IMG/VR virus record: IMGVR_UViG_3300037483_000295
Span: 1-44,406 of that record
Origin: a virus
Taxonomy: Duplodnaviria; Caudoviricetes
Reading direction: 5' to 3' (one strand)
DNA: 44,406 nucleotides
The translations under genes were made by a program, and so were the position numbers. The notes under the pieces are model-generated. The model was given only the letters and a program-made list of their open reading frames with translations, searched no databases and had not been told where the DNA came from. Every line of letters starts with the position of its first letter. Position 1 is the first letter of the stretch. This document shows, in pieces, positions 1 through 44,406 of the stretch.

Positions 1-127
1 TTCTCTGCCAGCAGGTGCGCCCGGCTCGCCAACTCGATCGCGCGACGGTTCTCTGTCGTCTCGGGCACTGGTCCGGCCTCCTGCCATATTCTAGACGGCG
101 CCCCGTGTTTCTGCTATGTTCTCCCCA
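1..127. repeat. 127-bp exact direct terminal repeat (copy 1); circular assembly overlap
   Basis: 1-127 is identical to 44280-44406. 127 is a common assembler k-mer length, and the repeat cuts through a gene start. Confidence 0.95.
92..120 (+). promoter_or_regulatory. sigma70-like promoter for the two plus-strand genes 158-674
   Basis: TAGACG-17bp-TATGTT with extended -10 (TGc), upstream of the RBS-bearing ORF at 158. Confidence 0.6.
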
Positions 128-157
128 TCGAAACCAGCCCTTGTGGGGATCAGACAC

Positions 158-409
158 ATGAACAACAAGCAGCTTATTACCGGTTGTCTCGCCCTGGTTC
201 TGTCGACTGGCCAGTACACGGATATTGCGGATGCGAAGACGCAGGCCGCGAGTCTCTATTCGTGGGTCAAGAGCAATTACGACGGTGAGGAGGAACTCAT
301 CATGTCCTGCCTGTGGAACGCCAAGTCCTACGGGCGGTGGAATGACCTGGCGGCGATCAAGACCGAGGCGGCGAGCCAGTACACCTGGGCTCTTGGCGTG
401 ATCAACTGA
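158..409 (+). CDS. hypothetical protein with an internal duplication
   Basis: ATG at 158 preceded by GGGGA; repeats DIADAKTQAASLYSWV / DLAAIKTEAASQYTWA. Confidence 0.75.
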   Translation: MNNKQLITGCLALVLSTGQYTDIADAKTQAASLYSWVKSNYDGEEELIMSCLWNAKSYGRWNDLAAIKTEAASQYTWALGVIN

Positions 410-410
410 C

Positions 411-674
411 ATGGCCAAGGATGACATCAAGATCGAGCACTACCAGGCATCCCGGGGACTGAAGGTGTCCGGCGAGCCTCTTCAGGTTGTGCCGGGCTTC
501 AATTTCGTTGGCCCTGGCGGTACGGCGGGGATACCTGGCTCGAAGGGAGGTTTTTCGACGGGCGGGTATCGGGACAACAACAGCAGCCCGTCCAACCACG
601 TCGAGAAGGCCAATCCGAACGTCGAAGGCCCTCGGGGTCCGAAGGGCAATAAGGGCGGCACTCGCCGGGCGTGA
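411..674 (+). CDS. Gly-rich hypothetical protein
   Basis: Starts 1 nt after the previous stop; GC3-biased codons; followed by a hairpin. Confidence 0.7.
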   Translation: MAKDDIKIEHYQASRGLKVSGEPLQVVPGFNFVGPGGTAGIPGSKGGFSTGGYRDNNSSPSNHVEKANPNVEGPRGPKGNKGGTRRA

Positions 675-679
675 CCACC

Positions 680-702
680 GGGCCGCTCAGGCAGGGCGGC
701 CC
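680..702. terminator. hairpin between convergent genes
   Basis: GGGCCGCTC-aggca-GGGCGGCCC; no clear U-tract. Confidence 0.45.
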
Positions 703-992
703 TACTCCACCGTCAGCTCGCCCGAGAGCCAGTATCCCCAGCCCGGCCGGTTCTTGACAGTCAAGGGAACCGGCCGAAGCTTTTTCCGTAGGCCGTTCAC
801 GGCGACCCGGACGTTGGATTTCGGATCATTGCCGCCGCCAGAATAGAAGGCGGCCAACCGCTCCATGGCGATTAGGTGAGGCCGGCGCTTTGCCAGCAGG
901 CCGAAAAGCTGGGCCTCTTTCTGCGTCAGGCAGACCTCCGTCGCTTCCCAGCGGAGAAGCCCGTCCTCCATGACGTAGACGACGGCGCTCAT
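702..992 (-). CDS. stand-alone OmpR/PhoB-type winged-helix DNA-binding protein (CtrA-output-like), no receiver domain
   Basis: LTQKEAQLFGLL...VRVAVNGLRKKL...TVKNRPGWGYWL matches the Trans_reg_C pattern. Confidence 0.8.
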   Translation of the reverse strand: MSAVVYVMEDGLLRWEATEVCLTQKEAQLFGLLAKRRPHLIAMERLAAFYSGGGNDPKSNVRVAVNGLRKKLRPVPLTVKNRPGWGYWLSGELTVE

Positions 993-1068
993 CGTACCAC
1001 CACATGACACCGGTAATCAGCCGGAGCGGCCACAGCAGAAGGCCCGCCAGGACGCGCACGGGCGCCGC

Positions 1069-1257
1069 TCATGACGGTGGTCCCTTGGAGAGGTGGAAGT
1101 AGCCGGCGACCCCCAGAAGCCCCGCGGCGACCACCAGGACCAGCCACCACGCCCGCTTGACGACAGACCGGCCGATCTCGGCGTACACCCGCTGGAATAC
1201 CAGCTCCTCGGCCCGCCGGGCGATCCGCTCGTCGCGTTCGTCCAGATCGGACCTCAC
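1069..1257 (-). CDS. small membrane protein with C-terminal TM helix (lysis-region, holin/antiholin-like)
   Basis: GTG start overlapping the upstream stop; WWLVLVVAAGLLGVAGYF hydrophobic segment. Confidence 0.6.
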   Translation of the reverse strand: MRSDLDERDERIARRAEELVFQRVYAEIGRSVVKRAWWLVLVVAAGLLGVAGYFHLSKGPPS

Positions 1258-1559
1258 GACGGGTCCCCCACGGGTGGCGGCAGGATCGGCTGCCAGGCCG
1301 TGCCCCATGTCGTCATGACCGAGCATCCGCCGGGGATCGTCACCACGACCGACCACGTTCCGTCCGGGCCGGTCAGAACCTCGACCATCTGGCCGCGGTT
1401 GTTGACCCCTCGGAAGGCCAGGGATTCGTCGGCTATGGCGGTGAGACGGGAAAGGATTTGCGCCCGGGTCGGGTTACAGGTCTGTTCGGCAGCCCGCAAA
1501 TCTAACGGAAAGTTAACAAGCCACAGGCAGAGCGCCGCGGCTATCGTTCGTGCAACCAT
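1254..1559 (-). CDS. secreted/periplasmic hypothetical protein
   Basis: N-terminal signal peptide, two Cys, G-x-W-S-V-V motif; AGGA RBS. Confidence 0.7.
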   Translation of the reverse strand: MVARTIAAALCLWLVNFPLDLRAAEQTCNPTRAQILSRLTAIADESLAFRGVNNRGQMVEVLTGPDGTWSVVVTIPGGCSVMTTWGTAWQPILPPPVGDPS

Positions 1560-1594
1560 TCGCGTATCCTCTGACTCAGGATTGCGGGTGGCCA

Positions 1595-1629
1595 GGGACG
1601 GCGGGGTGCTGATCCCACTCCGCCGTCCC
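1595..1629. terminator. 14-bp GC hairpin between divergent genes
   Basis: GGGACGGCGGGGTG-7nt-CACTCCGCCGTCCC followed by GTCTTT on the + strand. Confidence 0.45.
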
Positions 1630-1672
1630 GTCTTTGGCCTGAATTGTAGGCGCCTCTCAACCGGAGGACTAG

Positions 1673-1819
1673 ATGAAATACCTTATAGCTATGGCGATTT
1701 TCATGCTTGCCTCGCCCGTCCTGGCCTGCCCCGGCAAGGACCCGCAGGCCGTGGTAGCGCCCCATATCGAGCCCGCGTCGGTTGGGCAAGCGATAGCACC
1801 GCAGGGGCCGAAGGGATAG
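1673..1819 (+). CDS. 48-aa exported peptide/lipoprotein (moron, possible superinfection exclusion)
   Basis: Not in the ORF track. GGAGGA RBS; MKYLIAMAIFMLASPVLA-CPGK... signal peptide ending in VLA-C. Confidence 0.65.
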   Translation: MKYLIAMAIFMLASPVLACPGKDPQAVVAPHIEPASVGQAIAPQGPKG

Positions 1820-1829
1820 GCTGCCGAGC

Positions 1830-1964
1830 ATGCGGGAGCCACTTTTCGGGCCTAATGCCGGGCCGTTCTTTCAACAGCTCGCCTTGGGCATCGCCGTCTC
1901 CTGGTTCCTGGTCTGGATCGGCCTTGGCCGGCTCGTGCGCGATCTGACCTATTTCCTATGGTAG
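1830..1964 (+). CDS. 44-aa single-TM membrane peptide
   Basis: Not in the ORF track. MREPLFGPNAGPFFQQLALGIAVSWFLVWIGLGRLVRDLTYFLW; converges on the ejection-protein gene. Confidence 0.5.
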   Translation: MREPLFGPNAGPFFQQLALGIAVSWFLVWIGLGRLVRDLTYFLW

Positions 1965-3455
1965 GACGTTCTGCCCCTGCTGCGCCGCGCTCATGACGGC
2001 CGATTCCAACAGCACCCGCTGCGCTGCCGTGAGATGGGCGCCCGGCGTCGGAGCACCCCCGCTCCGCGTAGCGGTCAACAGGGATTGAATCCGCTGTGGC
2101 GTCATGCGGTCGGCAAGCCCCTTAGAGACAGCCCCAGCCATCATGAGCGGCAACGTCGCGCCGCCCGTAGCAATGCCCGCTGTGCCGTGAAGCATAGTCA
2201 TCAGTCCGTTTCCGCCGGGCGACAGCTTGCCGAGCAGCCGCAGCATGTTCTGGACAGGACCGCCCTTCACAACGGACTCCATCAGTTCGCGCTCTTCTTT
2301 CGTAAACCCACGGGCCTTCTTCGGGTTGTCCAGAATGGCCCGGATGTTCTGTCGGATAGCGTTGTCGAGATTCCCGCCTGATCCGGTAGAGGCCGCGCGT
2401 CGCTCCGCTTTGGTGACGGCGTCTTCGATCATCTCCGTCTTGCGCAGCCGCGACCATAGATCACGCGCCCTGGTGATCTCCGAACTCGCCTTCAGGGGAT
2501 CACCAGCGACAACATCCATGTGCGACAGGTTGCCGACATAATCGTCGAGTCCGTCGATCATGAGGTCTGCAATCCGGCGCTCGTCGGCCTCAGGACTGGC
2601 TGCCGCACCCTTCAGGACGCGCCGCAGAATTTCCAGCTCACTCAGCGTCGGCTGTTTCCCAAGGGCCTCTTCCAGCCGCGCAAGCGCTGCCGTGGCCCGA
2701 GGATGAATGGTCTTGTCGATCCCGGCATCAACCGCCGCATCGGCAATATCCGAGACGGCGCGCGAGAAACTCGATTGCGAAACGACAAGACCGGCCGCGT
2801 CCGCTGCGTCGTAAGCTTCATGGGCCGACTTCTTCAGGGCTTCCTTTGTCGGAGCCCCGCGCCGCAATGCAGATGCCGCAGCACGGTTGGCCGCAAGCGA
2901 GCCAACTCCGCCGAGCACGCCGCCGGTTACGCCGCCAATGGCCGCGCCGGCAGCCGCACTGCGGAGGCGATTTTCCGCGCCGCCTTCTCCTGTGCCAAAA
3001 CCATAGGCCCCGCCATAGGCAGCACCCTCCCCGGCACCCCTCAGCATCATGTTGGGAATTGTCGGGCGGGCGACGTTAAGCAAGGTCGCGCCCTGCTTCG
3101 CCAGCGTGCCTGCCGTGCCGAGTCCGCCGAGAATTTCAGCTCCAGTTCCGAGAACCGGATGTTCAGCACGATAGCTCTCGATCCCCTGCCGGATTTCGCC
3201 CAGGCGACGATTATAGGTTTCTCCGGCCGCTGTCCCGGCCTGACCCACATCCCATGTTTTGGGAAGCTCCTTCAAGAACGCCCCCGTTGCTGCGCCGGCA
3301 GCTCCGACCTCATCGGCGAATCCGAAGGTCGCCCCCTGCTCCAATAGGTCCATGATGTTGCCGGTCGACGTGCTGCCCGGCGCCTTCCTGACAGGCATCT
3401 TGGGCAAGAGGCCGCGACGGGCCGCCTCGACGAGGAGCTGCTGTTCCTTATTCAT
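1956..3455 (-). CDS. internal virion / DNA ejection protein
   Basis: 499 aa, Ala/Gly-rich helical, QGATFGFADE motif; last large gene of the podovirus tail block. Confidence 0.7.
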   Translation of the reverse strand: MNKEQQLLVEAARRGLLPKMPVRKAPGSTSTGNIMDLLEQGATFGFADEVGAAGAATGAFLKELPKTWDVGQAGTAAGETYNRRLGEIRQGIESYRAEHPVLGTGAEILGGLGTAGTLAKQGATLLNVARPTIPNMMLRGAGEGAAYGGAYGFGTGEGGAENRLRSAAAGAAIGGVTGGVLGGVGSLAANRAAASALRRGAPTKEALKKSAHEAYDAADAAGLVVSQSSFSRAVSDIADAAVDAGIDKTIHPRATAALARLEEALGKQPTLSELEILRRVLKGAAASPEADERRIADLMIDGLDDYVGNLSHMDVVAGDPLKASSEITRARDLWSRLRKTEMIEDAVTKAERRAASTGSGGNLDNAIRQNIRAILDNPKKARGFTKEERELMESVVKGGPVQNMLRLLGKLSPGGNGLMTMLHGTAGIATGGATLPLMMAGAVSKGLADRMTPQRIQSLLTATRSGGAPTPGAHLTAAQRVLLESAVMSAAQQGQNVLP

Positions 3456-4659
3456 CTATTGCGTACCCCATCTTGCGCAGCTCTTCTAGAACCTGCTCGT
3501 CGCTCATGCCGGTGAACGGACTTGCGGGCTGCTCTCCTCCCCCGCCGAAACCAAACTCGGCAGCGTTGGGATAGGCTTCCGCTTTCTTCACGATGTCCGT
3601 ATAGATTTTCTCCAGCCGGTCGAGATTGAAGAGGAGCTGACCTTCCGTCTGCGTCTGCTCCAGACTGCCGAGAACGGCCTGCAACTGGCCCAATTCGCGC
3701 TCTGTCACCTGACCAAGAGCGCCGCCAGTTGGCGAAGCGTCGCGCATGGCCTGAAGGCGATCAAAGCCGATGTTCGCCCGCACCGTATCCGTGAGTGCCC
3801 TTACGTCTGCCGCTCGCGTACCGCCAACGTCCTTCAGGATGTTGCCAACAAGACCGGTCGTTGGCGCGTACCACGGCGCCTTTTCGATCTTTTCCTTGAC
3901 TCGCCCGATATCCGTCAGCACCACATCGCCGACCTGAAGCGTAGCCGCCGCCTGCCCCGCTGCCGCCTGTTCCGCCTTTTGCTGTTCCGCATAGGGCTTC
4001 CCGCCCTGATACGGAAGGGCGATGGGCGCCCCGCGCTCGTCAAGCCTCACCGTGCCGTCAGGATTGCGCGCCCACGCAAGGCCCGCCTCGGGATCGCCGT
4101 AATCGACTCCGGTCGGGCCGACGTTGATGGTCGTGTTGGCCGGCGGCGTGATGTAGTTCGCTTTCTTCACTCCGGCGTCGTACTGCTCTTTCGTGATCCT
4201 GCCGGCGGCGAAATCGGCCGCCAGTTTGCCCAGCGGAGATTCAGCTCCCTGCGGCGTCTGCCCAGCCTGCTTTAGCATGTAGTCCTGATAGAACTTCCAC
4301 GCCCCCTCAGGATCGGTCTGCGCCATCGGACGAATGAGCGCCTCGATCTCCGGAGGCACGTCTTCCATGCCGGTAAGCGCGTCTGCCATCGCCGCCCGGC
4401 GCTGCTGCTCCCGCTCCTTCTCCCCGAACTGGTCCATCAACAGCCGTTCCTGAATCTGCCGGTTGATGTCACCGGAGAAGCCCTGATTGAAGCCGCCGAG
4501 GCCCTGCCCCAGCGCCGCAAGGGCATTTGGCTGTCCACCCTGCATCAATCCCGCACCGGCCTGTGTGAGACCGGAAAACAGGGCTTGCCGGCGGGCATCC
4601 GGACCGAGCAGAGACAGAAGGCCGCCGGAAGGGGGTTGGGAGGAGAGAAGACCAGCCAT
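3448..4659 (-). CDS. internal virion / DNA ejection protein
   Basis: Gly/Gln-rich N-terminus, GALGQVTERE-type C-terminal motif; positioned among ejection genes. Confidence 0.65.
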   Translation of the reverse strand: MAGLLSSQPPSGGLLSLLGPDARRQALFSGLTQAGAGLMQGGQPNALAALGQGLGGFNQGFSGDINRQIQERLLMDQFGEKEREQQRRAAMADALTGMEDVPPEIEALIRPMAQTDPEGAWKFYQDYMLKQAGQTPQGAESPLGKLAADFAAGRITKEQYDAGVKKANYITPPANTTINVGPTGVDYGDPEAGLAWARNPDGTVRLDERGAPIALPYQGGKPYAEQQKAEQAAAGQAAATLQVGDVVLTDIGRVKEKIEKAPWYAPTTGLVGNILKDVGGTRAADVRALTDTVRANIGFDRLQAMRDASPTGGALGQVTERELGQLQAVLGSLEQTQTEGQLLFNLDRLEKIYTDIVKKAEAYPNAAEFGFGGGGEQPASPFTGMSDEQVLEELRKMGYAIDE

Positions 4660-5420
4660 CACAACCACCCGATCTGTCCAGCCGTGCCGAGCCCACCCAG
4701 CCCGAGGCCGAGGAGCTGCATGAGCTGGTTATTGTTCTGCGGCTGCTGGCTAGTGACTTGATTGCCCACCGTGCCGCCTGAGGTCAGGGCCGCATATTGG
4801 GCGAGTTTCTGGGCCGGGAGGTTCTGGGCGAAATCCCATCTTCCGATGTCCGCATTGATCTGCTGCTGGCCGTAATCCTGCCTGAGTTGCCCGGCCCCCA
4901 GAACGGCATTGATGTCCTGGTAGTCCTGGGCGGCGAACTGTGGCGACCGTGCGGCAGCGGCCTCCTGGTTGCCGCGCTCGAACTGGTAGTTCTGGCTGGC
5001 ATAGGGGGCGTAGGCGTTGGTCAACTGGTCGACGAGCTGGTTCTGGTGCGCGTTCGATCCATACCGGCCCGCCAAGGAAAACTGGCTGTTGACGCTCGGC
5101 AGGACATGGCTCGCGATGTTCCCATACACCGCATCCTGCATCGGGTTGCCGGCGAGATACTGGCCGCCGATAGTACCCTGTTGCTGGGCCTGGGCGCCCT
5201 GTACAAGCGGGTTGCCGGTCATGCCCCTGGAAGACAGGGCATTGATGCCCGCCAGCGTCTCCGGACTCTGGGCCGCCAGGGTTGCCCCGGGATAGTACTG
5301 CGGCTGAGGCTCCCGATACTGATTCTGCGCCTCGCTCAGCACGTCCTTGACGAAGGGCTGGGCGTACTCGGGGGCGTCCGAGGATTGGACAGTCGTCTGG
5401 GTTCCACCGCCGCCGCTCAT
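4659..5420 (-). CDS. DNA ejection (pilot) protein
   Basis: MSGGGGTQTTVQSS..PEYAQPF start; Gln/Asn-rich; Gly/Leu-rich hydrophobic C-terminus. Confidence 0.7.
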   Translation of the reverse strand: MSGGGGTQTTVQSSDAPEYAQPFVKDVLSEAQNQYREPQPQYYPGATLAAQSPETLAGINALSSRGMTGNPLVQGAQAQQQGTIGGQYLAGNPMQDAVYGNIASHVLPSVNSQFSLAGRYGSNAHQNQLVDQLTNAYAPYASQNYQFERGNQEAAAARSPQFAAQDYQDINAVLGAGQLRQDYGQQQINADIGRWDFAQNLPAQKLAQYAALTSGGTVGNQVTSQQPQNNNQLMQLLGLGLGGLGTAGQIGWL

Positions 5421-5860
5421 AGGTCTCTCCTCAATGTCACGCTCTGCGCCCAACCCGGGAGGCGCTTTCCCCATCCCGCTCTGCCGTGGTGGACCTCCAT
5501 CCCGTCACAACCCACGGAACGCGCCCATGCCACGATCTCCGACTGATAGTGAACCCACCGGGCCATGTTTTCCCCGGCCAGGAGGAACAGATTGCACAGC
5601 TTCCGCCTTGGGTAATTAACCAATTCTGTGATGCAGATCGCCTCGATCCGGTCGCTCTGGGCCACATGAAGCTGCATATCGCGACGGATTAACGCCGCCT
5701 TCACGTCTTCGGGCCAGTAGCAGCCCTGGCAATGTTCCAGCCCCCGGATGACAAGCTCCTCGATCTCCGGCCAGACAGCCTCGATCCGGTCGGATTTGAC
5801 GCCTATCAGGACAGGTAGACTGTCCTTTGCCGCACGTGGAATATAATTAGACGCATTCAA
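5417..5860 (-). CDS. GNAT-fold-like protein of the podovirus tail block
   Basis: Likely TTG start right after the upstream stop; ITELVNYPR..LAGE..WARSVGC..GRAGW pattern. Confidence 0.6.
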   Translation of the reverse strand: MNASNYIPRAAKDSLPVLIGVKSDRIEAVWPEIEELVIRGLEHCQGCYWPEDVKAALIRRDMQLHVAQSDRIEAICITELVNYPRRKLCNLFLLAGENMARWVHYQSEIVAWARSVGCDGMEVHHGRAGWGKRLPGWAQSVTLRRDL

Positions 5861-5861
5861 G

Positions 5862-6971
5862 TTACTTCTTCCCGCCCTTGCTGCCCGTGCCCTTCGGCCC
5901 GGCCCCGGCCGAGCCGCCGCCACTGCTCTTCCCGCCGCCCTTTTCCTTCCCGCCGCCCTCGTACCCACCGCCCTTGCCAGCGCCGGCCTTGGCAGACTGC
6001 CCGGCAGCGGCCGAGCCGGATTTGTTCGGGCTTGTCCCCGTCGTCGCATTCCCAGCCCCAACACCCTTGGCGAGGCCACCGACCTGAGCCGCTGCTCGTG
6101 CTTCGGCGGCGCTCGCACCGGCCTGCATGGACGTATCGACCTGAGCCATCATCTTGCCGAGCGAGGAACTTGACGGGATTTGCGAGGAGCTGGTGACGTT
6201 TACCCCCATGCTCTGCGCCAAGGCGATCTTGGCCTTCTCGATCGAGGCGGCAGACGGCGGAGCCGCAGGGGTCGATAGCAGGCCCGTAGGGGCCGCAGGA
6301 GCAGGCTGGGTAAGCAGCCCGGATGTTGGGGTAATCGGGCCGGCCGGGTTGAATTCCTTCACCAGTGAGGCCGCCTGAGCCCTTGCCGCACCCATGACGC
6401 CGGGGTCCATCATGTTCTGCATGCCGGTAATGCCGCCGACCCCGAGTTCGCCGTAGCCTCCGAGGCCACCGGCATAGGGGCTGTCCCCCAGGAAACCGCC
6501 GGTACCAGCGCTCAGGAGGTCGCCCGTGCTGAGATTGATCGGCTGGCCGGTGATCTTGGACATCATGTCGGCCTGTTGATTGGCCGCCTGGACACCGGAA
6601 AGAGCATTGCCCGCCGTGACCAGCGATCCCGCGCCGGGGATCGCCAGACTAAGCCCGGCCCCGATCAAGGCAGCCGTATCGGAGTAGCCTGGGGCGTAGC
6701 CGGGATTGCCCTGGCCGAGCCCACCGGGGTTGTCATTGTTCCCGCCGGGGTCGTTGATCTCGCCGCCCTGCATCACATTGCCGGGGGCTGGAGGAGACAG
6801 CAGCCCCCCACCCGGGGCAGGCGGCGGCGTCAGCAGTCCGGGAGCGGCCGGCGCATTGAACGCGCCGGGGGTGTAGCTGCTCTGGTAGTTCGGAGCGGCC
6901 TGAAACGGGTTGTACGGCGCTGTCGGCTGGCCGCCAAAGCGGGTGAGAAAAGCGTCATAGGCGCTAGGCAT
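5862..6971 (-). CDS. Gly/Ala/Pro-rich virion-associated protein
   Basis: 369 aa low complexity, repeated GLLT/SP motif, Gly/Lys-rich tail; tightly coupled in the tail operon. Confidence 0.65.
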   Translation of the reverse strand: MPSAYDAFLTRFGGQPTAPYNPFQAAPNYQSSYTPGAFNAPAAPGLLTPPPAPGGGLLSPPAPGNVMQGGEINDPGGNNDNPGGLGQGNPGYAPGYSDTAALIGAGLSLAIPGAGSLVTAGNALSGVQAANQQADMMSKITGQPINLSTGDLLSAGTGGFLGDSPYAGGLGGYGELGVGGITGMQNMMDPGVMGAARAQAASLVKEFNPAGPITPTSGLLTQPAPAAPTGLLSTPAAPPSAASIEKAKIALAQSMGVNVTSSSQIPSSSSLGKMMAQVDTSMQAGASAAEARAAAQVGGLAKGVGAGNATTGTSPNKSGSAAAGQSAKAGAGKGGGYEGGGKEKGGGKSSGGGSAGAGPKGTGSKGGKK

Positions 6972-6972
6972 T

Positions 6973-7317
6973 TTACCCTACCAGTGACAGGACGAAATCC
7001 CTGTCGGTTTGAGCGTTGTTCGCATGCGTCAACGTCGCCGTCTCGCTATCCCGCGCGCTTACGTAAAGCGTTCCCGCCCCTATCTCGGCCGCAGCGTTGG
7101 CCGTCAATGGGCAGAACAGGATCACGGTATGGATCGACAACCGAGGATCAGTAATGACGGTGGTCGCCTGGTTTGCCGTCAACGTGACCTCAAGATCAGT
7201 GTTGAAATGCCCCTGCATGATCCCGCGCATGATCCAGTCGAGAATGATGCGGATTGCCGTATCGACAGCGACATTGCCGGTCGGCGGGATGTGCGGACGA
7301 AGAAACGTATGGCTCAC
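6973..7317 (-). CDS. small tail-associated structural protein
   Basis: beta-rich, Thr/Ala-rich, directly after the nozzle gene. Confidence 0.6.
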   Translation of the reverse strand: MSHTFLRPHIPPTGNVAVDTAIRIILDWIMRGIMQGHFNTDLEVTLTANQATTVITDPRLSIHTVILFCPLTANAAAEIGAGTLYVSARDSETATLTHANNAQTDRDFVLSLVG

Positions 7318-8798
7318 CGCTTGCCCTCTGGGACGGCTTCCACATCAACCCCTGTCGCATGCGTCCAACTGGCACCGGCTGCGATGTTGACTCGCGCACG
7401 GTGGAAACGGCCGGAAGAGCGAACGGAACAAAGACCTGATGGCCCCATGACCGCAGTGCCCATGAACGTAACCGCATCATTCGGGGCGGATCGGGTTGCA
7501 AGCTGGACGTTGATTTCCGAATCCGATCCGCCATCAACGATGGGGCGGATACCGTTCACGAACGCCCGGCGGCCGGGGAAAATCTGGGCCTCCGTCGTCT
7601 CGATTGTCGCCGCGAGATTGGCGCCATCGAAATAGCCGAGCTTGTGCGATGTATTGAAGGCGCAGACAACAAGTTCATTAGTCAGATAATCCGCAGAACC
7701 ATCCTCTACGCGCTTCCAGATCACACCGAGCGATTCGACAGTGACCTCTGCCCTAGACCAGCGCCCTATCTGGATATCATAGATTAGTAGCCGATCTTGA
7801 ACATAAGGCGTGCTTGATGCGCTGGGGTAGGCGACCAAGTACCGCTCATTCTTCGGATCGACAATGCCGATGACCTTAGGCTTGACTGGATTGGCATTTC
7901 CCCCCGTCGCTGTTTCAGGCAACAGATCGGCGCGGAAGAAGCCGTCTACCTTCTTATGCCCGATAGGGACAACCTGCTGCCCATTCAAGACGACGGCAAA
8001 CCCGTGATCTGACAGGAAGAAAATCTGCTCCTTGAACTCCGCGATGGAACTGGGATACCGGCAGCCGAAATCGTTGGCGATCACGTCGAACTGGAAAATC
8101 AGCGGAGACCCGATATAGGTCTGCCGGCGGATCGCGAATTCCTGGAAGATCACCCCGAACTGCCCGCCGACGATGCCGGTAATGATACCGCCATCGGGAA
8201 GCGCTTGGCTGTCGGCCTGAGTCGTCGCGGACGCTGCCCAGCTTTCGGCATCATTGATGCCGGACCACTGGACCAGACTTTGATTGGTCGAGATGTTCGC
8301 CGCGACCACAAAGTCACCGACGATGGCGACATAGCGGGCTATCGGCGGAGAACCACCAAGAACCTGATAGTTGGTAGGCGTAACCTTGCGCAATGATTGC
8401 GAGCCATTCGCTGCAATGATTAAAGTCCCGAATTGTGCAAAATGCCAATCAAGTGCAGCATCCACAGTGACAACGCCAGTTGTCGTGGTTGCCGGAACAT
8501 TTTCCCAAGCTATCGCCGCAGCTGCTCCAGGAGAAAAAGCTAGAACATAGACCCCAACATCGTCCCCAAGCCCAGCATAAATATGCTTTGATGGATTTGC
8601 TTCACCGGCAGCTGGAGTCGAGACAGCGAATGGCTTACCTTGGATAATTTCTCCGAGAGAGGTCAAATCAGTATCTACAGATAAATCCTGGAATGGGTTG
8701 TACCCCAGCGCATCGGCATAGACGTTCTTCGCCTCCGTCGCGCCGGGATTCTGGAAGTCCGGAAGATCAGGAAGCCATTCGCCGAAACTGACAGGCAT
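7314..8798 (-). CDS. tail nozzle / packaged-DNA stabilisation protein (P22 gp10-like)
   Basis: FGEWLPDLP start, VQWSGIND, propeller-like repeats; follows the adaptor. Confidence 0.75.
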   Translation of the reverse strand: MPVSFGEWLPDLPDFQNPGATEAKNVYADALGYNPFQDLSVDTDLTSLGEIIQGKPFAVSTPAAGEANPSKHIYAGLGDDVGVYVLAFSPGAAAAIAWENVPATTTTGVVTVDAALDWHFAQFGTLIIAANGSQSLRKVTPTNYQVLGGSPPIARYVAIVGDFVVAANISTNQSLVQWSGINDAESWAASATTQADSQALPDGGIITGIVGGQFGVIFQEFAIRRQTYIGSPLIFQFDVIANDFGCRYPSSIAEFKEQIFFLSDHGFAVVLNGQQVVPIGHKKVDGFFRADLLPETATGGNANPVKPKVIGIVDPKNERYLVAYPSASSTPYVQDRLLIYDIQIGRWSRAEVTVESLGVIWKRVEDGSADYLTNELVVCAFNTSHKLGYFDGANLAATIETTEAQIFPGRRAFVNGIRPIVDGGSDSEINVQLATRSAPNDAVTFMGTAVMGPSGLCSVRSSGRFHRARVNIAAGASWTHATGVDVEAVPEGKR

Positions 8799-9455
8799 CT
8801 AATCCCCCGAAATGTCTGTCCGCACCTGCAAGGGTGCGCCGCTGAAACGGTCTGTCTCGTTCGCATAGCAAAGCCCGTTGATCGCAGCGATGAACAGGCT
8901 TCCGTACTGCTGCGCCTTCTCGGCGTCCTGGATGTAGATCGCCGCCTCAAGAAGCGTCCCGTACAGGTAGATGCTGGGGTAGTTGGTCAACAGCCAGTTG
9001 GTCGTTGTCGAGGCCGACAGGGCGTCGAACTTCTTCCAATAGGTGAGCTTCCCCGTATAGGTCGCGTCCGGGGTCGGACCCACAACGATGTTGTCGCCCT
9101 CAAGCGTGAACGCCTTGGGCTCGCCCGTCGTGGTCGACATGTATTTGCGCCAGAAGTCGTTCGGCGCCAGGAAGTCGAGAGCCTGCACTGGATCGGTGTC
9201 GATATAGAGCCGCCGCGCCCCCAGGAAGCTTGTTGGCAAAGCCGTGGTCTGTGACGATATGCCTAGGTCAGTTGACTGCTCCATTGCCCGCACCCGGAGG
9301 GCCGGGGACGGATAGGGAGGGCCGGCGCCATAGGCGATGCGCGCTTCCGCAAGCGTGACGAAGTCGTCATCCGGCGTCGTCAGGTCATCCCTGGCAAGCC
9401 AGCCAGCGGACGTGCTGATGGCGTTAAGCAGGCTGGTGCGGTCTGTGATCGCCAT
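8799..9455 (-). CDS. head-to-tail adaptor protein
   Basis: WLARDDLT..FVTLAEARI..LRVRAME..TNWLLTNYPSIYLYGTLLEAA pattern typical of podovirus adaptors. Confidence 0.75.
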   Translation of the reverse strand: MAITDRTSLLNAISTSAGWLARDDLTTPDDDFVTLAEARIAYGAGPPYPSPALRVRAMEQSTDLGISSQTTALPTSFLGARRLYIDTDPVQALDFLAPNDFWRKYMSTTTGEPKAFTLEGDNIVVGPTPDATYTGKLTYWKKFDALSASTTTNWLLTNYPSIYLYGTLLEAAIYIQDAEKAQQYGSLFIAAINGLCYANETDRFSGAPLQVRTDISGD

Positions 9456-10116
9456 TGGCTTTATACCTCGGAACCATCTTCCCCTGGTGCTCTACCGCAT
9501 GAACAGACGGCCCCATGATCTCCTGCCACGGCGCCGCATATTCCATGATCTGCGCCTCCTGAATCCACAGGTCCGCATGCTCGCAATCGCGCGTCTCTTC
9601 AAACGCCGGCACGCCCATCGTGTAGTGAATCAACGAAACCTCATCTGTCGGCTTGTCGTATCCGACAAGATGGTTCCACCGTGGGTCTAGCTTGCCGATG
9701 TTCTTGGTCCATCCAATCGAGTGCAGGTTGTTCGCCATCGCGACATACTCACGGGTCAGGATCGCATTGTCGGGATGAGCGCAGTTGAACAGCATCACCG
9801 CCCCGCGCTCGAATGCCGGATTCGTGTCGCAGACGTGAACAGCCTTGTTCTGGTCCACACCGTTCATGATGTTGTAGATATCGTCGACCACGATCACGTC
9901 CGCATCCATGAACACGGCCCAGCCCTGGAAGTTGCAGAGCCAGGGCACCAAGAACCGCGTCCAGGTGAACGGGGTAAGGCCGGGGCGCTGAAAATCGAGC
10001 TGCTCCGCGATCAACGGGCAGAGCCAGACCGGCCGATGGGCGCGGCGCAGGATAGAGAATTGCGCGACGTTGTAGCTAACCGGCTGCCGCGGATCGAAGC
10101 CGAGAAACACTCTCAC
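9424..10116 (-). CDS. glycosyltransferase, GT-A fold (GT8-like)
   Basis: VFLGFDPR..FTWTRFLVPWL..FMDAD (DxD)..WNHLVG..IHYTMGVP. Confidence 0.8.
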   Translation of the reverse strand: MRVFLGFDPRQPVSYNVAQFSILRRAHRPVWLCPLIAEQLDFQRPGLTPFTWTRFLVPWLCNFQGWAVFMDADVIVVDDIYNIMNGVDQNKAVHVCDTNPAFERGAVMLFNCAHPDNAILTREYVAMANNLHSIGWTKNIGKLDPRWNHLVGYDKPTDEVSLIHYTMGVPAFEETRDCEHADLWIQEAQIMEYAAPWQEIMGPSVHAVEHQGKMVPRYKANGDHRPHQPA

Positions 10117-11068
10117 CGTTGTACTCCTCCATCATGAAATCCAAATCCGCAGGCATCAGATGAGGCCCACACGGAAGACACATCATCCGGGACCACTTGT
10201 CGGCCATCGGGAACGCTTTGGTTGACCGATATGGCGGCAGGGTATGAATCGGGGCAAAGACCGGCCTCGTCTCGACACCCGGCATCTCGCGCTTTGGAAC
10301 GACGTGCATCCATGTTCCCCGGCCTCCTATCTCTGCCACGAGGCGGCCCCAATTCTTCAGCCGGCGCCTCGTGAACTCGCCCCACCGCTCAAGCTGCGCA
10401 CAGCCGACAGCCGCTTGCAGATTGGTCATCCGGTAGTTCAATCCCGCGACAGGGTGCTGCCAGTGTCCTGTCATCCCGTGGCTGCGGTAGAGCCGCACCG
10501 GATCGGGATCGCTGGTCAGGACCACGCCCCCCTCGCCCGTCGTGATCGCCTTGTTCCCATAGAAGGAGAAGCAGGCGTAATCCCCGTGCACCTGATAGGG
10601 CTGGATCGTCTCGGCCGCATCCTCGATCACAACGAGGCCCGGCAAGCACCGCTTCAGGTTCGCTACATCTCCAAGCAGGCCGTACAGATGCACGGCAATG
10701 ACGGCCTTTGTCCGTTCGGTCCGGGCCTGCCTTGCAAGCGCGGCCGAGATAAACATGTTGTTGTCCACATCCACCAGGACCGGCGTGGCCCCGACGTGCT
10801 TCACCACGGCGGCGGTCGCGGCGAATGTCAGGTCAGGAACCAGAACCTCGTCACCAGGGCCGATGCCGGCCGCCAGGAGCGCCAGGTGCAGGGCTGCCGT
10901 ACCGGAAGAGCAGGAGACGGCTGGAAGGTCGTACAGGGCTCCGAAATCGTCTTCAAAGCGGTCCACATAGGGACCAGAGGAAACCCGGCCTGAAGCCAGA
11001 GCGTCTTGCAGATAGTCTGCTTCGTTGCCGGTCAGATCGGGCCGGGCTAGCGGGACAAGTGCCGCCAC
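10076..11068 (-). CDS. DegT/DnrJ/EryC1/StrS PLP-dependent sugar aminotransferase (perosamine synthase-like)
   Basis: SSGTAALHLAL, VIEDAA, SFYGNKAITTGEGG (Schiff-base Lys), GLNYRMTNLQAAVG. Confidence 0.9.
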   Translation of the reverse strand: MAALVPLARPDLTGNEADYLQDALASGRVSSGPYVDRFEDDFGALYDLPAVSCSSGTAALHLALLAAGIGPGDEVLVPDLTFAATAAVVKHVGATPVLVDVDNNMFISAALARQARTERTKAVIAVHLYGLLGDVANLKRCLPGLVVIEDAAETIQPYQVHGDYACFSFYGNKAITTGEGGVVLTSDPDPVRLYRSHGMTGHWQHPVAGLNYRMTNLQAAVGCAQLERWGEFTRRRLKNWGRLVAEIGGRGTWMHVVPKREMPGVETRPVFAPIHTLPPYRSTKAFPMADKWSRMMCLPCGPHLMPADLDFMMEEYNGESVSRLRSAAAG

Positions 11069-11874
11069 GTCAGCCCCTCGGCCATCTCCGCCGGCTTCCA
11101 TTGCGAATACGCAAGATCGGCAGCCCACTGCGTCCTGTCCGGCTTCGACGGGCTGTCGATCTCCGCCAGATCATGCCCGGCAACCGCCCATGCCATCGAA
11201 CCGCGGTCCAGCGCGAATACGGGGTATCCCTGGATCGCCGCGTCAACGGCCGTGTTGCTGTTGTAGGTCACGACGGCCCAGCAGCCTTCTAGTGCTGCGG
11301 ATAGCGGTCCAACAGAGATTTCGACCCCTCTAACTCCGTAGTCTCGATCTCCAATGAGGGGGTGGGGCCGGAATACGACAGGGCGTCCAGCTCCTCTTTC
11401 AAGGCCTGCAATTGTCGACTTGATCCACCCTCGATGGTCACTACCATCAACGGAGGCATCCCAGGGGAGCTGTCCGCAGACGAGAATATGATCTCCGTTC
11501 CCCTTCCGCGATAAGAGCGGGCGATCAAGCTGTATCCAGCGGTCGCCAGACATTCCTTGATTGCGGAAATCAGCCCGTCCGTTAAGGCCATCGAATCCTG
11601 CGGCGTAGTAGTCTTCTGGTCCGTCGCCTCGCCTGACATAGCCTGTCTCCAAGATGATGGTTCGCCCGACCCGCTGCTGCTTGCGGATAACCGCACCGCG
11701 CGGCCAGGACAGGGGAACCTGTGATTTGTAGACCCCGAACACGACCGCAATATCGGCAGGTTTGTAAACCGCCACCGGTCCAATCGACTTGCTCTCGGGA
11801 CAGCCTTCATAAAAGGCCGTCAGCACTCGATCATGTACGGGATTGCCGCTCAGGTAGACTCTGACACTGACCAC
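11047..11874 (-). CDS. capsule-polysaccharide-synthesis-like glycosyltransferase (KpsC/KpsS, GT107-like)
   Basis: QLPWD (QxxxD), FRPHP and VVTYNSNTAVDAAIQGYPV motifs. Confidence 0.65.
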   Translation of the reverse strand: MVSVRVYLSGNPVHDRVLTAFYEGCPESKSIGPVAVYKPADIAVVFGVYKSQVPLSWPRGAVIRKQQRVGRTIILETGYVRRGDGPEDYYAAGFDGLNGRADFRNQGMSGDRWIQLDRPLLSRKGNGDHILVCGQLPWDASVDGSDHRGWIKSTIAGLERGAGRPVVFRPHPLIGDRDYGVRGVEISVGPLSAALEGCWAVVTYNSNTAVDAAIQGYPVFALDRGSMAWAVAGHDLAEIDSPSKPDRTQWAADLAYSQWKPAEMAEGLTWRHLSR

Positions 11875-12023
11875 GGCTCTCCCTCATACCCCAAAACAAG
11901 CGGCTGCTCCCCCTTGCCGTCGCACTTAGGGCATCTCATCCCCTGGATTTCCCCGGTCCCCTCGCAATGCCGGCAAGGGACAAAATCCACATAAAGCGGC
12001 CTCAGCTTACGAACGGGCGGCAT
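11850..12023 (-). CDS. 57-aa CxxCxGxG x2 zinc-finger mini-protein
   Basis: Not in the ORF track. MPPVRKLRPLYVDFVP-CRHCEGTG-EIQGMR-CPKCDGKG-EQPL...; fills the gap between two cassette genes. Confidence 0.65.
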   Translation of the reverse strand: MPPVRKLRPLYVDFVPCRHCEGTGEIQGMRCPKCDGKGEQPLVLGYEGEPWSVSEST

Positions 12024-12613
12024 ACGAACACCAGAAACATACCTGCGGTTCCGACCTTGACATCGCTCTGCTTGTCCTCCTGCGACCCCCGGTAGATCAC
12101 ATCGAAACCTGCGTCGTTCAACAGGCCCGTGAAATCCTGCGGTGTGTAATGTCGCAGATGCGGGTACTCATCCATGGCGAACTTCTCGGCGATGAACGGG
12201 TACTTCAGCTCGTTGGGAACCGAGCAGACCAGGATACCGCCCGGCCGCAGCGACTCCTTGAAATGCCGCAACGCCTTGGGCGCTTCTGGCAGATGTTCCA
12301 GCGTCTCGAATGACACGATGGTGTTGAACGTCTCCGCGCCCCACGGGCGTTTCAGAATGTCGCCCTTGATCCAGCGGACAATGTTCTCGGTGTCATAGTG
12401 CTGCCGGCCCATCTCGATAGCTGCCGGCGAAATGTCCACCGCCGTCACTTCATGCCCGTCTGTCGCCAGAAGGAAGGAGCCATAGCCGATCCCACAGGCC
12501 GCATCCAGGATCGGACCGTGTTCGCCGTTTGCCCACAGCCGCGCGAACTCATAACGCGCTACGTGATCTCGGCGGATGCCGGACATAACGGAGGAGGTCT
12601 GGCGATCAAGCAT
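12002..12613 (-). CDS. class I SAM-dependent methyltransferase (glycan O-methyltransferase-like)
   Basis: HVARYEFA, ILDAACGIGYGS, VSFETLEHL, LVCSVPN. Confidence 0.85.
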   Translation of the reverse strand: MLDRQTSSVMSGIRRDHVARYEFARLWANGEHGPILDAACGIGYGSFLLATDGHEVTAVDISPAAIEMGRQHYDTENIVRWIKGDILKRPWGAETFNTIVSFETLEHLPEAPKALRHFKESLRPGGILVCSVPNELKYPFIAEKFAMDEYPHLRHYTPQDFTGLLNDAGFDVIYRGSQEDKQSDVKVGTAGMFLVFVCRPFVS

Positions 12614-13373
12614 GGGCCGCCTGCCAGTACGGTTCGTTGCGCTCGTGTACAAGATCGCTCTGCGTCGAACGGTCATCCTTCCTCTTGCCCTTCCGGTGAT
12701 CCATGTAGGCGCCGAGCGCGCTATTCACGAATGGGTGCATCGTCCCGTCCGGCAAGCCCTTCGATAGGTTGACCATCTGGTCCTTTGGCATGCAGTCCTT
12801 GATCGCATCGAAGGCGAAGCAGTCGTGCCAGCCCTTCAACGCGAGGAAGCCGCCGGACAGGAAGACGTTGCGATACGCCTTCATGAAACCACTGGTCAGG
12901 GGATGGTCGGCATTGAAGCCGATGAAGCCCGATTCCGTGTAGTACCAGCCCTCACGGCCGAGATAGCAGCACATCTTGTCATCGGGGAGCATGTCGTCCG
13001 GGAACGTCTCTGGCACGTCACTGTGGGTGAACACGTCCGCGTCGACCCAGAAGACCTTGCCCCCATACCGCTTCACCGCATCGCACTGGATGAACGTCTT
13101 ACGGGCCATGCGGGCGTCATAGTTGATGTTGTAGTTCGGCCCTATCTGCCCGCACATGATGGGAAAGCGCAGCTTGTCGAAGAAGCCCACGAGCCCGTCC
13201 ACCGCAGCGATCGGCCAGCCGGAACAGCGATAGTCCTGTACAGGCGGCTGACCGGCCTCATAGTAGACGACGCATCGGACTGTCTCGGGCCAGCGTTCGG
13301 TGAAGCTCTCCAGGAATGTCCGGCCGTACTGTTCGAAACCGGCGGGGGAGAAGGAGGTTACGACAGTGTGCAT
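12606..13373 (-). CDS. glycosyltransferase, GT-A fold
   Basis: FWVDADV (DxD), YTESGFIGFN, WHDCFAFD, DHRKGKRK. Confidence 0.7.
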   Translation of the reverse strand: MHTVVTSFSPAGFEQYGRTFLESFTERWPETVRCVVYYEAGQPPVQDYRCSGWPIAAVDGLVGFFDKLRFPIMCGQIGPNYNINYDARMARKTFIQCDAVKRYGGKVFWVDADVFTHSDVPETFPDDMLPDDKMCCYLGREGWYYTESGFIGFNADHPLTSGFMKAYRNVFLSGGFLALKGWHDCFAFDAIKDCMPKDQMVNLSKGLPDGTMHPFVNSALGAYMDHRKGKRKDDRSTQSDLVHERNEPYWQAAHA

Positions 13374-13546
13374 CTGCCAAATTTCCTGAAAAGCACTACC
13401 GTACTCACAACTCCGAAAACGCCAATCATCCCGCAAATCGTTGCCGTGATCGGGCCTCCTTGCTCAAAGACAGCCCAAGCTAAAAGCAACATCGTTATCC
13501 CGAGCATGGCCGGACAGATGGCGATCAGCTTAATTTCCGATGGCAT
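13358..13546 (-). CDS. two-TM membrane protein
   Basis: Two hydrophobic segments; overlaps both neighbours in the operon. Confidence 0.55.
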   Translation of the reverse strand: MPSEIKLIAICPAMLGITMLLLAWAVFEQGGPITATICGMIGVFGVVSTVVLFRKFGRCTLS

Positions 13547-14870
13547 GCGCGATCTCCTCGATCAGTGGTTTCCAATCCCCCTTGCTGCGGTAGAGATGAA
13601 TGGGAAACCACGGCATGTCGCCATCGGCCGCCCAATGCCATGTAGGCTGGGGAGGGACCAGCACATGACACGGGACCCCCAGGCCCCCGGCCAGCAGCGC
13701 CGCTGCCGTGGTTACTGAGACGACGCAATCGAGCTGCGAGACGAGCGCTGCCGTGTCGTCATAGTCCTGCGTCTGTGTCGCGTAGGGGAAGAACTGCACC
13801 CCGTGTTCCGGCCCTTCCGTCCCCTTGTACTGCAAGGAGACGAACGTGTTGCCGGTGTCCAGCAGTGGCTTGAGCTGATCCAGCGTCACAGACCGCGTTG
13901 CCGTCCGGGTCTGCCGTGTCCCACCCGTCCAGGCTAGGCCGATCTTCTTGCCCGGCATCTGGTCGAACACGCCGCGCCACATGCTTGCCCGCTGCGGGTC
14001 GGGCTTCAGATATGGCGTCCTGGGGAACTCGCCCTCGGACCGATAGATGCCCGCAAGGCTGCCGATCAAACAGCTATAGTCGTGCGGCTCATGGTCGAGC
14101 CAGGAACGATCCCCAACGTGCCGCGTGCCGTACACATGGCAGCCGAAGCTGCGATGAAACAGGTTCTGCAAACGATGATCGCACTCGATCACAACCTCAT
14201 GGTCCTTCATCAGGTCCGGGATGACCGAGGCGAACATGACCTCATCGCCGATCCCCTGCTCGCCCTGGACCATGACCTTGCCCGGCTGGCCATCCCAATA
14301 GGGCGTGCCATAGTCCTTGATCTTGCGGAACTTCGAGCCGACACCGCACTGATAGTTTTCCCAGCCCTCTTTCCATCTGCGCAGAGCCAGGAAGGGCATT
14401 GAGATATTCTGGCCGTACTCCCGGCGGTCCTGATCGTTCCTGATGGCATTGGCCGCCATCTCGCCCCACTTCATAGCCTCGGCGTGCTTGGCCTGGTTGG
14501 CGTGGATCAGCAGCATGTTGTTGAGGCCGGCGAAGCTCTCGGGGTCTACCTCGACTCCCTTGCGCATGTAGAATTCGGCCTCTTCGAGCTTGCCGATCTC
14601 GATACATGCCTTGCAGAGATAGTTCCAGACCGCCAACTGCTCGGGCACGTCACGCGCCAAAGACTGAAACCAATTATAAGCGAGCCCGAAATTGTCATTC
14701 TCAGTGAAGATTTGACCGATGAGGAAACGTGCGTAAGGGTTTCGCGGATCGGCGTCCAGGACCTTGTTGGCAATCTTGAGGGCTGCGGCATATTCGCGTT
14801 CTGCGATGAGGTCTGCGACTTCGGCGAGGCGCCCTACAATCGGCCCAGCGCCGTTCTCAGGTACCGCCAT
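13530..14870 (-). CDS. TPR + GT-B (GT9-like) protein glycosyltransferase, FlmG/FlbA-like architecture
   Basis: N-terminal TPRs, then WDG..GEQGIGDEVMFAS, KIGLAWTGG, DYDDTAALVSQLDCVVSVTTAAALLAGGLGVP. Confidence 0.8.
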   Translation of the reverse strand: MAVPENGAGPIVGRLAEVADLIAEREYAAALKIANKVLDADPRNPYARFLIGQIFTENDNFGLAYNWFQSLARDVPEQLAVWNYLCKACIEIGKLEEAEFYMRKGVEVDPESFAGLNNMLLIHANQAKHAEAMKWGEMAANAIRNDQDRREYGQNISMPFLALRRWKEGWENYQCGVGSKFRKIKDYGTPYWDGQPGKVMVQGEQGIGDEVMFASVIPDLMKDHEVVIECDHRLQNLFHRSFGCHVYGTRHVGDRSWLDHEPHDYSCLIGSLAGIYRSEGEFPRTPYLKPDPQRASMWRGVFDQMPGKKIGLAWTGGTRQTRTATRSVTLDQLKPLLDTGNTFVSLQYKGTEGPEHGVQFFPYATQTQDYDDTAALVSQLDCVVSVTTAAALLAGGLGVPCHVLVPPQPTWHWAADGDMPWFPIHLYRSKGDWKPLIEEIAHAIGN

Positions 14871-15166
14871 TCCGGGTCGTTCAACAGCCTCTTCACCGCC
14901 GGCCAATGATCCTTGTCGAACACATTGATCCCCTTCTCGTTCATCCACTTCTCGATGATGACGTTGGGGATCGACGCCACGAAGCGCATTTCCCGCGCCT
15001 TCGAAAGCCATCCGTTTACCTCGTGGTTCTGTAGATACTTGTTGAGTTCCAGGATGGGCTCAACGTCCTGCCACGTTTCCAGATATGACGTGTCGGTCAG
15101 ATCGTCATAGTGGAAGTCGGTACGGATGCCGGAGAACGGATCGTAATCGAACAGTCGCTTATCCAT
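14834..15166 (-). CDS. conserved hypothetical protein downstream of MCP
   Basis: QDVEPILELNK..VASIP..LNDPEWRYLRT pattern; positional conservation in podoviruses. Confidence 0.75.
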   Translation of the reverse strand: MDKRLFDYDPFSGIRTDFHYDDLTDTSYLETWQDVEPILELNKYLQNHEVNGWLSKAREMRFVASIPNVIIEKWMNEKGINVFDKDHWPAVKRLLNDPEWRYLRTALGRL

Positions 15167-15184
15167 TCTCCGGCACCCTAGTTA

Positions 15185-16156
15185 TCAGCTCGTGGTCAGG
15201 GTCGTGACCTTGCCGCTCGCCGCTTCATTGCGGGAGACAAGGGTGTACTCAGCGAGCATCTGCCGCTTCTCGGAGTCGCCGGTCTTCGCCAGCGGGAACT
15301 GGGTGAACGGCCGCAGGTACGCGACCTCCCAGTAATCCATGTCGAGAACCAGTGCGACGGAAGTCCGCATGAAGCGGTTGGGCAGGACGCGGTGCTCTCC
15401 GAAGTCGGAGATATACACGTCCGCCGCCGCCACGATGGTCGCCTGTGCCATCCCCTTGTTCTCGCGGTACTGCGTCGCGATGCCCGCGAACGCCGAGAAC
15501 TTGGTCTTCTGGAAGGCGTTGACCATGATGACGCGCGGATCGCCGCCCTGATCCCACACGGCACGGATCACCGCCTTCAGGGCGGCTTCCGTGAACGTGC
15601 CGGCCGTCGAATTATCGGTCGGCGCCGCGACGGTGCCGGAAATGAAGCCCGGCGTGGTCGGCGAGCCGCCCGTACCAAGATCGGTGCGGTTGGTGAACAG
15701 CCAGGACTCGATAGAAGCCGAGGTCCGGGACGTGCCCGTGCCGCCGGCACTCGACGCCTTGTTCTGCGTGAGCTGGCTTTCAATGTCGCGCTTGATCTCC
15801 TTGCCGCGCTTCATGATCTGGTATGCCAGCTCACTCTTGCGGCCCGCCTTCCGGACAGCATCCTGCGTACCGGAAACGCTGATCGCCTTGGTCGCGATCT
15901 GGCAGTAGTTGCCCAGCCGGACGGTCGGCGTGGCAGTCAGGACAGTCGCATCGTCGCCTTCGATTGCGGCATTCGTCGCCACCGCAGTCGCCAGCACGTC
16001 GGTCTGCCATTCATGGAAAACACCGGTCGCCTTTCCGCGGTCGGCATTGGTCATGAACGGGAATTCAGTCGGAGAAATGTTGTAGATCACGTCTTCCAGG
16101 TCATCCAGATTGCCGATGGCAGAATGGGCCTGGAAAGTACCAGCAGGAACGGTCAT
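15185..16156 (-). CDS. major capsid protein (DUF5309/SU10-like)
   Basis: DVIYNISPTEFPF, HEWQTD, RLGNYCQI, KEIKRDIE, YISDFG, LAKTGD; very strong GC3 bias; follows the scaffold gene. Confidence 0.9.
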   Translation of the reverse strand: MTVPAGTFQAHSAIGNLDDLEDVIYNISPTEFPFMTNADRGKATGVFHEWQTDVLATAVATNAAIEGDDATVLTATPTVRLGNYCQIATKAISVSGTQDAVRKAGRKSELAYQIMKRGKEIKRDIESQLTQNKASSAGGTGTSRTSASIESWLFTNRTDLGTGGSPTTPGFISGTVAAPTDNSTAGTFTEAALKAVIRAVWDQGGDPRVIMVNAFQKTKFSAFAGIATQYRENKGMAQATIVAAADVYISDFGEHRVLPNRFMRTSVALVLDMDYWEVAYLRPFTQFPLAKTGDSEKRQMLAEYTLVSRNEAASGKVTTLTTS

Positions 16157-16168
16157 GTCATGTTGCTC

Positions 16169-17137
16169 CTAGAGCAGTCGCTCCACATAGCGGGCGCCGT
16201 CTTTCAGGTTCCCGGTCTTGCGGAACTGTTTTTCCAAGGCAACAACCTTCTCATCCTGGCCCCCCTTCGTCGGGGAACCTGACTTCAGAACCTTCGGAGC
16301 CGGGGGCTTGGCCGTCTTGGCCGCCTTCTGTGCCTTGCGGTACAGGAGGGCGTCTCGGGCTATGGCAAGCATGCCGGCGTCCCGGAGATTGTCGGCCAGC
16401 TTGGCGTCGATCCCGCGTTCCTTCAGGTGCTCGCGCACTTCCTGAAGCTCGGCCTGTCCCTTCGTGCGGTCTTTCCACTCAGGGATAAGCTCGTCGAGTT
16501 TGGATTCCTGCTCTGCAACCCATTTGGCTTCGCGCTGCTGGGCTTCCTGGTTCTGGATAGCCTGTAGGCGCTGCTGCTCCTGGGATGCGGCCGCAACTGC
16601 CTGCTGCTTGGCCTGCCACTGGACGTACCTTGAAGGGTCAGTGGCAGCAAGCTTCTCAAGATCACCAATCGACTTGATGTCCTTGAACTCGCCGGCAATC
16701 TGCTGCTGTAGAGCAGGAATGAGGTTCTGTAGCTGGGTGATGTGTTGCTGCCGCTCATTGACGATCTTGTCCCGCTCCGTCTGGAGCGTCTTGATCGCCT
16801 CGGCATGTTCGTTCGACCGCTTGGATTCCTGGGAACGCAGCTCCCGCTCCCGTTTCAGGACACGTTCCTGCTTCTCGGGAGGAAGGGTCTTGAACCATTC
16901 CTGGTCTTCCGCAGTCCAGCCGTCAGGCGGCGGGAGGGACGGCTCTTCAGCCTCCTCTGCCGGTGGCGGCTCATCCTCTGTGGCTTCCTTTGCAGGGGCC
17001 TCTTCAGTCTCTTCGGCGGGCGCAGCCTCCTCCTCTTCCCGTTTATCCACGGGCGGCGCGTCTTCCACCGTATTGCCTAGCAGCTTCTCGATACCGCCGA
17101 GAAGCGCCTGTTCTGTGGTCTGGTCGTTGTCGCTCAT
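16169..17137 (-). CDS. capsid scaffolding protein
   Basis: Acidic/Pro-rich N-terminus, coiled coil, IPEW motif, basic C-terminus; immediately upstream of MCP. Confidence 0.8.
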   Translation of the reverse strand: MSDNDQTTEQALLGGIEKLLGNTVEDAPPVDKREEEEAAPAEETEEAPAKEATEDEPPPAEEAEEPSLPPPDGWTAEDQEWFKTLPPEKQERVLKRERELRSQESKRSNEHAEAIKTLQTERDKIVNERQQHITQLQNLIPALQQQIAGEFKDIKSIGDLEKLAATDPSRYVQWQAKQQAVAAASQEQQRLQAIQNQEAQQREAKWVAEQESKLDELIPEWKDRTKGQAELQEVREHLKERGIDAKLADNLRDAGMLAIARDALLYRKAQKAAKTAKPPAPKVLKSGSPTKGGQDEKVVALEKQFRKTGNLKDGARYVERLL

Positions 17138-17415
17138 GCAACCTTCCTAGTGCGCTTGCGCTTTTCCTCTTCGGCGAGAATCTGGGCGGCGGCTACCTTG
17201 CCGTCATCCAGGACCGTCTCGAAGAACTGATAGAGCCGCTTCAGATTGCGCACCGCAAACCAGATGCGGTCGCGCTCTTCCTTGTCAGTGCAGTTTTCCC
17301 AGGCGCTCATGAACTCGGCGTTCAAGGTCGCGAAAGCCTCCTGGAATAGGGGCTCCGCCATCATCCTTGCGGCATAGTCGCCGCGCCGTTTCATCTCATC
17401 TAAATCCATCGCCAA
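17134..17415 (-). CDS. conserved small protein upstream of the scaffold
   Basis: Helical, EERDRIW motif; overlapping stop/start. Confidence 0.7.
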   Translation of the reverse strand: MAMDLDEMKRRGDYAARMMAEPLFQEAFATLNAEFMSAWENCTDKEERDRIWFAVRNLKRLYQFFETVLDDGKVAAAQILAEEEKRKRTRKVA

Positions 17416-17618
17416 ACCTTTTTCCAGAGCGGCCAGCAGTGGCTTTCATAGTCCCTGATCCGCACGCGGCGCAGCTCCAGAAGTCCGTCGTACCAGTCCA
17501 GAAACCACATGCCGCCAAACCCACAGCGATGCCACAGCGTCCGACAGCAATCCTCGGCCCGCGTCGGGTAGCCGAGCGGCGTTCGCTTGATGTAGGGCCT
17601 GCAAAGCCTGATCTTCAC
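17400..17618 (-). CDS. hypothetical protein
   Basis: Fills the gap with overlapping start/stop. Confidence 0.45.
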   Translation of the reverse strand: MKIRLCRPYIKRTPLGYPTRAEDCCRTLWHRCGFGGMWFLDWYDGLLELRRVRIRDYESHCWPLWKKVWRWI

Positions 17619-19108
17619 GCCACTACCGCCAGGATCGCCATCAATGCCTCTTCGTCATCGTTGACTGCCTGCTGCAACCCCAGGGCACGGGCCATTGCCA
17701 TGATACGGGTCATCTCCAGGACGGCGCTTTGAGCCGATAGGAATGCAATCTCGCGCTCCAGGTCCGGATTGATCCGGTATGTGACCTCCAGGAGCGGCCG
17801 GTTTGTGACCGTCTTGGCCTTCTGCCGCTTCGGCTTCGGCGCCGGCCGCTCGATCCGCTCTACAGCCTCGGGGATTTCCTCGGAAATCAACTCCGAGATG
17901 ATCCGCCGCTGCTCCTGGATCGTCCGGGGCTGCACGATCCGGCCGTCCGGCAAGAGAATGCGCCTGAGCTTTCCGCGGATCGGCGGGTATTGCTTGGTCT
18001 GGCCTGGATGATGCCCGCCAGCCCCAACAACCGCAGTCTCCGTCTCAACATCCGCAAGAATGGCTTCCAGGGTCGTGGTGAGCGTGAGCCCAGACCGCAG
18101 GAAGACCGCATTCAACGTGGTCTGCAACGTCTGGCGGGCCTGAAGGACGGTGTTGAGGCTCGCCGTCAGCGTCAAGGTCGTGCCACCGGCCAGGATCGCA
18201 TCCAGGCTGGTCTGCGCCAGCTTGACAGCCATCAACAGCGCGTCGGTCGTTACCGTCTTTGTCTGCACCCCTGACAGCAGGGCATTGACCGAAACCGTTG
18301 ACGTGAGCTGCTTCTTGAGGACCGTCCCCAGAGTGGTCGTAACGGTGCTCGTAGTTATGCTGGCGAGAACCGCATTCATCGTCGCCTGAGCGGTCTTCAT
18401 GGACTGAAGCAGGCCCGTCAGGCTTGCAGTACCGGTGATACCGGTTCTCTGAAGAATGCCGGCGAGAGTTGCGGTCTTAGTGACGGTAGTGGCGCCAGTG
18501 ATATCCGTCGCCGTGAAGCTGCTGAGATGATTGCCGTTTGTGTCCGAGCCAATACCCTGAAACCACATTCCGGCCCGGCCGGCCGCCGTGATTGCCGTAT
18601 CGGTAATTGGCCCGATCCGGAGAACATCGTCGACATAAACGGAAATCTGGTCGCCGTCCGCCCTGAGACGAACGACAGGCTCGTCTCCTGGCGTCAGGAC
18701 CTCTGCGTATGAGCCAAGAGAGGTAAATGTTCCTGCAACGTATTTCCCGAGCAACCACTGACCGCCCAATCCGAACGAGCCATCGGTTATGTACCGCAAC
18801 AGGTACCCAGTCACAGCGCTGGTCGAGAGCCGTATCACCACCCCGTCAGCAAAGGCCGGCGAAGTATTCGCGATGTGCTTGAGCGGCGCCGCTATTTCAT
18901 AGTTGGCATTGATAGGCGTGCCGGAGGCGTACCACATAGCAACGTCGCCGTTGGCCGTGCTGTGGCGTGCACGGTTGGCGTCAGAAATGTTTATGTCGCC
19001 AGTGAACGTGACTGTGTGCTCTGTCCACGTTGCGCCAGTCTCGCCGGTATGGAAGCCGAGGCTCTGGTTGCTCGTGTCTGTGAAGCTGTCGGAGACGAAC
19101 GTCGCCAT
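17615..19108 (-). CDS. putative head fibre/appendage: lectin-like N-domain, Thr-rich repeats, C-terminal DDEEAL anchor
   Basis: beta-sandwich-like N-terminus (DSFTD..GATW..GYLL..GRAG); about ten 14-16 aa T-x-T-x-[ST]-L-x-A-[ILV]-L repeats. Confidence 0.6.
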   Translation of the reverse strand: MATFVSDSFTDTSNQSLGFHTGETGATWTEHTVTFTGDINISDANRARHSTANGDVAMWYASGTPINANYEIAAPLKHIANTSPAFADGVVIRLSTSAVTGYLLRYITDGSFGLGGQWLLGKYVAGTFTSLGSYAEVLTPGDEPVVRLRADGDQISVYVDDVLRIGPITDTAITAAGRAGMWFQGIGSDTNGNHLSSFTATDITGATTVTKTATLAGILQRTGITGTASLTGLLQSMKTAQATMNAVLASITTSTVTTTLGTVLKKQLTSTVSVNALLSGVQTKTVTTDALLMAVKLAQTSLDAILAGGTTLTLTASLNTVLQARQTLQTTLNAVFLRSGLTLTTTLEAILADVETETAVVGAGGHHPGQTKQYPPIRGKLRRILLPDGRIVQPRTIQEQRRIISELISEEIPEAVERIERPAPKPKRQKAKTVTNRPLLEVTYRINPDLEREIAFLSAQSAVLEMTRIMAMARALGLQQAVNDDEEALMAILAVVA

Positions 19109-19560
19109 TAGGGTTTCCGGCCCGGAAACGTCGGCGCCAGCCCCTTGCCGACCATCTCGATCAGCTCATCCGTCGTCTCGGCCGCCGACAGGTCGATATC
19201 GCACCGCGCGGCAATCTGGTTGATCTTGCCGGTGTCACCGGAGACCAATGAGCGGCTCTCGCTGTTCGGCAGGGCGATCCAGCCTTCGCGCGCCGTCACG
19301 CCCTGATGATCGACCGCATCAACCTCGATCAGGCACCAGTCATAGACCGGCATGCCGTAGGTCAGGCTCTCCGGGTCTTCGTCAGTCGGGATGATCGCGT
19401 GCCAGCCGGTAAGCCCTTCTGACGGCGCATCAGCACGATACGGGTCGAAAAGTGTACCGGTGCCGATCAGCGGTGCGATGTAGTAGGACTTGGACAATGC
19501 TCTCGCCACTCTTCCTCGCCCTCGCTGATCCCGAGAAGCATTGATGCCGCGATTTGCCAC
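19108..19560 (-). CDS. hypothetical protein coupled to the fibre gene (start may be TTG at 19497)
   Basis: YYIAPLIGTGT..DPYRA; stop overlaps the fibre start. Confidence 0.65.
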   Translation of the reverse strand: MANRGINASRDQRGRGRVARALSKSYYIAPLIGTGTLFDPYRADAPSEGLTGWHAIIPTDEDPESLTYGMPVYDWCLIEVDAVDHQGVTAREGWIALPNSESRSLVSGDTGKINQIAARCDIDLSAAETTDELIEMVGKGLAPTFPGRKP

Positions 19561-19582
19561 CAGGCCGCATCCGCGCTACGGT
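19554..19582 (+). promoter_or_regulatory. sigma70-like promoter giving a leaderless mRNA
   Basis: TTGCCA-17bp-TACGGT, ATG 7 nt downstream, no RBS. Confidence 0.55.
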
Positions 19583-19589
19583 TGCCGGC

Positions 19590-19784
19590 ATGCTCGATTG
19601 GCTCAAATCATGGTCCCGGCCACGGCCACGCCTGCCGCGCAGCTACATGGTCCTCGATCCCTGGAATAAGCCGATCAGCCACGGCCACCCGGATCAGGAG
19701 TCTGCGATCAAGGCCGCCGAAGAGCGGATGGGCCACGACTGGCGCTGGATGATCGAGTGCGGTTTCAGGATCAGTTGGAGTTAG
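19590..19784 (+). CDS. antisense moron protein inside the head cluster
   Basis: MLDWLKSW...AIKAAEERMGHDWRWMIECGFRISWS; occupies an otherwise empty gap; has its own promoter. Confidence 0.6.
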   Translation: MLDWLKSWSRPRPRLPRSYMVLDPWNKPISHGHPDQESAIKAAEERMGHDWRWMIECGFRISWS

Positions 19785-20083
19785 GGATACAAATCCTCGG
19801 TCGTCATCACGACGGCCTCGCCGTTGAAGTAGCACCGGACCCCGTTCAGTTCGCCGACCAGCCAGGACACCTTATGAGTAGGATCGCCGTTGAACGGCAT
19901 CTTGATCCCGTGGCGCATGAAGGCCTTCCCGCCATTGACCAGCATCGCCCCATCCTTGGAGATCGCTCGCGACCAGCCGTCTTCCTTGCTGGTTTCACAG
20001 TCGGCGAACTTGGGCGTCAGGTCGCGGTAGATATCGCCACCATGTGTTTTGCGCGTATCCCGCAATGATCCATTCCTTGCCAC
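19781..20083 (-). CDS. hypothetical protein
   Basis: ORF in the late operon with GC3 bias. Confidence 0.6.
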   Translation of the reverse strand: MARNGSLRDTRKTHGGDIYRDLTPKFADCETSKEDGWSRAISKDGAMLVNGGKAFMRHGIKMPFNGDPTHKVSWLVGELNGVRCYFNGEAVVMTTEDLYP

Positions 20084-20213
20084 TGTTATCAGCCACCTTC
20101 AGCGCAGCCCTCCCGGTATTCTTGTGCCGTCTGCGCAAAATCTCCCGCCAGTACGGCCAATACGTAAGTTCAATCGCGCGCTCGACCTCCGGCGGAAAAT
20201 CAGGTCTCGTCAT
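19995..20213 (-). CDS. hypothetical protein
   Basis: Overlaps both neighbours; may be shorter or spurious. Confidence 0.4.
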   Translation of the reverse strand: MTRPDFPPEVERAIELTYWPYWREILRRRHKNTGRAALKVADNSGKEWIIAGYAQNTWWRYLPRPDAQVRRL

Positions 20214-20694
20214 AGCTGACCGTCAACGTCTCGCCCGGCGTCGTCCCCTGCGCAGCACCTTGCCGCACTTCCATCGCCAGCACGGCAAAGCCGGTCAGGA
20301 TGCCCGTCCCCGCAAAGGTCCCGGTGAACATGGTCAGGAAACCTGCTGCCGTGTAGGCGAAGGCATCCAGGAAGCCCGTGGTCGCCGAGGGCTCGACAGG
20401 TGCAGTAAACGCTCCCGCAGCCCGTGCCCACAGGAACACCAGCGTTCCGAAGCCGTTTGCCCCATCCATGTACATGCCGACGTTCTGGATATCCGTCGAC
20501 GGAGCCGCCGTGACATTCAGGCCTAGCCATTTCTCATAGGAGAATTCCGAGGTCGCACCAGTCGGGACCACGAGCCGGTTGACCGCATCCACGGTGGCGT
20601 TGTCGGCGTTCTTGAACCGGACGGTCCCCGAGGTCTTGTCGGTCGGCGTTTGCGAGCCGGTGTTGAACTCGGTCAGTAGGACTGTGGCAGCCAT
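20200..20694 (-). CDS. Thr/Ala/Gly-rich virion structural protein (head decoration/appendage subunit)
   Basis: MAATV..RFKNADNATVD..SYEKWL..SYDET, beta-rich; GAGG RBS; directly after the portal. Confidence 0.6.
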   Translation of the reverse strand: MAATVLLTEFNTGSQTPTDKTSGTVRFKNADNATVDAVNRLVVPTGATSEFSYEKWLGLNVTAAPSTDIQNVGMYMDGANGFGTLVFLWARAAGAFTAPVEPSATTGFLDAFAYTAAGFLTMFTGTFAGTGILTGFAVLAMEVRQGAAQGTTPGETLTVSYDET

Positions 20695-20701
20695 GTCAAC
20701 C

Positions 20702-22924
20702 TCACTGTAGCGTCCCGTTCATGTGGACCTTGGCGCCCTGTACCCGTCCATCCGCGCCGCGCACGACTTCCACGTTCTTCTCCTGCGTCACCGCCTGATA
20801 GATGCCCTGCAACATCTGCGCCTGCTGCTGAGTGGCCTGCACAATGAGGTCCGCAAGAGCCAGCATGCCCTGCTTCATCTCTTCCATGTGTTCGTTGTCA
20901 GGCGAGATGCCCATGCCGGCCTTCACGTCCATCACGTCACGGGACTTGCGGGCCTCAAGTTCTTTCCCGAACATCTCGCCCTTGGCCTGATGTTCCAACA
21001 TCATCTTCTGGCGCTCCATCTCAAGGCCGGCCTGCGTCTTCTGCCATTCGAGCTGAAGCTGCGCCTCGGTCTTCTGCTTCTCCAAGGCGAGCTGCGCCTG
21101 CGTTTTCTGCTGGTCCATCTGCAACTGAGCCTTGGCGACCTCCTGCTTGCCCTGGACCTCGATCATCTTCGGATCAGGCGGCGGCGGAGGCGGAGGACCA
21201 GCCTCCTGCGGATTGGTGAAAAAGCCGCCTTTGTAGCCCGAGTTCTCGCTGATCTTGGAAAGCAGGTTGTACACGTTGTCCGCCGTGACCAGCGGGCCGT
21301 TCAATCCGCCCTGCAATCCCACGATCTCCTTCTGGATGTTCGCCAGATTCATCAGGTGGGCGAGCATCTGGTCACGGTTGCCCGTCCCCAGCCCGACGTT
21401 GATCGTGATGTCAAATCCGTTCTTCCACTCCGAGGGATCCATCGGCACCCACTGATTGCGGAGCCGGATCGTGCGGGCCTTGTCCTGGTATGTCGTGAGA
21501 TTGAACAGGATGAGCTTGAAGATGTCCTTGACGCCCGTCTCGGCGAAGATGCGGGCGATCAACTCGATCCGCTGCTGGGCGGCCGACATGATCTGCGTAA
21601 TGCCCGAGGCCGTCTTGTTCAGGCTGTTGGCATCTACCCCCTGATTGTACCGCGTGACGCCCGTGCGGTTCTCGCGCACGCCATCCAGGTATTCCAGGGC
21701 AGGAAAGGCCGCCTGGGCCACGAAGGGCGTGGCGAGCGGCATCACATGGCCGGCGCTAGGCAGCGCCCCCGTCTTGAGCCGGATGATCCCGCCAGGCCGG
21801 GAGACAAGCATGTCGTCCAGGTTCACCTGATCGGAAATCACGCTGCGCTGATTGTTGTTCAGGTACAGGTTGTCAAGGAACTGCCGCAGGATGGCGCTCT
21901 TGATCTTCTGCAAGTCCATCACGAGGTCGGCGACAGACCGGCCGGTAAACCGATGGCTCATCGGAACCGGCGTCACACTGGCAAACGGTCGCGGCCCCTT
22001 CCACGGTTCGTTGTCCAGGATTTCATTTCCGGCATACGTGACCTTGCGCTTTTCGCCGATCCCGTCCCCGTCGTAGTCCACCATCAGATAGGCTTCAGTA
22101 ACCCAAATCTGGCGCATCGAACGGTCGATATCCGGGTCGTCAAGGTCTTCAACGTCGTCATACCGGGCAAGCCGCTCGGCAGTCAGGTCCTCATCCTCAT
22201 CCGACAGGCGGTCGATCACCTCCTTTCGGTAGCCCATCTCCAATAGCTCGGAGACGGTCTTCTGCGTCCGATGAGCGACGAAAGGCGATTCCTTCCAATC
22301 GATGCCCTTGGCCTGACGTGAGACTAGGAACTCTTCCGGCGGGATCGGCTCTATGCAGACCTTGCCCGTCCGGTCCAGCCGGTTGATCTTCACCCGGTGG
22401 ACATCGCCTTCCTGCTCGTGCTCGACAATCTCGATCTTGCCCTGCATCTCCTGGATGGTCAGACCGATGTAGGCTTCCCCAGTAAGCTCCTGCTCCTCGG
22501 GCTCCTCATCCTCAGGCTCTTCCCAGTAGACCTTGCAGGTGCCGTTCTTCTGCAACAGGGCGTCCTTGAACATGGCGTGAAACACCATGAAGCCCGAGTT
22601 ATCCTTCTGGAAAACCCAATTGCAGTATTCCGTCGCTTGCTTGGCGAGGGCCTCGTCCTCCGCCTGCACGGGGTCGCAGCGGATCACATCCTCGCCGGCC
22701 GTGAAGACCTTCAGCAGGCTCGGCAGGATCCACTCGACGGTATCGGCAACGTCAGTCGAGACGACTTGGCTGCGGCCCTCCTGTTCATCCCCGAACAGCT
22801 CGCCAAGATAGTACTTCATGGCCTGTTCGCGCTGGCTCGACAGCTCGGACGACTGATAGCCCAGGGCGTTGCGTTCGTACGCCTCTAGGATGCCTTTCAG
22901 TTCGCTGTCGGTCATTTTAGGCAT
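20702..22924 (-). CDS. portal protein (P22-like, long C-terminal helical barrel)
   Basis: YYLGE, SQVVSTDVADTVEWILPSL, TGVTRYNQG, NVGLGTG, Gln-rich C-terminal coiled coil; follows TerL. Confidence 0.9.
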   Translation of the reverse strand: MPKMTDSELKGILEAYERNALGYQSSELSSQREQAMKYYLGELFGDEQEGRSQVVSTDVADTVEWILPSLLKVFTAGEDVIRCDPVQAEDEALAKQATEYCNWVFQKDNSGFMVFHAMFKDALLQKNGTCKVYWEEPEDEEPEEQELTGEAYIGLTIQEMQGKIEIVEHEQEGDVHRVKINRLDRTGKVCIEPIPPEEFLVSRQAKGIDWKESPFVAHRTQKTVSELLEMGYRKEVIDRLSDEDEDLTAERLARYDDVEDLDDPDIDRSMRQIWVTEAYLMVDYDGDGIGEKRKVTYAGNEILDNEPWKGPRPFASVTPVPMSHRFTGRSVADLVMDLQKIKSAILRQFLDNLYLNNNQRSVISDQVNLDDMLVSRPGGIIRLKTGALPSAGHVMPLATPFVAQAAFPALEYLDGVRENRTGVTRYNQGVDANSLNKTASGITQIMSAAQQRIELIARIFAETGVKDIFKLILFNLTTYQDKARTIRLRNQWVPMDPSEWKNGFDITINVGLGTGNRDQMLAHLMNLANIQKEIVGLQGGLNGPLVTADNVYNLLSKISENSGYKGGFFTNPQEAGPPPPPPPDPKMIEVQGKQEVAKAQLQMDQQKTQAQLALEKQKTEAQLQLEWQKTQAGLEMERQKMMLEHQAKGEMFGKELEARKSRDVMDVKAGMGISPDNEHMEEMKQGMLALADLIVQATQQQAQMLQGIYQAVTQEKNVEVVRGADGRVQGAKVHMNGTLQ

Positions 22925-22925
22925 G

Positions 22926-23156
22926 TCAGGTAAGCGCGATAGAAATGAAAAGAACGACGGGGAAAGCGACTACTGCGCCTATCAGTCCGCGGTTTCGATA
23001 AAGCCGCTTGTAGCGGTCACGCTCCGACTGGTCGGCAGTTTCGCTGTAGACATTCAATCCTTGCCGCACGGGCCAATCCACACCCGGGATAACAAGCAGC
23101 CTGGACACCGCCCATGCGCTCAACAGCAGGGCGGCAAACACAACCACAATTTCCAT
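22926..23156 (-). CDS. two-TM membrane protein
   Basis: Hydrophobic N- and C-terminal segments. Confidence 0.55.
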   Translation of the reverse strand: MEIVVVFAALLLSAWAVSRLLVIPGVDWPVRQGLNVYSETADQSERDRYKRLYRNRGLIGAVVAFPVVLFISIALT

Positions 23157-23360
23157 TTATCCAGCCCCTATGATGGCCTGGTCCTTGCGGGGCCGGCCGG
23201 GCTTGCGCTTGAACCATCCTGGGGTCGGAGACCGCAAACCAGATTCCTCCAACAACCGGGCAAGCCCTGTATGCCGGCCGCTCAACTCAACGACAGCCGT
23301 ATGCAGCTCCTCCACCCGCGCCTCAAGTTCCTTCATGCGCTTGGCGTCCAGGAAGCTCAT
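23157..23360 (-). CDS. small coiled-coil protein with AT-hook-like KPGRPRK
   Basis: Motif visible; typical position between TerL and portal. Confidence 0.6.
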   Translation of the reverse strand: MSFLDAKRMKELEARVEELHTAVVELSGRHTGLARLLEESGLRSPTPGWFKRKPGRPRKDQAIIGAG

Positions 23361-23521
23361 AGGACCAGCTCTTTCGTATCCGGGTTCCATCGAACGTCAC
23401 TGCGAGGATCGGGGCTCAGGTCTGGGCCAGGGAGAGGACGACGCCTGAAGAGCCAAGCCCAGCCAAGCAGAAGGAGCGGCGCGGCAAACCAGCCAAGGAT
23501 GACGGCAACCAGAAAGCTCAT
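23357..23521 (-). CDS. 54-aa single-TM protein
   Basis: Not in the ORF track. MSFLVAVILGWFAAPLLLLGWAWLFRRR..., ATGA-coupled at both ends. Confidence 0.55.
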   Translation of the reverse strand: MSFLVAVILGWFAAPLLLLGWAWLFRRRPLPGPDLSPDPRSDVRWNPDTKELVL

Positions 23522-24795
23522 ACGATCCCACCTTTCGGATAAACGATCGGCTTCATCTTCCCCTCATCCGGCTTCAGTCCCAGCGCCAGGTATCTGAACG
23601 CGTCCGCAGCATGGCTGCACCAGTCGTGCAACGGCCGCTGCTTGAATGCCTTCAGTTTCTCGTCGTACTCCCGGCGATACTGCCGCAGGGCTTCCAGGCC
23701 GCGCTTGCATTTCTCGGCATCGAACCAGCACCGCGCCAGCAGCAGACGCGCTGCGTTGATCCCGTCGTCTACTGATTGGATCGGCAATACCCGTGGATTG
23801 ATGCCTAGGCTGCGGAGCGTCTCGACCCGGCTTACCCCGGTCCCCAGCTCCTTGACCTCCGCGTCATGCGGCAGGATGTGCTCGCCGTAGACGTAGCCCA
23901 GCGCCTTGCGGGACAGCAGCTCGTTGGCGTACCAGGACAGCCCTACCCCGGAGTTTTCGAGATAGTCGATCAGCCGGACCTCGTTGCCGACCTGCTGAAC
24001 GAACCAGATCGCCGTGCTGTCGCCGATGCCCAAATCCCAGGCAGTGTGGACAGGTGTCTTGGGCTCCCAGGCGACGGACCTTACCCTCTTCTGCCCGTCC
24101 AAGGCGGTTAGGAGCTTGCCGTAATAGCTGCCCTGGATCGCCGCCTCAAAGGAGCACTCGAACTCCTGAGCGTACTGGTCCTCAGACATTTCCTTTGCCG
24201 CCATAACCAGCTCGGGCGGCGGAATCAGACCCGTCTCGCTGGCCCTGTACATAGCGGTAAACCAGGAGTCATCCTCCCTGGCCCGCTGGTAGACATCCCA
24301 GAAGCCGTTCTTGCCCTTGGGCGTGCCTATGAAGATCGCCCAACCACCTCGGTCTGTGAGGGTCGGCAGGATAACCTCAGCCCACATACGGGGGTCCATG
24401 TCGGCGTATTCGTCGAGGACAACACCGTCAAGGTAGATGCCCCTGAGGCGATCCGGGTTATCCGCGCCATAAAGCCGTACACGCGCGCCGTTGGGGTAGT
24501 CGACCCTGAGCTCGGACTCATTGGCCTCCGTCCCCGGAACAGGCATGGCGTAGTGCTTGAGGTAGGACCACGCGATATCCTTGGTCTGATTGAAGAACGG
24601 CCCGATATAGGCGAACCGGCCATCCTTCTTTTTGCACCGCAGCGCCGCGTCATTCAGGCTGTTGACGCAAAACACCGTCTTGCCAAACCGCCGATGGGCA
24701 ACCAGAACATTGAACCGCCGCAGGCTGTCATGCAGCCGGGCCTGTAGGGGGCGGGGCTCATAGCCGGTGCTAATCCGTTGGCGTACGGCCGACAC
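23518..24795 (-). CDS. terL: terminase large subunit
   Basis: Walker A HRRFGKT, Walker B VVLDEYA, GTPKG, nuclease WDLG..D and HAADAFRY. Confidence 0.95.
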   Translation of the reverse strand: MSAVRQRISTGYEPRPLQARLHDSLRRFNVLVAHRRFGKTVFCVNSLNDAALRCKKKDGRFAYIGPFFNQTKDIAWSYLKHYAMPVPGTEANESELRVDYPNGARVRLYGADNPDRLRGIYLDGVVLDEYADMDPRMWAEVILPTLTDRGGWAIFIGTPKGKNGFWDVYQRAREDDSWFTAMYRASETGLIPPPELVMAAKEMSEDQYAQEFECSFEAAIQGSYYGKLLTALDGQKRVRSVAWEPKTPVHTAWDLGIGDSTAIWFVQQVGNEVRLIDYLENSGVGLSWYANELLSRKALGYVYGEHILPHDAEVKELGTGVSRVETLRSLGINPRVLPIQSVDDGINAARLLLARCWFDAEKCKRGLEALRQYRREYDEKLKAFKQRPLHDWCSHAADAFRYLALGLKPDEGKMKPIVYPKGGIV

Positions 24796-25024
24796 CCGTT
24801 ATGACCTCTAGCGTGATGGGATTGTCCTTGTCGCCCGTGACCTGCAAAGGCAGCACCTTGCCGACCAGGGCCAGGAACGCCGTGGGGCTCTCCGCGGCCT
24901 GCCTGGCGAGGTAATCCCGCCCGCCTACGTCATCCAGGGCAGAGAGGATCATGTCCTTTAGCGAGGCCGTGAGGCGGTTGGGCGTGCCTTTCACACGGCC
25001 GCCGGTCTTTTTGCCCTTCGCCAT
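24770..25024 (-). CDS. terS: terminase small subunit
   Basis: KTGGRVKGTPN...FLALVGKVLP; directly upstream of TerL. Confidence 0.8.
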   Translation of the reverse strand: MAKGKKTGGRVKGTPNRLTASLKDMILSALDDVGGRDYLARQAAESPTAFLALVGKVLPLQVTGDKDNPITLEVITGVGRTPTD

Positions 25025-25044
25025 CTACATCGCCCTACTGTGGA

Positions 25045-25203
25045 TCAATCCGGCGGTGCTCTATGGCCCAGCAGATAGGCCAGCATGCCCCGCAATTCGT
25101 GTCTCCAATCCCCCTTGGTCACGTTGCAGCCTATCCAAAGGGCAAGTCCAATCCACAGGACAGCTAGAGCGGCTCCGACAATCAATGCGGTCACGGGCTC
25201 CAT
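25045..25203 (-). CDS. small TM protein
   Basis: Hydrophobic N-terminus. Confidence 0.5.
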   Translation of the reverse strand: MEPVTALIVGAALAVLWIGLALWIGCNVTKGDWRHELRGMLAYLLGHRAPPD

Positions 25204-25366
25204 TTCAGCACCGCCTCCCGCTCTTTGATGCAGCACTCCATGCACCTGTCCGCCCCGGTGCCGTAGTGCTCTGTCAGGATGTAGGGGCAGACGAGGCAGC
25301 GAGCTGGGCCTAGATTGTGGCCGACATGCGGCAGTACAGGCATTAGCTGTTGATCTGCAAGGCTCA

Positions 25367-25675
25367 TCACAATTGCCCGATTAAAGCCCAAAGCTGTTCG
25401 CGGGACCGCTTGTTCATGCGCGATCTGTAAGACCGCTGGGCCGAAGTTTGAGCCGGCAAGCTAGAGAGATTCCAACAATACCATTGAACATCTCTGCACT
25501 CAGCCGGAGCCGGCCAAATGCTGTCGATACTTTCCCAGCATCGTTTCTTGGAAAAATGGAGTGGATGATTCTTGGGCGGCACCCATTGCAACCGAACTCG
25601 GGTAGTTTCAACCCGCACTATGCGGCCAACAGTGCCTTCTTCACTGATTACAAGCTGCCCAATTTGCGGAATCAT
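25367..25675 (-). CDS. hypothetical protein (lower GC)
   Basis: Overlapping start/stop with neighbours. Confidence 0.5.
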   Translation of the reverse strand: MIPQIGQLVISEEGTVGRIVRVETTRVRLQWVPPKNHPLHFSKKRCWESIDSIWPAPAECRDVQWYCWNLSSLPAQTSAQRSYRSRMNKRSREQLWALIGQL

Positions 25676-25833
25676 TCGCTTCTCAAGCCCTTGCGCTTCG
25701 GCTTGGCCTTGTACAGCCGGGTCATCGGCATGTCGCGCGGGTCAGCAAGGCCGTCAACGCGGTCAGCCGGCTTCATCCATGCCCGTTCCTGGCGGAGGTA
25801 GACGGCGAGCTGCTTGCGGCGGGCGGGGGTCAT
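25672..25833 (-). CDS. small basic hypothetical protein
   Basis: GGAG RBS; first gene after the terminator. Confidence 0.55.
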   Translation of the reverse strand: MTPARRKQLAVYLRQERAWMKPADRVDGLADPRDMPMTRLYKAKPKRKGLRSE

Positions 25834-25851
25834 GGTTGGCTCCGAATAGCG

Positions 25852-25881
25852 AAAAGCCCGCCTACCGTGGGGTAGCGGGCT
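25852..25881 (-). terminator. intrinsic terminator upstream of the late (terminase) operon
   Basis: Minus strand AGCCCGCTACC-ccac-GGTAGGCGGGC-TTTT. Confidence 0.7.
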
Positions 25882-25882
25882 G

Positions 25883-26440
25883 TCATGTTGCGGCGCGGTA
25901 AAGCGGAGTTTCGGGATGGCTCCGCAGTTCGGGTGAAGCGGCCTCCAGGTCGCCAGGAAGGCATGACGCTTCGACCCGCCGGCCGAACAGGTCCATCCAT
26001 ATCTTGACCGCCGCCCCCGTGTCAACCCCAATCAGGGCTAGAAACCCGGCAAACGGGCCGGCCGTGACCCTGACTGTTGCCCCGTGCTTCCAGCGTTGCC
26101 GCTCAATCGGGCTGGGAAGGGCGCACAGGCCGTTCGCGTCTCCCCTGCCCCTGAGGTCGGCTAGGGCGTCCGCGCTCAATGCCAGCGGCCCTGAGGGACC
26201 GTGCAGCACCGTCGAGACGCCGGGGGTCGTGTTGATGGCGTAGATCGACTGGCCGGGGTGGACGGCGGCGAAAATGTACCGGGGGAGCTGCGAGCGCGTG
26301 ACCAGCCGTTCCCGTCTGGCATGCCTGACGGTCTTCCGGTGGTGCAGCCAGAAGGTTTCGTATCCCTGGCGGATCAGGTGCTCTAGCGCGAATTGCTCGC
26401 GGTTGGCGTTCGTGTACACGACGTACCAGGGCATGGTCAT
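25883..26440 (-). CDS. NusG/RfaH-family transcription antiterminator (late-gene regulator position)
   Basis: WYVVYT..RE, LPRYIF, INTTPGVSTVL (NGN domain); VRVTAGPFAGF..LFGR (KOW). Confidence 0.85.
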   Translation of the reverse strand: MTMPWYVVYTNANREQFALEHLIRQGYETFWLHHRKTVRHARRERLVTRSQLPRYIFAAVHPGQSIYAINTTPGVSTVLHGPSGPLALSADALADLRGRGDANGLCALPSPIERQRWKHGATVRVTAGPFAGFLALIGVDTGAAVKIWMDLFGRRVEASCLPGDLEAASPELRSHPETPLYRAAT

Positions 26441-26573
26441 TCCTAGAGCTTGCCAGCAATCACAACGAGTGTGATCGCAATAACGATCTGAGAGATGCCA
26501 ATCAGGGGAAGCCACAATCGGAAACTCTGGATGGCGCTAAACCAGTACGCTGCCAATTCCATCTCACCCCTCC

Positions 26574-26813
26574 TCATTCCTTGGGCCGAGTGGCAAGCAT
26601 CGCCTTAAACGCCGTTCTTGTGGTCAAATCCGGAAGCTCCAAGTTAAGGTTTGGATTCGCGGCTTCAATCATCTCCCGCGTCGGCTCAAGTGGCACGATG
26701 CAGTAGCCGGCCTGCTGTAGGGCGGCGACGAGCAAATCAGTGATTTCCATGGGCGACATGAAATCCGTGTCGCAACAAAAGATGGTTTCAGCCATTTTCT
26801 CCCGATATCCCAT
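26574..26813 (-). CDS. hypothetical protein
   Basis: GYCIVPLEPTREMIEA..FKAML motif common in small phage proteins. Confidence 0.6.
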   Translation of the reverse strand: MGYREKMAETIFCCDTDFMSPMEITDLLVAALQQAGYCIVPLEPTREMIEAANPNLNLELPDLTTRTAFKAMLATRPKE

Positions 26814-26969
26814 TTCACCCTTCCTTTGACCGCTTCACGGCGGCGATAAAAACCCGGCAAACGGCCTCAATGTCGAGCAGGCTCCTTTTGGTCGGCTTAC
26901 AGCCATGCAAGCGCGCGGACGCAAGCACTCGCTCAATATGGATCAGGGCCTCCACCAGCATTTCCTTTG

Positions 26970-27173
26970 TCACGAGCATTTCCCGCGCCGCATTGCAGCG
27001 GTAGCCCGCTCGTCTCTGAAAAAACGCATTTTGATCTTCTTGCCTTGCCCAACAGGCTCAAGCGCAAAATCCATTTTATGAACCAAACCACAATCACAGC
27101 AGGCCAGCTTATAGCCGCGCCGAATTGGCCTTATCCACTCGCCTGCCCGTGGCTTGCCGTAGCGGACTCCCAC
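26970..27173 (-). CDS. Zn-ribbon-like hypothetical protein
   Basis: GEWIRP..YKLACCDCGLVH motif. Confidence 0.65.
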   Translation of the reverse strand: MGVRYGKPRAGEWIRPIRRGYKLACCDCGLVHKMDFALEPVGQGKKIKMRFFRDERATAAMRRGKCS

Positions 27174-27174
27174 C

Positions 27175-27780
27175 TCACCCCTCCGAGGCGCCGTTGCGGG
27201 CCAGCCGCTCTAGCGCCGCTTTCATCGCTCGCCGCCGCCTGACACGGGCATCCAGCAAGTCCCGCAGCTCAGACCAAGCGGGCCACCATTTCTCATTTCT
27301 GGCCCAGAACCGCAGGGCGTCCGAAACAATGTCCGCAGGGTAGCGGGTAAGCTCTTCCATGTAGGCCGCAGCCATGAATTTCGTATCCGTCGCATCCTCG
27401 GCACGGGCCTTGGTCATCATGCGCAGCCGCGTCACTTCGCGGGCAACCGCCTCGACGGGAGCCGGACTGAGCGCGACATCAAGGATGGCAAGCGCCGCTG
27501 CCCGGTCTGCCAGGGGCACGTCATGCCGGCATTGATAGCCGGTAAGTACCTGATCCCAGCCGTATTCAGCCGTCGTGCGGTCTTCGTAAACGGCTACCAG
27601 CGACGACTTCGCCGACTGCGGTAGCGAATCCATTATCCGGTCGTCGACCTCGCCCGGCTCCCCCACCATCATCAGCTCGGCCAACGAATTGAGGATTACG
27701 GATAACCCAGGTGCGGAAGGCCGCATCGGGGTCGGCAAAGACGGTTCCTTTTCCAAGATGATGCTCCACAAAATGCTCAA
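27175..27780 (-). CDS. replication protein downstream of the initiator (helicase-loader-like); true start likely internal
   Basis: YMEELTRYPADIV..W..KWWPAWSEL motif; lambda O/P-like position. Confidence 0.6.
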   Translation of the reverse strand: MSILWSIILEKEPSLPTPMRPSAPGLSVILNSLAELMMVGEPGEVDDRIMDSLPQSAKSSLVAVYEDRTTAEYGWDQVLTGYQCRHDVPLADRAAALAILDVALSPAPVEAVAREVTRLRMMTKARAEDATDTKFMAAAYMEELTRYPADIVSDALRFWARNEKWWPAWSELRDLLDARVRRRRAMKAALERLARNGASEG

Positions 27781-28282
27781 TCATGGCGTCACGGCGTGTG
27801 TCAGGGATGCTTTTCAGGGCAACCCACTGGAGAGTTTCCGGCCTTGGCACCCAGCCACGATGCAAAGTCGCGCCCGCGCCCTTCTCTCTCTCTTCTTCAG
27901 GTGAGGTGAGGTGAGGTGTAAACGTTTGTTGTGCGTTTGATGGTGCGTTCGCACTGCGTTTGTTGTGCCGAGCGTATGCGGCTGCTTTGCCGGCCGCACT
28001 TCGCTTACTGATCGTGTCCTCTGCCTTCGCCAGTTCGGAATCAATGCGGCCGTGATGCCAATCTAGTCCGAACAGGTCGGCTATCGTCGGCCTGATCTCC
28101 ATCCATTGCTTGAGCGGCAGGCGGCAGACGCGGGCTAGCTTGGCGTCATCGCTGGGCAAGCCGCTGTTCTGCCAATAGTGCATGATGAGCAGAAGATAGG
28201 CGCCGTGCTCGACCGTGCTCATGTGGCCGGTGTCAGCGAGATAGTCCGCGATGTAGAGAGGCATCCAGGATGGTGCGCTCAT
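27566..28282 (-). CDS. replication initiator, DUF1376/YdaU-like N-terminus
   Basis: WMPLYIADYLADTGHMSTVEHGAYLLLIMHYW; C-terminal F..H..KG..D.DAAFRTW. Confidence 0.85.
   Translation of the reverse strand: MSAPSWMPLYIADYLADTGHMSTVEHGAYLLLIMHYWQNSGLPSDDAKLARVCRLPLKQWMEIRPTIADLFGLDWHHGRIDSELAKAEDTISKRSAAGKAAAYARHNKRSANAPSNAQQTFTPHLTSPEEEREKGAGATLHRGWVPRPETLQWVALKSIPDTRRDAMIEHFVEHHLGKGTVFADPDAAFRTWVIRNPQFVGRADDGGGAGRGRRPDNGFATAVGEVVAGSRLRRPHDG
27899..27968. repeat. putative replication origin with iterons inside the initiator gene
   Basis: (AGGTG) run plus four 11-12 bp units CGTTTGTTGTG / CGTTTGATGGTG / CGTTCGCACTG / CGTTTGTTGTG; lambda-ori-like location. Confidence 0.6.
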
Positions 28283-28539
28283 TCGCCCCTCTTCGGCCGG
28301 ATCACCAGCTCATAGCCGATGACGCCGAGAGCCGCGTTCATGTTCGTGATGCTGGGGTTGTTCTTGTACCGCCAGGAACGGATTGCCGCCTTGGTCGGCC
28401 CGCCCTGGTCGCTGACTTCCGAGATGAGAACGCGTTGCCGGTTGAGAATCTCGAAGAACTCCCGGACCAGCGGATTGCAGTGCGGCGGGATTGACAGGCG
28501 CCCCCGCCATGCGCGGCCACGGTCTCTAAGGCCGCTCAT
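28279..28539 (-). CDS. XRE-like HTH protein
   Basis: ISEVSDQGGPTKAAIRSWRY..PSITNMNAALGVIGYEL. Confidence 0.7.
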   Translation of the reverse strand: MSGLRDRGRAWRGRLSIPPHCNPLVREFFEILNRQRVLISEVSDQGGPTKAAIRSWRYKNNPSITNMNAALGVIGYELVIRPKRGE

Positions 28540-28702
28540 CTCCACGCCTCTTCTTCCGCAGCCGCCTGAGCCGCATCCAGCTTCTCCCGGACGTGCGGGC
28601 TGACGCGATGACGCTCGGCCTCCAAGGCGTTCACAAGGGCAATAGCGGCGGCAGTGAACGACAGCACCGGGACGATCTCCTCGGGGTGGTGGATGGTGCG
28701 GC

Positions 28703-29230
28703 TCATGCGGCGGCCACCGTGGTTGTCGCCGGCCGACAAGTACGGTCGAGTCGCCGGCCAAGCGCCTGCATCTCTCGGTGCCAGTATCGGAAATAGCAAT
28801 TGCGTTCGAGGGTCGCCAACGATGCGGGCGGCAGTTTCAGGGCCTTGACTCGCCGGGCCGGCCGGGCTTCCCGCACGCCGTCCCGATGGACGGGCCTGCC
28901 GTTCCTATCGCTCGCCGGGTAGACGACCAGGACGCCCGCGTTATCCGGCAAATCGGCAGGCAGGCGGTCGGCCAGTTCGTTAGGGACGGCGTAGAAGAAG
29001 CGCGCGACATGCGGTCTGGGCTTCAGCCACTTTTCTTTCTTGGCGTCCGCCCGCAGGTCAGCCAGCGAGAGCTTGACCTCGATCTCCGTCAGGTACCCGG
29101 CTTTGGTGACGAACACCAAGTCCGCCAGTCCGCCGTCGACATAGAATTCGGTCATCATGCGGTTCGCCCGCCAATCGAAATGGTTGGCCAGCGCGTAGAT
29201 CATGCGGCCGGCATGCCAGCGGGCGCTCAT
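28703..29230 (-). CDS. MmcB-like PD-(D/E)xK nuclease-family protein
   Basis: ADLVFV..EIEVKLSLADLRAD.KK.KW..FFYAVP..AGVL. Confidence 0.7.
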   Translation of the reverse strand: MSARWHAGRMIYALANHFDWRANRMMTEFYVDGGLADLVFVTKAGYLTEIEVKLSLADLRADAKKEKWLKPRPHVARFFYAVPNELADRLPADLPDNAGVLVVYPASDRNGRPVHRDGVREARPARRVKALKLPPASLATLERNCYFRYWHREMQALGRRLDRTCRPATTTVAAA

Positions 29231-29390
29231 CCTGCCTTGCGCCTCCCCTTGCGCGTCTCCTGCTTCAGCAGCCGGTGGGCAAACTCTCGCAGCTCGCGCT
29301 CGCGCTTCCGTTTGTGACCATGCGGAGCTATGGCCGCCCGGCGCTCTAGGGCGGACCACTTGGCGAGATAGGCGGCATCGTCGAGGCGCA

Positions 29391-29672
29391 TCATTTAGCT
29401 TCCCATCGCTTGCATGCCGCATCTTTGGCCCGCACGTCAGAGCCTTTGCCGCCAGTCCATCGCCGATGATTGAGGCCGCATTTCAGGTAGACCTTGCCCA
29501 TGTGTTTTCGTGTCAGATGCTTGCATGACCCGCATGTCTCTCCGGCCGGGCCGGTGCCGGGTGGCATGACGTGCCCATGCGGAACGGGATCACGCCTTAG
29601 CTTGCCGTGAGGCCGGACTGGTGCAGCCGCCATCTGGGCCAGCAACTCCAACTGTTCCGGGCTGAGCGTCAT
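29391..29672 (-). CDS. Cys-rich hypothetical protein
   Basis: GPAGETCGSCKH..YLKCGL..ACKRW. Confidence 0.6.
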   Translation of the reverse strand: MTLSPEQLELLAQMAAAPVRPHGKLRRDPVPHGHVMPPGTGPAGETCGSCKHLTRKHMGKVYLKCGLNHRRWTGGKGSDVRAKDAACKRWEAK

Positions 29673-30049
29673 CCCGCCTTCTCTATCGTCACGCGGCACG
29701 CCGGAAGGTCGGACCACTTGATGCGGATATCCACGATCAGCTTGTCATTGACGAGCCAACCATGAGTTTGGAGCTTGTCGGCAATAGCCTTGATCCGGTT
29801 CTCGGCGTCGGCCGTCTTTCTCTGACGTGGACATTCAATGAATACCGCCACGTCATGCGCAATCGGGTTGCGCGGCGGAACGGCGATGCGGCGGAAACCG
29901 AGGTCCGTCGTCTCGACGAAGAACGGTATGTTCGCCCATGCCTTGTACAGGTCGGTCTTCACCAGCGCGCGGCTGGTCTTGGACTTCCGGCGGTAGAGGC
30001 GCCAGGAAGATGGCGGCGGCGAGGTCAGGAGGATGATGGGAAGGGTCAT
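29669..30049 (-). CDS. RusA-like Holliday junction resolvase
   Basis: PPPSS..LY, DAENRIKAIADKL..NDK motif. Confidence 0.65.
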   Translation of the reverse strand: MTLPIILLTSPPPSSWRLYRRKSKTSRALVKTDLYKAWANIPFFVETTDLGFRRIAVPPRNPIAHDVAVFIECPRQRKTADAENRIKAIADKLQTHGWLVNDKLIVDIRIKWSDLPACRVTIEKAG

Positions 30050-30540
30050 GCCGGCACCATTTCCAAGCGCCGAGCTGCGGCCAGTTCGCGATATCGCCGC
30101 AGCACCCCGCGTCGACGACACGCTCTGCAAATGCGACCGCCGTTAGGGCGCAGATACAAGTTCTCGCCGGCATATTCATGCCCGGCTGGACAGTGCGTTT
30201 TCAGGCCATGAGCCCCCGGGAAACCGCGCTGCATATTGACCTGATGCGTCACCGGCTCCAGGTGCCATGGATTAACGCAGTGACGGACGCGGCAGAGATG
30301 GTCCGGCTCCAGTCCTTCGGGGATCGGTCCGATATGGAGTTCATACGCAATGCGATGGGCTTTCAGGACCCGGAAGCTGCCATCAGTTCGTGACCCCGCC
30401 CCGATTTGGCCGTAGCCGTCAGTACATGAAGCGGTCCACAGCCAGCACGGCCCCAGGTCAGGACGATATTCCGGCACCGGGCCGTTCTTGTTGACCTTTG
30501 CGTTGAAGCGCTCTTCCAAAGACTTCGGGCGGCACGCCAT
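30046..30540 (-). CDS. HNH endonuclease with C-terminal Zn-ribbon
   Basis: CWLWTA..GYG..AHRIAY..DHLCRVRHCVNPWHL..N; KTHCPAGH..CRAC. Confidence 0.9.
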   Translation of the reverse strand: MACRPKSLEERFNAKVNKNGPVPEYRPDLGPCWLWTASCTDGYGQIGAGSRTDGSFRVLKAHRIAYELHIGPIPEGLEPDHLCRVRHCVNPWHLEPVTHQVNMQRGFPGAHGLKTHCPAGHEYAGENLYLRPNGGRICRACRRRGVLRRYRELAAARRLEMVPA

Positions 30541-30601
30541 GCAAGTTAACCTCTGTGAAAAGTTCGTAATTAACTATAAACTTATATTCCCATGCCCTAG
30601 A

Positions 30602-30844
30602 TCACCCGCTAGGGTCGCGCGGATGAAGACATTCCTGCACGCCCACGCCCCGCGCATCGTCGCTATCGTCGTGCGGGCTCATCGCGCGGCGCAGTATGCT
30701 GGCGCCCGTTCCGTAGACCGCGCCGCCGGCAAAGCCGAGCGCCCATGCGAGAGACGGCTTGGCGTCTATCATCACGCCAATGGCAACCGTCGCGCCGACG
30801 CAGGCAACACAGAGGGCGAGTTGATGCACGGCCCGATGCGCCAT
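30602..30844 (-). CDS. two-TM membrane protein
   Basis: Hydrophobic segments; in the early-right operon. Confidence 0.5.
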   Translation of the reverse strand: MAHRAVHQLALCVACVGATVAIGVMIDAKPSLAWALGFAGGAVYGTGASILRRAMSPHDDSDDARGVGVQECLHPRDPSG

Positions 30845-30964
30845 CGCCTATGCCCCCGCCTCATCCGTGTCGTCCGGCAGCTCCGTCTCCCGCACGGGGT
30901 AGAGCACGCAGGACAGGGCGAACGTCAGAAGCGCGCCGCAGAGCATGCCGAGGAGGAAGAGCAT

Positions 30965-31189
30965 CTACGCCTCCGCCGGCAACAGATTGGCGCGGGCGTT
31001 GTCCACCCATTTCGGAACGGTGCTACGGATGACCGCAGCGAAGGCGCGGAGATGAACTTCCGCTTCGCATGCGCCGCGCTTGCCAGCCTCGTCGGCCGCC
31101 TCGTCGGCCAGCCGGGCGCAAGTCTCAAAGGCGGTCTCGGCCCCGATGAGCGTGCCCAGCTTGCCGGCGTATTCGGTTTCCGCGCTCAT
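30965..31189 (-). CDS. hypothetical protein
   Basis: Bounded by identical GGCGGAGGCGTAGATG stop/start junctions. Confidence 0.6.
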   Translation of the reverse strand: MSAETEYAGKLGTLIGAETAFETCARLADEAADEAGKRGACEAEVHLRAFAAVIRSTVPKWVDNARANLLPAEA

Positions 31190-31342
31190 CTACGCCTCCG
31201 CCCGGCGCCGGTTCTCGGCCGCCGACAGCATGGAGATGAGGGTCAGCAGCTCGCAGATCGGCGCGCCCTTGGCGGACCACGGCAGGACCGGCGATGCCTT
31301 GATGGCGTCGAGCAGGCGGGCGGCGGCGACGAGGGCGCTCAT
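31190..31342 (-). CDS. hypothetical protein downstream of cro
   Basis: ATGA coupling to cro. Confidence 0.55.
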   Translation of the reverse strand: MSALVAAARLLDAIKASPVLPWSAKGAPICELLTLISMLSAAENRRRAEA

Positions 31343-31584
31343 TGGGCGGCGGCCTCGGAGGGCGCGGCGGTGGGGGCTTCGGCAAACCACGCTGGATCAG
31401 GGTCGATCTCACGGCGGCGGGCCGCATCCTCGATTTGCTGGCGGCGCCAGTGCGGAATGCGCCCCTTCAGCTTCCACGAATGAACGGTGGAGATCGGCGC
31501 CCGCAACTCTTTCGCGAGGGCCGTTGCCCCGCCGAAGGCGGCAAGACATGCGTCGGGGCCGTTCTCAGGCTGCGGTTCGGACAT
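31339..31584 (-). CDS. cro: Cro-like HTH repressor
   Basis: FGGATALAKELRAPISTVHSWKLKGRIP; divergent from the cI-like gene. Confidence 0.8.
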   Translation of the reverse strand: MSEPQPENGPDACLAAFGGATALAKELRAPISTVHSWKLKGRIPHWRRQQIEDAARRREIDPDPAWFAEAPTAAPSEAAAQ

Positions 31585-31590
31585 GCCCAA

Positions 31591-31642
31591 CGTTTACGAT
31601 AATCGGAGCAATCCGTCAACGGCTCTGTTTCCGAAGTTCGTA
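31591..31642 (-). promoter_or_regulatory. pR-like promoter with two operators (OR)
   Basis: Minus strand TTGACG-17bp-TAAACG, cro ATG 6 nt downstream; palindromes TACGAtaaTCGGA (31595-31607) and TCCGAagtTCGTA (31630-31642). Confidence 0.8.
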
Positions 31643-31678
31643 GCAACAGGTCTCCGGGGAATCGATCACAATCCGCGG

Positions 31679-32125
31679 ATGCCGAAACATTGGCTGGATC
31701 AGCGGCTTGAAGAACTGAAGCCGCAGGGCAAGAGCAAGAGCGGCCTGGCGCGCGCCCTCGGGCTGCCGTCGTCGCGCGTGAGCGAGATCATCAGCGGCGT
31801 CCGCGCAATTAAGGCCAAAGAGCTTAGGCCGATGGCGGATTACCTCGAGTGGCCGATGGACGCCCTCGCCGCGAATATCAATACGGGGAAGCCCTCACCG
31901 GGGGCCGCGGTCGCCGGTAAGGAACAGGTAATGACTGGGGACGATCCTGGTGTGGCACAGGAGGATCGTCAGATGAAACGAGAACTGGAAGAAATCAGAC
32001 AGATTTATCAACGGCTTGGCGCCGAGGACCGCACCGACGTGCTGCGCTACATGCGCGATAAGGACCGAGTGCGGGCCGCTCGGGAGGCGGCCGAAGCGGG
32101 CCCTACGGCGGCCGTGGCCGGGTAG
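31679..32125 (+). CDS. CI-like immunity repressor without S24 peptidase domain
   Basis: KSKSGLARALGLPSSRVSEIISGVRAIKAKEL XRE HTH; flanked by operator-bearing promoters. Confidence 0.8.
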   Translation: MPKHWLDQRLEELKPQGKSKSGLARALGLPSSRVSEIISGVRAIKAKELRPMADYLEWPMDALAANINTGKPSPGAAVAGKEQVMTGDDPGVAQEDRQMKRELEEIRQIYQRLGAEDRTDVLRYMRDKDRVRAAREAAEAGPTAAVAG

Positions 32126-32199
32126 TCCCGCTACACCCCGTCACGGACTGACCTCGGGCGGCGCCAGCCAGCGCCGCCCTTTCCTTGTATCCCGGCTTG

Positions 32200-32249
32200 T
32201 ACGATTTTCGTAGAAACCGCTTGACGGGCAGTTCCGATATTCGTAATCT
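32200..32249 (+). promoter_or_regulatory. pL-like promoter with two operators (OL)
   Basis: TTGACG(32221)-17bp-TAATCT; palindromes TACGAtttTCGTA (32200-32212) and TCCGAtatTCGTA (32233-32245). Confidence 0.85.
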
Positions 32250-32304
32250 CCTCCTCGTCAGCCCTATCGGCTGATCGGCTCCTCCCTCCCTGGGGGCCGC
32301 GATT

Positions 32305-32359
32305 CCTCCAAGCCTGGGGCCGCCGCCCGCGAGACCGGCGGCCCCGATTTGGTGGAGAT
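32305..32359 (+). repeat. structured leader element, copy 1
   Basis: CCTCCAAGCCT + 10-bp GC hairpin + NN + TTTGGTGGAGAT. Confidence 0.7.
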
Positions 32360-32361
32360 AG

Positions 32362-32583
32362 ATGGAGGAAGAGATGTCCGAAGAAACCCGCTACCAGCGC
32401 ATCGCCCGCGAACAGGCTGAGCGGCAGGCCGCCCGCGAGAAGCGGATGAAGGCCGCCAGCAAGCCGCGCCGCAAGCGGTCGCGTTCCTACGGGCCGAGCT
32501 ACATGCACGACACCGGCCCCGGCTTCTTCCGCGACCCCGATGGCCTGGACCGCGACAACCTCGGCGCATCGCCGGACTACTGA
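32362..32583 (+). CDS. small Arg-rich protein, first gene of the pL operon (lambda N-like position)
   Basis: TRYQRIAREQAERQAAREKRMKAASKPRRKRSR; strong RBS. Confidence 0.7.
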   Translation: MEEEMSEETRYQRIAREQAERQAAREKRMKAASKPRRKRSRSYGPSYMHDTGPGFFRDPDGLDRDNLGASPDY

Positions 32584-32584
32584 G

Positions 32585-32640
32585 CCTCCAAGCCTGCCGG
32601 CCCGGCGCTACGAATTCCGGGCCGGCCCTTTGGGGGAGAT
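32585..32640 (+). repeat. structured leader element, copy 2
   Basis: CCTCCAAGCCT + different 10-bp GC hairpin + NN + TTTGGGGGAGAT. Confidence 0.7.
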
Positions 32641-32654
32641 GGACGGAGAGAGAG

Positions 32655-32903
32655 ATGGTGCAACTCAGCAAAGCCGGCCGCAAGGCGCTCAGAGCGGCGA
32701 TGTTCCGTGAGCGCGGCAACATCTGTCCAGTGCGCGGTGTCCATGCCGCTGCTGAGACCAATTTGCTGATCGCGCTCGATCGTGAGGGCCTTATTGCCTG
32801 GGATGGCGGAGTGCCGTTCAAGGGCAGCCCACGCATCAATGAGGTCGGGCGAAAAGCCGCTGAACTTCGTGACGCGCCAGCCCCACCCGCCCGGGCCGAT
32901 TGA
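32655..32903 (+). CDS. hypothetical (winged-helix-like) protein
   Basis: RBS; ALDREGLI..RINEVGRKA pattern. Confidence 0.65.
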   Translation: MVQLSKAGRKALRAAMFRERGNICPVRGVHAAAETNLLIALDREGLIAWDGGVPFKGSPRINEVGRKAAELRDAPAPPARAD

Positions 32904-32943
32904 GGAGAGAGACAGATGACGAAGCACACGGCAGGAAATCGAA

Positions 32944-33411
32944 ATGCCAGCCACTAAGGGCGCTGCACCGTGGAATGCCGGGGCCGGGCAAGGTTGGACC
33001 GACAAGCGCGGCTACCGCTGGCTTTACGTGAGCGAGGGCGGCAAGCGCGTTGCACGGCGGGAACATCGCGTCGTGATGGAGTGCCATCTCGGCCGGCGAC
33101 TTGAGCCTTGGGAGCTTGTGCATCACAGAGATGGCGACCCGTCGAACAATGATCTGCCGAACTTGGAGCTAATGACATTCGGCGAGCATACGGCCGGACA
33201 TCATACCGGCACCCGTAGGGACTACGCTGCCCGCCGCTCAATGGAGGCCTTCGCGCTAATGCGAGAAGAACTGCGGCGCGAGCGCGAGACCAAGGCCGAT
33301 CTGCTGGCTGCGCTAGAGCGACTGCATCGCGTGGCATCAGTTGAGCTTGCGGGAAGCCGCCCAGATGTTCTGGAACAAGCCCGCGCCGCCATCGCCCGCG
33401 CCACCGCCTGA
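32944..33411 (+). CDS. HNH endonuclease fused to the C-terminus of a small phage protein
   Basis: GYR..EHRVVME.HLGRRL..ELVHHRDGDPSNNDLPNL; tail ADLLAAL..ARAAIARAT. Confidence 0.85.
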   Translation: MPATKGAAPWNAGAGQGWTDKRGYRWLYVSEGGKRVARREHRVVMECHLGRRLEPWELVHHRDGDPSNNDLPNLELMTFGEHTAGHHTGTRRDYAARRSMEAFALMREELRRERETKADLLAALERLHRVASVELAGSRPDVLEQARAAIARATA

Positions 33412-33424
33412 CAGGGAGAGGGAG

Positions 33425-33601
33425 ATGGCAGACGGACGTCACTATCGAAATCCGCCGCGAGTGCCATTCAAGGCGTTGGGCTGCGCTTATTGCCAGGACG
33501 CCGGTCCTGAGCCGGGAATGATCTGGATGGACAACAACGGGCCAATCGTGCCGTGCCCGGTTTGCAATCCTACCCCCACCGCCCCGGCCGCACAGGAGTA
33601 G
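33425..33601 (+). CDS. small Zn-ribbon protein
   Basis: CAYC..CPVC; GGAG RBS. Confidence 0.6.
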   Translation: MADGRHYRNPPRVPFKALGCAYCQDAGPEPGMIWMDNNGPIVPCPVCNPTPTAPAAQE

Positions 33602-33625
33602 GGACATGAGCGAGGAGCCCGGCAC

Positions 33626-33991
33626 ATGACCGCCACCAGTCAGTATCTCAACGCCGAGCTGCGCAGCCTGCCGCTTGCTGCCTTAGAGCGCCTGCGGGCC
33701 ACGCTGGAGCTTGCCTACGGGCTAGCCGGACCGGCAGGCGCTGACGACATCAAGGGCACGCTGGCGGACCTGATGGCCGACTGCGCCACGCTAATCCGGG
33801 AAGAGCTGGAAGCCGAGCAGCCGTGCAGCGACGAGGCGCGGTCACGGGGCTGTTCCTGCCGCATGCCGCAGAACGAATATGATCCGGAACCGTTGGTCGA
33901 CCGGCATTGCTGCCTACATGGCGATCCTGCGGCACCGGATCGGGTTGGGCTATTCGACGACGGCCCGGATGAGCGGAGGGCTGCGGAATGA
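33626..33991 (+). CDS. hypothetical protein
   Basis: GAGGAG RBS; GCSC..CCLHG motif. Confidence 0.6.
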   Translation: MTATSQYLNAELRSLPLAALERLRATLELAYGLAGPAGADDIKGTLADLMADCATLIREELEAEQPCSDEARSRGCSCRMPQNEYDPEPLVDRHCCLHGDPAAPDRVGLFDDGPDERRAAE

Positions 33992-34191
33992 GCGAAGTCA
34001 GGATGTGGGCGGTGAAGCGGCCGGATGCCGTGATCGCTGGGCAAACGGTCCGCATGACGCGCAAGGATGCAATCGAAGCGGCCGAACGATACGCGGTTAT
34101 CCAGAGCTTCGATTGGCCGACCTGGAAAACCCTCTACCGCCGCGGCTACCGCTGCGTTCGCGGGCGCTTTGTCGAGGAGGCTGCGGAATGA
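33988..34191 (+). CDS. tandem paralog 1 (MSEVRMWAVK...GYRCVR family)
   Basis: Shares N- and C-terminal motifs with the next gene. Confidence 0.7.
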   Translation: MSEVRMWAVKRPDAVIAGQTVRMTRKDAIEAAERYAVIQSFDWPTWKTLYRRGYRCVRGRFVEEAAE

Positions 34192-34382
34192 GCGAAGTCA
34201 GGATGTGGGCGGTGAAGGCGCCTCGCGGATGGCTTATTGACGGCTATGTCCGGCGAACGCGCAAAGAATGCATCGCCCTCGTGGTGAGCGGCTGTTCCGC
34301 GCCGTATGACGATTGGCAGTCTTGGTATCGCCAAGGCTACCGTTGCGTCCGCGTCCGCGTGATCGAGGAGATTGCGGAATGA
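34188..34382 (+). CDS. tandem paralog 2 (MSEVRMWAVK...GYRCVR family)
   Basis: 39-bp exact repeat 33979-34017 = 34179-34217 spans both starts. Confidence 0.7.
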   Translation: MSEVRMWAVKAPRGWLIDGYVRRTRKECIALVVSGCSAPYDDWQSWYRQGYRCVRVRVIEEIAE

Positions 34383-34756
34383 GCGACATTGTTGAACGGC
34401 TGCTAGGGCGGGCCGATGCAATGGAGGTCGGCCAGGGCATTACATTCGGCGACACGCCGATGGCACTGCGACAGGCCGCCGATGAGATCACCCGGTTGCG
34501 CGCCCTCCATTGCATTCCGGAAGGCTACGCTATCGGCGATGATGCGACGGTCACGCTTGCTGTCGAATGCGTCTATTTGAAAGATCGCGCCGAGGCGGCG
34601 GAGAAGCTGGTGGGGGAGCTGGGCGCAGCATTTAGGCAAATCGAGGCCGTGTGCAGCGACAATGAAGCCGATTCTTGCGACCACCAGCTGGCGCTTAAAT
34701 TCGTTCATGAGGTTACCACCCGCGCCCGCCAGAGGAGAGAGTCCGATGGCCGATAG
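34379..34756 (+). CDS. MSDIVERL-type small phage protein
   Basis: MSDIVERL..AADEITRLRA motif. Confidence 0.65.
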   Translation: MSDIVERLLGRADAMEVGQGITFGDTPMALRQAADEITRLRALHCIPEGYAIGDDATVTLAVECVYLKDRAEAAEKLVGELGAAFRQIEAVCSDNEADSCDHQLALKFVHEVTTRARQRRESDGR

Positions 34757-35078
34757 GTGGGATGAAGAGGCGGCGGGCGTTTTCTACGATCTGCGGCTCA
34801 TCATGGGCGACCCCGATTGCGCAATCGAAACCATCGCCTCCGCCCTTCGCCGCGCTGCGGGTGAGTGGCTGCCGATAGAGACGGCGCCGAAGGATGGAAC
34901 GCGCCTTGTCGTTGGCGAGTTCAACGACGACGGCGTGAACCCGCAAGATGCCCACTGGACATTCTGGGTTGATTATTGGCGCGCATACCTGCCGCCGTAT
35001 GGCGCAGGCTTTGGGCGATCCGCCAAGCCTTCTGTCTATCGTCCCCTCCCCGCACCTCCGGAGCCCGACCATGACTGA
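34746..35078 (+). CDS. DUF551-like protein
   Basis: WLPIETAPKDGT...PLPAPP. Confidence 0.7.
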   Translation: MADRWDEEAAGVFYDLRLIMGDPDCAIETIASALRRAAGEWLPIETAPKDGTRLVVGEFNDDGVNPQDAHWTFWVDYWRAYLPPYGAGFGRSAKPSVYRPLPAPPEPDHD

Positions 35079-35271
35079 GAAGCCATACATGGATGATGTG
35101 CCGCTGCCGGACGACCACAAGGTGACGGTCTGCGACCGGTGTTTGCGGGCTTGTTGCTGGCATGGCGAGTTCATGTGCGATAACGCCAGAACGGCTGGCA
35201 CGGTTGTCCGCACCGTCAAGCAGCTTCGCGAAGGCGGCTACGGCGAACACGAAGATTATTGGAGGCGTTGA
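35071..35271 (+). CDS. Cys-rich hypothetical protein
   Basis: VTVCDRCLRACCWHGEFMCD..EHEDYW. Confidence 0.65.
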   Translation: MTEKPYMDDVPLPDDHKVTVCDRCLRACCWHGEFMCDNARTAGTVVRTVKQLREGGYGEHEDYWRR

Positions 35272-35377
35272 CCATGACTAGCCCCCACACCCGCCGTCCC
35301 GACGCCCTGTGGACCGTGGTGGTAAGCGTGGCTGTCTACGGGCTGCTGTTCGCTGCGTTTGTCGTGGGGATGATGTG

Positions 35378-35899
35378 ATGCGTTTGGCGTATTGCGACCC
35401 ACCCTATCCTGGTTGCGCGCATTTGTATCAGGATCATCCTGACTATGCAGGCGAAGTCGACCACGCGGCCCTGATCGAGCGACTTGAGCGCGAGTACGAT
35501 GGCTGGGTGTTGCACACATCGGCTACAGCTGAGGCAATCGCGCTTCTCGCCCCGCTGGTGTTGCCGACCGGCGCGCGCTGGATGTCATGGGTAAAGGGAT
35601 TCGCAGCCTTCAAACGCAATGTCTCTGTCGCTTATGCGTGGGAACCAGTGATTGTGAAGGCGGCCCGCAAGCCCGTGGTGAGCAAACGCCTAGTCATGCG
35701 CGATTGGATACAGGAAAGCATTACGCTCAAGCGCGGCCTCACCGGAGCCAAGCCGGAGGCCGTTTGCCATTGGGCGTTTGAGATGCTCGGCGCCAGGCCA
35801 GAGGACGAACTGTGCGACCTGTTCCTCGGCACCGGAGCTGTAACTGAGGCCTGGCGGACATGGAAGTTAAAGTTTGCCCTTCCGGTAGATGCAGCATGA
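35378..35899 (+). CDS. compact amino-DNA methyltransferase (N6A/N4C, beta motif order)
   Basis: Motif IV DPPY at the N-terminus, KP motif, motif I DLFLGTG at the C-terminus. Confidence 0.75.
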   Translation: MRLAYCDPPYPGCAHLYQDHPDYAGEVDHAALIERLEREYDGWVLHTSATAEAIALLAPLVLPTGARWMSWVKGFAAFKRNVSVAYAWEPVIVKAARKPVVSKRLVMRDWIQESITLKRGLTGAKPEAVCHWAFEMLGARPEDELCDLFLGTGAVTEAWRTWKLKFALPVDAA

Positions 35900-36025
35900 T
35901 CTGGGCGGCATTCGCGCTTGTTGTCATTGTCGCCTTAATCGCGTTGGCCTCTATCGGTGGCAACGACTACGAGAGATAACCGCACGCGCTCGGCGGGTGA
36001 CAAGTAGAGCGTACCACTGCACGGA

Positions 36026-36208
36026 TTGAAAATGATGGAATGCGTGATTCTGTTTCGCAACACAGGCAACGGAGCGGTTGGCTTCATCGGCGACGATGGG
36101 GAAATCGCTGTGTTTGAACGGGAAGAGGCAATCGAGTTTGCCCTATCCGGAGATAGCCCCGCGCTACGCGCATTTCCATATCAGATTGTGGAGCTTGATG
36201 AACTTTGA
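36026..36208 (+). CDS. hypothetical protein
   Basis: ORF in the early-left operon. Confidence 0.55.
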   Translation: MKMMECVILFRNTGNGAVGFIGDDGEIAVFEREEAIEFALSGDSPALRAFPYQIVELDEL

Positions 36209-36421
36209 CATCCGGCCCGCAAGGGTCGGGGCGCGGCCTGTCCGGATGCGGTGCCCTTGGGGGCTAAGGGCTTTCCCTGTGACTGCACCCGGGTCATTGG
36301 ACCCTCGACCGCAGCGCCGCGCCAACTACCCCTGCCGGTGGGGAGCACCGGTACCGCACGGACTCCCGGCCGGTCTCCTGCATGACGACCCCCCGGACCG
36401 GTCGGGAGTAGCGAGGATGAG

Positions 36422-36592
36422 ATGCGAAGCGCGACAATCAAATTTCAGTGGGATGAAGACGCGAAAGTCTTCTGCATCACTAGCGATGATGTCCCTGGGC
36501 TAGTGCTGGAAGCTAGCAATTTTCTCGAAGCTGGGCACAAGCTGCAATTGGCAGTCCCGGCTCTTCTGGCCGCCAATGCCGAGGAAGTCTGA
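36422..36592 (+). CDS. DUF1902 / HicB-like antitoxin-fold protein (orphan)
   Basis: Not in the ORF track. GAGGA RBS; WDEDAKVFCITSDDVPGLVLEA..L..AVPALLAAN. Confidence 0.75.
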   Translation: MRSATIKFQWDEDAKVFCITSDDVPGLVLEASNFLEAGHKLQLAVPALLAANAEEV

Positions 36593-36593
36593 C

Positions 36594-36785
36594 ATGACTC
36601 CCACGCCACGCATGGCCCCGCCGCTGCACACCCCGGCCAACCTGTTCTTCGGCCTCGCCCGCACTGATCCCCATTGGGCAGAGCAGGAGCCGCCGTCCAG
36701 GCTGGCAACATGGTTCTGGTACGGCCTGGTCTTCGCAGCCCTGATGCTGGCGCTGTGGATCGGGCTGGGGGTGGTGGCGGGATGA
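36594..36785 (+). CDS. small protein with C-terminal TM helix
   Basis: WFWYGLVFAALMLALWIGLGVVAG. Confidence 0.55.
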   Translation: MTPTPRMAPPLHTPANLFFGLARTDPHWAEQEPPSRLATWFWYGLVFAALMLALWIGLGVVAG

Positions 36786-37012
36786 CACCTACTCAACAGC
36801 AGAAAAAGGCCTTCGAGTGGCTCGCGTCTCGTGGCGGAGACGGGCTCTATGAGCGTCGTTATGGAACGGTCGTTGCTAGCGATGAGCGGGCGCCATTTAC
36901 TCGACAGACGTGGGCGGCGCTTTGCGAGTACGGCTGGGTTGAACGGTATGGCCCCAAAAGTGCGCGCATTCGAATTACGCCAGTCGGCACAGCTTATCGT
37001 GGCGCGTCATGA
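36782..37012 (+). CDS. hypothetical (winged-helix-like) protein
   Basis: MTPTQQQKKAFEWL..TWAALCEYGWVE..RITPVG. Confidence 0.55.
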   Translation: MTPTQQQKKAFEWLASRGGDGLYERRYGTVVASDERAPFTRQTWAALCEYGWVERYGPKSARIRITPVGTAYRGAS

Positions 37013-37172
37013 CCCCCGCACAGCAACGCGAGCACGCCGCATGGATGCGAGTGGCCCGCGAGTGTGTACTGACTGACATTCGGACCCGCATCCAAATCCT
37101 CTGCGACACCTGCCAGTACGGCTGGGAATCCCGTCCGCATGAGAAGATCGGCGACATGATAGCGAGGCTGGA

Positions 37173-37403
37173 ATGGCTACGATCTGCGCCCGCTGCATCA
37201 ACCTCGTCATCGTCAACAAATCCGACTCCTGGTTCCGATGGCAATGCTTCGCCAACCGAACCGAAGCACGTCCGAACTACGTCACGGGAGGCGTAGAGGA
37301 GCCGTACAAGCTATGTCGCTACGTCAACGACGGCGAGTGTCCCGACTACCAGGAAGGCCCGAATAGCCTGCAACCGAAAGAGACGCCCGATGAAACTAGC
37401 TGA
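37173..37403 (+). CDS. Cys-rich hypothetical protein
   Basis: CARC..C..C..NDGECPDY. Confidence 0.6.
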   Translation: MATICARCINLVIVNKSDSWFRWQCFANRTEARPNYVTGGVEEPYKLCRYVNDGECPDYQEGPNSLQPKETPDETS

Positions 37404-38049
37404 TCTTGCCAGACCCTTCCCGCCCGAGCGCGTGTCCTGGCGCGTTGGCTCGACGACGCAGGACAAGAAGCGCGGCATGGCACTCGCCTATATCGACGCC
37501 CGCGACGTGATGGATCGGCTGGATGAAGTGTGCGGCCCTGAGGGTTGGTCTTGCCGCTATCCAGCGACTTCGGGCAAGGCGGTCCTCTGCGAGATCGCAA
37601 TCAAGATCGGCGGCGAATGGGTTGGCAAGGAAGACGGCGCCGGGGATACGGACGTTGAGGCTGAAAAGGGCGCGCTCTCCGATGCCTTCAAGCGGGCTGC
37701 TGTCAAGTGGGGCGTCGGGCGCTACCTGTACGATCTGGATAGCCCGTGGGTAGAGCTAGAGGCGGCGGGCAAGAGCTACAAGATACCGGATCGGGAGAGG
37801 GCTCGGCTGCAAGCCATCTTGCAAGGCAAGGCGCCGCCACAAGCCCATGCCCCTGATGCAGTCAACTCGGCCGCCCGTTACATGGCAACCGCCATGGACA
37901 CCATCTCCGTCGCGCCGGGCCAGGAAGCCCTACAGAGATGGTGGAAGGCTGAGTCCGAAAACCGACGCTCTGCCGGCCTCACGCAAGCCGACGTTGACGC
38001 GCTCAAGGTCGCCATGCAGGAACGCCTCGGAGAACTGGTCAATGCCTGA
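37390..38049 (+). CDS. Rad52/Rad22-family single-strand annealing protein (Sak-like)
   Basis: LARPFP..AYIDARDVMDRLDEVCG..EAEKGALSDAFKRAAVKWGVGRYLY. Confidence 0.9.
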   Translation: MKLADLARPFPPERVSWRVGSTTQDKKRGMALAYIDARDVMDRLDEVCGPEGWSCRYPATSGKAVLCEIAIKIGGEWVGKEDGAGDTDVEAEKGALSDAFKRAAVKWGVGRYLYDLDSPWVELEAAGKSYKIPDRERARLQAILQGKAPPQAHAPDAVNSAARYMATAMDTISVAPGQEALQRWWKAESENRRSAGLTQADVDALKVAMQERLGELVNA

Positions 38050-38196
38050 CCCCCAGACCGCCCTTGAACTGCTGCGGCGCGAGAATCGCAGGCTGCTGAA
38101 GCGGTGCGAGGTCTTGCAGGCCGAGGTCATGGCGGAGCGGCAGCGGGCCGAGGCGCTAGAGGTATGGGCGCGGAGCCTGATAGGAGCCAAAGCAGC

Positions 38197-38652
38197 ATGA
38201 CCGCCTTCAGGGCCGCATACGCCGACTTGAAGATCGTCAAGACCCGTGGCGTATGTCAGGTAATTTTGGAATTGCCCCTAGAGCAGGCAGACGCAGCCCT
38301 GGAAATCCTGGGGGGCGTGCCTAGGCCGGATCGGGAGGTATGGTGTGGCGTGGCGAGGCTGGACATGAAGGCCCCTGCCGTGCCCGCACAGCCCGAGGAA
38401 CCGGCAAAGGAACGCACGCCCTTCCATAAGCTGCCCCTGGTCAAGCAGGCCGGGATATTGGCGAAGGATGCGCGGTTCCAGATGTGGGCATGCGGGATAT
38501 GGGAGGAAGAAACGGCGGCGGCCTTCATCCGGAGCACATGCGGCGTTAAATCGCGAGCGGACATTTTCGGCAACTCAGAGGCTTTGATGAAATTCATGCG
38601 CATGTACGAGCGTTACATGATCGACACCGGCCAGTGGACTGCGCCGCAATGA
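38197..38652 (+). CDS. conserved hypothetical protein of the recombination module
   Basis: KIVKTR..Q..ELPLE; AGIL..D.RFQ.W..FIR..CGVKSRAD. Confidence 0.65.
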   Translation: MTAFRAAYADLKIVKTRGVCQVILELPLEQADAALEILGGVPRPDREVWCGVARLDMKAPAVPAQPEEPAKERTPFHKLPLVKQAGILAKDARFQMWACGIWEEETAAAFIRSTCGVKSRADIFGNSEALMKFMRMYERYMIDTGQWTAPQ

Positions 38653-39011
38653 CCATCCTCCCGCCCCGCATCGTCAAGGACCGCAAGCGCCGCGACACCC
38701 GGTTGCGCTGCCCGGCCCATTTGGCATTCGTCCGAAGCCATGCGTGCTGTGTGCCGGGGTGCGACGTGCTGCCGATTGAAGCGGCGCATGTTAGAACCGG
38801 CACAGACGGATATCTAAACGGGAAGCCCTCCGATTGTTGGGCCATTAGCCTGTGTGTCGAACATCATCGCAGTCAGCATATGCTCGGCGAATCTTCATTC
38901 GAGCGGACTTTCGGCATCGACATGAAAGCCCTAGCCCAAGCCTTCTGGGATGCGTTCCGAAAGATCAACCCCACAGCGGCCCGGCGGGCAGAGATGAGGA
39001 CGGTGAGATGA
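38649..39011 (+). CDS. DUF968-like HNH/Zn nuclease
   Basis: HLAFVRSHACCVPGC..EAAHVR..KPSD..SLCVEHH..QH. Confidence 0.8.
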   Translation: MTILPPRIVKDRKRRDTRLRCPAHLAFVRSHACCVPGCDVLPIEAAHVRTGTDGYLNGKPSDCWAISLCVEHHRSQHMLGESSFERTFGIDMKALAQAFWDAFRKINPTAARRAEMRTVR

Positions 39012-39295
39012 CCCCCGAACACCCCGCCGTTGCGCTGGCGCGAGAGTTGGTCGCTGCGGCAGATGCCTTCGACGAGAGCAGGACCGCAAAAACACAGGAC
39101 AATCTCGCTACTGCGCTCAATGCGTCACGTGATGGCGGTAACATCGTTGCGACAGCTCGCCATCTCATCCTGCTCCAAGCCGTAGCGAGTGCGGCGCGGG
39201 ATCGGATTGAGTCGCACGGCCAATACGGCGAATGTCTATGCTCGTTGTGCGCGGCATTCCACAAGCTCGACGCCGCTCCGGGGCAGGGAGTGTGA
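39008..39295 (+). CDS. hypothetical protein
   Basis: ATGA-coupled ORF. Confidence 0.5.
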   Translation: MTPEHPAVALARELVAAADAFDESRTAKTQDNLATALNASRDGGNIVATARHLILLQAVASAARDRIESHGQYGECLCSLCAAFHKLDAAPGQGV

Positions 39296-39296
39296 G

Positions 39297-39563
39297 ATGC
39301 TGAGTGATCGCGAATACGTTCATCGAATTGCCTACAGCATGAAGGTCGGCCAGCAGGCAACTTTCGACCTCAGGCTGATCCAGAACGCTTTCCCGGCTCC
39401 GCTGCTATCTGACCGCCCGCCTGTTGATGGCCTACTTGAAAGCCTCATCGGCGCTAACTACGGGACGTTCCGGGCGACCGTTGATCCGATGAAACGCGAA
39501 GTCACGCTGTCGCGCCATGAAGAGAGTAAAGAGCGTGTCCGTGAAGATTGGGATCGCCGATGA
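39297..39563 (+). CDS. hypothetical protein
   Basis: GGAG RBS, coupled ORF. Confidence 0.5.
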   Translation: MLSDREYVHRIAYSMKVGQQATFDLRLIQNAFPAPLLSDRPPVDGLLESLIGANYGTFRATVDPMKREVTLSRHEESKERVREDWDRR

Positions 39564-39614
39564 CTGACCGGGTTTACCCCCTCCCCTACCCCACAGACCA
39601 GGAAAGGAGTACGC

Positions 39615-39959
39615 ATGGTTGGAACCGTGGAGGGCGTGTTGGCAGAGCGCAAAGACAAGAAAGCGATTACCGAAGAGCTGGACGACTTCGATAAGAAGAT
39701 GATCGGGGCCGCCGTAAGGCTGGAAATCCCGTTCACCAGCGTCTATAATATGCGGAAGATCGCTGAGTTCTTGCACGGCTACGCCGACATGCTCGATAAC
39801 TACTCGCGGCGCAGCGATATCAAGGATAGGGCTATCCTCTACCACCTGAAGATGGAAGCCCGCCGGATTAACGCCAAGATCAGAAAGGCGTGCAACTACA
39901 AACTGAGGCCAAGCGAATGCGAAGAGGACCCTACGGGCAAACCGCTGCGCAAAAACTAG
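39615..39959 (+). CDS. hypothetical protein
   Basis: AAGGAG RBS, GC3 bias. Confidence 0.7.
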   Translation: MVGTVEGVLAERKDKKAITEELDDFDKKMIGAAVRLEIPFTSVYNMRKIAEFLHGYADMLDNYSRRSDIKDRAILYHLKMEARRINAKIRKACNYKLRPSECEEDPTGKPLRKN

Positions 39960-40552
39960 CCCGCTACACGCGCGTGATGCCGTCAGGGTGCTGGGAATGG
40001 ACTGGCACCAAGACAGAGAAGGGCTACGGATTGATAACGATGCAAGACGCCTTTGGGCGTCGAACGACAACGGCCCATCGCATCGCCTACCAGGAAGCTG
40101 TCGGCCCGATCCCCAAGGGGAAATCCGTGCTGCACACCTGCGACAATCCGAGCTGCGTCAATCAGGTTCATCTGTTCCTGGGGACGCAGAAAGAAAACAT
40201 CGCCGACATGGTGCAGAAGGGGCGGGACAAGTTTAACCGCACCGGCAGCCTCACGAGGATTGAGCGCGAGCGCCGGATTGACGCTGTCAAGTCCGGTCGT
40301 CCCCTTGCCGAGATAGCGGCCGATGCCGGAATCGACGTGACCTCTCTTAAGCGCTGGATGGCATTTTATTTCAAACCAGGGTACGTAGGAAAACGGCCGA
40401 GTTACGATATCTTGCGTCAGCCACGCGATGCACCCCAATATTCAATATGCGAATCACAGAAAGTTCTAACTGCTGACTCCGCTGCAACCCCAGAGAAAGA
40501 CGGGGAAATTTTATTGCGCGGCAGAATCAGCAGACCAGACGGGGAAACCTAG
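39917..40552 (+). CDS. HNH endonuclease with C-terminal HTH
   Basis: CWEWTG..GYG..AHRIAY..VLHTCDNPSCVNQVHLFLGTQKENIADM..KGR; LAEIAADAGIDVTSLKRW. Confidence 0.85.
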   Translation: MRRGPYGQTAAQKLARYTRVMPSGCWEWTGTKTEKGYGLITMQDAFGRRTTTAHRIAYQEAVGPIPKGKSVLHTCDNPSCVNQVHLFLGTQKENIADMVQKGRDKFNRTGSLTRIERERRIDAVKSGRPLAEIAADAGIDVTSLKRWMAFYFKPGYVGKRPSYDILRQPRDAPQYSICESQKVLTADSAATPEKDGEILLRGRISRPDGET

Positions 40553-40656
40553 AGATTGGTCCCGGATCGGATGTTTGGAGTCGGCTTCAACGTTGCGGCC
40601 AAGGAATGACCGCAGTACCCGGCGCGGACAGCCGGCGGATTCGCAGGTGCGGAGTT

Positions 40657-41088
40657 ATGGAAAATAGCGATTACGATTTGCTGGCAGAGCTTGATCGTGA
40701 ATCAGAGCGAAGAACGGCTCGCGTGCGGGAAATGCTGCTTAATGCCGGTCGCCCTGATCTTGTCACCGATCTTGAATGCAGATTGCGAGACGTTCGGCTC
40801 GGCCTCGACAGTGCCCGCAATTGCTGGCACAGCATCTCGACATGCCAGCGGCGAATCCTGACGATCATGGGCACCGGTCGGTGGCTGTCCCGCTCCGGTG
40901 GCTCGCGGACTCGCTATGATGCAATTGGTGAGCCGCATGCTATCGCCAATGTCTGCGGTCTTGCAACCGCCCGGGCGCTATGCGCTCACGAGCTTTGCCA
41001 TGTAGATGGCGGGGCGACGGACCCGGAACGCAAGATTATCCTGACCGAGCGAGGCCGGTTTGTTCTGGCACATTGGCACGCGGCCTAG
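40657..41088 (+). CDS. hypothetical protein
   Basis: GGAG RBS; C-terminal LTERGR winged-helix-like end. Confidence 0.6.
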   Translation: MENSDYDLLAELDRESERRTARVREMLLNAGRPDLVTDLECRLRDVRLGLDSARNCWHSISTCQRRILTIMGTGRWLSRSGGSRTRYDAIGEPHAIANVCGLATARALCAHELCHVDGGATDPERKIILTERGRFVLAHWHAA

Positions 41089-41136
41089 CCCTCGGCGCGG
41101 CGCTCCTGGCGGTGGTACAGTACGGGGTGGGGTAGC

Positions 41137-41559
41137 ATGAGCGACGATTTCGTTGATCTTCGCCGCCCCGCGCAACTCGCCACCCGTCGCAATCAGACCG
41201 GATTTAAGGGCGTCTTCTTCGACCGTCGCCGCAACAAGTATTCAGCCGAGCTTTGGCCGGATGGCGCCGCCGGCAAACGGCTGCGTTCCCCACGCTTTGA
41301 TACCCCCGAAGAGGCGGGCGCATGGTACGATGAAAAGGCTCGCGAATTCTATGGAGAGACGACGGCGGTAAATTTCCCGCTGAACGGAGAGCGCGGCCTT
41401 CTCGATCGGTTGAACGCCCAAAAGTGCCTTAATGGTCATGACTTGACGGATGCCAACGTTTACATTTCTGCCGCCGGACAGCGGTATTGTCGTGCTTGCA
41501 ACCGCCAAGCAGCACTGCGGCGCTACCGCCGTAAACGACAACTTGCCGACCCCGCCTAA
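41137..41559 (+). CDS. AP2-domain + Zn-ribbon DNA-binding protein lacking an HNH core
   Basis: NQTGFKGV..F.TPEEA..YD..A..YGE..NFP (AP2); KCLNGH..CRAC. Confidence 0.75.
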   Translation: MSDDFVDLRRPAQLATRRNQTGFKGVFFDRRRNKYSAELWPDGAAGKRLRSPRFDTPEEAGAWYDEKAREFYGETTAVNFPLNGERGLLDRLNAQKCLNGHDLTDANVYISAAGQRYCRACNRQAALRRYRRKRQLADPA

Positions 41560-41999
41560 ATCTCTATCCAGTTCCCCCGCAACTGCTCCCGGTACACCAG
41601 GAACCGCTGGGTGTTGTCCAGCACGACCTGTTGCTGTCGGCCGTTGATGGTGGCGAAGATGCACAACGCGACGTGGGGCCGGGGATCTACCGCCAGCATG
41701 TACCAGCCACGATAAAGGATGCGCAGCGACTCGCGGGGGATTTCAAGCTTCAGCCGCGCGTCTTCATGGGCCTTCAGGCACTTGTCTTCGCAATCCCCCT
41801 TGTAGGACACCACGGCCTTGTCGGACACGCCGAACTGCTCCATGTCCGTCATGTACCTGACGCTCTTCATCAGGTTGTGGATACCTGCGATCCTGACGAA
41901 CAAGTCCTGCGTCCAGCCGTCGTAATACACCGGCTCGCCGGTCGCCAGCTCGACAGGCCATTTGGCGCGCATGCGCTGGCGGATTTCGTCGGGCTTCAT
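41556..41999 (-). CDS. bacterial transglutaminase-like cysteine peptidase (BTLCP/LapG, peptidase C93-like)
   Basis: Y.TD.EQFGVSD..GDCED (Cys), IPRESLRI, HVAL (His), VLDN (Asp). Confidence 0.8.
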   Translation of the reverse strand: MKPDEIRQRMRAKWPVELATGEPVYYDGWTQDLFVRIAGIHNLMKSVRYMTDMEQFGVSDKAVVSYKGDCEDKCLKAHEDARLKLEIPRESLRILYRGWYMLAVDPRPHVALCIFATINGRQQQVVLDNTQRFLVYREQLRGNWIEI

Positions 42000-42025
42000 G
42001 GGTTGAACTTTCTGTGATTAGGCGC

Positions 42026-42054
42026 TTGACACCTAGGCCAATATAGCCTAAATC
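42026..42054 (+). promoter_or_regulatory. sigma70 promoter with palindromic operator in the spacer
   Basis: TTGACA-17bp-TAAATC; TAGGC-caatata-GCCTA at 42034-42050. Confidence 0.75.
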
Positions 42055-42081
42055 GAGGTCTTCGGCAATCGGAGACCGGGC

Positions 42082-42393
42082 ATGAACCAGATAGATTGTG
42101 AGAGGATTCGCGCTGGCGAAATCAGCGAGCGCCCCGTTCACCCTGAATACGGCCGTGCCCTTGGTGGCCGGCCCCATGTGGTTGACGGGGTTGTTCTGCG
42201 CCCGTACCGAACCGGGATATTGCGGGCGGTCTGGATCAGCGATGATGGGCGGATCACCGTGAACGACAGCCGCCCACCACGAGCACGCCGGGCATGGTTC
42301 TGGGCGAGGCTGGACGGAGAACTCGTCGGGGATCGGTTCGCCACCTTCGGACAGGCAGCGCGCGCTGCGATAGCCAAGGCCGAAAGCCAGTGA
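42082..42393 (+). CDS. hypothetical moron protein
   Basis: GGAG RBS downstream of its own promoter. Confidence 0.65.
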   Translation: MNQIDCERIRAGEISERPVHPEYGRALGGRPHVVDGVVLRPYRTGILRAVWISDDGRITVNDSRPPRARRAWFWARLDGELVGDRFATFGQAARAAIAKAESQ

Positions 42394-42614
42394 CCCCCCG
42401 CCAACTCCGCGCCGCCCTCGCCCGTCTCGGCCTATCTCAGGTCGGGGCGGCGAAGGCCTTGGGCATCGGGGACCGGACCATGCGGGAGTACGTGGACGAG
42501 CGGGGAGACGGCCCTCCTGGCCCTGTCGCAGCGGCCGTGAGGGCGTGGCTGATGCTGGCAAAGCTCGGCGTTGATCCTGCCGAATGGGTTGCAAATCCTC
42601 GCGGGAGGGGCTAG
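42390..42614 (+). CDS. small XRE HTH regulator
   Basis: GTG start; TPRQLRAALARLGLSQVGAAKALGIGDRTMREY. Confidence 0.8.
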   Translation: MTPRQLRAALARLGLSQVGAAKALGIGDRTMREYVDERGDGPPGPVAAAVRAWLMLAKLGVDPAEWVANPRGRG

Positions 42615-42690
42615 GGCCTTTTGAAGGCGAGCGCAACAAGTCATTGAAAGTAAAGAGCTTTAGGTTTCTGCAGCACAGGAAATCTGGGGC

Positions 42691-42719
42691 TGGCAACCTC
42701 TGCGCATTAGGGCTAATGT
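42691..42719 (+). promoter_or_regulatory. sigma70-like promoter of tRNA-like RNA A
   Basis: TGGCAA-17bp-TAATGT; predicted +1 at 42725/42726, the first base of the acceptor-like stem. Confidence 0.6.
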
Positions 42720-42725
42720 CGTGGG

Positions 42726-42876
42726 GCTGCGGCGGCGTGGATGGACACGCTGGATTTTTTCGGTTTGCTCTATGGATGCTCGCGAGCAGGCATCGTCGAG
42801 CGAGACGAGCGCCGAGGGATAGTGGGATAGGGGCCTGCACCCGAGTCCCGAGCCGGTATCAAGCCCGGCCCGCAGC
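42726..42876 (+). ncRNA. tRNA-like structured RNA A (about 151 nt)
   Basis: Acceptor GCTGCGG/CCGCAGC, D-like GCGTG-gatgga-CACGC, T-like GCCGG-tatcaagc-CCGGC stacked on the acceptor; 101-nt structured insert. Confidence 0.7.
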
Positions 42877-42989
42877 TACTCCCCCACCATCCACTGCACT
42901 GCCGCCCCGATCAGGGCCACGGCCATGATTGCCAGGACGGCCCAGACGAACAGGTGCTCGGCGGCGAGGATGATTCCGAGGATGGTCAT
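42876..42989 (-). CDS. 37-aa hydrophobic membrane peptide
   Basis: Not in the ORF track. MTILGIILAAEHLFVWAVLAIMAVALIGAAVQWMVGE; ATGA-coupled to the upstream gene. Confidence 0.55.
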   Translation of the reverse strand: MTILGIILAAEHLFVWAVLAIMAVALIGAAVQWMVGE

Positions 42990-43207
42990 GGCGAGCAATC
43001 CGGCCGGTTGGCCCTCACCCGGTCCCACTCCGATTCCGTGGCCCAGCGCCAGCGCCCGGTCGTCGCCTCGTCGGGCTCCGGGATCACCACGCCGTACAGA
43101 ACCGAAAGCCGGTAATGCAGGCCGTCGTCGATATAGCAGTCGTCTGGCTGCGGCTCACTCTTGGCACCGCACAGCAGATCGCCGTTGACCCGACAGCGGA
43201 GACTCAT
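42986..43207 (-). CDS. hypothetical protein
   Basis: ATGA-coupled; LLCGAKSEP..DCYIDDGLHYRLS. Confidence 0.6.
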   Translation of the reverse strand: MSLRCRVNGDLLCGAKSEPQPDDCYIDDGLHYRLSVLYGVVIPEPDEATTGRWRWATESEWDRVRANRPDCSP

Positions 43208-43494
43208 GGCTCGATCTCCGGCGGCTCGAGATCGGCCAGCGGATTGAACGTCACGCAGAACGCCCACCATGCATCCAGGCCCGCCTGGGTCTGCCAGTAG
43301 GACCGTTGCAGGGCTCCCGCCGATGGAGCGTCACAGGTCAGCAGCCTGCCGTCCTCGATCACCCGGTCGTTGAACTGCCGGACATTCTCGATCACGTCCG
43401 ACCGGACGGCTTCATACTGAGGACTGCCGATGAGGCCGCACCCCGAGAGGCCGGCGGCGAGCGCGAGGCCCGCCGCCCAGAACATGCCCCGCAT
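43204..43494 (-). CDS. lipoprotein (spanin-like position)
   Basis: MRGMFWAAGLALAAG-LSGC lipobox; TGATG coupling to the holin-like gene. Confidence 0.7.
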   Translation of the reverse strand: MRGMFWAAGLALAAGLSGCGLIGSPQYEAVRSDVIENVRQFNDRVIEDGRLLTCDAPSAGALQRSYWQTQAGLDAWWAFCVTFNPLADLEPPEIEP

Positions 43495-43706
43495 CAGGCG
43501 CTCTTGCCGACCGCTGTGGTCGTCACGATACGCAGGCCGGCGTTGCCGATGACCGTCACGGCCACGATGATCGAGTCGACCACGTCGAGGCCCTGATTGA
43601 CGGCCTCTGCCATCGGCGCAGCCGTGTCGCCGAAGGCTCCGAACTGCGACAGGATGGCAACTAACGCCATGATGCCGTTGAAGATGAGCGTGCGATAACC
43701 CTTCAT
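43494..43706 (-). CDS. holin-like two-TM protein
   Basis: MKGYRTLIFN..two hydrophobic helices..LRIVTTTAVG; AGGAG RBS. Confidence 0.7.
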   Translation of the reverse strand: MKGYRTLIFNGIMALVAILSQFGAFGDTAAPMAEAVNQGLDVVDSIIVAVTVIGNAGLRIVTTTAVGKSA

Positions 43707-43721
43707 AGGTCAGTCTCCTAG

Positions 43722-43750
43722 TTGCGCCGCCGAGGCGGCTGGGGTAAATT
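43722..43750 (+). promoter_or_regulatory. sigma70-like promoter of tRNA-like RNA B
   Basis: TTGCGC-17bp-TAAATT; predicted +1 at about 43757, the first base of the acceptor-like stem. Confidence 0.65.
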
Positions 43751-43756
43751 TGTGAG

Positions 43757-43956
43757 GCTGCGTGAGGCGGGAAAAGCAGACCCGCTGGCGTTGATGGCCA
43801 AGTAGCCGAAGCGGATGTAAAGCCGCACCGATGAGGGTTAAGCTGGCGGCGCATTACTAAGTCCGGCAGTCACGGTCCCGCAGGCGAAGTACCGGAGCGA
43901 CGTGAAGGGCAAGTGCGCATAGCCTGGATCAGTCGGAGTAGCGCCCGACCCGCAGC
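43757..43956 (+). ncRNA. tRNA-like structured RNA B (about 200 nt)
   Basis: Acceptor GCTGCG(T)G/CCGCAGC, D-like GCGGG-aaaagcaga-CCCGC, T-like GTCGG-agtagcgc-CCGAC; 146-nt insert; own promoter and terminator. Confidence 0.7.
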
Positions 43957-43987
43957 ACTTCTCCCCCGCCGGTTCGCTCGGCAGGAC

Positions 43988-44021
43988 AGGGCCGCTCCTC
44001 ACGGGGCGGCCCTTGGCTTTT
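43988..44021 (+). terminator. intrinsic terminator downstream of RNA B
   Basis: AGGGCCGCTCC-tcac-GGGGCGGCCCT then TGGCTTTT; U-tract only on the + strand. Confidence 0.65.
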
Positions 44022-44347
44022 CAGGCCCAGCCCATCACTTTGGCGAACAGAAAGGCGGCGAGCGCGAGAAGCGTGCCTACCAGCGCCAGCAGCCCGGCGT
44101 TCATCCGCCCATGCAGCCCGGACAGGCTGGTGTTGATCTTGGCAAGCCCAGCATCGAAGCGGTCCTGCATGCCCCCGAGCGTCAGCGCGACCTCAGCCCG
44201 GAAATCGTGTCGATCCTTCTTGGCCTGCCGCCGCTCTTCCTGGCATTCGGTTTCGTGTCGCGTCATGCGCTCATCCAGCTTCTCTGCCAGCAGGTGCGCC
44301 CGGCTCGCCAACTCGATCGCGCGACGGTTCTCTGTCGTCTCGGGCAC
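44021..44347 (-). CDS. coiled-coil protein with C-terminal TM helix (lysis-region membrane protein)
   Basis: GGAGG RBS, GTG start; HETECQEER coil; LLALVGTLLALAAFLFAKVMGW. Confidence 0.7.
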   Translation of the reverse strand: MPETTENRRAIELASRAHLLAEKLDERMTRHETECQEERRQAKKDRHDFRAEVALTLGGMQDRFDAGLAKINTSLSGLHGRMNAGLLALVGTLLALAAFLFAKVMGWA

Positions 44348-44406
44348 TGGTCCGGCCTCCTGCCATATTCTAGACGGCGCCCCGTGTTTCTGCTATGTTC
44401 TCCCCA
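44280..44406. repeat. 127-bp exact direct terminal repeat (copy 2)
   Basis: Identical to 1-127. Confidence 0.95.

What the first reader, a model, noticed from the sequence alone, without database searches (positions are those of the whole stretch)
42691..44021. Two independently transcribed tRNA-shaped ncRNA genes with giant anticodon-arm replacements, antisense to the lysis region
Seen: two intergenic elements about 1 kb apart (42726-42876 and 43757-43956) share one scaffold: 5'-GCTGCG.., a short linker, a 5-bp D-like stem followed by TGG, a long unrelated insert, then A, a 5-bp T-like stem with an 8-nt loop, and CCGCAGC. This is tRNA-like 7+5 coaxial acceptor/T geometry. The stems differ only by compensatory pairs: D stem GCGTG/CACGC vs GCGGG/CCCGC; T stem GCCGG/CCGGC vs GTCGG/CCGAC. 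Loops and inserts (101 vs 146 nt) are unrelated. Each has a 17-bp-spaced sigma70-like promoter whose +1 falls on the first acceptor base, and B has its own terminator. There is no TTC T-loop, no 7-nt anticodon loop and no encoded CCA, so standard tRNA finders would probably miss them. Known: tRNA-mimicking RNAs exist (tmRNA, bacterial Y RNAs, P1 C4 and P4 CI RNAs), but this topology matches none of them as I know them. Inference: a phage family of tRNA-scaffolded RNAs with swappable cargo domains. They could be decoys for tRNA-attacking defence enzymes (anticodon nucleases, CCA-modifying toxins), stabilised aptamers, or antisense regulators of the lysis genes they overlap.
Basis: partly seen in the sequence, partly recalled or inferred. 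Interest (0 to 1): 0.88.

Follow-up and report, generated by a model that had tools for sequence, protein, structure and literature searches.

The report
Phage tRNA-shell RNAs with swappable cargo
Two genes in this phage have the outer frame of a transfer RNA but an unrelated folded module where the codon-reading arm should be; hundreds of phages carry the same frame, close relatives differ in just that module, and it likely serves as a stable carrier for interchangeable decoy RNAs.

Summary
Real, and much larger than the window. A (42726-42876) and B (43757-43956) belong to a phage RNA family absent from Rfam: 386 distinct copies collected, with hundreds more estimated in IMG/VR. The shell is a freely covarying closing stem, a 5-bp D arm, a near-invariant A and a 5-bp T arm with an 8-nt loop. 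It comes in two elbow types whose D and T loops match in 383 of 386; A is one type, B the other. The insert is a cassette: near-identical phages carry unrelated inserts with breakpoints at the shell edges, and a sister phage has another insert and elbow type at site A. Inserts are non-coding and have their own covarying folds. Not supported: conserved TGG, overlap with lysis genes, complementarity to phage RNA, CCA or aminoacylation identity. Expression rests on one low-depth RNA contig. Closest known: T5 RNA2/RNA1, tRNA-like stable RNAs of unknown function. The scan earlier noted this shell once on other DNA, and a related Leu-shaped class several times. Function is inferred (protein decoys), not shown.

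The parts
42691..42719 (+). Predicted promoter of A: weak -35 (42691-42696), 17-bp spacer, -10 (42714-42719), 6 nt before nt 1
   Evidence: sequence; family-wide TANNNT peak at this spacing, 39 of 100 in the GCTGCG subclass; below the scan threshold
42726..42876 (+). RNA A, type-A elbow, 151 nt
   Evidence: 66 bits with family model R1, whose training set did not include it
42726..42750 (+). 5' half of shell A: closing-stem strand 42726-42732, CG linker, D arm 42735-42750 (loop GAUGGA)
42751..42850 (+). Cargo of A: long arm plus short bulged hairpin
   Evidence: homologous cargo in L496 in an unrelated context, with compensatory pairs; replaced in sister phage L064
42851..42876 (+). 3' half of shell A: A, T arm 42852-42869 (loop UAUCAAGC), closing-stem strand 42870-42876
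43722..43750 (+). Predicted promoter of B: -35 43722-43727, 17 bp, -10 43745-43750
   Evidence: about 40 nt nearly identical in sister phage L064, where it precedes a different sequence
43757..43956 (+). RNA B, type-B elbow, 200 nt
   Evidence: one 189-nt metatranscriptome contig lies on 43773-43958; only a partial 18-bit match with R1
43757..43785 (+). 5' half of shell B: closing-stem strand with bulged U43763, AG linker, D arm 43767-43785 (loop AAAAGCAGA)
   Evidence: same variant layout in L535
43786..43930 (+). Cargo of B, 145 nt, no full-length relative found
   Evidence: two parts match separate contigs of one wastewater run
43931..43956 (+). 3' half of shell B: A, T arm 43932-43949 (loop AGUAGCGC), closing-stem strand 43950-43956
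43988..44021 (+). Intrinsic terminator-like hairpin and T tail after B
37390..38049 (+). Erf-like single-strand annealing protein, a candidate (inferred) for cassette exchange through short homology
   Evidence: PHROG 1097, E 8e-55

Best explanation
A and B are two genes of a widespread phage family in which a tRNA-derived shell (closing stem, D arm, T arm, D-T elbow) holds an interchangeable folded module in place of the anticodon and variable arms; the shell likely yields a stable small RNA and the module likely acts as a protein-binding decoy in conflicts with host defences or rival phages. Shown: the shell and its covariation, two matched elbow types, cargo replacement between close relatives at the shell edges, and non-coding cargo with its own conserved folds. 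Inferred: (1) the 5' end is set by transcription starting on nt 1 (A, B) or by tRNA-type processing for copies inside tRNA operons; (2) the stacked stems and elbow protect both ends from decay; (3) the conserved 20-25-nt D and T arms act as homology arms for phage annealing proteins such as Erf; (4) the cargo binds host or phage proteins, which would explain the rapid turnover.
For: Shell: when only the D arm is fixed by the search, 111 of 121 (type A) and 107 of 121 (type B) matches close with a T arm and a 7-bp stem of varying sequence. Watson-Crick pairing at stem positions 1-6 is 92-98% against 26-49% expected. 19 of 20 pairs show two-sided changes and 0 of 500 shuffles reach this. Elbow: D and T loop types agree in 383 of 386, even though 24 of 89 cargo-related pairs span the two types. 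Each of the two predicted D-T pairs of type B has one compensatory case (L512, L100). Maturation like tRNA: the nearest tRNA is on the same strand in 35 of 35 elements that have one, within 60 nt for 15. TANNNT lies 6 nt before nt 1 in 56 of 382 against a background of 2.7. One RNA-library contig from another study lies within B. Exchange: of 47 pairs sharing an adjacent flank, 31 have BLAST-unrelated cargo. L157/L345 and L420/L435 have identical shells, and L040/L087 nearly so, with near-identical flanks and unrelated cargo. The sister phage L064 differs from the window in both cargo and elbow type at site A. Cargo under its own selection: GNRA hairpins in 47 of 330 against 12.7, canonical T arms 11 against 0.3, SD+ATG 15 against 33; bulged-G motifs 23 against 10; compensatory pairs within three cargo families. 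No complementarity to own genome or flanks above control.
Against: No protein partner, phenotype or co-occurring gene was found, so the decoy step is inference from hypervariability and motif content. Cargo is barely more stable than its shuffles (mean z -0.35), B folds no better than shuffled, and k-turns are not enriched. Expression evidence is one contig at depth 3 that cannot show strand or ends. The closing stem often extends past 7 bp (76% at -1, 60% at -2), which fits tRNA-type processing less well. Terminators follow only 11 of 271 copies. Pairing was part of my descriptor, so percent-paired figures are inflated. The 31 exchange pairs are not independent, and one (L520/L427) is a diverged pair of one cargo family.
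Confidence: 0.45

Rival explanations
1. The shell itself is the active part: it would titrate enzymes that recognise the tRNA top half (CCA-end-modifying toxins, elbow binders), and the insert is tolerated filler.
For: D and T arm sequences are far more conserved than the closing stem. The type-A T loop looks like a canonical loop with one extra base. Copies sit in tRNA operons.
Against: CCA follows the discriminator in only 5 of 312 and the discriminator varies (A 45%). Type B has a non-canonical elbow. Cargo families show their own covariation. PrrC mainly recognises the anticodon stem-loop (PMC3014915, passages), which the shell lacks.
Confidence: 0.17
2. The cargo is a base-pairing sRNA aimed at host or other-phage mRNAs, and the shell matures and stabilises it, as with P1 C4 and P4 CI RNA (recalled).
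For: Host-specific targets would also predict fast turnover. Cargo stability is close to shuffled, leaving unpaired stretches.
Against: No complement in its own genome above control for 6 elements in 5 genomes, nor in flanks for 189 (mean longest 8.8 against 8.7 nt). No Rfam C4 or IsrK match. Host mRNAs were not tested.
Confidence: 0.15
3. The elements act in cis: as processing or stability signals for neighbouring transcripts, or as convergent transcription and antisense that damps the late (lysis) operon.
For: A and B face against the minus-strand late genes. Many copies lie just before a same-strand ORF. Endolysins lie within 3 kb in 5 of 28 genome loci.
Against: Orientation is mixed (downstream ORF on the same strand 88, opposite 95, of 183). 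There is no recurring neighbour among 150 proteins. This role does not explain a conserved elbow or structured, exchangeable cargo.
Confidence: 0.1
4. The shell is a recombination hotspot derived from a dead tRNA, collecting fragments of structured RNA with no function.
For: 299 of 332 cargo clusters are singletons. Some cargo is recognisably tRNA debris.
Against: Compensatory change throughout the closing stem, matched loops, a fixed promoter spacing and covarying cargo families all imply selection on an RNA product.
Confidence: 0.07

Closest known systems
Phage T5 RNA2 (AY543070 32959-33083) and RNA1 (30501-30644), annotated 'tRNA-like stable RNA with unknown functions'
   Same: Same topology: closing stem, D arm, large insert, T arm. 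RNA2 also has the CG linker, a 5-bp D stem with a GA...GGA loop, and an A before a GCAGG T stem that also occurs in this family.
   Different: T5 RNAs keep the canonical 7-nt T loop and sit in a lytic phage's tRNA cluster. Model R1 does not detect them at E<=5. No 8-nt loop or second elbow type is seen in them, and I found no description of cargo exchange.
Phage T4 species 1 and 2 RNAs (rnaC, rnaD)
   Same: Stable 119-139-nt RNAs of the tRNA region with unknown role (PMC3014915, PMC9697503, PMC12685909, passages). rnaC has a T arm after long arms.
   Different: Canonical T loop, no D arm of this type that I could recognise, and no R1 match.
Class II tRNA (tRNA-Leu)
   Same: The D loop resembles the Leu GGAA..GGUAGAC pattern (compare T5 tRNA-Leu). 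The T arm and the 7+5 stack are present in A and B.
   Different: No anticodon arm, C8 instead of U8, 5-bp D stem, 8-nt T loop, no CCA, variable discriminator.
P1/P7 C4 and P4 CI antisense RNAs (features recalled)
   Same: Small phage RNAs with tRNA-like folds that are matured by host RNases.
   Different: No Rfam match, no complementary target in the same genome, and no fixed icd/ant context.
Engineered tRNA scaffolds for recombinant RNA (Ponchon and Dardel; recalled, not read)
   Same: Foreign RNA is placed in the anticodon position of a tRNA body for stability.
   Different: This is a natural version with altered loops, and the cargo is exchanged between genomes.

Membership tests
tRNA | Anticodon stem with 7-nt loop | tested here: not met
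   ARAGORN 0, Rfam tRNA 0; inserts 30-290 nt and unrelated
tRNA | Canonical 7-nt TTC T loop | tested here: not met
   8-nt loops of two types
tRNA | 7-bp acceptor stacked on 5-bp T stem | tested here: met
   met in A and B and in 63 of 100 of their subclass; family-wide the stem often extends
tRNA | 3' CCA and aminoacylation | not testable with these tools
   not encoded (5 of 312); post-transcriptional addition unknown
tmRNA | G3-U70 alanine acceptor, no D stem, internal tag ORF | tested here: not met
   ARAGORN tmRNA 0; U3-A70 in A and B; D stem present; SD+ATG depleted in cargo
C4 / CI / IsrK antisense RNAs | Match to the Rfam model | tested here: not met
   (window plus 60 loci)
C4 / CI / IsrK antisense RNAs | Complementary target in the same phage | tested here: not met
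   longest complement 10-12 nt, as for control genomes
T5 RNA1/RNA2-type tRNA-like stable RNAs | tRNA top half with a large insert replacing the anticodon arm | tested here: met
T5 RNA1/RNA2-type tRNA-like stable RNAs | Canonical T loop and detectable sequence-structure homology | tested here: not met
   R1 finds nothing in the T5 or T4 tRNA regions at E<=5
T5 RNA1/RNA2-type tRNA-like stable RNAs | Accumulates as a discrete stable RNA | tested here: inconclusive
   one 189-nt contig at depth 3 within B in an RNA library
Bacterial Y RNA (YrlA) | Rfam match and Ro60-binding stem next to an rsr gene | tested here: not met
   no Rfam hit; no recurring neighbour; Ro60 not searched for specifically

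The most novel reading that the evidence does not exclude
Phages share a natural RNA display library. A standard tRNA-derived shell serves as stabiliser and as recombination arms, and hundreds of unrelated folded modules, probably including new aptamer or ribozyme folds, are traded between genomes as anti-defence or host-control RNAs, much as tail-fibre tips are traded at the protein level.
Probability: 0.35. Interest if true: 0.92.

Novelty: new variant of a known kind. Interest (0 to 1): 0.76.

Why it matters
Phage tRNA-like stable RNAs (T4 species 1 and 2, T5 RNA1 and RNA2) are still described as having no known role. This family gives hundreds of natural variants, pairs of near-identical phages that differ only in cargo, two elbow types that can be swapped as a structural test, and cultured phages that carry it unannotated (Caulobacter DMCA, Komagataeibacter phiKX1, several Pseudomonas phages). 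That makes the question testable. If cargos are decoys, they are a large unexplored class of RNA counter-defence. The cargos are also a pool of compact RNA folds that Rfam lacks, and the shell is a natural counterpart of engineered tRNA scaffolds.

Tried and rejected
Rfam: nothing on A or B. In 60 further loci no family matched a shell; the only clear cargo hit was a nested tRNA in L327. Twister or hammerhead reading of B's cargo: no Rfam hit, and CTGAnGA was not enriched (9 of 312 against 7). CsrA/RsmA sponge: ANGGA loops not enriched (24 against 25.6). K-turns not enriched. Peptide-coding cargo: SD+ATG depleted. Relatives of B's cargo: one metagenome pattern hit, three viral pattern hits and the Kevin1 hit were chance or coding matches. 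A search with the holin-like protein gave 1 weak locus, which I did not analyse further. One query against E. coli genomes found nothing, and one plasmid query gave 4 short hits; neither shows absence. The lack of flank cover in run X3, and the high depths on A's shell in X4 and X5 (flagged probably DNA, from other family members), were not used as evidence. ARAGORN at low threshold on cargos gave many weak calls without a control, which I did not count. R1 over 4 handles found one copy in each of 3 virus records. Literature: searches found no paper describing this family, and exact-motif text search gave 0. For PMC10690425 (10,006 candidate viral RNAs) I read passages and searched 6 supplementary files with 0 hits; files 1, 2 and 4 were not searched, so a model of part of this shell could be there. 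bioRxiv supplements and most subscription papers were not available.

Full report
Setting. The window is a whole 44,406-bp virus record whose first and last 127 bases repeat. It encodes terminase, portal, major head protein, a NusG-type antiterminator, HTH regulators and an Erf-like annealing protein. No integrase was found among the ORFs I scanned. The host is unknown; the nearest cultured capsid relatives are under 60% identical and include alphaproteobacterial phages. The small minus-strand genes around the finding have no PHROG or Pfam match, so 'lysis region' is inferred from hydrophobic and lipobox-like sequence.

Observation. ARAGORN and Rfam miss both. Evidence inside the window is modest. 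A folds at z -3.2 and B at z +1.7, and the 3' pattern with 3 mismatches gives two hits in 14 of 100 shuffles. The elements lie between ORFs, not over them.

A large family. The 3' pattern hit 119 IMG/VR loci, and 107 of 125 matches, counting the window and two GenBank loci, have the 5' half upstream. To avoid circularity I searched with single arms. The tool estimated about 710, 550 and 480 stretches for the type-A D arm, the type-A T arm and the type-B D arm. With only the D arm fixed, 111 of 121 and 107 of 121 matches close with an A, a T arm and a 7-bp stem of varying sequence. Watson-Crick pairing at positions 1-6 is 92-98% against 26-49% expected (the parse required at least 6 of 7 pairs). 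On 70 short-insert copies, 19 of 20 pairs change on both sides and 0 of 500 shuffles match this. The descriptor gave 0 hits in 0.70 Mb of shuffled loci. The final set has 386 distinct copies. In GTDB genomes a strict pattern gave 31 hits, 28 with a full shell, mostly Alphaproteobacteria but also Planctomycetes and others. Ten of the 28 have a phage hallmark gene among the 77 proteins tested. Cultured carriers are DMCA, phiKX1, Persinger, Orimi01 and PotUPM1, none annotated as RNA. The TGG motif is not conserved.

Two elbows. Type A pairs the D loop GAWGGA with a T loop like UAUCAAGC, which reads as a canonical loop with one extra base. Type B pairs GAAAGCAGA with NGUAGCGN. The types agree in 383 of 386 copies. 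Co-inheritance alone does not explain this, because 24 of 89 pairs with related cargo have different elbow types. In type B the predicted loop-loop pairs each show one compensatory case, L512 and L100. A is type A and B is type B. A tRNA-like L shape is therefore well supported but not directly shown.

Ends and expression. TANNNT lies 6 nt before nt 1 in 56 of 382 copies against a background of 2.7, and in 39 of 100 of the subclass to which A and B belong; 63 of those 100 have exactly 7 bp. B's promoter region is nearly identical in a sister phage. Other copies are embedded: 34 of 231 loci hold a tRNA, the nearest is on the same strand in 35 of 35 cases, and 15 are within 60 nt. Family-wide the closing stem often extends (76% at -1, 60% at -2). 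CCA follows the discriminator in 5 of 312, the discriminator varies, and terminators follow only 11 of 271, so aminoacylation is unlikely to be the common function. A freshwater-sediment metatranscriptome from another study holds one 189-nt contig on 43773-43958 with 6 differences at depth 3. This is a weak hint only.

The insert is a cassette. There are 332 cargo clusters, 299 of them singletons. Of 47 pairs that share an adjacent flank, 31 have BLAST-unrelated cargo. These pairs are not independent, and L520/L427 is one diverged cargo family. Of 10 pairs sharing both flanks, 4 remain clearly different. L157/L345 and L420/L435 have identical shells and 96-100% identical flanks, L040/L087 differ by one D-loop base, and in each the cargo changes exactly between the D stem and the A before the T stem. 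The window has its own case. L064 lies in a 40-kb phage colinear with this one. At site A it shares the 3' flank at 91% but carries a type-B elbow and an unrelated cargo, and at site B the same promoter precedes a different sequence with no shell. A's cargo recurs, with compensatory pairs, in an unrelated context in L496. Exchange by annealing at the conserved arms is inferred; the Erf-like gene is only a candidate.

What the cargo looks like. It is non-coding (SD+ATG in 15 of 330 against 33). It is enriched in GNRA hairpins (47 against 12.7) and canonical T arms (11 against 0.3), and in bulged-G motifs (23 against 10). It is hardly more stable than shuffles (mean z -0.35). Three cargo families show compensatory stems and conserved unpaired motifs. 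Rfam recognises only a nested tRNA in one cargo among 60 loci. Cargo is not complementary to its own genome or flanks beyond controls. Neighbouring genes are mixed in orientation and kind.

Mechanism. Most likely the shell gives a defined, decay-resistant RNA and recombination arms, and the cargo is the functional part. Fast replacement between near-identical phages, combined with conserved folds, is the pattern of conflict genes, and the motifs resemble tRNA and rRNA surfaces. I therefore favour protein-binding decoys (0.45). Rivals are the shell as decoy (0.17), base-pairing to host mRNA (0.15, host not tested), a cis role (0.10) and a neutral relic (0.07). No partner or phenotype was shown.

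Comparison. T5 RNA1 and RNA2 are annotated 'tRNA-like stable RNA with unknown functions' and have this topology; RNA2 shares the CG linker, 5-bp D stem and T-stem type. They keep a canonical T loop, and model R1 does not find them or the T4 RNAs. T4 RNAC and RNAD are described as of unknown role in PMC3014915, PMC9697503 and PMC12685909 (passages seen). PMC3014915 also states that PrrC mainly recognises the anticodon stem-loop. C4/CI RNA features and engineered tRNA scaffolds are recalled, not read. Nine literature searches found no description of this family; three supplementary files of PMC10690425 were not searched. Earlier scan notes reported this shell once and a Leu-shaped class several times. 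I took from them the T5 and T4 leads and the chassis framing, and checked the T5 and T4 sequences myself.

Verdict. A real, uncatalogued family and a derived variant of phage tRNA-like stable RNAs. What I could not find described is the pair of matched non-canonical elbows and the clean cassette exchange. Interest 0.76.

Noticed in passing
L064 1064 downward, minus strand (sister phage, site orthologous to B): The conserved B promoter precedes a different sequence of about 90 nt that folds into a multibranch closed by a GC-rich stem, possibly another ncRNA occupying the same slot.
   Followed up: partly
L362, L396, L417, L438 cargo: A cargo family inside tRNA clusters with conserved purine-rich unpaired motifs and, by eye, a covarying pseudoknot-like pairing; ribozyme- or aptamer-like, with no Rfam match for L362.
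   Followed up: partly
L327, L356, L006, L018, L403 cargo: Nested tRNA-like bodies with abnormal or missing anticodon loops inside the shell.
   Followed up: partly
L495 about 2860-3026; L053: In L495 the D-arm position is replaced by other sequence while a known cargo family is kept. L053 appears to carry a second insert in the D loop.
   Followed up: no
L136, L350, L529 cargo: A 14-17-nt purine-led motif occurs twice within each cargo, suggesting tandem protein-binding or seed sites.
   Followed up: no
L075, L513, L103, L155, L173, L198, L284: Seven loci carry two shells within 3 kb, in tandem or divergent.
   Followed up: no
window 8799-15011, minus strand: Methyltransferase, DegT-type aminotransferase, weak glycosyltransferase and TPR genes lie inside the virion gene block, possibly for virion or DNA glycosylation.
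   Followed up: no
window 25771-41999: Many short (30-110 nt) stretches are 88-100% identical to the sister phage G001 amid diverged sequence, a mosaic pattern typical of linker-mediated exchange.
   Followed up: no
L387 1198-1278; L152 1381-1416: Proteo-phage-1 and abiF RNA motifs lie close to shells.
   Followed up: no
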